This document shows positions 1 to 64,000 of a stretch of DNA of 64,000 nucleotides, piece by piece. Every line of letters starts with the position of its first letter. Positions within the stretch are counted from its first letter, which is position 1. A model generated the notes under the pieces. It made no database searches and was not told the origin of the DNA. It was given only the letters and a program-made list of their open reading frames with translations. Source of the stretch: Anaerohalosphaeraceae bacterium (GTDB lineage: Bacteria > Planctomycetota > Phycisphaerae > Sedimentisphaerales > Anaerohalosphaeraceae); contig JBNRMN010000020.1 in assembly GCA_050309605.1 (NCBI GenBank), positions 90,394 to 154,393 on the forward strand, given 5' to 3'. The position numbers and the translations under genes are program-made.

Positions 1-1
1 G

Positions 2-1339
2 CACCGTGCACGCCGTCAGCGTGATCAGCCAGGCCAGCCCCGCAGCCCAGTTGAACGACCGCCCGCTCCATTCGGCCCAATTGCTGCGCAGGCCGAATTT
101 TTTAATCAGCCAGAAATCCACAAAGATCACCGCCCCCATCGGCATCAAAATCAGCGCCCAGATCGCCACAAAGTCCAGCAGCCTCATGGTGACCTTCGGA
201 TAGACCGCCGCCGCAATCGTCGCGCAAACGCCTGTAATCAGCGTAACGGCAAACCGGCTGCGCTGAGGCATTATCGCCTGAAACGCCAGTCCCGCCCGAT
301 ACATCGTCGGATTGGCCGTCGTCCAGCCGGCAATCACCACGCACAGCAGCCCCGTCAGCCCCGCTGCCTCATAGGTCATCGGCCCCGGATGCACATCGGT
401 ATTACTCGGATTGAGATGCAGTTGATATGCAAACAGCAGCGACGCGCAAATCCACGCCATAAAATGCCCGATATACATCCCCGCCGCCGAGGCAATCGCA
501 TACCACGCCTTGCGGGCATATCGAAATACCGACAAATCGCTCAGCCCAATATGCCAGGCCATATTGCAGAACCATGCAAAAAACATCACATGCCAAAACG
601 TAAACTTCGCCCGGCCGGCCAGCGGCTGGCCGCCCTTCCAAATCGCCGTCTTGCACATCGCCCACACATCGCCGGGGGAATCAATGGCCGTTCCCGTTGC
701 ATCAATGAACCGCCGCAACGTAATCAGTCCGAACGTTAAAAATACCAGGACCATCCACGGCGCCGCGATATTGGCGAACTTGCTGATGGTCTTAAACCCA
801 TAAGCCGCACACACCGCAAACAGCAGCCCCATCACCACCACCGCCAGCACCCAGCCGACGCTGGTCGGCGTCGCGTCATCCAGCCCCGGCATCCGAAAAT
901 CAAACCACACCCCCAGCGCGGTGGCCGAGACCGTGATCATCGCCCCGGCCAGAATTGTAAACATCACTCCATTGGCCAGATTGTAGGTCGTCACCAGCGT
1001 GCGTCCGCAGATTTTTTCAAGCTGATAATACAGCGTCAGTCGCGCCCGCACGGCAATCGGTGCACAAAACAGCATCCAGCTCAACACCGCCAGCGCATTG
1101 CCCACGAGCAGGCCTAAGATAAAATCAACCGCCGAGACTCCGTGCGCCACAAACAGCGGCCCGATCATCAGTTCCGTTCCGGCCGTATGTTCCCCGGCAT
1201 ACATCCCCAGAAAACTGCGAAATCCCAATCTCGCACGCGGCGGCACCGGCTGGCGTTCAAACTCTTCGACCGGCGAAAAACCGTCCTGCCGCTCTGCATC
1301 GATGTCCGACCGCGCTGCTGTGTTGACTGCCATAGGCAT
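2..1339 (-). CDS. NCS1/purine-cytosine permease family transporter (partial, runs off left edge)
   Basis: Not in the ORF track because there is no stop in the window. Manual translation from ATG 1339: MPMAVNT...EEFERQPVPPRARLGFRSFLGMYAGEHTAGTELMIGPLFVAHG...RLTLYYQLEKICG, with many hydrophobic helices. Confidence 0.75.
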   Translation of the reverse strand, partial: MPMAVNTAARSDIDAERQDGFSPVEEFERQPVPPRARLGFRSFLGMYAGEHTAGTELMIGPLFVAHGVSAVDFILGLLVGNALAVLSWMLFCAPIAVRARLTLYYQLEKICGRTLVTTYNLANGVMFTILAGAMITVSATALGVWFDFRMPGLDDATPTSVGWVLAVVVMGLLFAVCAAYGFKTISKFANIAAPWMVLVFLTFGLITLRRFIDATGTAIDSPGDVWAMCKTAIWKGGQPLAGRAKFTFWHVMFFAWFCNMAWHIGLSDLSVFRYARKAWYAIASAAGMYIGHFMAWICASLLFAYQLHLNPSNTDVHPGPMTYEAAGLTGLLCVVIAGWTTANPTMYRAGLAFQAIMPQRSRFAVTLITGVCATIAAAVYPKVTMRLLDFVAIWALILMPMGAVIFVDFWLIKKFGLRSNWAEWSGRSFNWAAGLAWLITLTACTV

Positions 1340-1372
1340 CCGCCTGTATGAGTGTGTTATGAACTATCTCGA

Positions 1373-4300
1373 CTACGGCAATACAGACTGAAACCGATAG
1401 CTTCCCGATCCGACGTGCAGAATGACCGCATCGGGTTCTGTACCCGCCACGACAACGCCTTCGGCCTGCGAAAGAGGCCGGCCCGACTCGCGCACGGATT
1501 CGATGCGGCCGGTCGGCACGACCACCGTTGCGGTGGTATTGGCGGGAATCTCGATTTCCCATTCAAATACGCCGTCCGCCTTTTTCCAGTGCGACGCTAT
1601 CGGCCCGCGAATGCTTTCGTAGCGAACATTCGCCCAGGTCAGCTTGCCGCCGGGCCGCGGATGCAGGACGATATGCTTGAAAGCCGGCCCGTCGGTCTGA
1701 ATGCCGCCGATATTCTCAAACATCCACTGACCGACCGCACCGTAGGCATAGTGTGCAAACGAATTCATCCCCGGATCGGCAAATCCCTGATCCGGCGTCC
1801 AGCCGTTCCATCGCTCCCAGATGCTCGTCGCCCCATGCTTGATCGAAAAGCCCCACGATGGAAACGTATCATTATGCAGCAGCCGATAGGCCACGTCGTA
1901 CCGTCCGATCTTGCCCAGCACGTGCATCAAGTCCTTCGTCCCCAGAAAACCGGTGGACAGATGCCAGTTATTATCCCGTATCTTACGAATCAAATGCTCG
2001 GCGGCCTGCTGTTTGCGCTGTCCGTCCAGCACATCGTGAGCCAGCGCCAGGACATAGGCCGTCTGGCTGTCGCCCTTGATTTTGCCGTCCTCGGCGACAT
2101 AGGCCTTGTTAAACGCCCCCTTAATTTGTTCAAACAGCGCGTCGTACTGTGCGGCGTCTTCGCTTCGCCCCAGGGCCTCGGCCGCTCGCGCCGTCAAATA
2201 CGCACTGTAAGCGAAATACGAGGTGTAAATCACATCGTTGGGCGTATCGTCATTGATATTCAGCCAATCTCCGAAACAGTGAAATCGCGCCGGCGGCAGC
2301 AGCTTTGCCGTTGAACGATTTGTGCAGAACGCGATAAACCGCCTCATCCCCTCATAATGGGTCGCAAGCAACTGACGGTCGCCGTACATTTGATAAATCG
2401 TCCACGGACAAATCACCCCCGCATCCGCCCAGCCCGGTCCGCCGTCTTCCTGGGCAGCCACCAACGGCGCGACCTTGGGGAACTGTCCGTCCGCCCGCTG
2501 CGCATCGGCCAGATCCACCAGCCACTTGGTAAAGAACGCCTGCACGTCTGTATTGTAACAAGCCGCGGCGACATACACCTGCGCATCGCCGGTCCAGCCG
2601 AGCCGTTCATCCCGCTGGGGGCAATCCGTCGGAACGTCGATAAAGTTGGACCGCTGCGTCTGGCAGATGTTATGATAAAGCTGATTGAGCATCGGATCGC
2701 TGCATGAAAACGAGCCAACCACCGGCGTTGCCGAGGTCAGTTCAATCGCCGTGACCGCATCCTTGCCCGGTACGCCCGGATAACCGGTCACTTCAACATA
2801 CTGAAATCCGTGAAATGTAAACCGCGGCTGCCAGACTTCAATCCCCTCGCCTTTGCAGATATAGGTATCCGTCGCGCGGGCTGCGCGAAGATTCTCCGTA
2901 TAAACTGTACCATCGGGGTTCAGCCGCTCAGCGAACCGCAAGACAACTTGATCGCCCGCCTTGCCGCGGACTTTTAATCGCACTACCCCGGCCAGATTCG
3001 TACCCATATCAAATACATACGCTCCTTTGATCGGCTCGGTGATGCGCACCGGAGAGATCTCCTTAAAGACCTGCACGGTCACCCCCGGATAGGCCTGAAT
3101 CCGCGGCGACACCGGCGCCCCCGTTGCCGCCGTCTTCCAATTCGAATCATCATAGCCCGGCCGATCCCAACCGTTCAACTCCTTTCGCGCGTCATAGGTT
3201 TCACCCATCAGTAAATCCGCTTCCAGCGTCGGTCCTGTCGATGCCTTCCAGTGCGCATCACTGACGATGGTCTCGCTGCCGCCGTCGGCATATTCCAAAT
3301 GCAGTTGGGCGGCCAGTCGAGGATCCGGCCCGTAGTGTTCTCGTTTGCGCCCCCAGCCAACATAGCCGGAGAACCACCCGTCGGCCAGCACGGCCCCGAT
3401 GGCATTTTGCCCTTGCTCAATGGCCTCCGTTACATCATATTGCACATAATAAACCCGTTTATGATAATCCGTCCAGCCGGGCACGAAATAATCATTTCCG
3501 ATTGTTTGGCCGTTAAGCCGCATCCGGGCGATTCCAAGTGCCGAAACCAGCATGACAGCTCGCCTTACGGGCCGGGTTGTCTCGAATGTTCGCCTTAGAT
3601 AAACCGGCGCAGGCAAGGTCAAAGACGACAGCGAAATCCGCCCCCACGGTGCCGCTCCGTTATCTGCAAACGCCATCGCTGCGGACCAATCCGAATCGTC
3701 AAAAGCCGTATCCTGCCAGCCTTCCGCGGCCTGAACAGCACATTTCCACGAAGCGTCTATCGGGATGAGCTGACGTCGCCCGTCAGGGTATTCAATTACC
3801 GCGATGCCCATCAAGCCGGCCGGATTGGGGTGATCGCCTTCATTGCGCACCGCAATCGCAAACACATTTTGTCCGGATCTTAATGCCTCTTTCAAATCGA
3901 ATGGAGCGGCATGCGAAAAACCAACCGTCCCGGGCAGCCGCGTTCCGTTGACATACACCCGTGCATTGTTATCCGCAGCGACATACAGCATGGCTTGTTT
4001 TGGCGACTGAGCGCTGTCCACAACAAAGGTCTTGCGAAAATACCGCGTCTCAGCCGGCACCGCGCGTGTCGGATCCCCGTCACTCGGAATCCACACCCAT
4101 CGGCAGTCCGCCAAGGCCTTCGTTACTTCCCGGTCGCCGATTGACAAATTGGCCGGCCGGTCGTCCATGCCGACCCATTGCGCGATCCATTCCTGTTCCG
4201 GCCTGAGCAGTCCCATCTGCCATTTGGCCGGCGCCGACCACTCGGAGGCAATACCGTCTCGGTCCCAAACCCGCACCGCCCAGTAGTACACCCCCAGCGA

Positions 4301-4621
4301 TAACAGCGGCTTGCCGTCATACTCCACACCCATCGTCCGGTCGCTTTGCACCCTGCCCGAATCCCAGACCGTTCCGTGCCCGGCCTTCAGTGCCTCAAGC
4401 GAATCCGCCACACGCACCTGATAGGCGCTTTGCTTTTGTCCACGCTGCGAGGAGACAACCGTCCAGCTCAAACGCGGTGATGCCACATCAATTCCCAGCG
4501 GATCGACCCGATGTTCACACCGCAAATAGTCCGCCCGCAATGGCGAGACACCCTTTGCCGAATCCGTCATGAACAATACACCGCATACCATCGCCGCATA
4601 CCCGACTATTCCCATTGCCAT
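1373..4621 (-). CDS. alpha-L-rhamnosidase (GH78), secreted
   Basis: PTDCPQRDERLGWTGD, GATSIWERWN and MNSFAHY motifs. Start moved to ATG 4621, which follows a GAGGTG RBS. Confidence 0.93.
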   Translation of the reverse strand: MAMGIVGYAAMVCGVLFMTDSAKGVSPLRADYLRCEHRVDPLGIDVASPRLSWTVVSSQRGQKQSAYQVRVADSLEALKAGHGTVWDSGRVQSDRTMGVEYDGKPLLSLGVYYWAVRVWDRDGIASEWSAPAKWQMGLLRPEQEWIAQWVGMDDRPANLSIGDREVTKALADCRWVWIPSDGDPTRAVPAETRYFRKTFVVDSAQSPKQAMLYVAADNNARVYVNGTRLPGTVGFSHAAPFDLKEALRSGQNVFAIAVRNEGDHPNPAGLMGIAVIEYPDGRRQLIPIDASWKCAVQAAEGWQDTAFDDSDWSAAMAFADNGAAPWGRISLSSLTLPAPVYLRRTFETTRPVRRAVMLVSALGIARMRLNGQTIGNDYFVPGWTDYHKRVYYVQYDVTEAIEQGQNAIGAVLADGWFSGYVGWGRKREHYGPDPRLAAQLHLEYADGGSETIVSDAHWKASTGPTLEADLLMGETYDARKELNGWDRPGYDDSNWKTAATGAPVSPRIQAYPGVTVQVFKEISPVRITEPIKGAYVFDMGTNLAGVVRLKVRGKAGDQVVLRFAERLNPDGTVYTENLRAARATDTYICKGEGIEVWQPRFTFHGFQYVEVTGYPGVPGKDAVTAIELTSATPVVGSFSCSDPMLNQLYHNICQTQRSNFIDVPTDCPQRDERLGWTGDAQVYVAAACYNTDVQAFFTKWLVDLADAQRADGQFPKVAPLVAAQEDGGPGWADAGVICPWTIYQMYGDRQLLATHYEGMRRFIAFCTNRSTAKLLPPARFHCFGDWLNINDDTPNDVIYTSYFAYSAYLTARAAEALGRSEDAAQYDALFEQIKGAFNKAYVAEDGKIKGDSQTAYVLALAHDVLDGQRKQQAAEHLIRKIRDNNWHLSTGFLGTKDLMHVLGKIGRYDVAYRLLHNDTFPSWGFSIKHGATSIWERWNGWTPDQGFADPGMNSFAHYAYGAVGQWMFENIGGIQTDGPAFKHIVLHPRPGGKLTWANVRYESIRGPIASHWKKADGVFEWEIEIPANTTATVVVPTGRIESVRESGRPLSQAEGVVVAGTEPDAVILHVGSGSYRFQSVLP

Positions 4622-4676
4622 CGGACACCTCACATAACTGTTGTCATTACCATCAGAAAAAAAAGTTAAACCGTTC

Positions 4677-5756
4677 TCAGGACTGTCCAAGATAACCGCT
4701 GTAACCGGCCACCACCGCCGAGATCAGCAGCAGCGCCAATCCGCTGACCAGCAGTTGAACCGTCTTTCGACTGGTGCCTTTCCACTCGCCCAGCGCCACG
4801 CCCAGCAGTTGGCTGAACAAGATCTGACTGGCCATCAGCACCGCCCAGCCGATATACGACGTCTCGCCCATCTGCGGCTCGCCGGTCTTAAAACAAATAA
4901 ACTGCGAACACCAGATCGCCCCGGCCAGCGCCGCGAAAAACAGATTCGACACCAGCACCGGCCCTTCGGGACGGACATAATCGCCGGCGGTCTTGTTCTT
5001 GATGTTCAGCAGCACACACCAGACAAAATTAACCGTAAAACCCCCCAGCAGCACCATCACCAGCACCGGCATTCCCGCCCATGCCACCGACGAGGCCGGT
5101 GAAACAGTCAGCGCCAGCTCTTCAATACGGGGCCCGCCCTGCAGGCCAAAGCTCATCCCCGCGCTCATCAGCCCGGCAAACAGCACCGCGATAATACCCT
5201 TTTTGAAATCAAACTCCGCGACGGCCTTTTTCTTTTCATCTTCGGATAATTCTTTTTCTTTGCTCATTCCGGCCATGCCGACCAGGACAATCCCCGCCAC
5301 CGAAACCACCGCCGCCAGCACCGACACCTGGCCGGACGGCGTGGTAAACATCGCCCGAATCGCCTCAGTACCCCTGAGCATCGGCGGAAACAGCGTCCCG
5401 GCCGCCGAGGTAATTCCGGCGCCCATCGCCAGCCCCAGTCCAAAGCCCAGATACCGAATCATCAGTCCCCACGTCAGACCGCCGAATCCCCAGGCCGCAC
5501 CGCACAGATACGTGTACCACAGCTCGCCGCGCGGCGCCGCACGCAGCACATCGAAGACATTGGGAGAAACGATCAGCGTCAACACCCACGGCACGATCAA
5601 CAGGCCGAACACCGCGTACACCAACCAGTAACTTTCCCAGGCCCAGCCGGTGACTTTCTTGAACGGCAGATAAAACACCGCCCCGGCCAATCCCCCCACC
5701 ATAAAAATCACAATCCCCACAGCGGGATTGACACCCGATGCAAGCAATCCGTCCAT
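4677..5756 (-). CDS. rhaT: L-rhamnose/proton symporter
   Basis: FYLPFKKVTGWAWESYW N-terminus, GEWKG C-terminus, about 10 TM segments, rhamnose context. Confidence 0.9.
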   Translation of the reverse strand: MDGLLASGVNPAVGIVIFMVGGLAGAVFYLPFKKVTGWAWESYWLVYAVFGLLIVPWVLTLIVSPNVFDVLRAAPRGELWYTYLCGAAWGFGGLTWGLMIRYLGFGLGLAMGAGITSAAGTLFPPMLRGTEAIRAMFTTPSGQVSVLAAVVSVAGIVLVGMAGMSKEKELSEDEKKKAVAEFDFKKGIIAVLFAGLMSAGMSFGLQGGPRIEELALTVSPASSVAWAGMPVLVMVLLGGFTVNFVWCVLLNIKNKTAGDYVRPEGPVLVSNLFFAALAGAIWCSQFICFKTGEPQMGETSYIGWAVLMASQILFSQLLGVALGEWKGTSRKTVQLLVSGLALLLISAVVAGYSGYLGQS

Positions 5757-5862
5757 AACCGTCTCCTTTTTTCAAATGTCCGATGAAGATTCGTTTTTGA
5801 GATTGCGCTTTTTCCATTTCGACGCACAAGGGGATCCAGGCGAAAAATCCGCGGCCCCGGTC

Positions 5863-7131
5863 CTATCGCTTCGACAGCACATCCTTTTCGTAGCGACGCA
5901 CCTGGTCAAACCACGCCATACCGACCGGCGCATTCTGCGTATGGCAATAATAATCCCATACCGCCCCGAACGGCAGCGTCTTAAGCTCTTCCATCATCGC
6001 CAGCCGTTTGGTGTAATCCATGGCCAGCTCCGCGTCCTTCATTTCCTGCGTCGGTTCGAGCATCGCATACAACAGCGCCTTGATCATATTGCGCGTACCG
6101 ATCACCCAGGCCGCCACGCGATTGATACTGGCGTCAAAGAAATCCAGGCCGATGTGCACCTTGTCCAGCGTGCCGCTGCGCACCAGTTCCTGGGCAATGG
6201 CAAACAGTTCCTCGTTCAGCACCACCACATGGTCGCTGTCCCACCGCACCGGCCGGCTGACGTGCAGCAGCAATTCCGGCACGAACATCATCACCGCCGA
6301 AATCTTGTCCGAAATGACTTCCGTCGGATGATAATGGCCCGCATCCAGACACAGCAGAATCTGCCGCGACACGGAATAGCCCATATAAAACTCGTGTGAA
6401 CCGACGGTATAGCTTTCGGCCCCGATGCCGAACAGCTTCGATTCGACCGCGTCCAGATGAATTGACGGGTCAATCTTGTCGGCAAAAATCGCATCCAGCG
6501 ATTCGGCCAGGCGCTGGCGCGGCCCGACGCGGTCAACCGGAATGTCTTTATATCCATCCGGCATCCAGAAATTCGTTACCGTCGGCGTCCCGAACGCCTT
6601 GCCCATGGCCGTACCGATCTTGCGGCAGGCGATCCCGTGCTCGATCCAGAATTGCCGAATCCCCTTGTCCGGATGGGCCAGCGTAAACCCGTCGGCCGCT
6701 TTGGGGTGGGAAAAATAGGTCGGGTTAAAATCCATCCCGTGCAGTTTGCCCTTGCCCCAGTCAATCCAGCTCTGAAAGTGTTTCGGCTCCATCTCGTTGC
6801 GGTCCACAAACGCGCCGCCGTTATCCAGATAGCACGAGTGCAGATTCAGACGATGTGTGCCGGGGATCAGGCTCATCGCCTTGTCCACATCGCTTTGCAG
6901 CTGCTCAATCGTCCGCGCCTTGCCGGGATAATTGCCGGTCGCCTGGATCCCCCCGCCGGACAGTTCCGCTCCGGCCGTTTCAAAGCCGCCCACATCGTCG
7001 CCCTGCCAGCAGTGCATCGATATCGGCACCGCCGCCAGTTTCTTCATCGCCGCCTCGGTATCGACCCCCATCGCCGCATACTGTTCTTTGGCCATTGCAT
7101 AGGCTTGTTCAATGCGTTTGTCCGTCATCAT
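5863..7131 (-). CDS. rhaA: L-rhamnose isomerase
   Basis: [50 protein letters not shown]. Confidence 0.97.
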
Positions 7132-7151
7132 TTTTCTCCTGAAACTGATTG

Positions 7152-7227
7152 TTCAAATCTCAATTCTTGAATTTCAAATCTCAACCCCCTTCTCTGACCT
7201 CTGTCTTCTGACCTCTGACCTCTGTCA
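7152..7227. repeat. two abutting arrays of degenerate 7-bp tandem repeats
   Basis: ttcaaat-ctcaatt-cttgaat-ttcaaat-ctcaa (7152-7184) and tctgacc-tctgtct-tctgacc-tctgacc-tctgtca (7193-7227). Confidence 0.8.
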
Positions 7228-7617
7228 TTCCCCCGAATACCCCATCGCCGACAAAAAGGCCATATTCGGCTGCGTCGTATCCAGCCGGGACATCTGCACC
7301 ACGATCGGCGCCTCGGAAGTCACCATCAACGCATACGGCACACCCCGCTCAATCACCGCCGCACCGTCCTGTTTCAGTTCATCCATTCGCAAATGCCGAC
7401 ACCGCCGCGCCCCCAGAACAATGTCGCGGATAGCAACCGGCTCTTTATCCTCAAAATACACCGTCAACACAACGTCGGTCGCTGTCGATCCGGTATTGAC
7501 CAGACACACACACTCATGCGACACATACCCGTTTGGATTTGAATGATCCGCATCGGTCAGCTTCGGAATAAATCCGTCCGGCACAACCCAGCATCGTTTT
7601 CCAATCGCCTCAGTCAC
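7225..7617 (-). CDS. ASRT (Anabaena sensory rhodopsin transducer) family protein
   Basis: IGKRCWVVPDGFIP, SHECVCLVN, VYFEDKEP, ARRCRHLRMDEL, PIVVQMSRLDTTQ. GTG start with AGGAG RBS. Confidence 0.8.
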   Translation of the reverse strand: MTEAIGKRCWVVPDGFIPKLTDADHSNPNGYVSHECVCLVNTGSTATDVVLTVYFEDKEPVAIRDIVLGARRCRHLRMDELKQDGAAVIERGVPYALMVTSEAPIVVQMSRLDTTQPNMAFLSAMGYSGE

Positions 7618-7638
7618 GTTGACTCCTGACGTCTGAAA

Positions 7639-8712
7639 TCATTTGATCTGTCCGCTTCGATACGACTCGACTTCCCAGTTCTCAATAAATTCCCGCGCTG
7701 CATCGGTCATATAATCAATCCCGCCGAACGCCTGGGCCAACTGTTTGACAATCGCCCCGTCCAGCGCTAATTCCAGCGCCAGCTCGGCCTTTTTCGGCGT
7801 CGGTGCGACCCCCAGCACCATCGGCCCGAACGCGACCACCTGAGGCAGATAGCCGTGCTTGTTACGAAAGGCCGCCACCGCCTCGGCTGTGGGCTTTTCG
7901 GTCAGATAAAAAGACTTGGCATACACAAGATGATCCGGCGAGATCGGCCCTTGCGGCAGCTCAAACGCGCCTGAGGCCGCCACGCACACCGTCGGATCCT
8001 CGAACGCCTGTCGAATCATCTCCCGTGCCGCGGTCACCTCCGCCGCGTCCGGCGCCGGCCCGACCGACAATTTGCAGCTAATCGACCGACCGGCATAATG
8101 ACGCTGCAGCGTCGTCATCAACCCGATATAAAGCTTGCGAATCTCATCGGCCTCGTCGGCGGCCACAAACACCCCGTGATTCTTCAAAAAAATCAACGCC
8201 GGCTCGCGCCCGAAGTCCGCCTTATAGTCAGCGACCGCCTTGCGAACCGCCATACACAGCGTATATCCCGGATCGACATAATCCAGCCACACTGACTGCG
8301 GAAACAGCGACGCGCAGGCCGCCTTGCCCTCTTTGCCGCACGTCATCCCGTTGACCAGTGCCGGGTGCGTATGCACCACATACCGTGCACGGAGCGAATC
8401 GTGCAGCGGGGCCTCGACCGAAGGGCGGCCCGAACGGGTCGGCAGGACCGCCTGCGCCATCAGCTCCTTGACCATCGCCTCGCGCGCAGAGGCCTCCGAC
8501 GGCGGCTCAGCGCGATACAGCGCCCCCAGTTTGGAACGATCCAGAGCGACAAAATCTGAAGGCTTCAAGTCGGCAAGTGTGGTGCCGGAAGGTTTGACCC
8601 AAAGCGTGCTGTCGGTTTTGACCGATGTGTTTCCCCCGCCCCCGCGAACATATTCGGCCGTGCCAAATTCATGCGAAAGTTCAGTTATGACATCCAGTAA
8701 CTCCACAAGCAT
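7639..8712 (-). CDS. class II aldolase/adducin family protein, probable rhamnulose-1-phosphate aldolase
   Basis: GGGGNTSVK, RPSVEAPLH, VVHTHP, LKNHGV. First gene of the rhamnose operon. Confidence 0.85.
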   Translation of the reverse strand: MLVELLDVITELSHEFGTAEYVRGGGGNTSVKTDSTLWVKPSGTTLADLKPSDFVALDRSKLGALYRAEPPSEASAREAMVKELMAQAVLPTRSGRPSVEAPLHDSLRARYVVHTHPALVNGMTCGKEGKAACASLFPQSVWLDYVDPGYTLCMAVRKAVADYKADFGREPALIFLKNHGVFVAADEADEIRKLYIGLMTTLQRHYAGRSISCKLSVGPAPDAAEVTAAREMIRQAFEDPTVCVAASGAFELPQGPISPDHLVYAKSFYLTEKPTAEAVAAFRNKHGYLPQVVAFGPMVLGVAPTPKKAELALELALDGAIVKQLAQAFGGIDYMTDAAREFIENWEVESYRSGQIK

Positions 8713-8756
8713 CCTTTCCCAGTGTCAGTCCAATTCTCACAGGCCTTCCAGTTAAG

Positions 8757-8784
8757 AGTATAAGGACAATAGACAGAAATGCAA
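8757..8784 (-). promoter_or_regulatory. candidate sigma-70 promoter of the rhamnose operon
   Basis: Minus strand TTGCAT-N16-TATACT, about 45 bp upstream of the aldolase ATG. Confidence 0.45.
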
Positions 8785-9120
8785 TACGCCTTTTCCCACA
8801 ATCAACCGCTCGATTCCATACCAATCCCGCCAAAACCACCCCATTCGAACCCAAACGAACGCTGTTTCTGTCGTCGGACCGCCGGTATCTGCCGACTTGT
8901 GTTCACTTTCGGCTGCCCGTGCTCCCAAACCCGCCGAGCGAAAGTGAATGAACAGGCACTGGCCATAACTCCATTGACCCTTCGAATACCAAAATTCGGC
9001 ACTCAATCAAAGACTTCCATATCTACCGACGACGGTAAGCGTCCTATAACAACCGCAGCCATCGGCTTGACGGAACTTGCCCCACGTGCCGGACGGGTAC
9101 AGTTTTTTTCACTTCGCGGT

Positions 9121-9147
9121 TAATCGACCGGCTTGTGTTTCCGATAT
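9121..9147 (+). promoter_or_regulatory. candidate sigma-28 (FliA) promoter of the diguanylate cyclase
   Basis: TAAT-N15-TCCGATAT versus consensus TAAA-N15-GCCGATA(A/T). Confidence 0.5.
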
Positions 9148-9212
9148 AACGGCACGACTGCGAGAGAATCAAAAAGACAGACGCACAGACCTTTTACGGA
9201 TACGATAGCGAC

Positions 9213-10295
9213 ATGAAAAAGGATACAACCCAATCGAACCGCCGGTCCGCCTGCTCCGGCTCAACCGGACAAAACTGCCGACTGGATCTGATCACGCCGC
9301 TGGCCAAAAAAATCAACTGTCTCGATGTCAAACGCATTGCCGACATCTGCGTCAACGAAATCCCGCAACTGGTCGGGGCGCGGCTCGCTTCGCTGTATAT
9401 CCTTGACGAAAACAGTGATATCCTGCATCTGGAAAACAACAACCATCCGTTTCTCATCAATAACATCGTCTCGCTCAATCAGAATCCGCCCTCACCGATG
9501 GTCGCAGCAGTGCGGAGCCAGGAGCTTCTGATCATCGACGATGTGGATACCCACACGGCCCCGAATATGAAACACACCCAACGGTCGTTTTCGAGAAATT
9601 ACAGTACCAAAAGCTGCATCATCGCCCCGCTGATCTGCCATGGGCGCGTCGTAGGCGTGCTGAATCTGAGCGACAAGACCGATGGAGAACGCTTTAACGA
9701 GGATCAAATCGCCATTGTCGAGCTGTTTCGTCAGCTTGTGGGCGCCTCCATCGGCAACATCAAGCTGTTTGAAAAGACCCAGCGACAGGCCAAGACCGAC
9801 GGTCTGACGGGCATGCTCAATCACCGCACGTTTTATGAGACGTTGGAGGCGGAATTGCGGCGTACCCAGCGTTACGGCAGACGACTGTCGATCATTATGG
9901 CCGACGTGGACAATCTCAAGCCCATCAACGACAGTTACGGCCACCGCGCCGGCGATATGGCCATCAAGCAGATCGCCCGCCGCATCGGGGCCTGCATTCG
10001 GCAAATTGACGTGGCCGCCCGCTACGGCGGCGATGAGTTCGCCATCATATTGCCGAACACCTCACTGGCTGATGCAGCGGTGGTCGCCGAGCGTATGGTG
10101 ACGATGGTCAAAAGCACGCCGATGATCTGGGAACAGCACAAAATCGACCTGTCCGTCAGCGTCGGCGTCGGACAATACGACGGCCACAGCGGGCCTGGCG
10201 AGGTCGCCCGCACCACCGACCGGGCACTGTATGCCGCCAAACAAGCCGGCAAAGGCCGCGTCTCGGTGTTTGAAATGACCGCCGCCGCTCAATAG
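9213..10295 (+). CDS. GAF-domain diguanylate cyclase
   Basis: GAF (CIIAPL..GRVVGVLNL), TDGLTG, DVDNLKPINDSYGH, intact GGDEF with an RQID (RxxD) inhibitory site. Confidence 0.93.
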   Translation: MKKDTTQSNRRSACSGSTGQNCRLDLITPLAKKINCLDVKRIADICVNEIPQLVGARLASLYILDENSDILHLENNNHPFLINNIVSLNQNPPSPMVAAVRSQELLIIDDVDTHTAPNMKHTQRSFSRNYSTKSCIIAPLICHGRVVGVLNLSDKTDGERFNEDQIAIVELFRQLVGASIGNIKLFEKTQRQAKTDGLTGMLNHRTFYETLEAELRRTQRYGRRLSIIMADVDNLKPINDSYGHRAGDMAIKQIARRIGACIRQIDVAARYGGDEFAIILPNTSLADAAVVAERMVTMVKSTPMIWEQHKIDLSVSVGVGQYDGHSGPGEVARTTDRALYAAKQAGKGRVSVFEMTAAAQ

Positions 10296-10363
10296 TCCCG
10301 TATGAACATAAACGGAAGGTTCGTCCGTCCGGTTTTTCGCAGTCGGACAACCGTTGAACTTCC

Positions 10364-12730
10364 TCATTGAATCTTAAAGGTCAGCGTATCTGCCTTGAGA
10401 TCGTCCGACCGCGCGGTCAGGGTAAATTGTCCCCGTTCGGCACCGGCCCTGACCCACACATAACAACGTCCCTGATAGGCGCTGCGGCCATTGGCCCGAA
10501 ACGATTCATGGGAGAAGACATCGGCGTTGTCCACCGCCGCGATAACGCCCGGCTCATCCACTTCAAAGGCCACCTGGTTGCGAGCGGCGGGAACGAGAAC
10601 GCCGTTTTCATCCACGATCTGCACTTCCACCCGCACAACGTCGTCCCAGTTCATCGTCAGCGTCGAACGCGGGGCCAGCAATCGCACGCCCGCCGGTTGT
10701 CCGGCTGTTCGATGCGCATTGACCGCAACGACCTTATCGCCATTGGAGCCGACCGCCCGAATCACGCCCGGCTCAAATTCCACCTGCCACGTCCGCGGCG
10801 AATCATCGTCGGGCTTTGTCTGTGTCCCCAGCGAACGCCCGTTAAGAAACAGCTCGACCGATTCGCAATTGCTATAGACATCCACCGTCTCGGTATGCGG
10901 CTGACGATTCATCGGCGTCCAGTCGGAAAACTCTAGCACGCGAAAACGGGCATCGGTACTGGCCTCATAGCCCGGATCAATCGGCGACGGTTCATTGCGT
11001 CCAATACGTCGAACGAGATGCACCATCGGCTCATCCGCCCACCAGCTTTGACGCTGATAGGACCGCGAGCGCAGCCCGCCGGCCCGGTCGATGATGCCGA
11101 ACGGCGTCGAAATCGCCGGCCACTGACGCGATTCGCCCAGATAATCAATCCCGCTCCAGATAAACTGCCCCGAAAACGGAGGATGATCCCGCATGGCCAG
11201 CCACACATTGAGATCATGTGAATTTTCCGTACCGAGAATTTTTCGCTTCGGGTTTTGCCGGTACGCGGCCAGCAGTTCGTTTTCACGGTAATTTTGACCG
11301 ACGACATCCAGCATATCCGCCAGCCCGTTGTCATAATCGCCGCTGACATTTGGCCTGAACAGTCCCTGTGTTACCGGTCGGGTCGGGTCTTCGGTATGAT
11401 AGACCTCAATCAGTGACGCCAGGATACGTTTGGCCCGCTCCGGTCGCGGCGTGTCGCGTATCTCGTTGCCGGCGCTGTATATGATGACGCTTGGATGGTT
11501 TCGGTCGCGCCGCACCGTGTGGCGCGTATCGGTCAGCGCCCATTCATCAAAGAACCGGTGATAGTCGCCCCGCCGCTTGCCGACCTGCCAGACATCGAGA
11601 AATTCATTCATCACCAGAAAGCCCATCCGGTCGCACACGTCCAAAAATTCCGGCGCAACGGCGTTGTGAGCCGTGCGGATGGCGTTGACACCCAGCGAAC
11701 GAAGCGTTTCGAGCCGATCACGCCAGACCTGCAGCGGAACCGCCGCTCCAAACGCCCCGCCGTCATGATGAACGCACGCTCCTTTGATCTTGAGATTTCG
11801 CCCGTTGAGCCAAAAACCGGTGGCCGGCTCAAACCGGAACTCTCGAATCCCGAAGGGAATGATAACATCGTCCAGCGTCTTGCCCTCCGAGATGACTTTG
11901 GTATGGGCGGTGTAAAGCACCGGGGATACGATATCCCATCGCCGCGGCTCGCGCACGATAAGATTCAACTCAAACGACTCGGTTTTTCCCGCCGCAATCG
12001 GTTTGGCCGGCGAGGTACTCCGCGCAGCCGTCGTGCCGTCCGGCGTATAAATAATCGTCTCGATGGAAACGCCTCGTGCGGTCGCGGCCGCGTTGACCAC
12101 GTCCGTCTGCACTCGGATTGCGGCCTGGTCATCCGTTATCTTCGGCGTCGAAACAAACGTGCTCCACTGTCCCAGTCGCACCGGGTCGGTCGCAATCAGC
12201 CGCACATGACGATAGATTCCCTGGCCGGTGTACCACCGCGAATCCGGCTGCATCGTGGTGTCGGTTCGCACCGCAATAACATTCGTCTGACCGGAGGGCT
12301 TCAAATGCGGCGTCAGTTCATACCGCTGACTGACGTAGCCGCTTGGCCGATGGCCGAGCCGGTGGCCGTTGATCCAGACGGTGCTGTTGGCCATAATGCC
12401 GTCAAATTCGACAAACACCTGCTTATCCGACCATCCCAACGGAACGGTAAACGCCTTGCGATACCAACTGATTCCCGTCGGCAAAAATCCGCCGTCGCCG
12501 CCGCAGGGCGCATCCGGTGAAAATGGACCGGCAATGCTCCAGTCGTGCGGCACATCGACGGTCTGCCACGAATTGTCGTCAAAATCGGGCTTTTCAGCCG
12601 CATCCGCGTCCGCCTTCATAAAACGCCAGCCGGAATTAAACGACTCAACCTGACGGGCCTCAAGCGACGGTTCGCCTACCACCGGAACGCACAGACAAAA
12701 CAAACTCGAAATCAGCATTATCTTTTGCAT
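10364..12730 (-). CDS. glycoside hydrolase family 2 (beta-galactosidase-like), secreted
   Basis: VPHDWSI, NAIRTAHN, RDRNHPSVIIYSAGNE, GTEN. Signal peptide; GGAGG RBS before ATG 12730. Confidence 0.92.
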   Translation of the reverse strand: MQKIMLISSLFCLCVPVVGEPSLEARQVESFNSGWRFMKADADAAEKPDFDDNSWQTVDVPHDWSIAGPFSPDAPCGGDGGFLPTGISWYRKAFTVPLGWSDKQVFVEFDGIMANSTVWINGHRLGHRPSGYVSQRYELTPHLKPSGQTNVIAVRTDTTMQPDSRWYTGQGIYRHVRLIATDPVRLGQWSTFVSTPKITDDQAAIRVQTDVVNAAATARGVSIETIIYTPDGTTAARSTSPAKPIAAGKTESFELNLIVREPRRWDIVSPVLYTAHTKVISEGKTLDDVIIPFGIREFRFEPATGFWLNGRNLKIKGACVHHDGGAFGAAVPLQVWRDRLETLRSLGVNAIRTAHNAVAPEFLDVCDRMGFLVMNEFLDVWQVGKRRGDYHRFFDEWALTDTRHTVRRDRNHPSVIIYSAGNEIRDTPRPERAKRILASLIEVYHTEDPTRPVTQGLFRPNVSGDYDNGLADMLDVVGQNYRENELLAAYRQNPKRKILGTENSHDLNVWLAMRDHPPFSGQFIWSGIDYLGESRQWPAISTPFGIIDRAGGLRSRSYQRQSWWADEPMVHLVRRIGRNEPSPIDPGYEASTDARFRVLEFSDWTPMNRQPHTETVDVYSNCESVELFLNGRSLGTQTKPDDDSPRTWQVEFEPGVIRAVGSNGDKVVAVNAHRTAGQPAGVRLLAPRSTLTMNWDDVVRVEVQIVDENGVLVPAARNQVAFEVDEPGVIAAVDNADVFSHESFRANGRSAYQGRCYVWVRAGAERGQFTLTARSDDLKADTLTFKIQ

Positions 12731-12784
12731 GGTAACTGCCTCCATAAACTCTTAAAAAACCACTGTTTCTATGGCACAGCCATT

Positions 12785-14008
12785 TTAACCGCGTTTCGGC
12801 TTGTTTTCATCAAGGATTTCAATGTCTTCGGGACTTTTGATCCGATAGCGAATACCCCGCCAGACGATGGTTCGTCCGACGGCGGACGAAAGTATAACCA
12901 CCAGCAGGACAATCCCCCATATCCAGAATCCCAGCCAGTCGGCCCACCGCGCCGCGCGCAAGGCCTGTTTGTCTTTCGACAGCAGTCGCGCTGCCAGTTC
13001 CTGTCGAATAATCGCCCGAAAGATCTGGCTGCTCAAAAAGACCACAAATGCAAGGGCATATTCTGCCCGATACGGCGCGCTGACCGCCTGCCCCCAGATG
13101 GTCAGCGCCAGTGTGCCCCACAAGCCGACCACCGACAGCAGCGCCCCGGCCAGTCCGAACAGCCACAATCGCGGCGCATAGACCCGCGTAATGATAAACT
13201 GCCGCCGTACAAATTCCCACAACCGGCCCCATCTCATGGATTGATATGAGGCAATCATACACGCCGGGGCAAACCGCGTTCGCAGCCCGTCCCGGCGAAT
13301 CGCGCGGCTCAGCGACAGATCGTCGCTCAGCGCCCGACGCCAGATGTGCTCGATGCCGAGGCGTTCAAAATCGCTGCGGCGAACCGCCATTGAACCGCCC
13401 CAGGCTAAATTAAACCGGGTATTGCCCAGCAACTGACACACTTTCGCATTCATCGCCGACAGGGCCAGCGTGGCCGGATGTCTGTCCTTGGGGACAAACC
13501 AGCGATATCCGCTGGCCAGACCGATATGTTTTTTACGCAGCGGAGCGACCACCTGACAGAGCCAGTCCGGACCGGCGCAGGCATCCGAATCGGCAAACAC
13601 CAGCACCTCGACATCCGGCGACATCTGATGAACCGCAAACAACAAATTATGCAGTTTTTGGCTGCAGCCCGCCGTCCGACCGGCCACCAGAATCCGCACA
13701 TCCGAGGCCTCGGAACGACTGCGATGGCGCGCCTTGAGCCTCAGCAGCACCTCGTAGGCGGCATCGTCGCGACTTTCAACGACAAACCACAGCCGATATC
13801 CTGCGTAGGCTTGCTCGTAAAACGACTGGATGTTCGCCTCGAACGCTTCATCCAGCCCTTTACACGGCACAATTAAGACGCAGTGCGGCCGAAAGGTGCG
13901 CTCCCGCCGATATTTTTTCATCGCATAATGAAAATTGCTGTACACCTGAACGGTAAACGCAATTTCCACTACGATCAAAATCCCGATAATGAGTTCAAGC
14001 CAACCCAT
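12785..14008 (-). CDS. membrane glycosyltransferase, GT2/GT21 (ceramide glucosyltransferase/HpnI-like)
   Basis: IVPCKG, QKLHNL, FADSD, WGGSMA, SDD, RRQ. N- and C-terminal TM helices. Confidence 0.85.
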   Translation of the reverse strand: MGWLELIIGILIVVEIAFTVQVYSNFHYAMKKYRRERTFRPHCVLIVPCKGLDEAFEANIQSFYEQAYAGYRLWFVVESRDDAAYEVLLRLKARHRSRSEASDVRILVAGRTAGCSQKLHNLLFAVHQMSPDVEVLVFADSDACAGPDWLCQVVAPLRKKHIGLASGYRWFVPKDRHPATLALSAMNAKVCQLLGNTRFNLAWGGSMAVRRSDFERLGIEHIWRRALSDDLSLSRAIRRDGLRTRFAPACMIASYQSMRWGRLWEFVRRQFIITRVYAPRLWLFGLAGALLSVVGLWGTLALTIWGQAVSAPYRAEYALAFVVFLSSQIFRAIIRQELAARLLSKDKQALRAARWADWLGFWIWGIVLLVVILSSAVGRTIVWRGIRYRIKSPEDIEILDENKPKRG

Positions 14009-14016
14009 TGATGCTC

Positions 14017-14028
14017 AAAAAAAAAAAA
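14017..14028. repeat. A12 homopolymer just upstream of the glycosyltransferase start
   Basis: 12 consecutive A at 14017-14028. Confidence 0.9.
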
Positions 14029-14068
14029 CAATCCCTACCATTGTTTGCTGACGGAAAAATACAAACAT

Positions 14069-14097
14069 TTGACATCCATGATTTAGATTTTTAAGAT
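14069..14097 (+). promoter_or_regulatory. candidate sigma-70 promoter
   Basis: TTGACA-N17-TAAGAT upstream of the CDS at 14172. Confidence 0.6.
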
Positions 14098-14171
14098 GCA
14101 CAAAACTATACTTAGAACCGGATACCACTGCAACTGAATTCTTACCGCCGACATAAGAGGCCAACAAATAG

Positions 14172-14888
14172 ATGACGATACCTGCTGATAACGGTCAAAG
14201 AACATCCCAAACGCTTGCAGGCGTTCTGAAAGCCGCGCTGCGCGACGGGGAGCGGTTTTGTTACATTAAAACAGCGAACCATTTCGCCCTTTTCGACAAA
14301 GTGGACATTGACCCATCTGAAGCCAAAGAATTTATCAGGCAACTTGACGCCCTGACCGGTTCGGCCCGATTGCTGAAAAACGGTACCACGTGCTTTGTCT
14401 CGGCTGTCAGCCTGCATGGACGGGACTATGTCGTCAAGCGATACAACCCCAAGGGACTGCTGCACAGCATTCGACACACCCTCAAACGCTCCCGCGCCCG
14501 CCGGGGCTGGCTGAACGCCCATCGACTGCGGTATTTGGGCATTCCGACGCCTCGACCGGCGGGATTTATCGAAGAATACGCCGGCTTTCTGCTCAAGCGT
14601 TCCTGGCTGATTACGGAGCTGGCACCGGGGCCGAAGCTGTATGAATATTTGGCCGACAGTGAGATCTCAAAAGACCAGAAAACGAAGATAATCGATCAGG
14701 TTTTTGATATATTGACCCGGCTCGACCGACATCGCATCACACACGGCGACCTCAAGCACGCCAATCTCATCATCACCCCCGACGGGCCGACGCTGATTGA
14801 TTTAGACTCCCTCAAAATACATAAAACAGGGATTTTTTACCTTTATCATCGCAAAAAAGACCTCAACGCCTTTGATTTCACCGCGTAA
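14172..14888 (+). CDS. lipopolysaccharide kinase (Kdo/WaaP/InaA) family protein
   Basis: YVVKRY, SRARRGW, GIPTPRP, HGDLKHANL, LIDLDS. Confidence 0.85.
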   Translation: MTIPADNGQRTSQTLAGVLKAALRDGERFCYIKTANHFALFDKVDIDPSEAKEFIRQLDALTGSARLLKNGTTCFVSAVSLHGRDYVVKRYNPKGLLHSIRHTLKRSRARRGWLNAHRLRYLGIPTPRPAGFIEEYAGFLLKRSWLITELAPGPKLYEYLADSEISKDQKTKIIDQVFDILTRLDRHRITHGDLKHANLIITPDGPTLIDLDSLKIHKTGIFYLYHRKKDLNAFDFTA

Positions 14889-15048
14889 TCCCCTCCGACC
14901 GCCGCGCGGGTGTTTGTAAATTCAACACATCCGGTGTATGGAATGCAGACACCGCCGGGGAAAAATAAACCGGCAAAAACACTTAAAAGCCGCATTTGCC
15001 TCGCCGAATCAACGATATTATCCCCATCAAACTCAACATCAGCGATGA

Positions 15049-15064
15049 TGGCACAATGTTTGCA
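15049..15064 (+). promoter_or_regulatory. sigma-54 (-24/-12) promoter of the TPR/flagellar-gene operon
   Basis: TGGCAC-AATGT-TTGCA, with exact GG-N10-GC spacing, 65 bp before ATG 15129. Confidence 0.8.
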
Positions 15065-15128
15065 CACCTGATTTGTCGAACTAATAGTGCGCGATGAGAA
15101 TACCGGCAAAACGACCTGACAGGTTAGA

Positions 15129-17606
15129 ATGAGCAGCAATAAAAACGACAAATCGAAAAACCGGAATGAGGTTCCGAATCTCTCGGAGCTTTTCAGCGAC
15201 GATGTCAAACTGGATACGTCCGCCGGTGACCTCTTCAGCGGCCCCGTGTCCGGACTCAATGACGACAAGGCTTATCTGATGCAAGGCAACGCCGGGCCTC
15301 GTCAGGCCGACAGACGTTTCGCGGCCGCATCTTCCAGCTTCACACAAATGATACTGATCCTTAATATCGTTGTCCTGACCGGCATTCTGGTTTATCTGGT
15401 ACGCCGTCCGTTCGGCGTGATTTCAGCCGCTGGTGAGGCACCGACGAAATCAGCGGAGTCGGCCCGCCCTGCTCTGTCCGCGGCGGCATCTGAGGCAAAT
15501 GATGCAACCGACCCGGCGGCGCTGGTCAAAACGATGGAGTTGGGACGGCATACCACCGACGTGCTGGACGGCGCTGTCTCGCTGCAAACCGCCGAGAGAT
15601 TGTATGCGTCCAAAGAATACCTCAAGGCCGCCTATGTCTATGAGCGGCTGCGAAGCCATCTGACGCTGCGGACCGACCGGGACGAGGCGCTGGCCGATTG
15701 GTTGACGCTTCAAATGGCGCTGTGCCTGCAAAAAACCCAGGAACAGGAGTTAATGGCCGAACTGTTTACCCGCGCCCTGAACAGTCGTTCACCCGTGGTT
15801 CGGGCGCTGGCCAATTACAATCTGGCCTTTATCCAAAACCATAACCGCAATTTTCTCGAAGCCCGGCGCCACGCTTATCAGGCGATGGCGCTGTTGAAGA
15901 CGATTGAAACGTATATGCCGACAACGCTGGAGGCGGACTGTTATTTTCTGGCGGCTGAGTCGCTGACCCGCTATCTGCTGCGAATCGGCAACCAACGCGA
16001 CGACCTGCCGGGCAACACCTGGTCGGACGCACAGCCGATTTATTCGCTTCCGATTACCGACCAGGAACAGTTGGGGTATCTGCTGACCGAAGGCATGGAT
16101 CAACTGAGCAAATCAGCGATTGCGCCGCTCGTGGCATACGATCCGCAGCGTTCCATCGGCGCCCAGTGGACGGCGTATGCCCTGGACGCACCGCTGGATC
16201 AGCTTTTATGGCAATACGCCTCGGAAGCCAAAGTCACCCTGAATTTAAACAATCTGTCGTCCTCGGTCCGACAACACAAGACGATGGTGTATTTGCCGCT
16301 GGTGGATCGCAACTATCTGGCCGAAGTGGCGGTCGGCGCCGCCGGATTGGTCTGGCGGTTTGACGGGCAAACCGGACAAGTGTATGATATTTCGACATTT
16401 GAGCATTCCGATGCACTCCAATCCGTGCTTGTTCGTGAAGCGGCCGCGTCATGGCAGCGCTTCCTGCTGCGGCATCGCGACGACCCGCGCAAGCCCAATG
16501 CACATTATTGCCTGGGTCAGCTTCACACCATGGCCGACCAGGCGGCCACGGCGCTGGGCGAATATAAACTGGTGGCAACGCAGTATCCCACCCATTCGCT
16601 GGCGCCTTATGCACTGCTCGGCTCCAGCAGAATCAAAACAACCCTTCGCGATTTCAAGGGCGCCCAGACCGATCTGAACGAGTTATTGATTCGTTATCCC
16701 AATTCACGAATCACCGATGAGGCGCTGCTGTCGCTGGCCGAGGCGACGATGGAAAACGGCAATTACGCTGAAGCCGCCGAGCTGTTTGGCCGCGTGTATC
16801 ATTTGATTATCAATCGCCGCGCCCGCCTGCAATCCGTATTCGGTTTGGGCAAATGCGCCTACGAACAGGGACATTTTGCTGAAGCGGCCAAGTGGCTGAC
16901 CGAAACCCTGTCGCTGTTTACCGACAACAGCGACAGACGGCTGGCGGCAGCGTGTTTGATGCTCGGACGGGCATTGATCCAAACCGAACAGTACACCGAG
17001 GCGGCCAAGGTACTGCACAATGCGCTGGGCGCCAAACTGGGCAATCGGGAATATGTCCGGATCGCCCTGAATCTGGCCGAGGCGGAGATGAAACAGCAGC
17101 ACTATTTGGGGGCACTGGAGATTTTTGAACGCATTCCCGAATCGCGGCTGACTCAGGAAGATTCGGTTGACGTGATGATTGCCAAAGCGCGGCTGTATCG
17201 ACAGATTGACATACCGACGCCGGCAATTGCTCTATTGCGCCGAAAAATTGAATTCATCGCCGAGTCGCGGCTGCGCGCCCTGCTGTCGCTGGAGCTGGCC
17301 GAGTGTTACCTGCAAAACGGTGAACTGACGCCGGCTCGGCGCGAGCTGAATGAGGCAATGCCGCATTTGCCGACCGGCCGCGAAACCCGCCGAGCAATGT
17401 ATTTGCTGGCCCAAATCGCCTACCGCAACAACAATCACAAACAGGCCGAGGCGATCTGTCTGGATGTAATGAAACAAGGTGTTGAAGACGAATCGCTGCG
17501 TCGTGAAGTGCTTGGTCTTCTCGGAACACTCTATACCGAACAGCAAGCCTACGACCGCGCGGCGATGGCATACGCCGGTTTGCTGGAATCCCTGGACGTG
17601 CAATGA
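15129..17606 (+). CDS. single-pass membrane protein with large TPR region
   Basis: One TM (MILILNIVVLTGILVYLV). Repeated TPR/YbgF-like helices (NAHYCLGQ..YP..LAPYALL; YPNSRITDEALL). Confidence 0.8.
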   Translation: MSSNKNDKSKNRNEVPNLSELFSDDVKLDTSAGDLFSGPVSGLNDDKAYLMQGNAGPRQADRRFAAASSSFTQMILILNIVVLTGILVYLVRRPFGVISAAGEAPTKSAESARPALSAAASEANDATDPAALVKTMELGRHTTDVLDGAVSLQTAERLYASKEYLKAAYVYERLRSHLTLRTDRDEALADWLTLQMALCLQKTQEQELMAELFTRALNSRSPVVRALANYNLAFIQNHNRNFLEARRHAYQAMALLKTIETYMPTTLEADCYFLAAESLTRYLLRIGNQRDDLPGNTWSDAQPIYSLPITDQEQLGYLLTEGMDQLSKSAIAPLVAYDPQRSIGAQWTAYALDAPLDQLLWQYASEAKVTLNLNNLSSSVRQHKTMVYLPLVDRNYLAEVAVGAAGLVWRFDGQTGQVYDISTFEHSDALQSVLVREAAASWQRFLLRHRDDPRKPNAHYCLGQLHTMADQAATALGEYKLVATQYPTHSLAPYALLGSSRIKTTLRDFKGAQTDLNELLIRYPNSRITDEALLSLAEATMENGNYAEAAELFGRVYHLIINRRARLQSVFGLGKCAYEQGHFAEAAKWLTETLSLFTDNSDRRLAAACLMLGRALIQTEQYTEAAKVLHNALGAKLGNREYVRIALNLAEAEMKQQHYLGALEIFERIPESRLTQEDSVDVMIAKARLYRQIDIPTPAIALLRRKIEFIAESRLRALLSLELAECYLQNGELTPARRELNEAMPHLPTGRETRRAMYLLAQIAYRNNNHKQAEAICLDVMKQGVEDESLRREVLGLLGTLYTEQQAYDRAAMAYAGLLESLDVQ

Positions 17607-18337
17607 AACAAAAACGACATTATTATCATATCGTGTTTTGGTGCATTGCCGCGGCGGCGGCAACGACGAGGGCGTCCGATCCCAATACCGTCCTTGATCA
17701 GTCCCGCACGCTGCGTCGGCAGTTTATGGCGCACACGCTGTCGGCGGTATCGGAAAAGACGCCCGACGAACAAGAAGCAACACTTGCCGAGTTGATCGAA
17801 CAGGTGTTGTCGCTGCAAGCGCCGCGAACAAAGGATCCCAATCAACCGGCACCGTCATCTTATGCCGCAAATGACGATCCGAATTCAAAGCCGCTCGAAC
17901 ACAAAACAAGCGCCCCGTCGTCCGCAAAACAAACCACCGAGCAGCAAACCGATGCCGCAACAAAACGGCGGAACCATCTGATTGAATGGCTGAGCACAAT
18001 CGAGGCCCCTGAATCGATCCCGTACCCGAAGGAATTGGCGGATGTGCTGTATCGGGCGGGCCGGCTTGAATCGGCGGCGCGCTATTATGACATCGCGCTG
18101 TTGCAAACCTCCAAAGAACAGGCCCCGATGTATTCGTGGCTGCTGTTTCAATCCGCCAATTGTGTACGTCACACCGACACAGCCAAAGCCAAAGCCCGAT
18201 ACGAGGAGTTGATTCAATTGTATCCCAACTCCGTCTGGGCCGCCGCGGCGCAGGGGCGGCTGCGGATGCTGAACTGGCTGGAAACAAACCAGACGCAGGT
18301 ACAACAACACACGACAATACGGAGCGAGAATGAATAG
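17603..18337 (+). CDS. secreted TPR protein
   Basis: Signal-peptide-like N-terminus, low-complexity linker, C-terminal TPRs (YEELIQLYPNSVWA). ATGA overlap with the upstream gene. Confidence 0.75.
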   Translation: MKQKRHYYHIVFWCIAAAAATTRASDPNTVLDQSRTLRRQFMAHTLSAVSEKTPDEQEATLAELIEQVLSLQAPRTKDPNQPAPSSYAANDDPNSKPLEHKTSAPSSAKQTTEQQTDAATKRRNHLIEWLSTIEAPESIPYPKELADVLYRAGRLESAARYYDIALLQTSKEQAPMYSWLLFQSANCVRHTDTAKAKARYEELIQLYPNSVWAAAAQGRLRMLNWLETNQTQVQQHTTIRSENE

Positions 18338-19736
18338 CGAAACCTATTATCATGTGCTGATGCTTGAACGGGATTCGCGTCAGTTGCGCGAGGCGCTGGC
18401 GGTGCTGGCTCGGCGCAATCTGCGCGGTACGGTCGCCACAACCGCACGGGCGGCGCGAACGTTTCTGGAACAATATCGGTGGCATTTGGTGTTCATCGGA
18501 GATGATTTTCCAGTCGAGTCGGGCGGGCCGGGAAGCGATCTGCTGACGCTGCTGCGGACGGAGCATCCTGAAGTGCCGATTGTAATGATTTGCGAAAACC
18601 AGGCCTCTCAAGCAGCGGTCGCCGGACTGCGCGCCGGCTGCGTCGATGTCCTTGAAAAGCCGCTCCAGGCTGAGGCCGTGGAGGCCCTTCTGGATCGCCG
18701 GCTTCCCAATCACAAGGCCGGACGCATTGCAACGGTCATCGGTGACGACGGTCGGGCATACCCGATTATCGGACAAAGTAAACCTTTACGGCAGGCGGTT
18801 CGCATGGCCGAGGCAGTCGCGGCGACCTCGGCGCCGGTCTTGATCACCGGCCCCAGCGGCACGGGCAAGGAACTGCTGGCCGGACTGATTCACGACCGCA
18901 GCAAGCGATCCGGCGGCCCCCTCGTGCGGGTCAATTGTGCGGCGCTGAGCGAATCGCTGCTCGAAAGCGAGCTGTTCGGCCATGAAAAAGGCGCCTTTAC
19001 CGGTGCGCTGGTGTGCCACAAAGGCCGGCTGGAACGCGCTCACGGCGGCACGCTCTTTCTCGATGAGATTACCGAAACGCCGCCGCCGTTTCAGGCCAAG
19101 CTGCTTCGCGCTCTGGAACAGATGCAGTTTGAGCGGGTCGGCGGCAGCGAGAGCATCCGCGTCAATGTCCGTTTGATCAGCACGACCAATCAGGATATCA
19201 TCCGGCAGGTTCACACCGGGGCGTTCCGCGCCGATCTGTATTATCGTCTCTGCGGCGTTCATATCGCCATGCCCGCCCTTGCGGACCGTAAAGACGATCT
19301 GCCGGAGCTGATTTGGTGGTTTGTCAATGAGTTTGCCGGCGAGGCGGGACGTGCGATTACCGAAATCGACCGGCGCACGCTGGATGTGTTCAACGCCTAT
19401 TCATGGCCGGGCAATATCCGGCAGCTTCGCAATGTGGTGCGAAGCGCGATGATCCTTGGCAAAGGATCGAAACTGTCAATTACCGAGACGCCGTGGCTGT
19501 TGCAGGAATTGCGGCGCAACCTCGGCGTTCAGCCGTTGGATGACGAACCGCCGTTTGCCCTGGCGGGCCATTCGCTTGAAGAATTGGAACGGCGGGCCAT
19601 CCTGGATACGCTGCGGCGGGAAGACGGCAATCGAACACGAGCGGCGAGAATTCTCGGCATCAGCGACCGAACATTGCGTCAGAAAGTAAAAAAATACAAC
19701 GATGTCGCAGAACCGGCCGTCACGGCCGTGGATTAG
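18330..19736 (+). CDS. sigma-54 enhancer-binding protein with atypical receiver domain (FleQ/FlrA/FlbD-like)
   Basis: GPSGTGKE, ESELFGHEKGAFTGA, FLDEI, WPGNIRQL and a C-terminal Fis HTH. Receiver-like N-terminus. Confidence 0.92.
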   Translation: MNSETYYHVLMLERDSRQLREALAVLARRNLRGTVATTARAARTFLEQYRWHLVFIGDDFPVESGGPGSDLLTLLRTEHPEVPIVMICENQASQAAVAGLRAGCVDVLEKPLQAEAVEALLDRRLPNHKAGRIATVIGDDGRAYPIIGQSKPLRQAVRMAEAVAATSAPVLITGPSGTGKELLAGLIHDRSKRSGGPLVRVNCAALSESLLESELFGHEKGAFTGALVCHKGRLERAHGGTLFLDEITETPPPFQAKLLRALEQMQFERVGGSESIRVNVRLISTTNQDIIRQVHTGAFRADLYYRLCGVHIAMPALADRKDDLPELIWWFVNEFAGEAGRAITEIDRRTLDVFNAYSWPGNIRQLRNVVRSAMILGKGSKLSITETPWLLQELRRNLGVQPLDDEPPFALAGHSLEELERRAILDTLRREDGNRTRAARILGISDRTLRQKVKKYNDVAEPAVTAVD

Positions 19737-19810
19737 CGGTCTGAGAACAGACCGGATGGATGGTAGGAATCAAACACAAGACAGACTCGATAACCGTGTG
19801 AGAGCAAACA

Positions 19811-20392
19811 ATGGCCAAAGACAAAGATCAAAACGTGAAAAAAGAAGACAAAGAAAAAACCGGTTCACCCTCCGCAGGCGGACCAGGATTATTGTCATGG
19901 CTGATTTTGGGCGCTGTGGTTGCAGCCGGCGCTACCGGCGGCTTCGCCCTGTCCCAACTGCTGGGCGGTCAGGACAACGCGGCAATCCCCAAATCGAATG
20001 GTACGCCGGAAAACAACGTCAAGACGTTTGATGAGGTGCTGGCTCAACAGGCCGCCAACGGCGCATCGCCGTGGATTTACGACGCGATGGAACCGGTGCT
20101 GGCCAATCTGGATGAACCGGGCGTAACGCGCTATGTGCGCGTGTCGATTTCGCTGGAAATCAGCCCCGAGCTGGACCCGGAAAAAGGCACGGTCTTTCTG
20201 GAGCAGCGTGCGATGGTGCTGCGCGACTGGCTGACGACGTATTTTGCGGGATTAAGCCTTGAAGACGTTCGCGGGAGCCGGAACCTGAATCGCATCAAAC
20301 GCGATGTACAGGACCAGTTCAATCAATTGTTGTTTCCGGACGCCAAGCCGTTCATCCGTCAAATATTGTTTCGGGAGTTTGCGGTTCAATGA
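19811..20392 (+). CDS. fliL: flagellar basal-body-associated protein FliL
   Basis: N-terminal TM, then VLANLDEPGVTRYVRV...LRDWL...ILFREFAVQ. Confidence 0.85.
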   Translation: MAKDKDQNVKKEDKEKTGSPSAGGPGLLSWLILGAVVAAGATGGFALSQLLGGQDNAAIPKSNGTPENNVKTFDEVLAQQAANGASPWIYDAMEPVLANLDEPGVTRYVRVSISLEISPELDPEKGTVFLEQRAMVLRDWLTTYFAGLSLEDVRGSRNLNRIKRDVQDQFNQLLFPDAKPFIRQILFREFAVQ

Positions 20393-21363
20393 CTCAGACG
20401 CCTCAGGACAATCCGATGGCCGGTCGTCATCTGCTGGAGCTAATGCAGACGATGCGGTCGCTGGTCGAGCCGGAAACACACCGTCCGGACGCCGAAGCGG
20501 TGGATTGGTACATTCCTCACCGGCTCAACAGCGAAAGCAGGGAATCGCTGATGCTGTTCAGTGTCAAATTGGCCGGGTATTTGGAAAAAAGTCTGCACAC
20601 GCTGGCCGGGGCGACGTTCGAGGTGCGGGCCGAAGGCCTCTATGAGCGGTACGCCGACCAACTGTACGCCCACGTCATGCAGAAGCAGCCGAAAACCTAC
20701 TATATGCCCGTCTTGCAGCCGAACAAAGGGCCGGTGGGATTTATCAGTCTCCCGTTTGAGACAGCGACGCTGCTGGTCGGATTTATGCTGCGCGATCCGG
20801 AGTCGCAAATCGGCGACAACGGACAGATGACCACGCTGGCCGAATCGATTCTGCTGGATGCAACCTCGTCGCTGGCCGAGGTGCTGGCTGAAGGCTTTAA
20901 CGAATACGGACGGATCCCCATCCAGAAAAGCAATCAGATCATCTACAGCGACTGGCCTGTCCCGTTTCACAACCTGGATGATATGTGCGAATTTCGCTTT
21001 GAGGCCGTCAGCGGCCAGGCCAAGCTGACGGTATCGCTGACGGTCGTCGATGAGGTCATTGCCGAGATTGCTCAGATCAAAGGGCCGTTCAGTCGAGCGG
21101 TTGAAAAAAAAGGAAATCCCGACCACATCGTCAAACAAATGCACGAAGCGCCGATGCGGATAACCGCTCTGCTCAGTAGGGCACTGATGACGCTGAAAGA
21201 TATTTTGTCGCTGGAAGAAGGCGATGTGGTGGTTTTGGATCGCCAAATCACCGAGCCGGCGGATGTACTGATCAACGGACGGACAACCTTCAGTGCCTGG
21301 CCGGCCAAGGCGGCCGGCCGACGGGCGCTGCTGATCTCCGGTGAAAAAGTGTCCCGTTTGTAA
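20389..21363 (+). CDS. fliM: FliM-like switch protein, divergent
   Basis: DWYIPHRL (the YDFxxPxR equivalent) and a C-terminal SPOA domain (TLKDILSLEEGDVVVLD). Located between fliL and fliN. Confidence 0.7.
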   Translation: MTQTPQDNPMAGRHLLELMQTMRSLVEPETHRPDAEAVDWYIPHRLNSESRESLMLFSVKLAGYLEKSLHTLAGATFEVRAEGLYERYADQLYAHVMQKQPKTYYMPVLQPNKGPVGFISLPFETATLLVGFMLRDPESQIGDNGQMTTLAESILLDATSSLAEVLAEGFNEYGRIPIQKSNQIIYSDWPVPFHNLDDMCEFRFEAVSGQAKLTVSLTVVDEVIAEIAQIKGPFSRAVEKKGNPDHIVKQMHEAPMRITALLSRALMTLKDILSLEEGDVVVLDRQITEPADVLINGRTTFSAWPAKAAGRRALLISGEKVSRL

Positions 21364-21419
21364 AACACAGCGCCGTCGGCAATAAAACAAAACGCTGACA
21401 TTGAGAACAGGATATCACA

Positions 21420-21824
21420 ATGGCCAAAACAGAAACACCTGACGCCGAAAAAACTGAACAAACCGAAATGCAGGAAGCGCAGACCGAAGAGACCCCCGTC
21501 CAGACGGCCGCCTTTGAAGAAGTCGAAGACGCCGGCCCTTCCGAGCAGGAGAATTTATCGGTTTTGCTGGATATCCAGATGCCGATTACGGTCGTTCTGG
21601 GGACGACCGAGGTCCCGTTTCGCAGGCTCTTGCAGTTGGGACCCGGCTCGGTGCTCGAGCTGGATCAGGCGATCGGCCAGCCGGCGGAATTGTATGTGCA
21701 GGGCATTCGTCTGGCCACCGGCGACGTGGTGGTCGTGGATGATCACTACGGCCTGCGGATTCGGCACGTGATGGGCAGTCAGGTCAAACAGCTTGATCCG
21801 ACACAGGAAACGAAAAACGCATAA
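21420..21824 (+). CDS. fliN: flagellar switch protein FliN
   Basis: LLDIQMPITVVLG..LLQLGPGSVLELD..GDVVVVDDHYGLRI. Confidence 0.92.
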   Translation: MAKTETPDAEKTEQTEMQEAQTEETPVQTAAFEEVEDAGPSEQENLSVLLDIQMPITVVLGTTEVPFRRLLQLGPGSVLELDQAIGQPAELYVQGIRLATGDVVVVDDHYGLRIRHVMGSQVKQLDPTQETKNA

Positions 21825-21842
21825 TCTCTCTTGACAGGACGT

Positions 21843-23987
21843 ATGAGCGAATCGACGGGACAACATGCAAAACCTCACGCAGAAGGCGGCGCACTGCGAT
21901 TCGGCGGCAATACGAATTTTATCTTTGCGGCCGGCCTGGTGGCGATTCTGGCAACGCTGCTGATCCCGCTGCCGACGTTTCTGCTGGACATCGGACTGGC
22001 GTGCAGCATTTCGCTGGCGGTGGCGGTGCTGATTATCGTGCTCGGCTCCAATGAGCCGCTGGAACTGTCCACATTTCCCTCGCTGCTGCTGATTACGACG
22101 CTGTTTCGCCTGTCGCTGAACGTCGCTTCCACGCGGCTGATTCTGCTGCGCGGCGATGCAGGTACGATCATTGACACCTTCGGCCATTTCGTCGCCGGCG
22201 GCAATCTGATTGTCGGGCTGGTGATGTTTTTGATCCTGATGGTCATTCAGTTTGTAGTCATTACCAAAGGCGCCGGGCGCATCAGTGAAGTGGCCGCGCG
22301 ATTCGTGCTGGACGCCATGCCGGGCAAACAAATGGCCATTGACGCCGATCTGAACGCCGGCGCCATCACCGAAAAAGAAGCCAAAGCCCGACGCGACGCC
22401 ATTGTCAAAGAAAGCGAATTTTACGGTGCCATGGACGGCGCCAGCAAATTTATTTCCGGCGACGCCAAAGCGGGGCTGATCATCACCGCTGTCAACCTGA
22501 TCGGCGGCATTCTGCTGGGCTACACACACGGCATGCCCATCGCCGACGCCCTGCAGCGCTACGCCGTGCTGTCCATCGGCGACGGTCTGGTCAGCCAGAT
22601 TCCTTCGATTATCATCGCGGTCAGCAGCGGTTTTCTGGTCAGTAAAATCCGCTCCGAGCACACCGTCAGCGTCGATATGACCCGCCAGTTGCTTCGGCAC
22701 AATCAGCCGCTGCTGATTGCCGCCAGCGTGATCGGCGCCTTTACGCTGGTGCCGGGCTTTCCCAAGATTCCGTTCCTGCTGCTGGGCGGCGGCTGCGGAA
22801 CGCTGGCCTGGCTGGTACGAAAACAATCCGCCGCGCCGCAAACGAAGGCCGAAGACGAAACCGAGCGGGCCGATGTCAAGGATGAAAGTGCGGCCGTCGA
22901 GGAGCTGCTGCAGGCCGACATTCTGTCGATTCTGGTGGGCGTCCGGCTGATTAGTCTGGTCGATCCGCGAAAAAAAACCAGCATCTTTGATCGCATCGGA
23001 GCGCTGCGCAAAAAATTCGCCCAAAAATACGGCTTTATTATTCCGCTGGTCCGGCTGCGCGACAACATTAGTCTGGAACCGAACGCCTATGAGATTCGTT
23101 TGTACGATCATGTGATTGCCTCCGGCACGCTGGAGCCGGGGCGTTATCTGGCAATGGATCCGGGCACGGTGCAGCGTCCGGTCAAAGGAATCTCAACCAA
23201 GGAACCGGTGTACGGGCTGCCGGCGTTGTGGATCAATGAAGCCGACAAAGAAAAAGCCGAATTGGCCGGTTACACCGTCATCGATCCTGAGTCGGTCTTG
23301 ATGACCCATCTGTCCGAGACGCTGAGCCGACACGCCCACGAACTGCTGACGCGCGAAGACGTTCAGCAGTTGCTGGAACGGCTGCGTAAAGTCCAACCGT
23401 CGCTGGTCGGCGAAGTGGTGCCCGAAGTGGTCTCGGTGGGACTGCTACAGCGTGTGCTTCAGAACCTGCTGCGTGAGGAGATTTCCATTCGCGATCTGCC
23501 GTTGATCCTTGAGGCACTCGGCGAACACGGGGGACGCACCAAGAACGCCGTGCTGCTGACCGAACTGGCTCGCAAGGCCCTGGCTCGCACGATCACCGAA
23601 CAGCACAAGGCCAATGACGGAACCCTTTACGCCATTACGCTTGATCCGACCGTGGAACATACGCTGCTTGGGCAGGTCAATCAGAGCAATGACGCCATCG
23701 GCCTTTCGGTTGATCCGGAAACCGCATCCTGCCTCGGTCAGGCCGCCGCGCAGGCCTGGAAGGCGGTGATGGAAAAAGGCATTGACCATGCCATTGTCCT
23801 GTGCGATGCACGGCTGCGGGCGGGACTGCGAACCCTGCTGCAGCGGACGATTCCGCGACTGCCCATCATCGCTTATGATGAAATTGTTCCGGCAAGTCCC
23901 ATCGAACCGGTCGAAATGCTCACGCTGCCCGACGGCGTCGGCAACGGCGGCGACGGCGTTGACGCCGGACAATTGATGACGGTATAA
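21843..23987 (+). CDS. flhA: flagellar export gate protein FlhA
   Basis: FPSLLLITTLFRLSLNVASTRLIL, RISEVAARFVLDAMPGKQMAIDADL, FYGAMDGASKF, SIGDGLVSQIP. Confidence 0.96.
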   Translation: MSESTGQHAKPHAEGGALRFGGNTNFIFAAGLVAILATLLIPLPTFLLDIGLACSISLAVAVLIIVLGSNEPLELSTFPSLLLITTLFRLSLNVASTRLILLRGDAGTIIDTFGHFVAGGNLIVGLVMFLILMVIQFVVITKGAGRISEVAARFVLDAMPGKQMAIDADLNAGAITEKEAKARRDAIVKESEFYGAMDGASKFISGDAKAGLIITAVNLIGGILLGYTHGMPIADALQRYAVLSIGDGLVSQIPSIIIAVSSGFLVSKIRSEHTVSVDMTRQLLRHNQPLLIAASVIGAFTLVPGFPKIPFLLLGGGCGTLAWLVRKQSAAPQTKAEDETERADVKDESAAVEELLQADILSILVGVRLISLVDPRKKTSIFDRIGALRKKFAQKYGFIIPLVRLRDNISLEPNAYEIRLYDHVIASGTLEPGRYLAMDPGTVQRPVKGISTKEPVYGLPALWINEADKEKAELAGYTVIDPESVLMTHLSETLSRHAHELLTREDVQQLLERLRKVQPSLVGEVVPEVVSVGLLQRVLQNLLREEISIRDLPLILEALGEHGGRTKNAVLLTELARKALARTITEQHKANDGTLYAITLDPTVEHTLLGQVNQSNDAIGLSVDPETASCLGQAAAQAWKAVMEKGIDHAIVLCDARLRAGLRTLLQRTIPRLPIIAYDEIVPASPIEPVEMLTLPDGVGNGGDGVDAGQLMTV

Positions 23988-24014
23988 ATGACAACCATTT
24001 AACGTGTTAAATAG

Positions 24015-24254
24015 ATGGATAAAACAATACGCAACATAGCGATTCGGTTGGCGGTGCTGCTGTTTTTTGTGATGGCACTGATTGGATGGCTCAGCGGGCT
24101 TGAGCCGATGGTTTGTACCCAGCGGGCATTGATCGGGGCGGCCGCATTGTATCTGACGGTATGTATCGCGGGCAATCTGATTGTGCGTATATTGGTGGAC
24201 GCGATGGCGCAGGATCGGGCGCGTCGTCGTCATCGGAAAAATCAACACACGTAA
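24015..24254 (+). CDS. small two-TM hypothetical protein
   Basis: Two hydrophobic segments; fills the flhA-fliA gap on the operon strand. Confidence 0.7.
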   Translation: MDKTIRNIAIRLAVLLFFVMALIGWLSGLEPMVCTQRALIGAAALYLTVCIAGNLIVRILVDAMAQDRARRRHRKNQHT

Positions 24255-24264
24255 ACGGTAACTT

Positions 24265-25149
24265 ATGACGATACCTCAGGACACCCAGAACATTCAGACG
24301 GAATTGGGCGGCGGCGAAAGCGTCCGGGCCGCGGCGTGTGAATTCAACGCCCCGCCGCCACACGCCGGACAAGCACTCCGCGCCTACGATGACCAGATGC
24401 GGCGCCGGCGGGAGGACGAGCTGATCATTCAATATCTGCCGCTGGTGCATCGCATCGTTCGGCAGGTCGCCTCATACCTGCAGCCGCCGCTGTCGCGCGA
24501 CGATCTGATTTCCGCCGGGACGATCGGCCTTGTCAAGGCGGCACGGGACTACGATGCGGCCAAAGACGCCGAGTTCAAAACCTACGCTTATATCCGGATC
24601 CGCGGGGCGGTCATTGACGAACTGCGCGGCTGGTCGTTTACACCGACGACCAGTAAAAAACTGTTCGATCAGGTGCAGACCGTCGCCGAGCGGTATTTGC
24701 AGGAAAACGGAACCATCGCCTCCGATGACTATATCGCCGAGGCGCTGAATCTGCCGCTTGAAAAAGTCTATCAGGTTTATGAATCCGCCCGGGCGCGGCA
24801 TTTTCTGTCCATCAGCGGCGCCGATGATGAATCCCCGGCGCTGGGCCACTGCCTGACCGCTCCGAACAGTCACGCCCCCGGCGACCGCCTCGAACACGAG
24901 GAAATGAAAGCAACGCTGGCCCGGGCGATTGAGGAACTGCCGGAAAAACAGCGACACATCATTCTGTTGTACTATCACCGTGAACTGACGATGAAACAGG
25001 TATCCGAAGCGATGGAGCTGACCGAATCACGCATCAGCCAGCTTCACGCCGCCGCGTTATTCAAGCTGTCAACGCGAATGAAGCAATGGCAGCACGATGA
25101 ACCGGTTAAAACAGAACAAAAACCCCACGACATGATAAGGAGTCACTGA
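24265..25149 (+). CDS. fliA: FliA/WhiG family sigma-28 factor
   Basis: YLPLVHRIV, DDLISAGTIGL, FKTYAYIRIRGAVIDELR, LTESRISQLH. Confidence 0.93.
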   Translation: MTIPQDTQNIQTELGGGESVRAAACEFNAPPPHAGQALRAYDDQMRRRREDELIIQYLPLVHRIVRQVASYLQPPLSRDDLISAGTIGLVKAARDYDAAKDAEFKTYAYIRIRGAVIDELRGWSFTPTTSKKLFDQVQTVAERYLQENGTIASDDYIAEALNLPLEKVYQVYESARARHFLSISGADDESPALGHCLTAPNSHAPGDRLEHEEMKATLARAIEELPEKQRHIILLYYHRELTMKQVSEAMELTESRISQLHAAALFKLSTRMKQWQHDEPVKTEQKPHDMIRSH

Positions 25150-25376
25150 TGGCCGCACACGATGAGTCGCTGGATCGCGTCCAGTCGCCGACGGTGGTCG
25201 CCCAGCCGGTCTCCATCGGCCCGCGTCAGGCCGAGAACAAAAAAGAGGACGCCCGTAAAGGCAAAAAACACCGGCGCCGTCCGCGTCCGAGCATTGAAGA
25301 AACGCTCCGACAGGAACAGACGCAGCGCGAATGCGACGGCGACGAGGAGCAGACTCATATTGATTATCACGCTTAA
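25149..25376 (+). CDS. small charged hypothetical protein ending IDYHA
   Basis: AAGGAG RBS; start overlaps the fliA stop. Confidence 0.65.
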   Translation: MAAHDESLDRVQSPTVVAQPVSIGPRQAENKKEDARKGKKHRRRPRPSIEETLRQEQTQRECDGDEEQTHIDYHA

Positions 25377-25399
25377 CAGTGACGAGGAGACCAGCTCAG

Positions 25400-25657
25400 A
25401 TGATAGGACAAACCGTCAAGGTGATGAAACACAACGGCGTAAAGGTCGGTGGAAGTGCTCGCATCGCGCCCCTCACGGGCGCCGCCCCTGTCAGGACGAA
25501 AGCAGCACCGCGGGCATCTTCCCCGACCGCCGGCGCCCCCCAAGAGGCACGCATCATTGAAAGCAATGCCGACTATGCCATTATCGAACTGACCTGCGCA
25601 TGCGGCACAAAAAGTTATATTCAGTGCAATTACGCCGATTCTCAGGCGACACAATAA
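25400..25657 (+). CDS. small hypothetical protein with C-x-C-G...C motif
   Basis: GAGGAG RBS before ATG 25400; C-terminal IIELTCACGTKSYIQCNY. Confidence 0.65.
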   Translation: MIGQTVKVMKHNGVKVGGSARIAPLTGAAPVRTKAAPRASSPTAGAPQEARIIESNADYAIIELTCACGTKSYIQCNYADSQATQ

Positions 25658-25686
25658 ATTCGCTGATACATACGGAGATCAAGACC

Positions 25687-26199
25687 ATGAATAAGATACG
25701 CATAGGGATAACGGCGCTGCTGCTGTTGACGGGCTGCCGCGTCATTGAAGAGCGGGTAATCTACGACACCTCCGATCCGCCGCCGGCCGCGGCGCCCTCG
25801 CCGGCGGCACGGCCCAACACCGAAATCATTGAACGACGGTTTGTCGATCCCGACACACGGAATGACGCCGTGCAAAGTGCCGTCACCTGGGCCAAAAAAT
25901 ATGAAAACGTCGTGGAACAGAACACCGAGCTGCGCGAAAAAAACAACGCGCTGTTTGTCGAAAATACCGAATTGAACCGACAGCTTGAAACGGCCAAAGC
26001 CGACCTCGAACGAACCCGCAACGAACTGAACGAGGCCAATGAATTTCTTCAGGAAATGCACGCCGAGCTGAACAAGTGGAAGGCCGATGTGCTGGGCTTT
26101 CGCGATGAAATGCGTCAGGCCCAGAAAGCCCAGCTCGAAGCGCTGAGCCGGATTCTGCTGATTCTCGGCGCCGAACCAATGCGAACCTCCGAACAATAA
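25687..26199 (+). CDS. coiled-coil lipoprotein
   Basis: Lipobox LLTGC, Pro-rich linker and long heptad region; GGAG RBS. Confidence 0.75.
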   Translation: MNKIRIGITALLLLTGCRVIEERVIYDTSDPPPAAAPSPAARPNTEIIERRFVDPDTRNDAVQSAVTWAKKYENVVEQNTELREKNNALFVENTELNRQLETAKADLERTRNELNEANEFLQEMHAELNKWKADVLGFRDEMRQAQKAQLEALSRILLILGAEPMRTSEQ

Positions 26200-26217
26200 C
26201 AGGCACAAAACGGGACG

Positions 26218-26907
26218 ATGCCAATGAAACGGTGGCTATTCATCGCGGCTTTCGCAGCGGTCTGTTGTGCGGGGTGTCGGGAGATTATTTATCCCGTCCC
26301 GTCGCGAACGGATCATTTCTATGTCAATCCGCAGGCCGATTTTACGACGGTCGGACGGGTCGCCCTGCTCGAACTGGACAACCAGACGCCGCGGACCGAC
26401 GTGTCGGACACATTTACACAGGCCCTGGCTGATGCCTTGGGCAAACGCCACCTGTTCAGCGTGCAAAAGGTCATGCGATCGGATCCCGTCTGGCAAACCC
26501 ATCGGCTGGGCAATATGCACTCGCATACCCTCGACGATCTGGCCGCGGCCCGACAGGCACTGAACGTGGACGCGGTCCTGTTCGGGGAGATTCGCCGCTA
26601 TATGTCGTTTCCGCATTTGCAGATCGCATTAAACCTGAGATTGGTGGATACCCGCACGGGGCGGCTGCTCTGGGCATTCGAGGATGTCTGGGACAGCAGC
26701 GACAAGGCCGTCGAACGGCGGATGCAGACCTACTTCCGAGAACAAATGCGGACCGGTTATGAACCGATGGACTGGCAGATTCTGGTTACCAGCCCACGGG
26801 CGTTCGAGGGCTTTGTTGCATATGAAGTCTCTGAAACTCTACCGGAATTACCCAAAAATATCGTTCCGCGGACCGTTGAATACAGACGCCGCTATTTGGC
26901 GCCGTAA
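26218..26907 (+). CDS. lipoprotein of CsgG/FlgO/TolB-N-like fold
   Basis: Lipobox CAGC; RVALLEL, LNVDAVLFGEI, LRLVDTRTGRLLW. Confidence 0.7.
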   Translation: MPMKRWLFIAAFAAVCCAGCREIIYPVPSRTDHFYVNPQADFTTVGRVALLELDNQTPRTDVSDTFTQALADALGKRHLFSVQKVMRSDPVWQTHRLGNMHSHTLDDLAAARQALNVDAVLFGEIRRYMSFPHLQIALNLRLVDTRTGRLLWAFEDVWDSSDKAVERRMQTYFREQMRTGYEPMDWQILVTSPRAFEGFVAYEVSETLPELPKNIVPRTVEYRRRYLAP

Positions 26908-26924
26908 AAAAAATTGAATTGGCC

Positions 26925-26951
26925 TTAAGTTTTTCAGGCTGCCCTCGATAA
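26925..26951 (+). promoter_or_regulatory. sigma-28 promoter of the flgM-like gene
   Basis: TTAAGTTT-N11-CTCGATAA versus extended consensus TAAAGTTT-N11-GCCGATAA. Confidence 0.65.
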
Positions 26952-26992
26952 TAATACTGACAGATAGAATATGTGAAGATAATGGCTGTAAA

Positions 26993-27262
26993 ATGCAGAT
27001 AAACGCTTATAACAATTTGTTTTCATCGTTGCCGACGGGCGCTCACCCTGCTGCACGAACCGATAAAAACGACCCTGCTGACGAATCCGGTCAGATAGTG
27101 GAGTTAAGCAAACGTTTCGACCGACTCATCGAGCAGGCCAAAATCGAATCACAAGATCGCAGCGCAGTCGAACAGGCTCGCCGGGCGCTGGCTGACGGCA
27201 CACTGGAGTCGCCGGAAGCGTTTTTGTCGGCGGCTGAACATCTATTGCGTTTGGGGATATAA
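26993..27262 (+). CDS. FlgM-like anti-sigma-28 factor
   Basis: 89 aa; VELSKRF...DRSAVEQARRALADGTLESPEAFLSAAEHLL resembles the FlgM C-terminal helices. Sigma-28-type promoter upstream. Confidence 0.6.
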   Translation: MQINAYNNLFSSLPTGAHPAARTDKNDPADESGQIVELSKRFDRLIEQAKIESQDRSAVEQARRALADGTLESPEAFLSAAEHLLRLGI

Positions 27263-27301
27263 AGCCACGGACGGCTGATTCATCAATAAGGGATTATTGA
27301 T

Positions 27302-27351
27302 ACAAAAAAGGTTTTGGATGACTTAAGGCAGTCCAAAACCTTTTTGTTTTT
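27302..27351. terminator. bidirectional intrinsic terminator
   Basis: aaaaaggttttgga...tccaaaaccttttt inverted repeat with A/T tails. Confidence 0.8.
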
Positions 27352-27365
27352 GCCCGATCTGACAC

Positions 27366-27566
27366 TCACACGGCCGTATTCAGTACCCTTCCGGACATCC
27401 CCGCTTGGGCGGTGCGAAGGCCATAGGCACGATCAATCAAACCTTCCATCGCCCTGAACACCGGCGGCTGAACGCCGCACGGCGCCGGCGTATGTGAGCT
27501 GTCATTATCCGGCGCCGACGACGGCGCCGAATCAACGATACGGCATACAACGTACTTTTTCATCAC
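27366..27566 (-). CDS. small hypothetical protein ending GRVLNTAV
   Basis: Converges on the terminator. GGGGG RBS-like run and TTGAAG-N18-TATAAT upstream. Confidence 0.45.
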   Translation of the reverse strand: MMKKYVVCRIVDSAPSSAPDNDSSHTPAPCGVQPPVFRAMEGLIDRAYGLRTAQAGMSGRVLNTAV

Positions 27567-27788
27567 GAACCCCCCGAAAACAGTGTTATCACGTGGCTGC
27601 TTTCATCACACCGGTTATTATACCGCAACAGCCGGCTCTCCTTCAACCGCCGTCCGCTCGGCGTCGTCAATCATCCGATAAAACCGCTCAAGACGAAGAA
27701 AAATCGCTGCTTTTGAAAAAATCACTTGTCAAAAACACGCATCCGGAGTACAAATTTTTTCGATGGCAATTTCCGATCTGAGGCGTTT

Positions 27789-27989
27789 ATGCGACTGTTG
27801 ACAAAATGTCCCGATTGCAGTATCACCCTTGAACTGTCGATTGCGGATGCGGATCGACGCAAGCGCTGCCCGCGCTGCGGAAAGCTGTTTCGTTTGCCCG
27901 ACACCGAGGCGCTGCAAAGTGCGCTGACGCTGCTGCAATCGGCGCAGTGCGATGTGTATGTGGATGAAAAAGGGAACGTCTTCGGATAA
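27789..27989 (+). CDS. small zinc-ribbon protein
   Basis: CPDC...CPRC; GAGG RBS; TTGTCA-N17-TACAAA upstream. Confidence 0.7.
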   Translation: MRLLTKCPDCSITLELSIADADRRKRCPRCGKLFRLPDTEALQSALTLLQSAQCDVYVDEKGNVFG

Positions 27990-27997
27990 CGTCATCA

Positions 27998-28642
27998 ATG
28001 ACTTGCATAGAAATTGACAATCTGAGTGTGTCCTTCAATTCAATCACCCTGTGGCGGGAATTGACGCTGCGAATCGAACACGGCCGACGAGTGCGAATCG
28101 CCGGTCCGAGCGGCTGCGGCAAAAGCACCCTGCTCAAATGCCTGATGGGATTCGTTCCGGACTTTTCCGGCCTGATTCGTATCGACCGGCAGGAACTCAA
28201 CGTCGAGAATGTGTGGACGATACGGCAAAAACTGGCCTATCTGGCGCAGGAACCGGATTTGGGCAGCGGCCCGGTCCTTGCACGCCTGCAGGAACCGTTC
28301 GCTTATCGGCGCAATGCGGGCATTCGCTTCGAGTTCGACCGCTTGTATCACTGGCTGGAGTATTATTATTTGCCTCAAGAGATCTTAAATAAAGACACCG
28401 ACGCTCTGTCCGGCGGCGAAAAACAGCGGCTGGCGGTCATTTTGGCGATTTTACTTCAGCGCACCATTTTTTTGCTGGATGAGCCGGTCTCGGCAATGGA
28501 CACCCGAAGCCGCCGACGTTTTATCGATATGTTCGCCGATCATCCGGAATGGACGGTTTTGTTCATTTCCCATGATGAGTCGCTGGCCGAACTGGCAGAG
28601 GAAACAATTGACCTTTCTGCTGCGAAAGGAGCGGTCCGATGA
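27998..28642 (+). CDS. ABC transporter ATP-binding protein (FetA/YbbL-like)
   Basis: GPSGCGKS, LSGGEKQR, LLDEP, FISHD. Confidence 0.9.
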   Translation: MTCIEIDNLSVSFNSITLWRELTLRIEHGRRVRIAGPSGCGKSTLLKCLMGFVPDFSGLIRIDRQELNVENVWTIRQKLAYLAQEPDLGSGPVLARLQEPFAYRRNAGIRFEFDRLYHWLEYYYLPQEILNKDTDALSGGEKQRLAVILAILLQRTIFLLDEPVSAMDTRSRRRFIDMFADHPEWTVLFISHDESLAELAEETIDLSAAKGAVR

Positions 28643-29424
28643 ACACCGAATCCATCTCTGCATGGGGTATCGTCGCGATGTATGGCCTGCTGGCCATTCC
28701 GTTCGGCGTGCTGCTGTGGGCGCGGCTGCCCATCCTTGGACAGGCGGCGCTGGCAATCGTGCGGATGTCGATACAGCTTGCGTTTGTGGGCGTGTATCTG
28801 GAGGTCGTCTTTCGGCTGAACAACCCCTGGTTGAACCTGCTGTGGCTGGTCGTCATGGTCGCGGTGGCGGACGGGTCGATCCTCAAGGGCTGCGGCCTGA
28901 AACTTCGTCCGCTGGCCGGGCCGTTGTTTATCGCCCTGATTGCCGGCACGGCACTGCCGCTGTTTTATTTTATGGCGTTTATTCTGCGCCGTTCCAACCT
29001 GCTGGACGCGCAATACGCCATCCCCATCGGCGGGATGATCCTCGGCAACTGCCTGCGGGCCGACATCATCGGTATTCGCACGTTTTTTCAGAAGATTCAA
29101 AAAGGCGAAAAGGCCTACTTCCAGCGTCTGGCCGACGGCGCAAGTTTGGCCGAGGCGACCCGGCCCTATCTGACCCACGCCCTGCACGAGGCCATCGCCC
29201 CGACGCTGGCGACGGTAGCCACGATGGGGCTGGTCTCACTGCCGGGGATGATGACCGGCGTGATTCTCGGCGGCGCCGAACCCATGACGGCCATTCTCTA
29301 CCAAATCGCCATTATGATCGCCATCTTCACCGGAACCGCCATCACCATTTTGCTGGGCATCCGGCTTTGTCGAAAAACCGGATTTTCCCGCTGGGGCACG
29401 CTCAACCCCGACATTTTTCGGTAA
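28639..29424 (+). CDS. ABC permease, UPF0014 (FetB/YbbM-like)
   Basis: RMSIQL, IPIGGMILGN, MGLVSLPGMMTGVILGG, YQIAIM. Confidence 0.9.
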   Translation: MNTESISAWGIVAMYGLLAIPFGVLLWARLPILGQAALAIVRMSIQLAFVGVYLEVVFRLNNPWLNLLWLVVMVAVADGSILKGCGLKLRPLAGPLFIALIAGTALPLFYFMAFILRRSNLLDAQYAIPIGGMILGNCLRADIIGIRTFFQKIQKGEKAYFQRLADGASLAEATRPYLTHALHEAIAPTLATVATMGLVSLPGMMTGVILGGAEPMTAILYQIAIMIAIFTGTAITILLGIRLCRKTGFSRWGTLNPDIFR

Positions 29425-29461
29425 ATCAACGCAAGCGTACTACAAATCCTGCAAGAAAAAC

Positions 29462-29490
29462 TTGCAATTGATGCACACTCGACATACATT
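29462..29490 (+). promoter_or_regulatory. candidate sigma-70 promoter overlapped by two palindromes
   Basis: TTGCAA-N17-TACATT ending 6 nt before ATG 29497. Confidence 0.5.
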
Positions 29491-29496
29491 TTATGT

Positions 29497-30963
29497 ATGA
29501 AAAAACCGACCCTGTCACCGTCTTTTCGCGATTTTTTTGCGCTGGTCGCCGATGCGACCTTCACCAATCCGTTCAGTGCCCATCGAGCCGACATCGATCG
29601 GCGGATGGCCGGGATGCTCAGCGAGACCGACTGGCGCAAGGTCGTCCCGCGGGCCGTCGATCAGATTCGCCGACGTCTGGTGCAGCTCGACAAGGACGGT
29701 CTGTGCCGGATTCAGGACTTCGAACCGGCCGACCGGGAATTGATGGTATATGTGTACTTATTCGACACTTTTCATCGCCTTGCACGGGATTTTGACGACG
29801 TCATCATCCGCCAGCAGCATCGAGGCGATGAGTCAATGACCATTCCCTTTGCCGATGCAGCCCTTGAGTCGCTCAGCCGACGGGGCTTTAGCCCGCCGGA
29901 AGCGGCACGCTATTTTGCCCTGTTTTATCAGATTCGCCGGGCGTTTTTCTTTATCGATACCGGGCTGGTCGGTCCCAGCGACTCTATGCGCAAACTGCGA
30001 ATGGACCTCTGGAATAATATCTTTACACAGGATATCCGCCGATACGAGCGGTATCTCTGGGACAGGATGGAGGATTTTTCGACCCTGCTGGAAGGGCCGA
30101 CCGGCTCAGGCAAAGGCGCCGCGGCCGCGGCCATCGGCAAAAGCGGATTCATCCCCTACGACCCCCAGCGCAAGCGCTTTGCCATCAGCTTTACCCGGAC
30201 GTTTGTTGCAATCAATCTATCCCAATACCCCGAAGGCCTGATCGAATCGGAACTGTTCGGCCACACCAAAGGTGCCTTTACCGGCGCGGTCAACGCGCAC
30301 GAAGGATTGCTCAGCCTGTGCGGGCCGCACGGCTCCATCTTTCTGGACGAAATCGGCGAAATTGATATTCCCATTCAGGTCAAACTACTGAAGGTACTTG
30401 AAGAACGCACCTTCAGCCCGGTCGGCAGCCACGAAAAAATGCGTTTCGGCGGGCGGGTCATCGCCGCGACCAACCGCCCCATCCACACCTTGCGCAGCGA
30501 AGGAAAATTTCGCGATGACTTTTATTATCGTCTGTGCTCGGACTGTATTCGCGTGCCGAGTCTGGCTGAGCGGATTCAGCAAAATCCCGACGAACTGGCC
30601 CATCTGGCCGGCCATTTCGTACAGACCATTCTCGGCAGAGACATCCCCGAATTGACAGCCCGTGTGCTGGAGGTCATCGACAAACGGCTGGGGCACTGCT
30701 ACCACTGGCCCGGCAATGTGCGTGAGCTGGCCCAGTGTATTCGTCGCGTACTGCTCAAAGACGACTACGAAGGCGACCGACTTGAACAGACCAATCACGT
30801 CGAGGCCCTGTGCCAGAAAATGAAAATCGGCTCGGCGACCGCCGACGAAGTCATCACCGACTACCTCAAACGCCTCTACGCTATTCACGGAACCTATGAA
30901 GCAACCGCCCGCGCAGCCGGGCTTGATCGACGCACCGTCAAAAAGAAAATCAGCGAATCCTGA
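29497..30963 (+). CDS. sigma-54-interacting activator with unrecognised N-terminal domain
   Basis: GPTGSGKG, ESELFGHTKGAFTGA, FLDEIGE, WPGNVREL and a C-terminal HTH. Confidence 0.9.
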   Translation: MKKPTLSPSFRDFFALVADATFTNPFSAHRADIDRRMAGMLSETDWRKVVPRAVDQIRRRLVQLDKDGLCRIQDFEPADRELMVYVYLFDTFHRLARDFDDVIIRQQHRGDESMTIPFADAALESLSRRGFSPPEAARYFALFYQIRRAFFFIDTGLVGPSDSMRKLRMDLWNNIFTQDIRRYERYLWDRMEDFSTLLEGPTGSGKGAAAAAIGKSGFIPYDPQRKRFAISFTRTFVAINLSQYPEGLIESELFGHTKGAFTGAVNAHEGLLSLCGPHGSIFLDEIGEIDIPIQVKLLKVLEERTFSPVGSHEKMRFGGRVIAATNRPIHTLRSEGKFRDDFYYRLCSDCIRVPSLAERIQQNPDELAHLAGHFVQTILGRDIPELTARVLEVIDKRLGHCYHWPGNVRELAQCIRRVLLKDDYEGDRLEQTNHVEALCQKMKIGSATADEVITDYLKRLYAIHGTYEATARAAGLDRRTVKKKISES

Positions 30964-31055
30964 GTAATAAGTCTCGTTATATCGTTTTTGAATCGATTCC
31001 TTTTTTGCATTTTAGAACACGATTTCACTCAAAAAATCAATTTTTCTTTTTTTAC

Positions 31056-31085
31056 TGTAACATTTCCCGAATCGCGACCACTATC
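31056..31085 (+). promoter_or_regulatory. candidate ECF-sigma promoter, copy 1
   Basis: TGTAACATTTC-N11-CCACTATC; the same motif and spacing recur at 31597. Confidence 0.65.
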
Positions 31086-31146
31086 CAGGCAGATGGGCCC
31101 ATAAAGGCAATATAAACCCAACAATGTAAATGTAAGCAGAAAGGAA

Positions 31147-31494
31147 ATGACGATGAAGACCAAATGGATGATTCTTGCAGGAATTTTGCTCGTACTGGGA
31201 ATTGTTTTCATCCCGACCGCAACCGCTCAAACCACACCCCGCAGCCAGTCGGCATTTGAAGCGCAAAGCTGCGATTTGGCCGGCGGCCCGCAGGGCAACC
31301 GCCAGGGTATGCAAGATGGTACACGCGGCGAAAATCGCCCGCAAGACGGCCGAGGGCAAGGCCCCCGCGATGGAAGCGGTGCACGCCGCGGAGAACGCCG
31401 AGGCGACTGTCCTCAGGACGGCAGCGGCAACGGCCCGCGCCATGGTCAGCGAGGCGGCCCCCGCGACGGCAGCGGTCCCAACTGCCCGAACTAA
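31147..31494 (+). CDS. secreted Gly/Arg-rich low-complexity repeat protein
   Basis: Signal peptide; repeated (G)P(R/Q)DG(S/R)G units; AAAGGA RBS. Confidence 0.8.
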   Translation: MTMKTKWMILAGILLVLGIVFIPTATAQTTPRSQSAFEAQSCDLAGGPQGNRQGMQDGTRGENRPQDGRGQGPRDGSGARRGERRGDCPQDGSGNGPRHGQRGGPRDGSGPNCPN

Positions 31495-31514
31495 TCAAAC
31501 CATTTAAGACCTCC

Positions 31515-31556
31515 AATAAAAGCCTTGCTGATTGATGATCAGCAAGGCTTTTTATT
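31515..31556. terminator. intrinsic terminator
   Basis: aaaagccttgctgat-tgatg-atcagcaaggctttt perfect stem. Confidence 0.85.
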
Positions 31557-31596
31557 GCGTATTTTCGTCATATTTCCGTATTTTTCCCGGAAATTG

Positions 31597-31626
31597 TGTA
31601 ACATTTCATCCCATTCTTCCACTGTC
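31597..31626 (+). promoter_or_regulatory. candidate ECF-sigma promoter, copy 2
   Basis: TGTAACATTTC-N11-CCACTGTC. Confidence 0.65.
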
Positions 31627-31664
31627 TTAATAGAGATATGAACCTTAAATGAAAGGGGACAAAG

Positions 31665-32615
31665 ATGAAGACAAAATGGATTACAATGACAGCAATTCTG
31701 GCGGTCGTGTTTGTCGCATTGCCTGTTTTTGCCCAGGAAGAGCAACCGGTCGAACGGGCACGCCGACAAGACCGCCCTGCTTTGGCTGAACAAAACAATG
31801 ACCCGGAACGCGCGTTTACGCCGCAGGAACGAGCCCTGATTCGGCGGTTCCTTCGCAATCGACAGCAGCAGGATTTCGCCGGACAGCAGCGCGATGAGGG
31901 TCAACCGCCGGCAATGCGGCGCGGCCCAATCGCCGAACCGCGAGAACGACTTGCTGAACGAGCACGACAGCAGGACCGTCCTGCAGTGGCTGAACGAAGC
32001 GACGAAGCCGGTCGCGCATTTACGCCGCAGGAGCGGGCATGGATTCGGCAATTCGTGCGAAATCGTCTGCAGCAGCGAGAGCTTTCCGCTCCGCGCCGTG
32101 CTGAAACGGAGCCTCCGTTCGTCGGACGCGGCGGCACGCCGGGCCAAATCCAGCGTCCGTTTGTCGGTCCTTATGCACGACAGTGCCCTTGCTGTGGTCG
32201 GTTGATGCCTCAGGCGGCGCCGCGTCGGGAGGGGCAGCGCCCGTTTGGGCCGCAGCGGTTTGAAGGACGCAGGCGGTTAATGGCGCCTCAGGCTCAGCCG
32301 TTTGCTCGTCAGGGTTTTTCCGCTCCGATACCACCGGCACGCCGCGATCCTGATGTCGCCGAACGCCCCAACGTGCCGTTCAGGTTCGAGGAACGCCAAC
32401 CCGGCCTGACAGGCGGCTATGGCTTTGGGCCACGGCGATTTGAAGGCGACGATGAAACTCTGCAAAGACCCGCCCCGCGATTCCGGCAAGAGGACGAACC
32501 GATGCAGCGTCCCGGACGCGGCCGCCTGCCGGCTGAACCGCAGGATCAACGGCGTGACGAGGACAGACGCATCGAACAGCCGGCACGCCCCCGGCTCGGC
32601 AGAAATGCTCCCTGA
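31665..32615 (+). CDS. secreted Arg/Gln/Pro-rich protein with a 40-aa internal repeat and CPCCG motif
   Basis: Signal peptide ending VFA-Q; AAAGGGG RBS; duplicated ERARxQDRPA..AFTPQERA unit. Confidence 0.8.
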   Translation: MKTKWITMTAILAVVFVALPVFAQEEQPVERARRQDRPALAEQNNDPERAFTPQERALIRRFLRNRQQQDFAGQQRDEGQPPAMRRGPIAEPRERLAERARQQDRPAVAERSDEAGRAFTPQERAWIRQFVRNRLQQRELSAPRRAETEPPFVGRGGTPGQIQRPFVGPYARQCPCCGRLMPQAAPRREGQRPFGPQRFEGRRRLMAPQAQPFARQGFSAPIPPARRDPDVAERPNVPFRFEERQPGLTGGYGFGPRRFEGDDETLQRPAPRFRQEDEPMQRPGRGRLPAEPQDQRRDEDRRIEQPARPRLGRNAP

Positions 32616-32671
32616 AAACTGAATAGATAACCCGACAGGCCTGTGAATCGTATCCGGGATCTGTTTCCGGG

Positions 32672-32700
32672 TTGCTTTTTCATCGGCTCCCGCGTACACT
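32672..32700 (+). promoter_or_regulatory. candidate sigma-70 promoter (leaderless arrangement)
   Basis: TTGCTT-N17-TACACT ending 6 nt before ATG 32707. Confidence 0.55.
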
Positions 32701-32706
32701 GAAATC

Positions 32707-33375
32707 ATGCGTGCAGAACCGTTTCTTCAATTCGCTTCGGCAGTTCAGCAGGTCCGGCCCTTCGGCGGCTCGGCGGCACTGCGACTGTTCAGCCTGCGGC
32801 ATCACGGCGACCGAGAAACGCTTTGCCCGGCCGATTCTGAGGACATTCGGGACACCCGAAACGGCGACCCCGAAGCCTATCGACGTCTGATTGAACGCCA
32901 TCAATCCGCGGTCAGCAAATTGCTGTGGCGTTTTACGCGAGACCGAAACGACCACGAAGAACTGATACAGCAGGTATTCGTCGAGGCCTATATGAGCCTG
33001 GACCGCTATGCCGGAAAAGCACCGTTTGAACACTGGCTGGCTCGCATCGCAACACGTGTGGGCTATCGGTTCTGGAATCGCCATAAACGCACGCAAACCG
33101 TTGCGGTACCCGATGAACAATGGGACCAGCTTGTTCAGACGCAAAACGACACAATAGACAGCAGAGAAGCGGCTGAACTGGTTCATCGGCTTTTGGCGCA
33201 ACTGCCGCCGCGTGATCGGCTGATCTTGACTCTGCGGTACCTCGAGCAGTGTGATATTGCCCAGACCGCTTATCGGCTCGGCTGGACGCAAACGCGCGTT
33301 CGCGTGCAGGCACATCGGGCAATTCAAAAATTGAAAAAAATGGTGGCAGACAATCATATTGAGCTGGAATTATGA
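32707..33375 (+). CDS. ECF sigma-70 factor
   Basis: GDPEAYRRLIERH, ELIQQVFVEAY, FEHWLARIA, LPPRDRLILTLRY. Confidence 0.92.
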   Translation: MRAEPFLQFASAVQQVRPFGGSAALRLFSLRHHGDRETLCPADSEDIRDTRNGDPEAYRRLIERHQSAVSKLLWRFTRDRNDHEELIQQVFVEAYMSLDRYAGKAPFEHWLARIATRVGYRFWNRHKRTQTVAVPDEQWDQLVQTQNDTIDSREAAELVHRLLAQLPPRDRLILTLRYLEQCDIAQTAYRLGWTQTRVRVQAHRAIQKLKKMVADNHIELEL

Positions 33376-33635
33376 GATATGTAAAACTGAACAATCTGAT
33401 TGAGGCGGCTCGGCGGGAAACCGCCCCCGCGGTGGATGTTGCGGACTCGGTGCTGGCTCATCTGACCGCATCGCGACGGTCGGCGACCGCGATGATCAAC
33501 CGTTCGCTGATGTGGTTCTCAATGGCCTCTTCAGCAGCGGCGGCAGGGATTGTCCTGGCGGTTTTTTTTACAATGAGCCGGCATACCAGCTCGGTCAATG
33601 AAATCATCAATCTGGTCGCATGGGTTGCTCAATGA
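33372..33635 (+). CDS. putative single-TM anti-sigma factor
   Basis: Overlaps the sigma stop; AARRETAPAVDVADSV followed by one TM. Confidence 0.65.
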   Translation: MRYVKLNNLIEAARRETAPAVDVADSVLAHLTASRRSATAMINRSLMWFSMASSAAAAGIVLAVFFTMSRHTSSVNEIINLVAWVAQ

Positions 33636-34264
33636 GTACGCACGAACAGACTTACGTTCCGCGGCAGGCCTATGACCTGCTTAAGTCGATTCTGCTGGGA
33701 CTGGTGATTTTGGCGGCGGGGGTGGTCATCGGTTCGGGAGTGACGTTTCTTATCCTCTCCCATCAGCAAGAGCGTGTCCGTCGGGAGCCTGAGATTTTTG
33801 CTGAGCATCTTCTGGGCCGGCTTGGACGCGAGCTAAATCTTTCTGCCCAACAGCGAGAACGGCTCGATCCCATCCTTCGTGAGCACTTCAAAACACTTCA
33901 CGATATTCGCGCATCCGTACGCCCCCGGATTGTCAGCCAGCTTGAAGAGCTTGACCGCGAAATCATGTCCGTTCTTGATGAACATCAAAAGACGCTCTGG
34001 CAGCAGCAAATCCGGCGTCTTGAAGACCATTTTCCGACTTTCCGTGGTCCCGGTCGCGGTATGGGTCCCGGACCGCAAGACGGCCGCGGACCTGTCCAGC
34101 GAGAGCCGCAGGAACGACGCGGGCCGGGGATGCGCCCCGGCGGCATGGGACAGGGTCAGGGGCAACGGCAGCCATCCGGTATGGGGATGCGCCGCGGCGA
34201 ACGATCGGAACAGCCGGAGCCGAATGATCCTCACCCGACACCGCCCGATACACTGGAATTATAA
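33632..34264 (+). CDS. membrane-anchored Spy/CpxP-like helical periplasmic protein with Gly-rich tail
   Basis: TM; LGRELNLSAQQRERLDPIL and VLDEHQK (LTxxQ-like motifs); ATGA overlap. Confidence 0.7.
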   Translation: MSTHEQTYVPRQAYDLLKSILLGLVILAAGVVIGSGVTFLILSHQQERVRREPEIFAEHLLGRLGRELNLSAQQRERLDPILREHFKTLHDIRASVRPRIVSQLEELDREIMSVLDEHQKTLWQQQIRRLEDHFPTFRGPGRGMGPGPQDGRGPVQREPQERRGPGMRPGGMGQGQGQRQPSGMGMRRGERSEQPEPNDPHPTPPDTLEL

Positions 34265-34268
34265 CAAC

Positions 34269-35198
34269 CTAATCCCGCGCCGGCTGCTCGTGCTGTTCGG
34301 CTATGAATTCGATGATTTCAGCCCAGATTGACTGATACAGGGCAAGATTATCAAAGAACCCTTCGTTGTGGGTGCCCTTCAGTTCAAAAAAACGCTTGGG
34401 GTCATTTGCAGCCTCAAACAGACGGCGGCCCATATCAAAAGGAATCATTTCATCGTCAGGGCTGTGGATGACAACCACGGGGCAGGTGACGGCCTGAATC
34501 GCTTGTTCGGTGTTGTAGGTATAACGGGCAAACCACCGCACCGGCAGCCAGGGATAGAAGTGCGAACCGACATCTACAAACGAGGTAAAGGCACTTTCGA
34601 TGACCAGAGCGGCCGGCGGCGTTTCGGTCAGACGTGCCGCCGCTTGGGCTGCGACCGCCCCGCCGAGCGAACGACCAAACCAAAGGATAGATTCCGAGGA
34701 GATTTGTTTTTCTTCGATCAGCCAGCGGTATGCGGCCAGCGCATCAATGACAGTGCCTTCTTCGGTGGGCGTACCGGTGCTTTGTCCGTAGCCGCGGTAG
34801 TCAAAAATCAGGCAATTCAGCCTCGACTCGTAAAAAATCGCCAGGGTATCGAGGCGGTGGCCGATGTTGCCGGCGTTGCCGTGGCAAAACAGAACCGTCC
34901 CTTCGGCGTTTTGGGCGGGGATATACCAGGCCGCAAGATGTTCGCCGTCGGGTGTGGCAATCCGCACGTCTTCATAGTCCAACCGGATGTCGGCGGGGGT
35001 TGATTCGACGTGACGCCATGGGATGTACAGAAGTTTATGCTGAAAAACAAACAGCAAAATCGCCAATGTCAGATAGACCGCCAGCGCAAGGCCGCCTATA
35101 AACCAAACCGTCGTCATCGCTGACCCTTTCCGCAGCCGCTGCCGGACAAGCCAGACGAGCATAGCCGCGATCAACAGCCACAAGATTGCCCGAACCAT
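34269..35198 (-). CDS. alpha/beta hydrolase, membrane anchored
   Basis: FCHGNAGNI, DYRGYGQS, GRSLG, HSPDDEMIP, GTHN. Confidence 0.9.
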   Translation of the reverse strand: MVRAILWLLIAAMLVWLVRQRLRKGSAMTTVWFIGGLALAVYLTLAILLFVFQHKLLYIPWRHVESTPADIRLDYEDVRIATPDGEHLAAWYIPAQNAEGTVLFCHGNAGNIGHRLDTLAIFYESRLNCLIFDYRGYGQSTGTPTEEGTVIDALAAYRWLIEEKQISSESILWFGRSLGGAVAAQAAARLTETPPAALVIESAFTSFVDVGSHFYPWLPVRWFARYTYNTEQAIQAVTCPVVVIHSPDDEMIPFDMGRRLFEAANDPKRFFELKGTHNEGFFDNLALYQSIWAEIIEFIAEQHEQPARD

Positions 35199-35358
35199 CT
35201 CAAAATCCCTTTTCTGTATCGCCAATTTGCCTCATTGTAGTATGCCGCTGTCGCAATCGCAAGGCGGAAGTGTGGGGCCGCCCTTCGGAGCGACAACAGC
35301 GTGGCACAACAGCGCGGCGGCGCGAGCCGCCCGATGAGGCGTAACGTCGTAGGTGTCG

Positions 35359-35427
35359 CTATCCGGCTCACTTACGCGGCTCGGCTATTGGACTCAGTAC
35401 TATCCGGCTCACTTGCGCGGCTCGGCT
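35359..35427. repeat. two direct copies of a 28-bp REP-like unit
   Basis: ctatccggctcactt(a/g)cgcggctcggct at 35359-35386 and 35400-35427. Confidence 0.8.
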
Positions 35428-35449
35428 TTTGCTTAGAGTATTGCCCTTC

Positions 35450-35478
35450 TTGAAAAGGCGGGCAGTTGGGGTTATAAT
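35450..35478 (+). promoter_or_regulatory. sigma-70 promoter of ispG
   Basis: TTGAAA-N17-TATAAT ending 9 nt before the ATG. Confidence 0.7.
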
Positions 35479-35487
35479 CCAGAAACT

Positions 35488-36558
35488 ATGATCGAACGAC
35501 GACAAACAAAAACGGTACGTATCGGCACAGTGCAGGTGGGCAGCGGCCACCCGGTGGCGGTGCAGTCGATGACCAAGGTACTGACCACAGACGTTGCAGC
35601 CTGTATGCGGCAGATTAAACGCCTGGCGGCGGCCGGCTGCGCCTTGGTTCGGGTCGCCGTGCCGACACGGGCCGATACGCAGGCATTTGCAAAAATTGTC
35701 GAAAAATCGCCTGTTCCGCTTGTGGCGGATATTCATTTTGCCCCGCAGCGCGCCATCGAGGCACTGGAAGCCGGAGCGGCCAAGATTCGGCTGAATCCCG
35801 GCAATATCAAAGATCCCGAAGATATTCGGCGCATCATTGACTGCGCCAAACGACACGGTGCGGCAATACGAATCGGGGTCAATGAGGCCAGCATCCGCGA
35901 TCTGAAACACACGGATGTGCGGCAGGATCAGCGCGTCAGCCTGATGGTAAGCGAAATGAAAACGTATGTGCGATTTTTCGAGAAGGCCGGCTTTGACCGT
36001 ATCGTCCTCAGCGCCAAAAGCGCCGATACGATGCGAACCATTGACGTTAATCGCGCTATTGCCCAATCGTTTGACTATCCCATTCATATCGGACTGACCC
36101 ACGCGGGACTGGCCGAGGATGCACGGACGCCGTCGGCGGTGGCCATCGGAACGCTGCTGGCCGAGGGCATCGGCGATACGATTCGCGTAAGCATCGCCGG
36201 TGATCCGGTGCAGGAAGCCCGGCTCGGAAGTGACATTTTAGCGTCGCTTGGACTGGCCCAAAAACACGGTCCGGAGTTGGTGGTCTGCCCGACCTGCGGA
36301 CGCTGTGAAGTGGACGTAACCGGCCTGGCGCGGAAGGTACGCAAACTGCTGAGAACACTCGATACACCCGTGCGCGTCGCGGTGATGGGCTGTATCGTCA
36401 ACGGTCCGGGCGAAGCGGCGGACGCCGACGTTGCGGTTTGTGCGGCCAAAGGCAAAGGCTTTCTCTATCGCCGCGGAAAACGGATCGCCGCGGTGGCTGA
36501 GGCCGACCTGCTGGATGTGCTGCGCCGGGAAATCACCGCTGAAACATCAGAGGTCTGA
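35488..36558 (+). CDS. ispG: (E)-4-hydroxy-3-methylbut-2-enyl-diphosphate synthase
   Basis: VAVQSMT, PLVADIHF, IRLNPGNI, GIGDTIRVS, CPTCGR, MGCIVNGPGE. Confidence 0.97.
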   Translation: MIERRQTKTVRIGTVQVGSGHPVAVQSMTKVLTTDVAACMRQIKRLAAAGCALVRVAVPTRADTQAFAKIVEKSPVPLVADIHFAPQRAIEALEAGAAKIRLNPGNIKDPEDIRRIIDCAKRHGAAIRIGVNEASIRDLKHTDVRQDQRVSLMVSEMKTYVRFFEKAGFDRIVLSAKSADTMRTIDVNRAIAQSFDYPIHIGLTHAGLAEDARTPSAVAIGTLLAEGIGDTIRVSIAGDPVQEARLGSDILASLGLAQKHGPELVVCPTCGRCEVDVTGLARKVRKLLRTLDTPVRVAVMGCIVNGPGEAADADVAVCAAKGKGFLYRRGKRIAAVAEADLLDVLRREITAETSEV

Positions 36559-36594
36559 ACATCGAAACAACCGGAATAGGCCGTTTGATGGTGG

Positions 36595-37530
36595 TCAGGC
36601 AATCGCCAGTACCGCGGCCAGGGAACCGATCGACAGGACCGAGCTGATCACGATGATGTCAGCGGCCAGGCCGGAATCGCTGTCAATCTGATCGGCCAGC
36701 ACCAGCGAGGAGACCGCCGTGGGAACGGCCAGCAATATCAAGACCACATGCATCTGACCGGTATCCAGCCCCAAGGCTTTTCCCGCCAGATAGCCGGCCA
36801 ATGGACCGACTCCGATCTTTATGGCGGTGGACCAGAGGGCTGCCGGTGAAAAAACGCCGCTTTTTCTGCCGGTGATCATCGCGCCGGTGGCGATCAAGGC
36901 CAGGGGCAACGCCATCTGGGCCGTGGCGTCAAACGCACGCTGAATCGCCCAGGGCATATGAAATCCTGCAGCACCCCAGCACAAACCGGCAACACAGGCG
37001 AGTATGAACGGGTTGGTGATGAGACGTCGTGCAATTTTGCGAGGCGCGGTTTTGTCGAGCTTGTGGTGTCCCAGCAGCAGAACAATCACTGAAGCGACCA
37101 GGTAAAACGGCATAATCATCGCCAACACAAGCACGGCAAGCTGGGTGGTCTGCGACGCATCCACGCCGGGCAAATCAGCCACACTGTAGGCCAAAACGGG
37201 CAGCCCGACATAGACGGTATTGCCGTGAAATGTGCCCTGGACGAAAGCGCCGACACTTGGGCCGGATAGTTTCAGGGCGGCAGCAGCCCAATAGGCCACG
37301 ACAATACACACCGAGATGGCAATAAACATCGCGAAAAACGGGGTCGCGGCCCGCCCCAGATCGTATGCGGCGGTGGCCACCTCGATGAACAACAGTGCCG
37401 GCAGGCCCACCCAATAGACCAGTTTGTTGATCCCGCCGACCAGATCGCCGGTCAGGAAATTGCTTTTGCGCAGGACAAATCCCAGACCGATTAAAAGAAA
37501 TACCGGTACCAATGTATTGACCAGATGCAT
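36595..37530 (-). CDS. AEC (auxin efflux carrier) family transporter
   Basis: PVFLLIGLGF, LPALLF, GNTVYVGLP, NPFILA, PTAVSS. Confidence 0.88.
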   Translation of the reverse strand: MHLVNTLVPVFLLIGLGFVLRKSNFLTGDLVGGINKLVYWVGLPALLFIEVATAAYDLGRAATPFFAMFIAISVCIVVAYWAAAALKLSGPSVGAFVQGTFHGNTVYVGLPVLAYSVADLPGVDASQTTQLAVLVLAMIMPFYLVASVIVLLLGHHKLDKTAPRKIARRLITNPFILACVAGLCWGAAGFHMPWAIQRAFDATAQMALPLALIATGAMITGRKSGVFSPAALWSTAIKIGVGPLAGYLAGKALGLDTGQMHVVLILLAVPTAVSSLVLADQIDSDSGLAADIIVISSVLSIGSLAAVLAIA

Positions 37531-37927
37531 CACAGACACCCTGCAAATTAAGATTATTTTCTTAGCCATAGCCCCCCGGCCCGACAGGCTGTTCCAATGC
37601 GTGTTTATACCGGATTGAAACCAAAAAGCGAGAACATTTATTTCCATCCCGCCCCACGGACCATCCATTCCGTGTAAGGGACTCAATAACACATACGGCC
37701 GGGGAGGCATCACTGTTTGACGTCGTCAAAACCCAAAATCACCGGCGAAAGTTCAGGACTTTGCGGTTAATCCCGCTTTCGATTCTGTTCGATTGGCTGA
37801 ATCTTTTTAGAAAATCAACCGTATCGCCGCGAACATTTTCGAAAACCCTTTTCAGTTCAGGACGTATCCGGTTCTACGATCTTTGATAAATCAGAGCGAC
37901 AATGCTTTTTTGAAAAGGGAGAAAACC

Positions 37928-38602
37928 ATGAAAGATAACTTTCGACAATATGTGACAGGAACCACGCTGCTGGTGGCGGTATGCAGCGCCGGCGTGTGGG
38001 CCGGGCCGGTGTTTTCGTTTACGGGAATCACCCATAACTCTGCGGTCAACACCCAGATCGGACAGACCCAGTTATCTGTCGAAGTGCAAGACGCCGGTGC
38101 GGGACAAGTCCGCTTTATTTTTCGCAACAGCGGCCCTGCTGCGTCAACAATCACCCAAATCTATTTTGATAATGGTCCCGGCAGCCCACTGGCATCCATC
38201 GTCGGATTTGATTATTCCAATCCGGGGATCGCATTCACAGTCGGCGCTGTTCCGTCGAATGTGCCGGGGTGGAATAATGTGACGCCGAATTTTCAAGCGA
38301 CCGCCGGATTGACAGCCGGCGCCGCCGATCCCGCGCCGCACAACGGCGTCAATCCCTTCGAATGGGTAGGGATCACCACAAATCCGGCCGTACCGTACAC
38401 CTATGCGGACGTGCTGGATCAGCTCAGTTCAGGCGCGCTGCGTATCGGCATCCATGTCCAGAGTTTTGCAAACGGCGGCAGTGAGTCGTTTGTAACGACC
38501 TGGAACAGGCCGCCCATCGTACCGGCGCCCGGATCGCTCCTGCTGACAACCATCGGACTGGGGGCTGTCCGTCTCGTGCGAAACCGGTACGTTCTTTCTT
38601 AA
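37928..38602 (+). CDS. PEP-CTERM-like sorting-domain protein
   Basis: Signal peptide; C-terminal VPAPGSLLL-hydrophobic-basic tail; RIGIHVQS. Confidence 0.8.
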   Translation: MKDNFRQYVTGTTLLVAVCSAGVWAGPVFSFTGITHNSAVNTQIGQTQLSVEVQDAGAGQVRFIFRNSGPAASTITQIYFDNGPGSPLASIVGFDYSNPGIAFTVGAVPSNVPGWNNVTPNFQATAGLTAGAADPAPHNGVNPFEWVGITTNPAVPYTYADVLDQLSSGALRIGIHVQSFANGGSESFVTTWNRPPIVPAPGSLLLTTIGLGAVRLVRNRYVLS

Positions 38603-38619
38603 CCGCAGCGCAATTAAAC

Positions 38620-38661
38620 AGGAAAGCCGGAGGCCGAGGGGAGCTCCGGTTTCCTTTTTTT
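38620..38661 (+). terminator. intrinsic terminator
   Basis: aggaaagccggag...ctccggtttcct followed by a T run. Confidence 0.7.
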
Positions 38662-38767
38662 ATCAATCATCCGGGCGATGCGAAGCAAAACCTTGACAAC
38701 AAATAGCCCCGTAACCTATCCTAAGGCAAGGCAAGGCAATCGGGGTTTCGATGTCAAAGGATGATGT

Positions 38768-39583
38768 GTGCGTGAGTGTTTGAAAAACAGCTTATTTGCG
38801 TGTGGAACAGAGGGTTTGCCGAAAACCGCGTTTATCGCAGGCCGGCAGTGGATCCGGGTGCGCACATTCAAGCATGACTTTTTTGCGGCAACCGGCCTGT
38901 ATGAAGCAACGGATTCAGCATCCGGTTCGGTCGATGCGCCTCGGCGGATGGTCCTGAAAATCAATCGTATTCAATCCTTTCTCGGCATTCCGCTGGGATG
39001 GATTGGACGATTTTTGAAACAGCGTGAATACCGTCTTTTGCAACGCCTTCAGTCGCTTGATCAGATTCCGCAACTGCTGGGTGAATACGGGCGAAACGGG
39101 TTTGTGTATCGATACATTGAGGGGCAGTCGCTTGATGAGCAACCGGATTTGCCGGACAGCTTCTTCGATGCCTTAACGCATCTTCTGGAACAAATCCATC
39201 GTCGGGGCGTGTGCTATCTGGATTTTAATAAGCGCGGCAATATCTTAATCGGAAACGACGGTCGGCCTTATCTTATTGATTTTCAAATTTCACTGATGCT
39301 TCAACGACGCGGCTTCAAATGGCTGTGCCGAAGGCTCCAGCGAGAAGACCATTATCATCTGCTCAAACACAAACGCCGCCTTCGTCCTGATTTGATGACC
39401 GACAGCGATAAGGCATTATCACGCCGTCAAAGCACGGCCATTCGGGTTCATCGTTTTCTGACCGTACCGCTGCGGACGCTGCGGCGGCGGCTGCTTGGAA
39501 TGCTGCATCGCAAAGGCCTGTTGAATCGCGACGACAGCTTCGACCCGACGCCGGAAAACGACCCGACCCGGTTCAAGTCCTGA
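38768..39583 (+). CDS. protein-kinase-like fold protein (RIO/Kdo-like)
   Basis: VLK, REY, YLDFNKRGNILI, LIDFQ. Confidence 0.75.
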   Translation: MRECLKNSLFACGTEGLPKTAFIAGRQWIRVRTFKHDFFAATGLYEATDSASGSVDAPRRMVLKINRIQSFLGIPLGWIGRFLKQREYRLLQRLQSLDQIPQLLGEYGRNGFVYRYIEGQSLDEQPDLPDSFFDALTHLLEQIHRRGVCYLDFNKRGNILIGNDGRPYLIDFQISLMLQRRGFKWLCRRLQREDHYHLLKHKRRLRPDLMTDSDKALSRRQSTAIRVHRFLTVPLRTLRRRLLGMLHRKGLLNRDDSFDPTPENDPTRFKS

Positions 39584-39679
39584 CATCAAAAAAATCGGGG
39601 GGATGAAATTGATTCAGTTTTTTGCTATAATACGAGTTTGGGGGATGGGCAAAAAGGATATAACTTTTCGGGAATTCAA

Positions 39680-40588
39680 ATGGATGTCCAAGGCGTCATT
39701 TTTGATATAAAAAAATATGCCATCCACGACGGGCCGGGGATCCGGTGCACGGTCTTTCTGAAAGGCTGTCCGCTTCGCTGTTCGTGGTGCCATAACCCCG
39801 AAAGCTGGGCGCCGCAGCCTGAGCCGATGTATCGGCCCGTGCGATGCGTCCGATGCGGACGATGCGTCGAAGTCTGCCCGGAATCGGCGATTACGCTGAA
39901 TGAGGAGGGCCTCATCACCGATTCTGCACGATGCAGCCGGTGCGGAACGTGCCTGACCGTTTGCCCGGCCAATGCACGGCAGATCGTTGGACGGACGGTT
40001 TGTGCGGCAGAGATACTGGAAGAGATTGAAAAAGACCTTGTTTTCTACGATACATCCGCCGGCGGCGTAACGTTTTCCGGCGGCGAGCCGCTGACGCAGC
40101 CGGATTTTCTCGAGACCTTGCTGATCGGCTGCCGACATCTGGATATTCATACCGCGGTGGATACCTGCTGCTATGCCGAGCCGGATGTCGTACGCCGAAT
40201 AGCAGAGTATTCCGACTTGTTTTTGTGTGATATTAAACATTTGGATCCGGACAAACACAAGCAATTTACCGGCGTGGAGAACACCCTGATACTGGACAAT
40301 ATCGCTCTGCTGGCGTCGCTGGGCAAAACAATGATAATCCGCATTCCGGTGGTGCCGGATTTTAACGATCAGCCATCGGACATTGAGCAGATCGGGCGGT
40401 ATATTAAAAGTCTGAAAAATGTTCAGCAAATTGATCTTTTGCCGTATAATGGCGGAGGCAGCGCAAAGGCCCGCCGACTGGGCCGAGGGGACGATGTTCC
40501 GCAACGACCCGCGGCGGATCGACATGCGATAAACGACTATGCACACCGTTTACGACGGTTGGGTTTTAATGTCAAAGTGGGTGGATAA
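39680..40588 (+). CDS. glycyl-radical enzyme activating protein (radical SAM with ferredoxin insert)
   Basis: HDGPGIR, GCPLRCSWCHNPE, two CxxCxxCxxxCP motifs, GGVTFSGGEP. Confidence 0.95.
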   Translation: MDVQGVIFDIKKYAIHDGPGIRCTVFLKGCPLRCSWCHNPESWAPQPEPMYRPVRCVRCGRCVEVCPESAITLNEEGLITDSARCSRCGTCLTVCPANARQIVGRTVCAAEILEEIEKDLVFYDTSAGGVTFSGGEPLTQPDFLETLLIGCRHLDIHTAVDTCCYAEPDVVRRIAEYSDLFLCDIKHLDPDKHKQFTGVENTLILDNIALLASLGKTMIIRIPVVPDFNDQPSDIEQIGRYIKSLKNVQQIDLLPYNGGGSAKARRLGRGDDVPQRPAADRHAINDYAHRLRRLGFNVKVGG

Positions 40589-40592
40589 TGCG

Positions 40593-42956
40593 ATGAATGA
40601 ACGAGTAGCACGATTGCGACGACAAAGTGTCGGCACCAAGCCCTATATCAGCGCCGAGCGGGCGGAACTGATCACCGACTTTTATCAATCCGGTAGTGCA
40701 ATGCAGGTCTCAGCACCCGTGCTGCGCGGGATGGCGCTCAAACATTTGATGGAGCATAAAACCCTGTGCATCAATGACGGGGAACTGATTGTCGGCGAAC
40801 GCGGCCCGGCGCCGAAGGCCACGCCGACCTATCCGGAACTGTGCTGTCATACGCTTGAGGATTTTGAGGTGATGAGCCGCCGTTCACGCACATCGTTCGA
40901 TGTGGCAGACTCGGTCAAGGCCGTCTATGCCGAGAAAATCATCCCCTTCTGGACGGGCAAGACGATGCGCGAGAAGGTGTTTGGCCAGATGAGCAGTGCC
41001 TGGCACACTGCTTTCGAAGCGGGCGTGTTTACGGAGTTTATGGAGCAGCGTGCACCCGGCCATGCGATCCTTGACGATAAAATTTACCATCGCGGGCTGC
41101 TGGACATGCAGGATGATATTCGCGCTCATCTGCGGCGGCTGGACTATCTGAACGATCCGGAGGCCTACGCCAAGGAGCAGGAACTGAAAGGGATGAGTCT
41201 GGCGATCGACGCGGTCTTGACGCTGGCGGCACGTTATTCGGATTACGCCGCCCTGTTGGCCGCAAATGAAAAAGATACCGTTCGTCGGCAGGAACTGGAA
41301 ACCATTTCGGCCATTTGCAGGCACGTACCGGCATACGCCCCGCGGACCTTTCATGAGGCGCTGCAGGCGTATTGGTTTATCCATGTGGCAGTCATTACCG
41401 AGCTGAACGTGTGGGATTCGTATAATCCCGGACGGCTGGACCAGCATCTGTACCCGTTCTATCAACGTCAGATCGAGGACGGGACACTGACCGCCGATCA
41501 GGCCAAAGAGCTGCTTCAATGTTTTTGGATCAAGTTCAACAACCAGCCCGCCCCGCCGAAAGTAGGCATCACGGAAGAGCAAAGCGGCACTTATACCGAT
41601 TTTGCTCTGATCAATATCGGCGGCGTCGATCCGGCCACCGGGGCCGACGCGGTCAACGAGGTATCGTATCTGATGCTGGATGTGGTCGAGGAGATGCGGC
41701 TGGTCCAGCCCAGTGCGTGCATTCAGATCAGCGCTAAAAATCCGGATCGCTTTTTGAAACGCGCCTGTCGCGTGATTCGCTGCGGGTTCGGGCAGCCGTC
41801 GGTCTTTAATACCGACGTGATTATCCGCGAGATGCTGCATGACGGCAAGACGATGTTTGACGCCCGCAGCGGCGGGCCGAGCGGCTGTGTGGAGACCAGC
41901 AGCTTCGGCAAAGAAAGCTGCACCCTGACCGGCTACTGCAACTGGCCGAAGATATTTGAGCTTGCGCTGAACAACGGCGTCGATCCGCGCACGGGCAAAC
42001 AGGTCGGCCTCCCAACCGGCCGCGCCGAAACGTTTGACTCCTTTGAACAGGTCATGCAGGCCTATGAACGACAGCTGGCTTATTTCATCGATCTGAAAAT
42101 CAAAGGCAACAATGTGATTGAACGGCTTTACGCGACGTATCTGCCGGCCATGATCATGTCCGTGATTACCGATGACTGTATCCTCAAAGGCCGCAACTAC
42201 CACAACGGCGGACCGCGATACAATACGACGTATATTCAGGGCGTCGGCATCGGCACGCTGACCGACGCGCTGACGGCGGTCAAGTTTCATGTTTTTGATC
42301 AGAAAGACGTGACGATGTCGGAACTGCTGGCTGCGCTGAAGTCAAATTTTAAGGGACACGAAACACTTGAAAACATACTGGCCCGCCAGACGCCGCGTTA
42401 CGGCCAGGACAATGACTACGCCGATGCCATCGCCGCCGAGGTATTTGAGCTTTATTTCAAACATGTCAACGGACGAGCCAATACCAAAGGCGGCCGCTAT
42501 CGCGTCAATCTGCTGCCGACCACGGTGCATGTGTATTTCGGGCAGGTTACCGGCGCCCTGCCGCACGGTCGCAGAGCCGGGCTGCCGCTTTCAGACGGCA
42601 TATCGCCCAGTCAGGGAACTCCGTCCTACGGGCCGACTGCGGTAGTCAAGTCCGCGTCCAAGATCGATCACAGCCGCACCGGCGGCACGCTGCTGAATAT
42701 GAAATTCAATCCGCAGGTGCTGGAAGGCGACGGACTGGATAAACTGCTGATGCTCATTCGCAGCTACTTTAAGTTGGACGGCCATCACATCCAGTTCAAC
42801 GTCGTCAACAAACAAACACTGCTCAATGCTCAGAAAAATCCGCAGGACTATAAAGATCTGATCGTGCGCGTGGCCGGTTACAGCGATTATTTTGTTGATC
42901 TGGGCGAAGACCTGCAAAACGAAATCATTGCCCGCACGGAACAGACATCGCTTTGA
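40593..42956 (+). CDS. hypD: glycyl radical enzyme, trans-4-hydroxy-L-proline dehydratase (HypD)-like
   Basis: PTYPELCCH, FTEFMEQRAPGH, FNNQPAPPKVG, TYTDF, SGCVE, LPTT, RVAGYS. Confidence 0.8.
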   Translation: MNERVARLRRQSVGTKPYISAERAELITDFYQSGSAMQVSAPVLRGMALKHLMEHKTLCINDGELIVGERGPAPKATPTYPELCCHTLEDFEVMSRRSRTSFDVADSVKAVYAEKIIPFWTGKTMREKVFGQMSSAWHTAFEAGVFTEFMEQRAPGHAILDDKIYHRGLLDMQDDIRAHLRRLDYLNDPEAYAKEQELKGMSLAIDAVLTLAARYSDYAALLAANEKDTVRRQELETISAICRHVPAYAPRTFHEALQAYWFIHVAVITELNVWDSYNPGRLDQHLYPFYQRQIEDGTLTADQAKELLQCFWIKFNNQPAPPKVGITEEQSGTYTDFALINIGGVDPATGADAVNEVSYLMLDVVEEMRLVQPSACIQISAKNPDRFLKRACRVIRCGFGQPSVFNTDVIIREMLHDGKTMFDARSGGPSGCVETSSFGKESCTLTGYCNWPKIFELALNNGVDPRTGKQVGLPTGRAETFDSFEQVMQAYERQLAYFIDLKIKGNNVIERLYATYLPAMIMSVITDDCILKGRNYHNGGPRYNTTYIQGVGIGTLTDALTAVKFHVFDQKDVTMSELLAALKSNFKGHETLENILARQTPRYGQDNDYADAIAAEVFELYFKHVNGRANTKGGRYRVNLLPTTVHVYFGQVTGALPHGRRAGLPLSDGISPSQGTPSYGPTAVVKSASKIDHSRTGGTLLNMKFNPQVLEGDGLDKLLMLIRSYFKLDGHHIQFNVVNKQTLLNAQKNPQDYKDLIVRVAGYSDYFVDLGEDLQNEIIARTEQTSL

Positions 42957-43011
42957 GCTGCATCATCGGCGCGACGATGCGCCCTGTTGTTCGACTCAGG
43001 AGCCGCGGCCG

Positions 43012-43818
43012 TTAATTTTTGAAAATTTTGCTGCCATCGGACCTGAGTTTTTCGTTGTGATCCTGAATAAACTGCCTGTGCCACTTGGGCGACCACAAGT
43101 ATTCCAATCCTTCATTGGAGACATGCCCGTCCAGAAACGAAATACCCACCGAACCTCGATGACGGTTGATCATCATTCGACGCATGTGATTATTAACCGG
43201 GCCATCGGAGCCGTGGTGGTCGCCACTGTAGCCGCGGTAATTGATGTCCAGATGAGACTGAACGGTGTCGGTATGCTTGGGCCATAAATCAGGCCACATG
43301 CTGTCAACAAACACCGGTACCGAAGACGGACTGCGCGTGCTCAAAAGGTTGGGGTACGCATACTGGTCGATATTGGCGCGGGACTCAACCCAACTGTAAT
43401 CATAACTGGTCGGATAACTGTACAGCCAGCCATTCAGTGCATACGCGCCATATTCATCGTTGCCGTCCACCGGCCAGCGCCACGCATGGACCGGCGACCC
43501 CTGGTGCCACTGCCGCTGCGTATCAGCCCGGACTGACGGACACAGCCGCACATCATCAATATTGCCGATCTCGTCGGCCAATTGGAGCAGATACAGCGTT
43601 GAGGGATTATAACTGAAAAGCTTTCCTTCGGTCTTTTCGGCATACAGACGCAGCGCCAGACCGAGCGAGCGAATATTGGATCGACAGGAAATTTCCTGCG
43701 CCTTTTCCTTGGCCAAGCGAAGCGAAGGAACAATGATCGATAAAAGCAGCGCAATAATTGCCACGACAACCAGCAGTTCGATGAGGGTAAAAGCCTGTTT
43801 ACTTTTCTTGTTTGTCAT
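43012..43818 (-). CDS. prepilin-type N-terminal cleavage/methylation protein with H-X9-DG motif (DUF1559-like)
   Basis: KQA/FTLIELLVVVAIIALLLSIIVPSL; CRSNIRSLG; HRGSVGISFLDGHV. Confidence 0.9.
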   Translation of the reverse strand: MTNKKSKQAFTLIELLVVVAIIALLLSIIVPSLRLAKEKAQEISCRSNIRSLGLALRLYAEKTEGKLFSYNPSTLYLLQLADEIGNIDDVRLCPSVRADTQRQWHQGSPVHAWRWPVDGNDEYGAYALNGWLYSYPTSYDYSWVESRANIDQYAYPNLLSTRSPSSVPVFVDSMWPDLWPKHTDTVQSHLDINYRGYSGDHHGSDGPVNNHMRRMMINRHRGSVGISFLDGHVSNEGLEYLWSPKWHRQFIQDHNEKLRSDGSKIFKN

Positions 43819-44043
43819 AAAAAATCGCCTTGATTGAAAAAACACCCACATTCAGCCAATCAAATCCGTTTGGTTGTGCAATGCGCAATGCGGCAAGGCT
43901 TTGGATTGGCATGATATCTGAAAAAACGCTTTTCTTATGACCCGTTTGGAGCGGGCTGCAACATTCCTGAACGAAACGCTGCAACACCGCTTCAAAACGA
44001 GTCGGCTGTCCACGACGCCGGTCAAATCGGCGTCGATGGGTTA

Positions 44044-46137
44044 TCATTCAATACACAGCGGGACGATACCGCATTCCAGCCATGTTTCCACAAAAGCCAT
44101 TAGATCATAAATGTCCACCCGACAATCTCTGAATTCCTCGCCGACACCGTCGGGACCGGCAATGTCAAATTCAGGATAGGTGATGCAAATCTTTTCGTCC
44201 TCTTTGAAGTTTACATACAGTTCAGCCGCTTCGACCGCATCCAGCGGATAACTCCAGATGCGCACATCGTCCAGCAGGCCGATATAAGGCACCGACCCGT
44301 CCGGCAGTTCGGCTCCGAAGATCAAATCGGCCGGACTGGGCTGCGGCACGTTTGTGTTGGTTGCCTGATTGCGAAGCACGCCGTTGACATAGACGCTGCC
44401 CTGGCCGGTGGCCGCATCATAGGTCCCAAGCACCAAATGCCACACATCATCGTCGATATTGTAGTTGGAGCCTAAATCGTTGAACGACTGACGCAGCGTG
44501 TGAATCGCCTGCCCAACCGAATTGTGCGTCAGAATGAAGCCGCGATTGGGACTCGGAGCCTGTTTGGCCACATAGGCGCCCCACGGGCTGGTCTGCGTTG
44601 TCTTGACCCAGGCACTGACTGAATAGCCCCGCGGATAGAAATTATAGAATTCCGCGCTGTCAGTCATCACAACGACATCTTCCGGCTGGCCGTAAAGGGC
44701 CAGCGCCTGACTGTCGATGCCCTCGACGAAATTCGGATCAACCGTGGTCCCGTCGAACGCCGGTGCACCGGGGTAAAGCTGCCCAATCGAATCCGTCAAG
44801 TCGCCGTTCAGCTTCCACCAGCCGACCTGACGCTCGGTCAGCAGTTGGGCCGTATTCGACGCATCCGGCGTCTCCAGCGCGTTGTCCACCTCGCAATGAT
44901 AGAACCCTTCATCAGCAAATTGGACGTTGGAAAGGGTCAACTCGGCGGTTGTCGCGCCGCTGACCGTGCCGCTGTCGCTCAATGCGAGGCCGTCTTTATA
45001 CCATTGGTAAGACTCGGCATTGATCGCCGTCACAGAGAACACCGCTTGGCCGCCGGCGGGCACGGTAACCCCGGCCGGATGGGTTTGGATCAGCGCCTTG
45101 GCAGGCGTCGTCGTAAACCACCACTCAATACCGGTGTGGACAATCGGCGACGGATCATTCGGCTCAACCGCATCAACGCGCCAATAATAGGTGGTGTCAT
45201 TGAGCAGACCTTCCGGATCATAGAAAAAGTCCGCCGGATCGTCGGTGGTCACTTTCACCGGCGCCGGGTATCCGATTGTATTGGGTTCCGTGCCCAAATA
45301 GACATCATAGGTAATACCCATTCCGCTGACGGCTTCCAGTTGTTCCCAACTGAGAATCGTATCGATACTGACCAGCTCCTCACCCGGCGCAGGGATCGGG
45401 TTGACGGCCACATACGGCGAAGCCTGCTCAATAATAACCGCAGTCAAGGTCCCTCGCTGTTCGCCGTCAAGGGTCAATCCCTGGATCGTCAGCGTCGAGC
45501 CGCTGGTTTCAATGGTCCAATAGTTGCCCACCACCTCGCCGGGCACGATCTCTGTCCAGTATTCGCCATGAGCATCGTTATTGTTGGTAATCGTCCCGTA
45601 GGCTCTGGCCGTCGTGGACTCATTGCCGCCAAAGACCCACTGGCCGTTGACCTGAAAATTGCGCGCGGGGAAACTATTCGGGGGAGTCGCCCCGTCGGCG
45701 TCCTGATTCTGGTCGGTGGCAATCAGCCCATACACACGATAACGGGCATAGGGAATGTTTGAAAACACGATATTGATCCCGGTACCGCCGTCATCAATGT
45801 AACCGACAGACAGTTTGTGCTCGTCATCTGCTGTGCCGTCGTGATTCCAATAGACCGTATTGGATTGCCACGTCACCGACACACCGGTGTTGATTCCCCA
45901 GTCATCAATCAGGTTTGACTTCGTACCGGCGGGAAGCGTCCCGGAATCGCGGACGTCTGTGATATTCCAGTTTGCGCTGTCGGTCTCGAGCGGGCCGATG
46001 AGCTGGCCGCCGTCGAAAATCTGGTTGCCTGAATTTTCGCTGAAATTCAGGGAGATAATGTCGGCGGCGATCGCCGAACCGCACGTCAACGTCAATACAG
46101 CCAACAACATAATACTGATTAGGTTTTTCGTTTTCAT
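44044..46137 (-). CDS. secreted multidomain protein: N-terminal beta domain, FN3-like, Ig, LamG, dockerin-like tail
   Basis: Signal peptide; YYWRVDA..WWFTT; YQWYKDG..DEGFYHC; WHLVLGTYD..LDDVRIW; DCRVDIYDL..WLEC. Confidence 0.85.
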   Translation of the reverse strand: MKTKNLISIMLLAVLTLTCGSAIAADIISLNFSENSGNQIFDGGQLIGPLETDSANWNITDVRDSGTLPAGTKSNLIDDWGINTGVSVTWQSNTVYWNHDGTADDEHKLSVGYIDDGGTGINIVFSNIPYARYRVYGLIATDQNQDADGATPPNSFPARNFQVNGQWVFGGNESTTARAYGTITNNNDAHGEYWTEIVPGEVVGNYWTIETSGSTLTIQGLTLDGEQRGTLTAVIIEQASPYVAVNPIPAPGEELVSIDTILSWEQLEAVSGMGITYDVYLGTEPNTIGYPAPVKVTTDDPADFFYDPEGLLNDTTYYWRVDAVEPNDPSPIVHTGIEWWFTTTPAKALIQTHPAGVTVPAGGQAVFSVTAINAESYQWYKDGLALSDSGTVSGATTAELTLSNVQFADEGFYHCEVDNALETPDASNTAQLLTERQVGWWKLNGDLTDSIGQLYPGAPAFDGTTVDPNFVEGIDSQALALYGQPEDVVVMTDSAEFYNFYPRGYSVSAWVKTTQTSPWGAYVAKQAPSPNRGFILTHNSVGQAIHTLRQSFNDLGSNYNIDDDVWHLVLGTYDAATGQGSVYVNGVLRNQATNTNVPQPSPADLIFGAELPDGSVPYIGLLDDVRIWSYPLDAVEAAELYVNFKEDEKICITYPEFDIAGPDGVGEEFRDCRVDIYDLMAFVETWLECGIVPLCIE

Positions 46138-46193
46138 TACCTGACTCCTAAGTAAAAACGTGATATCATTTAGTTAATGGTTTTCGGCCTTTA

Positions 46194-48800
46194 TCAATAA
46201 CAATCCGGATAGATGTTGCAATCGGTCCAGTCTTGCGCCATTAAAGCGAAATCCGCCAAATTCACGACACAGTCGCCGTTGAAGTCATATCGCAAGGCCG
46301 GATCATCCGGATTCAGGCAGACGGTTTTGTCTTTTTCAAGCTCGATATACAGCCGCGCCACATCCAGCGGCTCCATCGGATAGCTGAAAACGCGAACATC
46401 GTCGATCAAGCCGTCAAATTCCCACTCACCGGCGATATTGGCAACGCCCAGCGTTACCGCAGCAGAATTGCCGTCCGTCGGCGTCAATTCCGCCGTGCCC
46501 ACCGACGTGCCGTCCAGATACAGCGTCATTGTGTTCGACTCGTTGTCAAAGGTCAACACCGCCAGATGCCAATCGCCGTCGTCCAGTCGCCCGGCCGGAT
46601 TGACATTGGTGCCGTCAATCCGCGTTTCCAGACCGGCACTGTAGTAAATGGCCGTATCATAAATCTGCCATCCGAACGAACCGCTTCGTTTGGCCATCAG
46701 TCCCATAAACCCGTCGGTTACCTCATAATCAGTCGGTTTATACCACAAACTGACGGTAAGCCCTTCCCGATAGAAGTTAAAGAACTCTTCGCTTCCGGGA
46801 ATCACCAGATAGTTGCCGTCGCCGCGGGTCAAACGCACCGCCTGTCCGTCCAGCCCCTCATCAAAAACAGGCTCGGGGTTATTGGGGTCGCCGACATGCA
46901 GCACGGCCGGCCAGTCGCCTTCCGGCAGGCCCGTCAGTTCGGCAACTTCGTCATTCAGATTGCCGTCGAATTTCCAGTGGGCAATCAGGCGATTGGACAG
47001 ATCCGTCGTAAAGCTCCAGACCGGCCCGGTTAAACGTTCGACGCCGTTGCTGATTTCTTCATCGACGCGCCAATAATAAGTTGAAAACTCTTCAAGCGTC
47101 TCGGTAATGACAATGCTTTCCTGCCCAACGGGCTGATAGCCTTTATAGACGGACGCATCGCCTGTCCCGACCGCATGTTTATCCTTGCCAAAGTAAATGT
47201 GATAACCGGTGATCGTCGGATCCGGCTGATAATTCGTGTCGGGATTGACGCCCTGCTGCCAGGACAGTGTCGGCGGCACGGAAATGGATACGCCCGTTTC
47301 GCCATTGTACGGATTGGGTCCCCAGGCGCTTCGCGGATCGCGCGGCAGATTGACGCGGACATTGTCAAAGTAGGCTCTGCCGGAGCCTTCGGCCCGTGTA
47401 AAGGCGATGAAAAGAGGATCGCCGGGCGTGTGCGCCGCTGCCGTATTCAGGATCACCGAATGATGTTCATGGCCGTTGTCCACATTCACACGAGGGAATG
47501 TATATTCGGCAACGAGGGCAGCGCCGACGCCGGACGGCATTGTCGCGTCGCCGGTGGCCTGATCCGGCGGCACGGTCCCGCCGGCCCACAAGGCCACCTT
47601 GGTACGTCCGTCGCTGAACCCGCTGCGTTTACCCACCGCAACACTGATGACATAATCCACATTCGGCGACCATTCACCGATCGGCTGCCAGTGCATCCCA
47701 TCTTCCACCACGCCCCAGACATTGCCGAAAGGCGTCGGGAACGGGCCTTCCTGATAGGCTGCGCCGTAATCAAACCAATCCGGCGTCGGGATCCAATACC
47801 GATCTTCTTTTTCAAAGCTTGGGTTCAATACCGTAATGCCCGGCGCATACAATTCCGGCTCAAGCGCCGAAGGATGAGCAATCGTTGAAAACGTCCAAAT
47901 CCTGCCGGGATAAACCACGGGGCTGCCGCCTTCATTCGGATCCACGGCATCGACACGCCAGTAATACGTCCGGTCGTAGAGCAGCGATACCTCGACGCTT
48001 TGGTCGGTAACCGTATCCAAAAACGCATCGGGATGCCCGTTTTCCACCATCGCCGCATTGGGGTCGATATACACATGATAGGCCGTCGTGTCGTACATAT
48101 CGGGGGCGGCCCATTCAAGCGTTACATCGACAGGCACATCTGTCTGGCCAAAGGCAGGGACAGGATCGTAGGCTACTGCCTCGCTGATGATCTGAAATCC
48201 CGCCACACTGCCGCGGAAATTGCCATCGTCGTCGGCATAACGGCTCAGGACCTTGATATCCAGCGTCTCTTCGGTCAATCCTCTGAACACCAGACAGTTC
48301 ACGCCTTCCTCCCAGCGTCGCATTGAACCCCAACGGGAGGTGGTTGGAATATTTTGAATTTGGCCGTTCACGTCCACATCGGTATAACCGGTTGCGTTAT
48401 CGGTGGCGTGATAAACAATAACGCGGTACTGCTCGTAAGGAATATTCGAAACGTGAATCACAACCCCATAAGGTTCCGTCGTTTGACCGTCGTCCAGATA
48501 ACCGCGCGACAATCGGTCATCGGCCGTAGTGAAACCGGCCGTCCCGTCGCCCCACATTCCGCTGGAAGAATAAGACAACGTCGCCCCCGTCGGCCGGGCG
48601 AATTCATCCACCAGCGCACCAGAGCCTGCATCTCCGATAAAATTGTTAAAATGGGCCGCTTCATAGCCTGTCAGACCGGCGAACTCTTCCGGCTGGATGA
48701 GTTGATCCTCCCTTTCTGCAAAGTTAACACTGATGACATTGGCGTGCAGCGTAAAGGCGATGCAGCCAAACAATAAGAGTACCCAAACGTTCTTCATCAT
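46194..48800 (-). CDS. secreted multidomain protein: N-terminal beta domain, two FN3-like, LamG, dockerin-like tail
   Basis: Signal peptide; two YYWRVD..WxFxT repeats; WHLAVLTFD..IDDVRVF; DFNGDCVVNLADF..WTDC. GGAGG RBS. Confidence 0.85.
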   Translation of the reverse strand: MMKNVWVLLLFGCIAFTLHANVISVNFAEREDQLIQPEEFAGLTGYEAAHFNNFIGDAGSGALVDEFARPTGATLSYSSSGMWGDGTAGFTTADDRLSRGYLDDGQTTEPYGVVIHVSNIPYEQYRVIVYHATDNATGYTDVDVNGQIQNIPTTSRWGSMRRWEEGVNCLVFRGLTEETLDIKVLSRYADDDGNFRGSVAGFQIISEAVAYDPVPAFGQTDVPVDVTLEWAAPDMYDTTAYHVYIDPNAAMVENGHPDAFLDTVTDQSVEVSLLYDRTYYWRVDAVDPNEGGSPVVYPGRIWTFSTIAHPSALEPELYAPGITVLNPSFEKEDRYWIPTPDWFDYGAAYQEGPFPTPFGNVWGVVEDGMHWQPIGEWSPNVDYVISVAVGKRSGFSDGRTKVALWAGGTVPPDQATGDATMPSGVGAALVAEYTFPRVNVDNGHEHHSVILNTAAAHTPGDPLFIAFTRAEGSGRAYFDNVRVNLPRDPRSAWGPNPYNGETGVSISVPPTLSWQQGVNPDTNYQPDPTITGYHIYFGKDKHAVGTGDASVYKGYQPVGQESIVITETLEEFSTYYWRVDEEISNGVERLTGPVWSFTTDLSNRLIAHWKFDGNLNDEVAELTGLPEGDWPAVLHVGDPNNPEPVFDEGLDGQAVRLTRGDGNYLVIPGSEEFFNFYREGLTVSLWYKPTDYEVTDGFMGLMAKRSGSFGWQIYDTAIYYSAGLETRIDGTNVNPAGRLDDGDWHLAVLTFDNESNTMTLYLDGTSVGTAELTPTDGNSAAVTLGVANIAGEWEFDGLIDDVRVFSYPMEPLDVARLYIELEKDKTVCLNPDDPALRYDFNGDCVVNLADFALMAQDWTDCNIYPDCY

Positions 48801-49241
48801 ACAGACCTCCAATAAAAGATGTGTTATGTTTTTATCTCTGAGACTGAAGTTTTTGTTGTATGCAAAAGGTGAGAACTGAGTGAATCAAACAGGGTGCGGA
48901 GACCGTGCGAGAGCTTGTAAAATACCGACACACACCTGGCTTCGCCATGAATGAATAGGGTATTCATATCACCTAATCCCCGTCAAAAAGTACCATAAGT
49001 ATTATACCATTTGAGGCGGCCTGTCGGAATGGAACAACGTAATTTAATGATGGAAATTCGTAACATAATCCGAAAATTACTATGGATTTGGTAACGACGG
49101 AAGGTCTGTCGGAGGACACATTTTGTTACTCTAAGAGACCTTGAATATCTCTTTTAGGAGCCATTCTCTTCCGTGTGCAGGTGCCCGGCATTGCGAAAAA
49201 CGCCCACGGCGCAGGACCACACAGGTCTGCATGTTCTGAAA

Positions 49242-50843
49242 CTACGGCAACAGGCTTCGTGCCAATTCTTCGCTGTCGCCGTACTGTTTTTGCAGACCCT
49301 GAAGCTGTTGTTTGAGCCGATGGACAAGGTCCGAATAATCAGGGTTACCGTAAAGGTTGTTCAGTTCATTTGGATCTTCGGCAAGGTCGTACAACTCCCA
49401 GGCATCCAGATCGTAATAAAAGTGAATCAGCTTATACCGAGGCGTTCGAATTCCATAATGCCGTTTGACCTGATGTTCAAACGGAAACTCATAGTAGTGG
49501 TAGTACATCGCCGTGCGCCAATCCGACGGGCTTTGACCGACAAGAATCGGCCGCAGGCTTTCACCCTGCATGTCGCCGGGGACCGTTCTTTCGGCCAGAT
49601 CGACAAACGTCGGGGCAAAATCCAGATTCAGCACCATTTTATCGGACACCGATCCGGCTTGAATGCGTGTGGGCCATCGCACCAGCAGAGGCATCCGCAG
49701 CGACGGCTCATACATAAAGCGTTTGTCATACCAGCCGTGATCGCCGAGGAAAAAGCCCTGATCGGACGTATAGACCACCACCGTATTTTCAGCCAAACCG
49801 CTCTTGTCCAGATAATCAAGAATACGGCCCACGCCCTCATCAACAGCCTCGACTGTGCCGAGATAATCGTGCATATAACGCTGATATTTCCAGCGGACAA
49901 CGTCGTCATCGCTGAGCTGGCCGGCTTTCATTTGCTCGATGAAGGCCTGATTTTCCGGCTCATAATAGGCGTCCCATTGGGCCTTCTGCGGCGGTGTCAT
50001 ACGGGCGTATTCGCCGTTGGGAATACCTGAACGAAAATATTCCGGAAACTGATTCGGCCCGTTAAATTTCATATCGTGCCCCCAGTAGAAATGGTCGCGA
50101 ATCGACATCTCGCTTTGCGGCGAGGCTTTTGAGCGTGAGGTATGATCGGCAAAGAGGGTCGGCGGCTCCGGAATCGTGCCCAGCTTGTATTTGCCGAAAT
50201 GACGCGGATGCGGCGACCAGTTGCGATGCGGGGCCTTGTGATGACACATGACCATAAAAGGCTTGTCCGGCTGCCGCCGCTTGTCCAGCCAATTCAGGGT
50301 CAAATCGGTAATGATATCCGTGCAATACCCCTGATAACGGTTTCTGGAGCCGTCCATTTGCAGAAAATCGGGATTATAATATGATCCCTGTCCCGGCAGG
50401 ATTTCCCAATGATCAAAACCGGTCGGTGTGCTGCCCAGATGCCACTTGCCGATCATGGCCGTCTGGTAGCCGGCCTGCTGAAGCAGTTTGGGAAACGTCT
50501 GCTGACCGCCGTCAAAACGACGGCTGTTATTGATCTGGCCGTTGATATGACTGTATTTGCCCGTCAGAATAACGGCTCGACTGGGGGCGCATATCGAGTT
50601 CGTACAAAAACAATTATTGAACCGCATTCCCTCGTCAGCCAGGCGATCCAGGTGCGGCGTCTGATTAACGACACTGCCGTAGCAGCTCAGCGCATGAGCG
50701 GCATGGTCATCCGTCATAATGAATAGAATGTTGGGACGTGTTCGGACATCGGCATAGTGCCGCTGCCCGTTCAGGCAGCCTGTCAAAAGGGAAGCAGTAA
50801 ACACCCCGCCAGCGTGCAAAAAATCGCGTCGATTGAACATCAT
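49242..50843 (-). CDS. formylglycine-dependent sulfatase (GlcNAc-6-sulfatase-like), Tat-exported
   Basis: NRRDFL Tat motif; [25 protein letters not shown]. Confidence 0.93.
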
Positions 50844-50883
50844 TCTCTCCTATTCGATTTATTCTTATTCGAGTCCCCTTTTT

Positions 50884-51675
50884 TCACTCCCCTCGGCGGC
50901 TGAAGGGAAAATGATCGTCAATTTCCGCATTGGCTAACTCGACGAGAAAAGCACTGATCCGATCACAGACAAGATTTAAAAAGCGACGTCCCTTTTCCGG
51001 CGTGGGGGCAGCATCGGAACTAACGGCACAATGGTCGTTCAATTTCGAAAAATCCCGGCTGGTGGTCAGCCAGCCCTTATTGAGTGCGTCAAAGCGATAC
51101 GGCGGCACAGTACCCGGACCGGCCTTGTCGGAATCCACCACCTCAGGGCAAATCGCCAGAGCGACGGAGGTTTCCATCGCGCCGCCATGGTCATCATTTT
51201 TCCCAAACATGTCTTCAAACACATCAGCCCCCACATTCCACCAATTACAATTAAACACAAAAATATCCATTTCATACTGAAGCTGACGGATCAGCGGTTT
51301 GAACTCATTGCCGCCGTGGCCGTTGAGAAGGACAAACTTGCGAAGGCCGTGCCGGCGCAGCGATTGAAGAATTTCTTTGACATAGGCATCCAGTGTCGCT
51401 TGGGAGACATGCACGGTCAGAGGGAAGGCCATCAGGTTGGAATCTACGCCAAAGGGAACAGCCGGCAGACAGAGGACCGATTGACATGTTTCCCACGCTC
51501 GTCGGCAGCACTGCTGCGCCACATATTCAGTGTGGATGACGTCCATCCCTTCCGGCAACTGGTGATTATGCGCTTCGACGGCGCCGACCGGCAGCACAGC
51601 CACTTCGTAATGCGATTTTCTCAACGCAGCGAGAGTCGTTCGTTTAAGATCCCAGCGGATGTCATCTTTGGACAT
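50884..51675 (-). CDS. creatininase-family amidohydrolase
   Basis: LPVGAVEAH..LP..D, LNGHGGN, DHGGAMETS. Confidence 0.88.
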   Translation of the reverse strand: MSKDDIRWDLKRTTLAALRKSHYEVAVLPVGAVEAHNHQLPEGMDVIHTEYVAQQCCRRAWETCQSVLCLPAVPFGVDSNLMAFPLTVHVSQATLDAYVKEILQSLRRHGLRKFVLLNGHGGNEFKPLIRQLQYEMDIFVFNCNWWNVGADVFEDMFGKNDDHGGAMETSVALAICPEVVDSDKAGPGTVPPYRFDALNKGWLTTSRDFSKLNDHCAVSSDAAPTPEKGRRFLNLVCDRISAFLVELANAEIDDHFPFSRRGE

Positions 51676-53683
51676 TTTCGTCGCTTCCTATAATCTCGTC
51701 AATGTGTACTTTTTCAAAGACCAGCAGTGCCGTCGCGCCGCCTTCGTACAGAATCCCGACGGACTGGTCGTCAATCTGCGTCAGACAGGAATAGCCCGCA
51801 CTGGCCGGCTCATGCAGCAGTTTATGATAACGCGGCGGCCAGGTCAGCCCCTCATCCAGACTGGCCTTGAGGGTGAGATTGCGCCGCGGGCCGGAGGATA
51901 CCGCCGGATTGGAAAACAGCAGGATATCGCCCGGATCGCTTTGCTTTCTTGAAAAGCGAATCAGGCTGGCCATACAAACCGGCTCAGGCAACGCACTTCG
52001 GCTGCTGGGATGCACTTGCCAGGTCGTGCCCAGATCGCCGGTTGTATAGACGGAACGGCTGCCGCCGCGGTTGTCCCGCATATTGAGCATCAGCGAGCCG
52101 TCGGACAATTCGGCCACCTGGGCCTCGGTCGTGTTGGGTTTGGCGCCGGTACCGATGGCCCAGCGTCGGCCACGGTCTTGACTGTAGATGATCGTCGAGT
52201 GCGGCATATTGTGCTCATCCTTGAATTGAGCGGGAAAGACCAGCGTGCCGTCGCGCATGGTGATGCCGTTGCCCGGCCCGTTGAACACCAGACGCCACTT
52301 GGGATCTTTGATTTGTTCGGTAATATTGATGGGCTGCGACCAGGTTACGCCGTCGTCGGTGCTTTTGGTCAAGACGAACTGTCCGGTCTCATCCGGCGTC
52401 ATTCCCGGACCGGAGCCGTGCCAGGCGCGGTTGCCCTTGCTCCACAGCGCTGCAACCCAAATGGTGCCGGTTACTTGGTCAACCAGCACAGACGGGTCGC
52501 CGACGCCGTTTTGGTTATGCGGCGGCCCCATATCGAGGATAATTTTCATCGGCTCCCAGGTTTGCCCGCCGTCGGTGCTGCGGCTCATGCCCACATCAAT
52601 ATCGCCGGGCAGATCGCCCATCCCGTGGCGGCGGATATCATAAACGGCAATGAGCGTTCCCCTGTTGGTCGTCGCCAGGCCGGGAATGCGATAGGCCGGC
52701 ACGCCGTCGTCGCCCGCGTCGCGCAAATTGTACCCGATTCGCCGAACGATTGGCTCCGACAGCGCCGCTGCTTCGTCGCCGTTATCGAACCGAACTCGGA
52801 CATCGCTGATGGCCGCCCGGTGCAGCAAGTCGGCTGACGGCCGGAGCGTATAGGATACCCAGAAATAATTCGCCCCTTCCACAAGCTCCTGATCGCCGCT
52901 GACAATGACGTGCCCTCCCCCCTTGGCGGACGTCGAAAACGGCTGGTCGGTCGAGAAACGATTCTCATTACCGGTATAAAAAACATCAATCGAAGCGATG
53001 TCATCCGGATTCGTCGTTGGCTTCGTCGAAAAATCAATCTGTTTGACCGATCGCGGCTCCAGACTGCCGACGACATCAATTTGAATAGCCAGCAGCGGAT
53101 TGTGGGGTTTTCGTATCAGAACGGGAGCGACCGGTGACAGGGTTGTAACCTGTTCAATGCGCGCCGGAATCGGCTGATGGAAGACGACATCGTCAATCAG
53201 GATGCCCGTCTCTTCCGGTGACGCACATACAAAACGGAATTTTAGAACGGGCTGCGGCGGCAGTGCAATCTTGACGTGGCTTAAAAAACGCAATCCGACT
53301 TGGATTGCATCATCACCGTTGTAAAGCTCCCGCCATCCCTGCTCAGTTTGGGCGTAGATGCGAAACTGAAACGGCTCACGCGCCGTCCACCGCTCGGCCC
53401 AAAAAGACAAATGCGAGACCGTTTTTCCGCCAAACGCCGGCATCAGTTCAAGTACCGTTCGCGTCCCGCCGAACAGACGAAGCGATTGACGTCCGCTTTT
53501 AGCATAAGCGGCCGTGATCTCCGTCTTGCCGTTGGTTGTATGCCACCGCCCGGCCTCATTATGCAACTCGGAAAAAAAGCCGCGCGGATCATTTTCAAAC
53601 GATGTGGCCAAAAGGCCGTCGCCCTGCGCTTGAACGACGACGGCAAGAGCGAATACCATACCTGTAAACACGGACTTATTCAT
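51662..53683 (-). CDS. exo-alpha-sialidase (GH33)
   Basis: YRIP motif; five Asp-boxes (STDGGQTW, STDDGVTW, SQDRGRRW, TGDLGTTW, SLDEGLTW); GYSCL. Signal peptide from ATG 53683. Confidence 0.93.
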   Translation of the reverse strand: MNKSVFTGMVFALAVVVQAQGDGLLATSFENDPRGFFSELHNEAGRWHTTNGKTEITAAYAKSGRQSLRLFGGTRTVLELMPAFGGKTVSHLSFWAERWTAREPFQFRIYAQTEQGWRELYNGDDAIQVGLRFLSHVKIALPPQPVLKFRFVCASPEETGILIDDVVFHQPIPARIEQVTTLSPVAPVLIRKPHNPLLAIQIDVVGSLEPRSVKQIDFSTKPTTNPDDIASIDVFYTGNENRFSTDQPFSTSAKGGGHVIVSGDQELVEGANYFWVSYTLRPSADLLHRAAISDVRVRFDNGDEAAALSEPIVRRIGYNLRDAGDDGVPAYRIPGLATTNRGTLIAVYDIRRHGMGDLPGDIDVGMSRSTDGGQTWEPMKIILDMGPPHNQNGVGDPSVLVDQVTGTIWVAALWSKGNRAWHGSGPGMTPDETGQFVLTKSTDDGVTWSQPINITEQIKDPKWRLVFNGPGNGITMRDGTLVFPAQFKDEHNMPHSTIIYSQDRGRRWAIGTGAKPNTTEAQVAELSDGSLMLNMRDNRGGSRSVYTTGDLGTTWQVHPSSRSALPEPVCMASLIRFSRKQSDPGDILLFSNPAVSSGPRRNLTLKASLDEGLTWPPRYHKLLHEPASAGYSCLTQIDDQSVGILYEGGATALLVFEKVHIDEIIGSDENVQR

Positions 53684-53724
53684 CGATTTCTCCAATTTCG
53701 TTTTAACAGTTACACCTACCGGCT

Positions 53725-56364
53725 TCACTCTTGAGCGGCCGGATTCGATTTTAACGTGTGGATGGTCAACCCCTCGACCGATTCGGCCCGCGGGGCGGCA
53801 AAGAACAGACTGCTGATATAGCCGGCCGCCACACAGAAGACCACACCAACCGTCGCATACAGCAAAAAATGAACCTGCGTATGGCCCTGGACCCAATATA
53901 AACCGGCCGCACCGCCAATCGCACCGATCACCGCACCGATCCCATTGGTTCGCACAGTAAAAATACCCAGACAAAACAGCCCGCACATCGCCCCGCCAAC
54001 CAGTCCCAGGATCGTCATAAACATATCCCAGGCCGACTTCACATCCGAGACGATAAACAGGACCGCCAGCGCTGTCCCCAGACAGCCCAGCCCGGCGGTA
54101 ATCACTCGGGCCAGCAGCAAATAACGCGTCTCCGATTGGATCCAATTGAACGGCCGCACGAAATCGGTGACCAGTGCCGCTGAACAACTGTTCATACTGG
54201 TCGAGATCGTCGATTGTGCGGCGGCAAAGATACCGGCAACCAGCAGCCCCCCGATTCCCATCGGCAATTCACGAGCAATGAACAGGGTAAAAATCGCATC
54301 ATTTCGAAACGTCGGATCCAGCCGCTCCGGATGGCTCTTATAAAACACAAACAATGCGGTACCCACTGCAAAAAACAAAATGGTCGTCGGCACCACCGCA
54401 ATGGCATTCGTCCAGATGGAACGGCGGGCACGCTCGATAGTCGAGACGGACATATATCGCTGCACCACCGCCATGTCGGACGAATACGGAACCAGGCTTT
54501 GCCCGATACCGCCCAGCAACACCACCCACAATGCCGCGGTGGTAATACTCGATGCGGAAAAATCCCAGTTAATCAGATGAAACTTGTGCTCGGCAGCGGC
54601 CAACGTAACAAAGCTGTCGAAGCCGCCCTCCAGCCGGGTCAAAATCAGCCCCAATGTCAAAATCGCCCCGCCGAGCATTACAAAACTCTGGATGGTATCC
54701 GTCCAGACCACACCCTCCAGACCGCCCAGCGTACAATAGACAATGCTCAACACACCCATCATCAGGATACATTGAATCTCGGTCAGCGGCGTTATCGCCG
54801 CCAGTGCCAAGGCCGGCAGATACAACACCACCGCCATTCGCCCGATCTGAAACAGAATAAACGAGGCACTGGCAAACAGTCGCACGAACCGATTAAATCG
54901 CTTTTCCAGATATTCATAGGCGCTGGTGGCGTCAATTTTTCGGAAAAACGGCAGGAAATACAAAATCACAAACGGCGTGACCGCCACGACCATCATATTG
55001 ACCAGAAAGAAGACCCAGTCGGTCATATAGGCCTTGGCCGGAATCGCCAGAAACGTAATCGAGCTGAGCATCGTGGCAAAAATACTCAGGCCCGCCACAA
55101 ACCACGGCACCCGCTGGCCGCCGCGAAAGAAATCGTCGGAACTTTTGTTTCGAAAGGCAAAAAACACCCCCACGCCGATCATCAACAGCAGATACAGGCC
55201 AATGACGGAAAAATCCACCGCGCCAAACGCCTTGCGCTGCTGACAGGGCACAATCGACCAGATCTTCGGCGTGCGCACACGGGGACGCATCTCACCGGCG
55301 GCAAGGAGGATCGGACTGTTGACGGCATCGCCCCATCGAACCGCATGGGTCGTGACCTGATTGGCCGGTATCGGGCCGGCGTCAATCCAGGTATTGGTAA
55401 TGGTATGATAGGCCAGCGCCCGTTTGGGAAAACCGGGGTGAGCGTCTTTCAGTTCTTCAGCCCTGCCCCACAGTGAGCCGTCATCGCCGCTGAGCACAAA
55501 CAGATGGCTTTGGCCGACATCCACCGCCGTGCCGGCCATGACCGAGCGCGGAAGCTCGGCACGTTTTCGCCACGGCTCAGCCTTGCCGGACGCATAAGCC
55601 GTGGGCGAAAATTCATAAACATCGGTCAGAAACTCAACACGGCCATCCTCGCTATCGCTCATGCGTCGTCCGCTCATGACATACACGCCGTATTCGTGTC
55701 CATTGTGCTGCGCTGCGGCCAGATTGAGCGCCCGACTTGGTCCCGGCCATGACGGCAGGGTCTTCCATTCAAGGACGTCGGGGGTGTCTAAGGCCGACAG
55801 ATCCAGCGACCAGAAATTGGCCATGGCCGTATGCAGGTCTTCCTCGCTCATCCCGCCGGCCAGATAGACTTGTTCGCCGATCCGGGCCGCGGCCGAATAG
55901 GCGCAGGGCCTCGGTAACGAAGGAAGCTGACGGTGGTGGATTGTCTTCTCAACAGGGTCCCAGCTTAACAGGAAGACATCATCATAGATCTGTTCGGCGT
56001 CATTGCCGCCCATACAAAGCACACCGTAGGGGGTCGAAACCACGGCGCCATATCCCAGCGGCCGGGGCAGTGAAAAGCCTTCGTGCCATTGCCACTGGTT
56101 GCCATCTTGACTCAACACATAGATATCATCGTACCACTGCTTGTCGTTTTCCCATACGGGTTCGGGGAAATTGGTGCCGCCGGCAACGATCAGCGCATTG
56201 TTATGGACACCGACAAACACCCCTGATCGTCCCAACGGATCCGGAAGATCGGCAAGCAGCGACCATTCAAGCATCGCTTTTTCGGAAAATGCCTCCGCCG
56301 AGACGGCAACCATTGAGATCGCCGCCATCATCACAGCACAAACATATTGACCCTTTTTTTTCAT
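53725..56364 (-). CDS. fusion of a Kelch-repeat (NanM-like mutarotase) domain and a sodium:solute symporter (SiaT-like)
   Basis: Signal peptide and Kelch GG repeats (IVAGGTNFP, VLCMGG, VYLAGG), then an SSS domain (GLSIFATMLSSITF, SAYEYLEKRF, VVWTDTIQ, VVQRY). Confidence 0.9.
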   Translation of the reverse strand: MKKKGQYVCAVMMAAISMVAVSAEAFSEKAMLEWSLLADLPDPLGRSGVFVGVHNNALIVAGGTNFPEPVWENDKQWYDDIYVLSQDGNQWQWHEGFSLPRPLGYGAVVSTPYGVLCMGGNDAEQIYDDVFLLSWDPVEKTIHHRQLPSLPRPCAYSAAARIGEQVYLAGGMSEEDLHTAMANFWSLDLSALDTPDVLEWKTLPSWPGPSRALNLAAAQHNGHEYGVYVMSGRRMSDSEDGRVEFLTDVYEFSPTAYASGKAEPWRKRAELPRSVMAGTAVDVGQSHLFVLSGDDGSLWGRAEELKDAHPGFPKRALAYHTITNTWIDAGPIPANQVTTHAVRWGDAVNSPILLAAGEMRPRVRTPKIWSIVPCQQRKAFGAVDFSVIGLYLLLMIGVGVFFAFRNKSSDDFFRGGQRVPWFVAGLSIFATMLSSITFLAIPAKAYMTDWVFFLVNMMVVAVTPFVILYFLPFFRKIDATSAYEYLEKRFNRFVRLFASASFILFQIGRMAVVLYLPALALAAITPLTEIQCILMMGVLSIVYCTLGGLEGVVWTDTIQSFVMLGGAILTLGLILTRLEGGFDSFVTLAAAEHKFHLINWDFSASSITTAALWVVLLGGIGQSLVPYSSDMAVVQRYMSVSTIERARRSIWTNAIAVVPTTILFFAVGTALFVFYKSHPERLDPTFRNDAIFTLFIARELPMGIGGLLVAGIFAAAQSTISTSMNSCSAALVTDFVRPFNWIQSETRYLLLARVITAGLGCLGTALAVLFIVSDVKSAWDMFMTILGLVGGAMCGLFCLGIFTVRTNGIGAVIGAIGGAAGLYWVQGHTQVHFLLYATVGVVFCVAAGYISSLFFAAPRAESVEGLTIHTLKSNPAAQE

Positions 56365-56398
56365 ACATCCATACTTTCTGATCCTGGGGTAAACGGCA

Positions 56399-58447
56399 TT
56401 AATTCGGCGTCGTCGAAAACCTTAACGACCCGGCCTCTGCGGCCCGTTTGCCGTCCCATTCAATCGGAACACAGGTAAACATCCACTTCCAGGCCGGCGA
56501 GGCCTTGGGCGCTTTGACCAGAATTTTATTCCAGCCGGCTTTCAGAGGAACCTGAACCGGATCGCGATAAAAATAATCTTCATCAACAAACGGCCTTTCC
56601 GGATCATTGCCCAAGCCGGGCTGCTTCCAGATCGGCGGATCAATCGATTGGTCGTTGATCCAAATCGCAGAATAGACGTTGCTCCACTGACCTTGGTGTG
56701 GATTGGGAGCGCCGCGGCGCCGTTCGGAACGGGAAGGTCCGTTAAAACCAATCCAAAAAGCCGCCGTGCGGTCGGTATCCGAATGCACATACGTCAATCC
56801 GTAGGCCGTTCCGGACTGGACAGCAGGCAAATGGCCGGCAAACCCGAAAAAATGGTTGATATGAAGGGTCGCGCCCCACGCCTCAATCCACTGATAGGTC
56901 TTCCCCTCAATCATATATTCATCGCGAATGTCCTGCTCTACCGGAAATGTCTTGTGCGGATCGCCCTTATGATCAAACGGGCCAATCAACTTCCAGGGGA
57001 TATCGGTTTGTCTGACATACGGGAAAGGCAGGTCGTTAAAAAAACGATCCCGATGAGTTATCATGTCCGCCTCAAATGCAGCGTATTCGTCAAACGCCGG
57101 ATCTTCGACAGACGGCAACCTGCCCCAGAGGTCTTCACGGTTGTCCGCCCTGCCGCGCCAAATGCGCTCCGCATACGCCACCATCGCGGGAAACACCGGA
57201 CTTTGTGCATAAATATCCATCTGCGATCCGATATTGACATCCGGCCAGTGGCAAAGAATACCGCCCAGGGCAAGCTCATTGCCGGTCGGCGTTCGGCAGG
57301 GCTGCTGGAAAAAAACGCGCACCGGACCGTCAAAGGGATCCATATGGTTGATGTAGTTGGCCTGCGAATCCAGGTAAGCGACGCCGGGTATCGGTCTGGC
57401 CTGGCCGGTCCACAATTGCGTAATCACATTGTGATCCGGCAGATGACCCGGACGCCAGACCAGCAGCCGCTTGTTATAACCCCGGATAAAATCCGCCATT
57501 TCTTTCATAAACGCAGGGTTGGTAACGGCCACCTCATCGGATCCCATATGAAACCAGGGGGTGTCTAAATGCTCAAAAAACTCATCCAAAATCTCTTTAA
57601 GAATCGCGATGCCCCGTTCATCCTGCATGTCAAACCCAAAGGTCGTGGTAAAATAGTCGCTGTGTCCGGGCATATCGATTTCAGGGACAATTTGAATATA
57701 CCGCTGCCGGGCATAATCAATGATGTCGTTTAGTTGTTCATAGGTGTAAAATTTTCCCGGCTGACGGGTCGCGCGATAATGGTTCGGATCATTCAACTGC
57801 GGATAAACTTTGCATTCGATGCGGTAGCCGGGATAGTCCGTCAAATGAAAATGGAACAAGTTCAGTTTGTATATAGCCATCATATCCAGTTGGCGTTTGA
57901 TCAATTCCACATCCTGAAAATTCCGCCCCACATCATGCATCAGGCCGCGATGCGCAAAGGCCGGCCAGTCCGCAATTTCACAGCCGGGAAAAACCACACG
58001 GCCGTGTTCGTGCTGTATCAGTTGACGCAGTGTCTGAACGGCGTAAAACAAACCGGCCGGGCCGGACGCTTTCAGGTCAACCCGTTCAGAGGTAATGTTC
58101 AGTGTATAAGCCTCTTGACAATCGAAAGCCGCCGTCTTGTCAAGAATCAATCGTATCCGCTTATTGCCGCCGTCTTGTGCCGGAGCAGCACCGGCATCCT
58201 GAAGGATCCTCTCAAGGGTGTTTTTGATGGATGCAATGTCCGCTGAGATTTCAGGGGGATAACACACAACGGCGTAATCGTTCAGATCAAACTGTTTATC
58301 AAACCATTGCACCTTTTGTGGATACGGAATAAGGGCAGCCGGCGCACCGCTGCGCTCTGCTGGCGCCACTGCAATCGCAGCAGTCCTCAAAATAACGGAC
58401 AGTATCAGCGTAACAGAAGCCCTTCGCCATATTGACAACGGTTTCAT
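56399..58447 (-). CDS. beta-N-acetylhexosaminidase (GH20)
   Basis: RGLMHDVGR, FHFHLTD, PEIDMPGH, HMGSDE. Confidence 0.92.
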   Translation of the reverse strand: MKPLSIWRRASVTLILSVILRTAAIAVAPAERSGAPAALIPYPQKVQWFDKQFDLNDYAVVCYPPEISADIASIKNTLERILQDAGAAPAQDGGNKRIRLILDKTAAFDCQEAYTLNITSERVDLKASGPAGLFYAVQTLRQLIQHEHGRVVFPGCEIADWPAFAHRGLMHDVGRNFQDVELIKRQLDMMAIYKLNLFHFHLTDYPGYRIECKVYPQLNDPNHYRATRQPGKFYTYEQLNDIIDYARQRYIQIVPEIDMPGHSDYFTTTFGFDMQDERGIAILKEILDEFFEHLDTPWFHMGSDEVAVTNPAFMKEMADFIRGYNKRLLVWRPGHLPDHNVITQLWTGQARPIPGVAYLDSQANYINHMDPFDGPVRVFFQQPCRTPTGNELALGGILCHWPDVNIGSQMDIYAQSPVFPAMVAYAERIWRGRADNREDLWGRLPSVEDPAFDEYAAFEADMITHRDRFFNDLPFPYVRQTDIPWKLIGPFDHKGDPHKTFPVEQDIRDEYMIEGKTYQWIEAWGATLHINHFFGFAGHLPAVQSGTAYGLTYVHSDTDRTAAFWIGFNGPSRSERRRGAPNPHQGQWSNVYSAIWINDQSIDPPIWKQPGLGNDPERPFVDEDYFYRDPVQVPLKAGWNKILVKAPKASPAWKWMFTCVPIEWDGKRAAEAGSLRFSTTPN

Positions 58448-58502
58448 CAATCGTTCTCCAATACGCCATCCACATCGGCGAAATGAATAAAACAGCAACG
58501 GA

Positions 58503-59408
58503 CTAAAACCAATCACACACCCCCAACGCTTCGATGTCGGCGGCAAAGCGTTTGAACTCATCGGCGGACAACGCCTTGAGCGGCAGACGAACCGGACCGC
58601 AGTCATGGCCGATCAGCCGCATCATCGCTTTGATCGCCGGCAGACCGCGATAGCGATAGCAGACGCTGACCATTTGCACCGACAGCGACTGAAACGTGCG
58701 TGCGGCGGCAACATCGCCGGCGGCAAAAGCCTCTATAACTTGACGATACAGCCGCGGCACCAGATTGTAGGTGCTGCCGATTGCCGCATCCGCCCCCGCG
58801 GCCAGTCCGCTGGTCAACATCTCGTCACAGCCGAAAAAGACCTGAAACCGATCGCCGAATCGTTCTTTGCATTCCTGAAATTGATGAACGGTCAGAGCCG
58901 TATATTTGACTCCCCGCAAGGTGGGAATAGCCGCCGGTGCCCTTTGTAGCAGCTCGGTCATGTCAAAGCTATTGCCGTTTAATTGAGGCACATGATAGTA
59001 ATAAAAATCCGTCTCAGGTGCCGCCTGAGCGATCTGCGCCAAAAACTCAATCAGAATATCCATCGTGAGAGGTTTGAAATAACACGGCCCAACGGCTGCA
59101 ATCGCATCCGCTCCGGATTGGGCCGCATGGCGCGCCAGCGATTGCGCTTCGGGGAGGCTGTCATGGCCGACGTGGACAATGACCGGAATGCGTCGCTGCG
59201 CCGCTTCAATATAGGCCTCGGCCACCTGCTTTCTCTCATCACAGCTCAGCAGCGGTCCTTCGCCCGTGCTGCCGCACACATACAAGCCCGCAACGGCGTT
59301 GCGGATCAGACGTTCCGTTACCGGAGCGATAACCTTCGTATCAATCGAACCATCCGCTTTCATCGGTGAAAACGCAGCGGCAACCAATCCTGTAATCTGT
59401 TTCATCAT
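58503..59408 (-). CDS. nanA: N-acetylneuraminate lyase
   Basis: GSTGE, YYHVP, GVKYT, GCDEML, IGSTYN; sialic acid context. Confidence 0.88.
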
Positions 59409-60604
59409 CTTGCTTTCTTGATTGTTTGTTGTTCTTTGTCCTGAGCGAGTTGCGTAAACTCACGATAGCACAGCCACAACCCTCGCGGCACATGGAAACA
59501 GCCCTTCCACTTGCCGCCTTTAAGGCTGAGCACAACCTGTCCCTGCCGGTTCAGATAGCCGAACCATTCGCCGTACTGCGGATCGGCAAAATGCGACCAC
59601 GCATATTCATGCACCCGCTGATACCAGTCCAGACAGGCAGGTTGTTTCGTCGCGCGATAGGCCTTGGCCAGCGCCACAAGAGTTTCCAGATGAACCCACC
59701 AGAGCTTGTGATCCCATTCAAGCTGCTGGGGGGGACTGCCCTTGACATCCATAAAATAAAAAATGCCGTCATACTCGTCATCCCAGGCAAACCTTAAGGT
59801 GTTGAGAATCACTTTTGTCGTCTGCTCGACAAGTCGGCGGTCATTTCGTTTCAGCGCGATATCCATAATAAACCACATCGCTTCAATCCCATGTCCGGGA
59901 TTGAGCAGCCGCCCGTCGAAACAGTCCGGATGGCTGCCGTCGGGCAGAACATACTCATACAGCAAACCGGTCTGGTCATCCAAATGCAGTTGCATCACTT
60001 CGTGCACACAGACGTCCAGAATGCGATCCAGCTCTTCTGGCGGCAGCAGAGACTCCATCTCCAGTGCCAGATTGGCCATAATCATCGAAAATCCCATCGA
60101 ACGCAAGGGGCGATTTTCGCTGATTTGTTTGTTGTATTGTCCCTTGGGGTTGTCTTTTCGCCGAAGAATAGTATTGTACGTCGCCAGCGCCAAATCGGTA
60201 TAGCGCGACTGACCGGTGGCCAGGCCGTATTGACAAAACGCCATCGCCGCAAAGAAATCGCTGAAGATATTATACGGCCGCACCAAAGGTCGCCCCTGAC
60301 GGTCCAGCGCAAAGTACCAGTTGCCCTCTGTATCCATCCCGTGGCGAAACAAAAACTCCGCCCCCAAACGGGCAATATCCAACCACTCCTGTCGTTTTTC
60401 GTATCGATTATAAAGCATCGAAAAAAGCCACACCTGGCGACACTGAAGCCAGATGAATTTGTCGGTATCATAGACCCGACCTTCGCGATCCAGACAGGTA
60501 AAATATCCGCCGCAGGCCTCGTCCGGCGAATACGTCAGCCAAAACGGCAGGCAACGCTCCATCAATTCATCTCTGTACACATGTGCAATCTGACGGTAAT
60601 CCAT
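59405..60604 (-). CDS. N-acylglucosamine 2-epimerase (AGE family)
   Basis: [41 protein letters not shown]. Confidence 0.93.
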
Positions 60605-60703
60605 TAATTTCCTTTACCACTGATCAACGTCTCAATCAATCCACTGAGCCGCATGCTGTCCCGAGTCATCGGACGAGGCGGCCGTCTGAGTCAACCTCAG
60701 CGT

Positions 60704-62941
60704 TCAATTATTATTTGCCGCCAGGATTTCGATCTCGGCCGCGCCGACTTGTGTCATTCCGCCGGGAGCACGAAGTCGCGCCAGCCGAATATAGCGCGCT
60801 GACACCTGACGGCCAAACAAGACCGTCCTCCAACTTGGATCATTTTGAATATTGCCAAAGCGTCCGCTATGGATGTGCTCCCACTGTTGACCGTCGCGGC
60901 TGACGTGTACATCAAAGCGTTCAATAAATGCGCCGGGCGGGTGGGGAAGATACAGCAAACCGCCGATGGCATAGTCCCGCTGCATATCGAGGGTCAGACT
61001 CGCCGTATCGACGTCGGACACATCCATGACCCAGCCGCTTCGGGGGTTCCCATCCAAAACGCGGAGCGGTTCTTGCAGTCGGCCCTGTGAATCGCGGGCA
61101 GTCCAACCGTCCGGCAAGATACCCATGCGAATCTCGCTGATCGCTCCTGTTTTGCCCTCCGCAATCACCCGGGCCTTGAGATGACCGCCCAGCGGCAGCG
61201 AAAACGGCCCTTCGTAACGGGTCGAGTCGGTTGCGGGATCCGTTCCGTCCAGCGTATAGAATATTATATCCTGCGATTGAGCGGGACGTGTTTGGCCGCG
61301 CCACGTAAACGTAACGCCTGTCCGCATCGTCACCCTGCCGTCGGATCCGCGGCTGATTTCAACCGGTTTGGGCGGCTCGTCATAAAAATGCGCTGAAACA
61401 TGAGCAATACACGGCGCCAGACGCGATTGGGTAATCGTCACTCTAAACGCATCGGTGCTGACCGGCTCAAAACGCAGAATCCGCTTGTGCCCGATGGTTT
61501 TGCCCTCGGCCACCCGCACCCAGGAACCGGCCACGCGAGCCTCGAGGAAATGGGCTTCCACACGTTCGCCTCTGCGGGCAATCGCTTCTTTGATCATAAA
61601 ACGATTGATCGTCTTTTCGGCGGGCAAAATCACTTCAAAAGAGGCCTCTTTGCCCGGGGCCTGCCACCACGTATCGGGATCGCCGTCCAGAACATTATCC
61701 ACGGATGCCTCAGCGCCGCTGAGCAGATTCGTGCCGTAGGTGGCCTCAATTCGTCGCCCGACCTCCCGCAGTACCCGCGCATCGCGGTCGGAAAATTTCC
61801 CGTCGGTATTCGGCGGAATATTCAGATGAAAAACGCTGTTTCCACCAACGGAACGCTCATAAATATCAAATACATCGTCGGCGCTTCTGACCTGCTGTTC
61901 ATGGTCATTGCGCCAAAACCAGCCGTGCCGGATGGAGGTGTTGGTCTCGGCCGGATAATAGTGAAAATAACGGGTCTGGTCGGTGATTCTGTCGCGCCCC
62001 GCAATATTCGGGGCGGTCATATCCGGCCAGTCAAAGGTCTCCGGCGACACGTCAAGCGGAATCACATTATATTCATCCGGACGGGTTTGTCCGCCTTCAT
62101 TGCCGCACCAGCGGGCATCCGGCCCTTTGCCGAATATGGCCGCCTCGGGCGCCAATTCCCGAATCAGTTCATACCATGCGCCATAGGTGTACCTCTGGCC
62201 TGTGCCCGGTTTGGGATTGGCCCCGTCAAACCACACTTCATAAATGGGGCCGTATTCGGTCAGCAGTTCAAACAATTGATTCATAAAATATTCATTATAA
62301 TCGTCAAGCGTATAGGTAAACGTGCGCGTATCTTTGAACGGACGGCCTTCCACGGGGCGGGGAATGACACGTTCGGTAAACTCACTGCCGTTGCCGTAGT
62401 AACCGTCCGGACTTTCAATTTGATACAGATCGGCCGGAGACAGATACACCCCCAACCTCAGGCCGTATTTTTCGCAGGACTCGACAAGATCTCGAAGCAC
62501 ATCGCCTTGACCGCTGCGCCACGGTGAGAAGGCCACCGAATGATCCGTATAGCGTGTCTGCCAAAGGCAATATCCTTCGTGGTGCTTGACGACCATTATG
62601 ACCCGACGAATACCGGCCGCTTTCATCAGTTCACACCACTGGTCTGTATCCAGATGGCCGGGATGAAACAAATCCGCACTTTCCGTGCCCGTGCCCCATT
62701 CACGACCGGTAAATGTATTGGGACCAAAATGAATAAATCCGAAAAATTCGTCCTCAAACCATTTCATCTGTCTGGGATGGGGAAGGACCCTGCCGGACAG
62801 TTCAATTGTCTGAGCACGGGAATAGCCGTCGGGTACCTCGACCGTCTGCACATAGAAGCTGTCAGAACTTGCAGAACAGCATAGCGCCAGCATTCCCACC
62901 CAAAATACAATGTAACCTCGTCGAGCAGGTTGAAAAGTCAT
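60704..62941 (-). CDS. alpha-L-fucosidase (GH29) with F5/8-type C (CBM32-like) domains
   Basis: FIHFGPNTF, KHHEGYCLW, VWFDGA, SIRHGWF, RSVGGN. AAAGGA RBS before ATG 62941. Confidence 0.92.
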   Translation of the reverse strand: MTFQPARRGYIVFWVGMLALCCSASSDSFYVQTVEVPDGYSRAQTIELSGRVLPHPRQMKWFEDEFFGFIHFGPNTFTGREWGTGTESADLFHPGHLDTDQWCELMKAAGIRRVIMVVKHHEGYCLWQTRYTDHSVAFSPWRSGQGDVLRDLVESCEKYGLRLGVYLSPADLYQIESPDGYYGNGSEFTERVIPRPVEGRPFKDTRTFTYTLDDYNEYFMNQLFELLTEYGPIYEVWFDGANPKPGTGQRYTYGAWYELIRELAPEAAIFGKGPDARWCGNEGGQTRPDEYNVIPLDVSPETFDWPDMTAPNIAGRDRITDQTRYFHYYPAETNTSIRHGWFWRNDHEQQVRSADDVFDIYERSVGGNSVFHLNIPPNTDGKFSDRDARVLREVGRRIEATYGTNLLSGAEASVDNVLDGDPDTWWQAPGKEASFEVILPAEKTINRFMIKEAIARRGERVEAHFLEARVAGSWVRVAEGKTIGHKRILRFEPVSTDAFRVTITQSRLAPCIAHVSAHFYDEPPKPVEISRGSDGRVTMRTGVTFTWRGQTRPAQSQDIIFYTLDGTDPATDSTRYEGPFSLPLGGHLKARVIAEGKTGAISEIRMGILPDGWTARDSQGRLQEPLRVLDGNPRSGWVMDVSDVDTASLTLDMQRDYAIGGLLYLPHPPGAFIERFDVHVSRDGQQWEHIHSGRFGNIQNDPSWRTVLFGRQVSARYIRLARLRAPGGMTQVGAAEIEILAANNN

Positions 62942-63084
62942 ACCTAAATCCTTTCTTTCAGGTTTCGTCTTTACCATTGTCGGTCTCTAAATCCACCCCT
63001 CTGAACAGATTTTAACCGCCATCCCACCGGCTGTAAAGACTCGATTGTATGCCTCAAAAACCCTGCGCCGACACGGAAAATACA

Positions 63085-63142
63085 GGTTCCTGTGCGACAG
63101 GCTGCGTTGGCAACCGCAATAATGCATCGCCGCACAGGAACC
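63085..63142 (-). terminator. long stem-loop after the LamG gene
   Basis: ggttcctgtgcg...cgcacaggaacc 12-bp stem, followed by TGTATTTT on the minus strand. Confidence 0.55.
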
Positions 63143-63195
63143 CTTTCCATAAATGCTGTCCATCTGCACTGAATAGACTTGTATGTCAGCTCATA

Positions 63196-64000
63196 TTACA
63201 AGCATTCCGGCACGATGTTGCACTCCAGCCAGCTTTGGGCAAAGGCAATAAAATCATACAAATCCACCCGACAATCACGGAATTGCTCACCGACACCGTC
63301 CGGCCCGGCGACATCAAACTCCGGATACTCCACACAGATTTGTTCATCCGATTTAATTTCTACATATAATTCGGCCGCCTCACGCGCATCCAGCGGATAG
63401 CTCCAGATGCGAACGTCATCCAACCGACCGATATGCGGCACATCACCGTCCGGAAGTTCCGCACCAAAAATCAGATTCGCCGGACTGGGCTGCGGCACGC
63501 CGGCACTGGTGGCCTGATTACGAAGCACACCGTTGACATAAATCCTGCCTTGACCGGTGGCGGCGTCATAGGTACCGGTCACCAAATACCAATTGCCGTC
63601 GGCAATGAACGTATTGGAGTGAAGGTCGTTAAATGACTGACGCAGCGTATGGGTTGCATTCCCACCGGCATCTTTCGTCAGAATAAAACCGCGAGCCGGA
63701 TCCTGGCCCTGCTTGCTCACATACGCGCCCCACGGACTAATCTGCTGGGTCTGCACCCAGGTGCTGACCGTATAGCCGCGCGGATAGAAATTATAAAAGT
63801 CGGCACTGTCCGTAATGGTCACAATATCTTCCGGCTGGCCGTAGAACTCCAGAGCCTGACCGTCAACACCATTAACAAAGTTCGGATCAAATGCCGCACC
63901 GGGATATGCCGGCGCACCGGGATGGACCTCATTGATCGAATCGTTCAGGTCACCGTCCAGCTTCCACCAGCCGACCAAACGTCGCGTCAGCAACTGAGCT
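63196..64000 (-). CDS. C-terminal part of a LamG + dockerin-like-tail protein (5' end outside window), paralog of 44044-46137
   Basis: Colinear similarity, e.g. FYNFYPRGY, HTLRQSFNDL, LIFGAELPDG, AGPDGVGE.FRDCRVD. Confidence 0.88.
   Translation of the reverse strand, partial: AQLLTRRLVGWWKLDGDLNDSINEVHPGAPAYPGAAFDPNFVNGVDGQALEFYGQPEDIVTITDSADFYNFYPRGYTVSTWVQTQQISPWGAYVSKQGQDPARGFILTKDAGGNATHTLRQSFNDLHSNTFIADGNWYLVTGTYDAATGQGRIYVNGVLRNQATSAGVPQPSPANLIFGAELPDGDVPHIGRLDDVRIWSYPLDAREAAELYVEIKSDEQICVEYPEFDVAGPDGVGEQFRDCRVDLYDFIAFAQSWLECNIVPECL

Follow-up and report, generated by a model that had tools for sequence, protein, structure and literature searches.

The region at positions 15049-27352 of the window (the whole 64,000-nucleotide stretch of DNA that was analysed) is very probably a conventional flagellar operon, one part of a regulon with its other genes at other sites in the genome; we put the probability of this reading at roughly 0.85. 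The sequence-only reading had left two possibilities, a dispersed flagellar regulon or a minimal FlhA/SPOA/sigma-factor module kept for a role other than motility. The first is favoured: most genes of the block have orthologues in the same order in a canonical operon from a Phycisphaerae MAG (locus L001, the closest among the loci fetched). The second finds no support, as the proteins score as members of flagellar families and carry no extra divergence. The host is most likely an uncultured, anaerobic planctomycete of the Sedimentisphaerales/Anaerohalosphaeraceae kind (class Phycisphaerae).

The block extends from a sigma-54 promoter to a terminator, and ORF and family analysis confirmed the gene content, order and strand that had first been described for it. 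Genes for a TM-TPR protein, a secreted TPR protein and a sigma-54 activator precede fliL, fliM, fliN, flhA, a 2-TM ORF and fliA; downstream of fliA come two small ORFs, two lipoprotein genes, a sigma-28-like promoter, an FlgM-like gene and the terminator. The individual features are:

15049..15064, + strand: candidate sigma-54 (-24/-12) promoter TGGCACAATGTTTGCA, a perfect consensus match 64 nt 5' of the first ATG
15129..17606, + strand: 825-aa membrane-anchored TPR protein, with one TM segment (about residues 72-92) and predicted periplasmic TPR/YbgF-like repeats
17603..18337, + strand: 244-aa secreted TPR protein, with signal peptide and TPR; 4-bp overlap with the preceding stop
18330..19736, + strand: sigma-54 enhancer-binding response regulator of the FlbD/FleR/FlgR kind, with REC, AAA+ (GAFTGA) and HTH_8
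19811..20392, + strand: fliL (PF03748, 6e-14, 52.8 bits)
20389..21363, + strand: fliM, divergent Planctomycetota type (FliMN_C only by sequence, full FliM by predicted fold)
21420..21824, + strand: fliN (FliMN_C 6e-22, 77.8 bits)
21843..23987, + strand: flhA (FHIPEP 822 bits; TIGR01398 797 bits)
24015..24254, + strand: 79-aa protein with two hydrophobic segments, between flhA and fliA as in L001
24265..25149, + strand: fliA (sigma-28; TIGR02479 198.3 bits, cutoff 189.6)
25149..25376, + strand: 75-aa basic/acidic small ORF, its likeness to L001 judged by eye
25379..25657, + strand: 92-aa small ORF with a C-terminal I-E-(L/V)-T-C-x-C-G...I-Q-C motif
25687..26199, + strand: coiled-coil lipoprotein; the ORF opens at 25600, and the lipoprotein signal MNKIRIGITALLLLTGC, with lipobox cysteine, begins at 25687
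26218..26907, + strand: 229-aa lipoprotein with lipobox cysteine and, in a predicted model, a PelC/GNA1162/LpoB/TolB-N/FlgT-like fold
26925..26951, + strand: sigma-28-like promoter TTAAGTTT-N11-CTCGATAA, 41 nt 5' of the FlgM-like ATG
26993..27262, + strand: FlgM-like 89-aa protein, positioned as in L001
27305..27352, + strand: intrinsic terminator, a hairpin (-19.4 kcal/mol) and then a U-run, at the end of the unit

Past the operon terminator, a convergent ORF of 66 aa starts at 27566 on the minus strand; it belongs to no family.

The sigma-54 site at 15049 is the only match without mismatch in the 64 kb to the consensus TGGCAC-N5-TTGCW. A scan with the sigma-28 consensus returned three matches in the window with three or fewer mismatches, against 0.38 expected; the site at 26925, which carries three mismatches, is the only intergenic one, and L001 has no equivalent of it. 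The terminator hairpin is well beyond chance (z = -4.82, with 0 of 200 shuffles folding as well), and no convincing terminator was found inside the operon. Together with the 4-bp overlaps and short gaps between genes, this argues for one long transcript. The combination of a perfect sigma-54 promoter, fliA and a sigma-28-like promoter at the FlgM-like gene would be the typical logic of a multi-operon regulon.

FlhA scores above the cutoff of the flagellar equivalog TIGR01398 (797 against 772.1 bits) and aligns over its full length with a solved flagellar FlhA (521.6 bits). It is under the cutoff for the SctV model TIGR01399 (581.9 against 692.25 bits), with the remaining SctV models far under theirs, and does not reach that of the chlamydial FlhA-like model NF004571 (272.5 against 670 bits). 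With both cutoffs missed, FlhA does not class as an injectisome SctV-type or a Chlamydiaceae-type protein. (The start at ATG 21843 follows the 714-aa database form, P0001; the ORF listing extends it to a TTG at 21831.) FliA exceeds its own TIGR02479 cutoff. FliN and FliL pass the Pfam cutoffs (23.8 bits for FliMN_C and 24.6 bits for FliL), and FliN falls slightly under that of NCBIfam TIGR02480 (77.7 against 84.05 bits).

In the sequence of FliM, Pfam detects only the C-terminal FliMN_C domain. However, its predicted model (pLDDT 87.2) finds its best PDB matches in the FliM chains of the Salmonella C-ring (E 4.7e-17 over 296 columns), with further matches to crystal structures of the FliM middle domain (TMt about 0.8), and its family grades into Pfam FliM, with 29 of 102 members matching PF02154. 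The protein is predicted to fold as a full-length FliM, with a CheC-like middle domain and a C-terminal SpoA domain. Its N-terminus fits the L-T/S-x-x-K-L-x-x-L motif less well than those of most homologues.

The canonical operon at L001 reads fliI-fliJ-x-motA-motB-motB-fliL-fliM-fliN-fliO-fliP-fliQ-fliR-flhB-flhA-90aa-fliA-small ORFs-coiled-coil lipoprotein-228aa-100aa, and it provides collinear counterparts for every gene of the block with the exception of the activator gene and the pair of TPR genes. Identities between the two loci are 28% for FliL, 24% for FliM (full length), 47% for FliN, 57% for FlhA and 49% for FliA, and they extend to the genes that surround fliA. The 79-aa ORF is 33% identical to the 90-aa ORF in the equivalent position (E 8e-8), the coiled-coil lipoprotein 33% (E 5e-20) and the 229-aa lipoprotein 35% (E 6e-47) to their counterparts, and the FlgM-like protein 26% to the 100-aa ORF in the matching position (E 4e-4). 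Pfam scores for the window and L001 run side by side (FHIPEP 822/818, FliN 77.8/78.1, FliL 52.8/55.2). Scored against other loci, the window protein does better than that of L001 for FlhA (79 of 79 shared loci), FliN (21 of 21) and FliM (3 of 3), and for FliA in just 1 of 54. Judged from these comparisons, the FlhA, FliN and FliM of the window are no more divergent than those of L001, with no sign of acceleration.

The two loci differ in what lies around this common core. In L001, fliO, fliP, fliQ, fliR and flhB stand between fliN and flhA, and motA-motB-motB lies upstream; the window has no genes between fliN and flhA, and a TPR-TPR-sigma-54 activator block takes the place of the stator genes. 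With fliN stopping at 21824 and flhA starting at ATG 21843, the gap is 18 bp, as previously described, and this spacer contains a purine-rich stretch 5' of the ATG. When FliI, FliJ, MotA, MotB, FliO, FliP, FliQ, FliR and FlhB of L001 were used as tblastn queries, the best match anywhere in the 64 kb had E = 0.011; these genes and their debris are therefore absent from the window. Genes for the MS ring/rotor, rod, hook, filament and stator are likewise missing within the 64-kb window, so that the earlier statement on absent flagellar genes is upheld. All 14 ORFs of the block are intact, and the claim that it holds no pseudogene debris agrees with the lack of tblastn remnants.

The expectation that fliOPQR-flhB usually lie between fliN and flhA holds for most loci and is not universal. 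In a comparison set of 80 loci, 65 could be assessed for gate genes near flhA; flhB lies directly 5' of flhA in 48 of these, and 10 have no gate gene at all in the fetched flanks. Four of the 10 are alphaproteobacterial, with the order fliN-activator-flhA (L012, L016, L041 and L051). In the Pirellulaceae locus L004, flgF/G/A/H/I adjoin fliL-M-N-O-P-flhA-fliA, and fliQ, fliR and flhB are not within 10 kb. Dispersed flagellar regulons are familiar from Caulobacter, Helicobacter and Campylobacter. The window resembles L004 and the alphaproteobacterial fliN-flbD-flhA loci in having flhA apart from some or all of fliPQR/flhB, and fliN and flhA linked to the gene for a sigma-54 activator. It differs in detail, since the alphaproteobacterial activator gene is located between fliN and flhA whereas that of the window is upstream of fliL, and since L004, unlike the window, has kept fliO-fliP beside flhA.

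The remaining proteins are less readily named. The activator has the REC, sigma-54 AAA+ and HTH architecture (Sigma54_activat 2.4e-65) and is under every equivalog cutoff (FlbD 321.3 and FlgR 241.4 bits, each against 750). For the 825-aa TPR protein, the PDB sequence matches are all designed TPR proteins, and the 80 loci showed no homologue of this or the other TPR protein; the one thing that links these two proteins to flagella is their position in the operon. The TPR genes apart, the seemingly exotic accessory genes appear also to occur in ordinary flagellar operons of relatives: L001 has both lipoproteins as well as the 2-TM ORF and small ORFs, and L004 too has, 3' of fliA, a homologue of the PelC-like 229-aa lipoprotein. 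Neither the 79-aa 2-TM ORF nor the 92-aa ORF matches a family; the latter shares its C-terminal motif with L001 13505-13756. The 75-aa ORF resembles L001 13221-13478 by eye, in charged make-up and C-terminus, without a BLAST match. The FlgM label is tentative, because the 89-aa protein has no Pfam match even at E <= 10, a single PDB FlgM match at E = 1, and a nearest Atlas cluster (score 0.93) in which 23% of members carry the FlgM Pfam domain.

The coiled-coil lipoprotein has weak LPAM_1 and coiled-coil matches alone, and the 229-aa lipoprotein belongs to an unnamed Planctomycetota-wide family. A predicted model of the latter (pLDDT 74.2, from a 3-sequence alignment) matches PelC (E 8.4e-8), FlgT (E 2.9e-5) and a Vibrio LPHT ring chain (E 1.9e-5), and also resembles GNA1162, LpoB and TolB-N. 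PelC is the ring-forming lipoprotein of the PelB-PelC exopolysaccharide exporter, and periplasmic embellishments of the motor include the TPR scaffolds PflA/PflB in Campylobacter and, in spirochaetes, the collar proteins. The model fold recalls such embellishments (the Vibrio H/T-ring, FlgT and partners), as does the encoding of TPR proteins beside motor genes. Unlike the PelC and embellishment proteins, the 229-aa lipoprotein has no sequence-level membership in these families and is known here as a model.

Could the missing genes have been lost rather than moved? It is very unlikely that the region is a repurposed module, stripped of the export-gate core, rod, hook and filament, in which FlhA, FliM/FliN, FliL and the sigma-54/sigma-28/FlgM circuit have been kept alongside TPR proteins and lipoproteins to serve something other than motility, possibly envelope sensing, atypical secretion or a regulatory device. 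We know of no FlhA function without FliPQR/FlhB (type III export gates), and keeping FliA with an FlgM-like partner would be sensible only if the export checkpoint works and late genes exist at other loci. The absence of other core genes from the 64-kb window and the clean absence of fliOPQR-flhB where the closest relative has them are as such a module would predict, but the divergence of FlhA, FliN and FliM is no greater than in a canonical operon, and the accessory genes recur in L001 and L004. The Chlamydiaceae offer a precedent, since according to PMC5604735 they keep a cryptic FlhA without flagella, like the window a case of a PVC-superphylum FlhA without flagellar structural genes nearby. 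However, the same paper describes chlamydial FlhA as having diverged markedly from its flagellated counterparts, whereas the window FlhA passes the flagellar and misses the chlamydial cutoff. FliP occurs in Sedimentisphaerales MAGs; among the named FliP matches (best 120 of about 8000) Anaerohalosphaeraceae are absent, and the FliP proteins are not tied to assemblies with close FlhA relatives, no accession falling in the same block, which is a point for the module. Against it, a published MAG from the same family as the window, though from a different genome (E22bin.0448, 94.9% complete), has four flagellin genes, MotA, MotB, FliG, FliN and FlgM on six contigs and an MCP on another, according to Table S4 of PMC12590107; that MAG table does not cover the KOs of fliPQR and flhB.

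Early-stage decay, in which motility was recently lost by deletion of fliOPQR-flhB and the remaining intact genes are no longer selected, is highly improbable. A deletion could account for five genes cleanly missing relative to L001 at an 18-bp junction without debris, but the ORFs are all intact and the proteins match family profiles as well as those of L001. In addition, at least 120 FlhA clusters are listed at 64-100% identity, the window's own among them; among the matches listed, 14 further clusters (P0002-P0015) have an FlhA 82-90% identical to that of the window and another 105 one of 64-79% identity, and those with a name are MAG proteins of Phycisphaerae, Anaerohalosphaeraceae or Sedimentisphaerales. 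This conservation speaks for purifying selection having acted in the clade over a long time. An assembly artefact, with fliN and flhA mis-joined or the interval collapsed and fliOPQR-flhB really present there, is extremely improbable. The relatives are almost all MAGs, and the window's genome may therefore be one too, but the tidy spacer is purine-rich before the ATG and shows no repeat or composition break, and the very same FlhA sequence is on record from 2 contigs (longest 154 kb).

If the region is a conventional operon of a dispersed regulon, then, relative to L001, fliO-fliP-fliQ-fliR-flhB would have moved out of the fliN/flhA interval, and fliPQR, flhB, fliEFGHIJ and the rod, hook, filament and stator genes should be elsewhere in this organism. 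The candidate promoter at 15049 would be opened by a sigma-54 enhancer-binding protein in its active form, which may be the operon's own, and a single transcript would span the TPR proteins, activator, FliL, FliM, FliN and FlhA and continue through the small membrane protein, FliA, two small proteins and two lipoproteins. FlhA would form the export gate with FliPQR/FlhB from elsewhere, and FliM and FliN would join FliG on the MS ring. The FlgM-like protein would hold FliA until the hook-basal body is complete, and the released FliA would then drive late genes elsewhere, along with the FlgM-like gene from the putative promoter at 26925. Most speculatively, the TPR proteins and the two lipoproteins may be lineage-specific periplasmic or outer-membrane motor accessories, envisaged after known stator scaffolds and basal-body rings.

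The block of flagellar genes on the plus strand at 15049-27352 is best explained, with a probability of roughly 0.85, as an ordinary flagellar operon whose gene order is specific to the lineage, which includes uncharacterised accessory genes and which belongs to a regulon that is dispersed over the genome. The block is single and compact. Its content and order as proposed in the sequence-only reading were borne out by gene calls and family searches, and the 18-bp gap between fliN and flhA was likewise found.

Features of the flagellar gene block (window positions, in order)
15049-15064, plus strand: sigma-54 -24/-12 promoter-like site TGGCACAATGTTTGCA, the sole perfect consensus match in the 64-kb window
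First gene, plus strand: membrane-anchored TPR protein, 825 aa
Second gene, plus strand: secreted TPR protein, 244 aa
Third gene, plus strand: sigma-54 activator, REC-AAA+-HTH
Fourth gene, plus strand: FliL
20389 onward, plus strand: FliM-like protein, 324 aa
Stop at 21824, plus strand: FliN
Start at 21843, plus strand: FlhA
24015-24254, plus strand: 79-aa protein with two hydrophobic segments (2-TM), between flhA and fliA
3' of the 79-aa protein gene, plus strand: FliA
Directly after fliA, plus strand: small ORFs of 75 and 92 aa, the latter at 25379-25657
After the small ORFs, plus strand: coiled-coil lipoprotein
26218-26907, plus strand: 229-aa lipoprotein
In the 85-bp spacer before the FlgM-like ORF, plus strand: sigma-28-like site TTAAGTTT-N11-CTCGATAA, 3 mismatches to consensus
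After the 85-bp spacer, plus strand: FlgM-like ORF, 89 aa
3' of the FlgM-like ORF, plus strand: strong hairpin and U-run (-19.4 kcal/mol, z = -4.8)

The site at 15049-15064 was scored against the sigma-54 -24/-12 consensus. When up to two mismatches are allowed, the window contains 23 matches against 36.7 expected, and so only the perfect site is meaningful. With the sigma-28 consensus there are 3 matches at up to three mismatches against 0.38 expected, and the one before the FlgM-like ORF is the only intergenic one; a search of L001, the Phycisphaerae locus used for comparison below, found no sigma-28-like site. A convergent 66-aa ORF without a family occupies 27366-27566 on the minus strand, and 27566 is also the end coordinate given in the sequence-only reading. 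The ORF is situated past the terminator hairpin and, even if it is a real gene, probably does not belong to the operon. Another sigma-54 activator, of 488 aa, is encoded at 29497-30963, 2 kb 3' of the operon and behind an ABC-transporter pair. Besides its AAA+ domain it has an N-terminal stretch of 190 residues with no assigned domain, and it could act as a regulator higher up in the same cascade.

The block is most likely a sigma-54-dependent middle-class flagellar operon, presumably read as a single transcript, with its own activator driving the promoter at 15049. FlhA would partner with FliPQR and FlhB encoded elsewhere, and the FlgM-like protein would retain FliA until the export apparatus is competent. 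The TPR proteins and lipoproteins may serve as periplasmic motor accessories.

FlhA scores 797 bits against the flagellar equivalog (cutoff 772.1) and stays under the cutoffs of the SctV and chlamydial FlhA-like models (581.9 of a required 692.25 bits and 272.5 of a required 670 bits, respectively). A solved flagellar FlhA aligns with it over the full length, with near-identity in the cytoplasmic-loop stretch ITKGAGRI...MPGKQMAIDADLNAG. FliA exceeds its family cutoff. In the FliM-like protein, as in the FliM of L001, only the SpoA domain is found by sequence. Its structure model, built with 102 homologues (pLDDT 87.2), matches Salmonella FliM in cryo-EM structures of the C-ring (E 4.7e-17, 296 columns) and crystals of the FliM middle domain (TMt about 0.8). 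The modelled fold indicates that the protein is FliM and not SctQ; the latter identity was rejected on the fold and on an NCBIfam SctQ match of only E 0.0042. An exhaustive search of this family returned 549 representatives at E <= 1e-3, and Pfam FliM matched 29 of 102 scanned members. The window protein has RDPE at the position of GGGG in L001; GGXG is a FliG-contact motif. Loss of this motif was considered as a sign of repurposing and rejected, because most aligned family representatives carry LR-D or LG-D and RDPE is therefore a family trait. The N-terminal region of canonical FliM binds CheY-P. In the window FliM (20389-20460) and its closest homologue, P0398, the N-terminal peptide deviates from the family-majority pattern L-T/S-x-x-K-L-x-x-L, and switching control may be different in this sub-clade.

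At least 80 loci from a scan of genome contigs were compared. The closest among those listed is L001, with an FlhA 57% identical to the window's; FlhA relatives 64-90% identical are known at the protein level and are not among the 80 loci. L001 carries a canonical operon in the order fliI-fliJ-x-motA-motB-motB-fliL-fliM-fliN-fliO-fliP-fliQ-fliR-flhB-flhA-90aa-fliA-two small ORFs-coiled-coil lipoprotein-228aa-100aa. From fliL to the FlgM-like ORF, all genes of the window block, both small ORFs included, have collinear counterparts there; the activator and the pair of TPR genes are the block's exceptions. The two loci differ in that the five genes from fliO to flhB are absent between fliN and flhA in the window, and in that the upstream neighbours are TPR-TPR-activator in the window but motAB in L001. 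The window and L001 share a 2-TM protein encoded between flhA and fliA (24015-24254 and 12187-12459, respectively). This interval is occupied by flhF-flhG in many bacteria, and no homologue of either gene was found in it in the window or L001. The 92-aa ORF and its L001 counterpart (13505-13756, about 85-92 aa), each encoded just after fliA, have a common C-terminal motif, I-E-(L/V)-T-C-x-C-G...I-Q-C. Neither matched a Pfam or NCBIfam family; the protein may be a small metal-binding regulator. The impression of an exotic module did not survive this comparison: both lipoproteins and the 2-TM and small ORFs also occur in the complete operon of L001, and they are therefore normal flhA/fliA companions in the same class.

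The absence of fliOPQR, flhB, fliI and mot genes from the window, noted in the sequence-only reading, was also confirmed: tblastn with FliI, FliJ, MotA, MotB, FliO, FliP, FliQ, FliR and FlhB of L001 across all 64 kb gave nothing better than E = 0.011. The linkage of flhA to the other export-gate genes (fliP, fliQ, fliR and flhB) could be assessed in 65 of the 80 loci, those whose sequence reaches 4 kb or more upstream of flhA. The gene immediately upstream of flhA is flhB in 48 of these, and in 7 some gate gene is present at another position. In the remaining 10, none of the four was detected within the fetched flanks (tblastn with L001 queries, E <= 1e-4, which may miss a divergent FliQ); four of these ten are alphaproteobacterial, with the order fliN-activator-flhA. 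In L004, a Pirellulaceae locus from the window's own phylum, flgF, flgG, flgA, flgH and flgI adjoin fliL-fliM-fliN-fliO-fliP-flhA-fliA, and no fliQ, fliR or flhB occurs within 10 kb. Genuine flagellar systems with split gate genes are therefore known.

The best 120 FlhA clusters listed are 64-100% identical to the window's protein (the top cluster is its own), and the named ones are MAG proteins assigned to Phycisphaerae, Anaerohalosphaeraceae, Sedimentisphaerales or Planctomycetota, which puts the organism within or close to the order Sedimentisphaerales. FliP proteins are on record from Sedimentisphaerales MAGs. FliP was searched with the L001 protein and with a two-sequence Sedimentisphaerales profile. 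Accessions of 10 FliP and 20 FlhA clusters gave no pair near enough for one assembly, which is no evidence either way because each search covered the best 120 of about 8000 matches. For an Anaerohalosphaeraceae MAG that is 94.9% complete, Table S4 of PMC12590107 lists four flagellin genes (two contigs), MotA together with FliG (a third contig), MotB, FlgM and FliN (one further contig each) and an MCP (another contig); the fliPQR and flhB KOs fall outside that table. These entries show that the family possesses filament, rotor and stator genes in a scattered arrangement. Cultured flagellated Phycisphaerae exist (PMC10945688, PMC8882080), and PMC11929135 gives 70% as the share of its Planctomycetota genomes encoding core flagellar proteins. 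No description of the window's gene arrangement was found in literature on Anaerohalosphaera/Sedimentisphaerales motility or flagella or on flagellar fliP of Phycisphaerae.

Of the two explanations originally offered, a dispersed regulon gained from the collinearity with L001, the equivalog scores and the split-gate loci, and a repurposed minimal module lost ground and is now quite improbable. The repurposed FlhA of Chlamydiaceae is markedly divergent from that of flagellated bacteria, as described in PMC5604735, and the window FlhA shows no such divergence. Recent decay of the genes is a highly improbable explanation. Pfam bit scores in the window and L001 are 822 and 818 for FHIPEP, 77.8 and 78.1 for FliN, and 52.8 and 55.2 for FliL. 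The window FlhA outscores that of L001 against 79 of 79 other loci, a biased comparison, since similarity to the window FlhA was the criterion for picking the loci. FliN and FliM were not used for that choice, and the window proteins outscore those of L001 in 21/21 and 3/3 shared loci, respectively; FliA does so in merely 1 of 54. That the missing genes reflect an assembly artefact is the least credible explanation.

A more specific form of repurposing, which we consider very doubtful, is that an anaerobic Phycisphaerae clade (FlhA 64-90% identical, more than 100 clusters) lost FliOPQR/FlhB and the axial structure, and that purifying selection preserved in it a non-rotary envelope device made up of FlhA, the FliM/FliN platform, FliL, the PelC-like ring lipoprotein, the TPR proteins and the sigma-54/sigma-28/FlgM circuit. 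If true, this would be the first free-living case of a flagellar export-gate subunit working without the gate core. Only a genome shown to lack the remaining core genes would make the block a remarkable repurposed flagellar sub-assembly.

Under the dispersed-regulon interpretation, the accessory genes become candidates for motor functions. The 229-aa lipoprotein family is found 3' of fliA in the window, L001 (14329-15015) and L004 (14805-15359), and the Atlas places it in an unnamed family widespread among Planctomycetota clusters. Its model, built from 3 sequences and of moderate confidence (pLDDT 74.2), resembles the ring-forming lipoprotein PelC (E 8.4e-8) and also GNA1162, LpoB, TolB-N, FlgT and a chain of the Vibrio LPHT ring; the protein is a candidate Planctomycetota-specific basal-body ring protein. 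PDB sequence searches with this lipoprotein and the large TPR protein returned nothing informative. A motor-accessory role of the TPR proteins and lipoproteins is suggested by operon position, by the presence of both lipoproteins in L001 and of the 229-aa one in L004, and by this moderate-confidence model. L001 also encodes the 2-TM protein, the Cys-motif protein and the coiled-coil lipoprotein, which together with the PelC/FlgT-like lipoprotein are reasonable candidates for novel motor components.

Elsewhere in the window are genes for rhamnosidase, sulfatase, sialidase, fucosidase, GH2 and GH20 enzymes, for a glycyl-radical enzyme, and for N-terminal-methylation proteins that carry laminin-G domains; this repertoire is that of a polysaccharide-degrading anaerobe from the PVC group. 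The glycyl-radical enzyme and its radical-SAM activase (39638-42956) lie amid glycan-degradation genes and are consistent with an obligately anaerobic lifestyle. Several large laminin-G-domain proteins are encoded at 43012-48812 and 63196-63993, adjoined by a 279-aa ORF (43012-43851) with a prepilin-like N-terminal methylation signal. Large proteins of this laminin-G/N-terminal-methylation type are typical of PVC bacteria.

If the dispersed-regulon interpretation holds, the operon is an ordinary one and its value is mainly descriptive. It would illustrate the arrangement and regulation of flagellar genes in uncultured anaerobic, polysaccharide-degrading planctomycetes, with a sigma-54 promoter, an in-operon activator, fliA and a sigma-28-like promoter before the FlgM-like gene all on view, and it flags accessory genes that travel with fliA and flhA.
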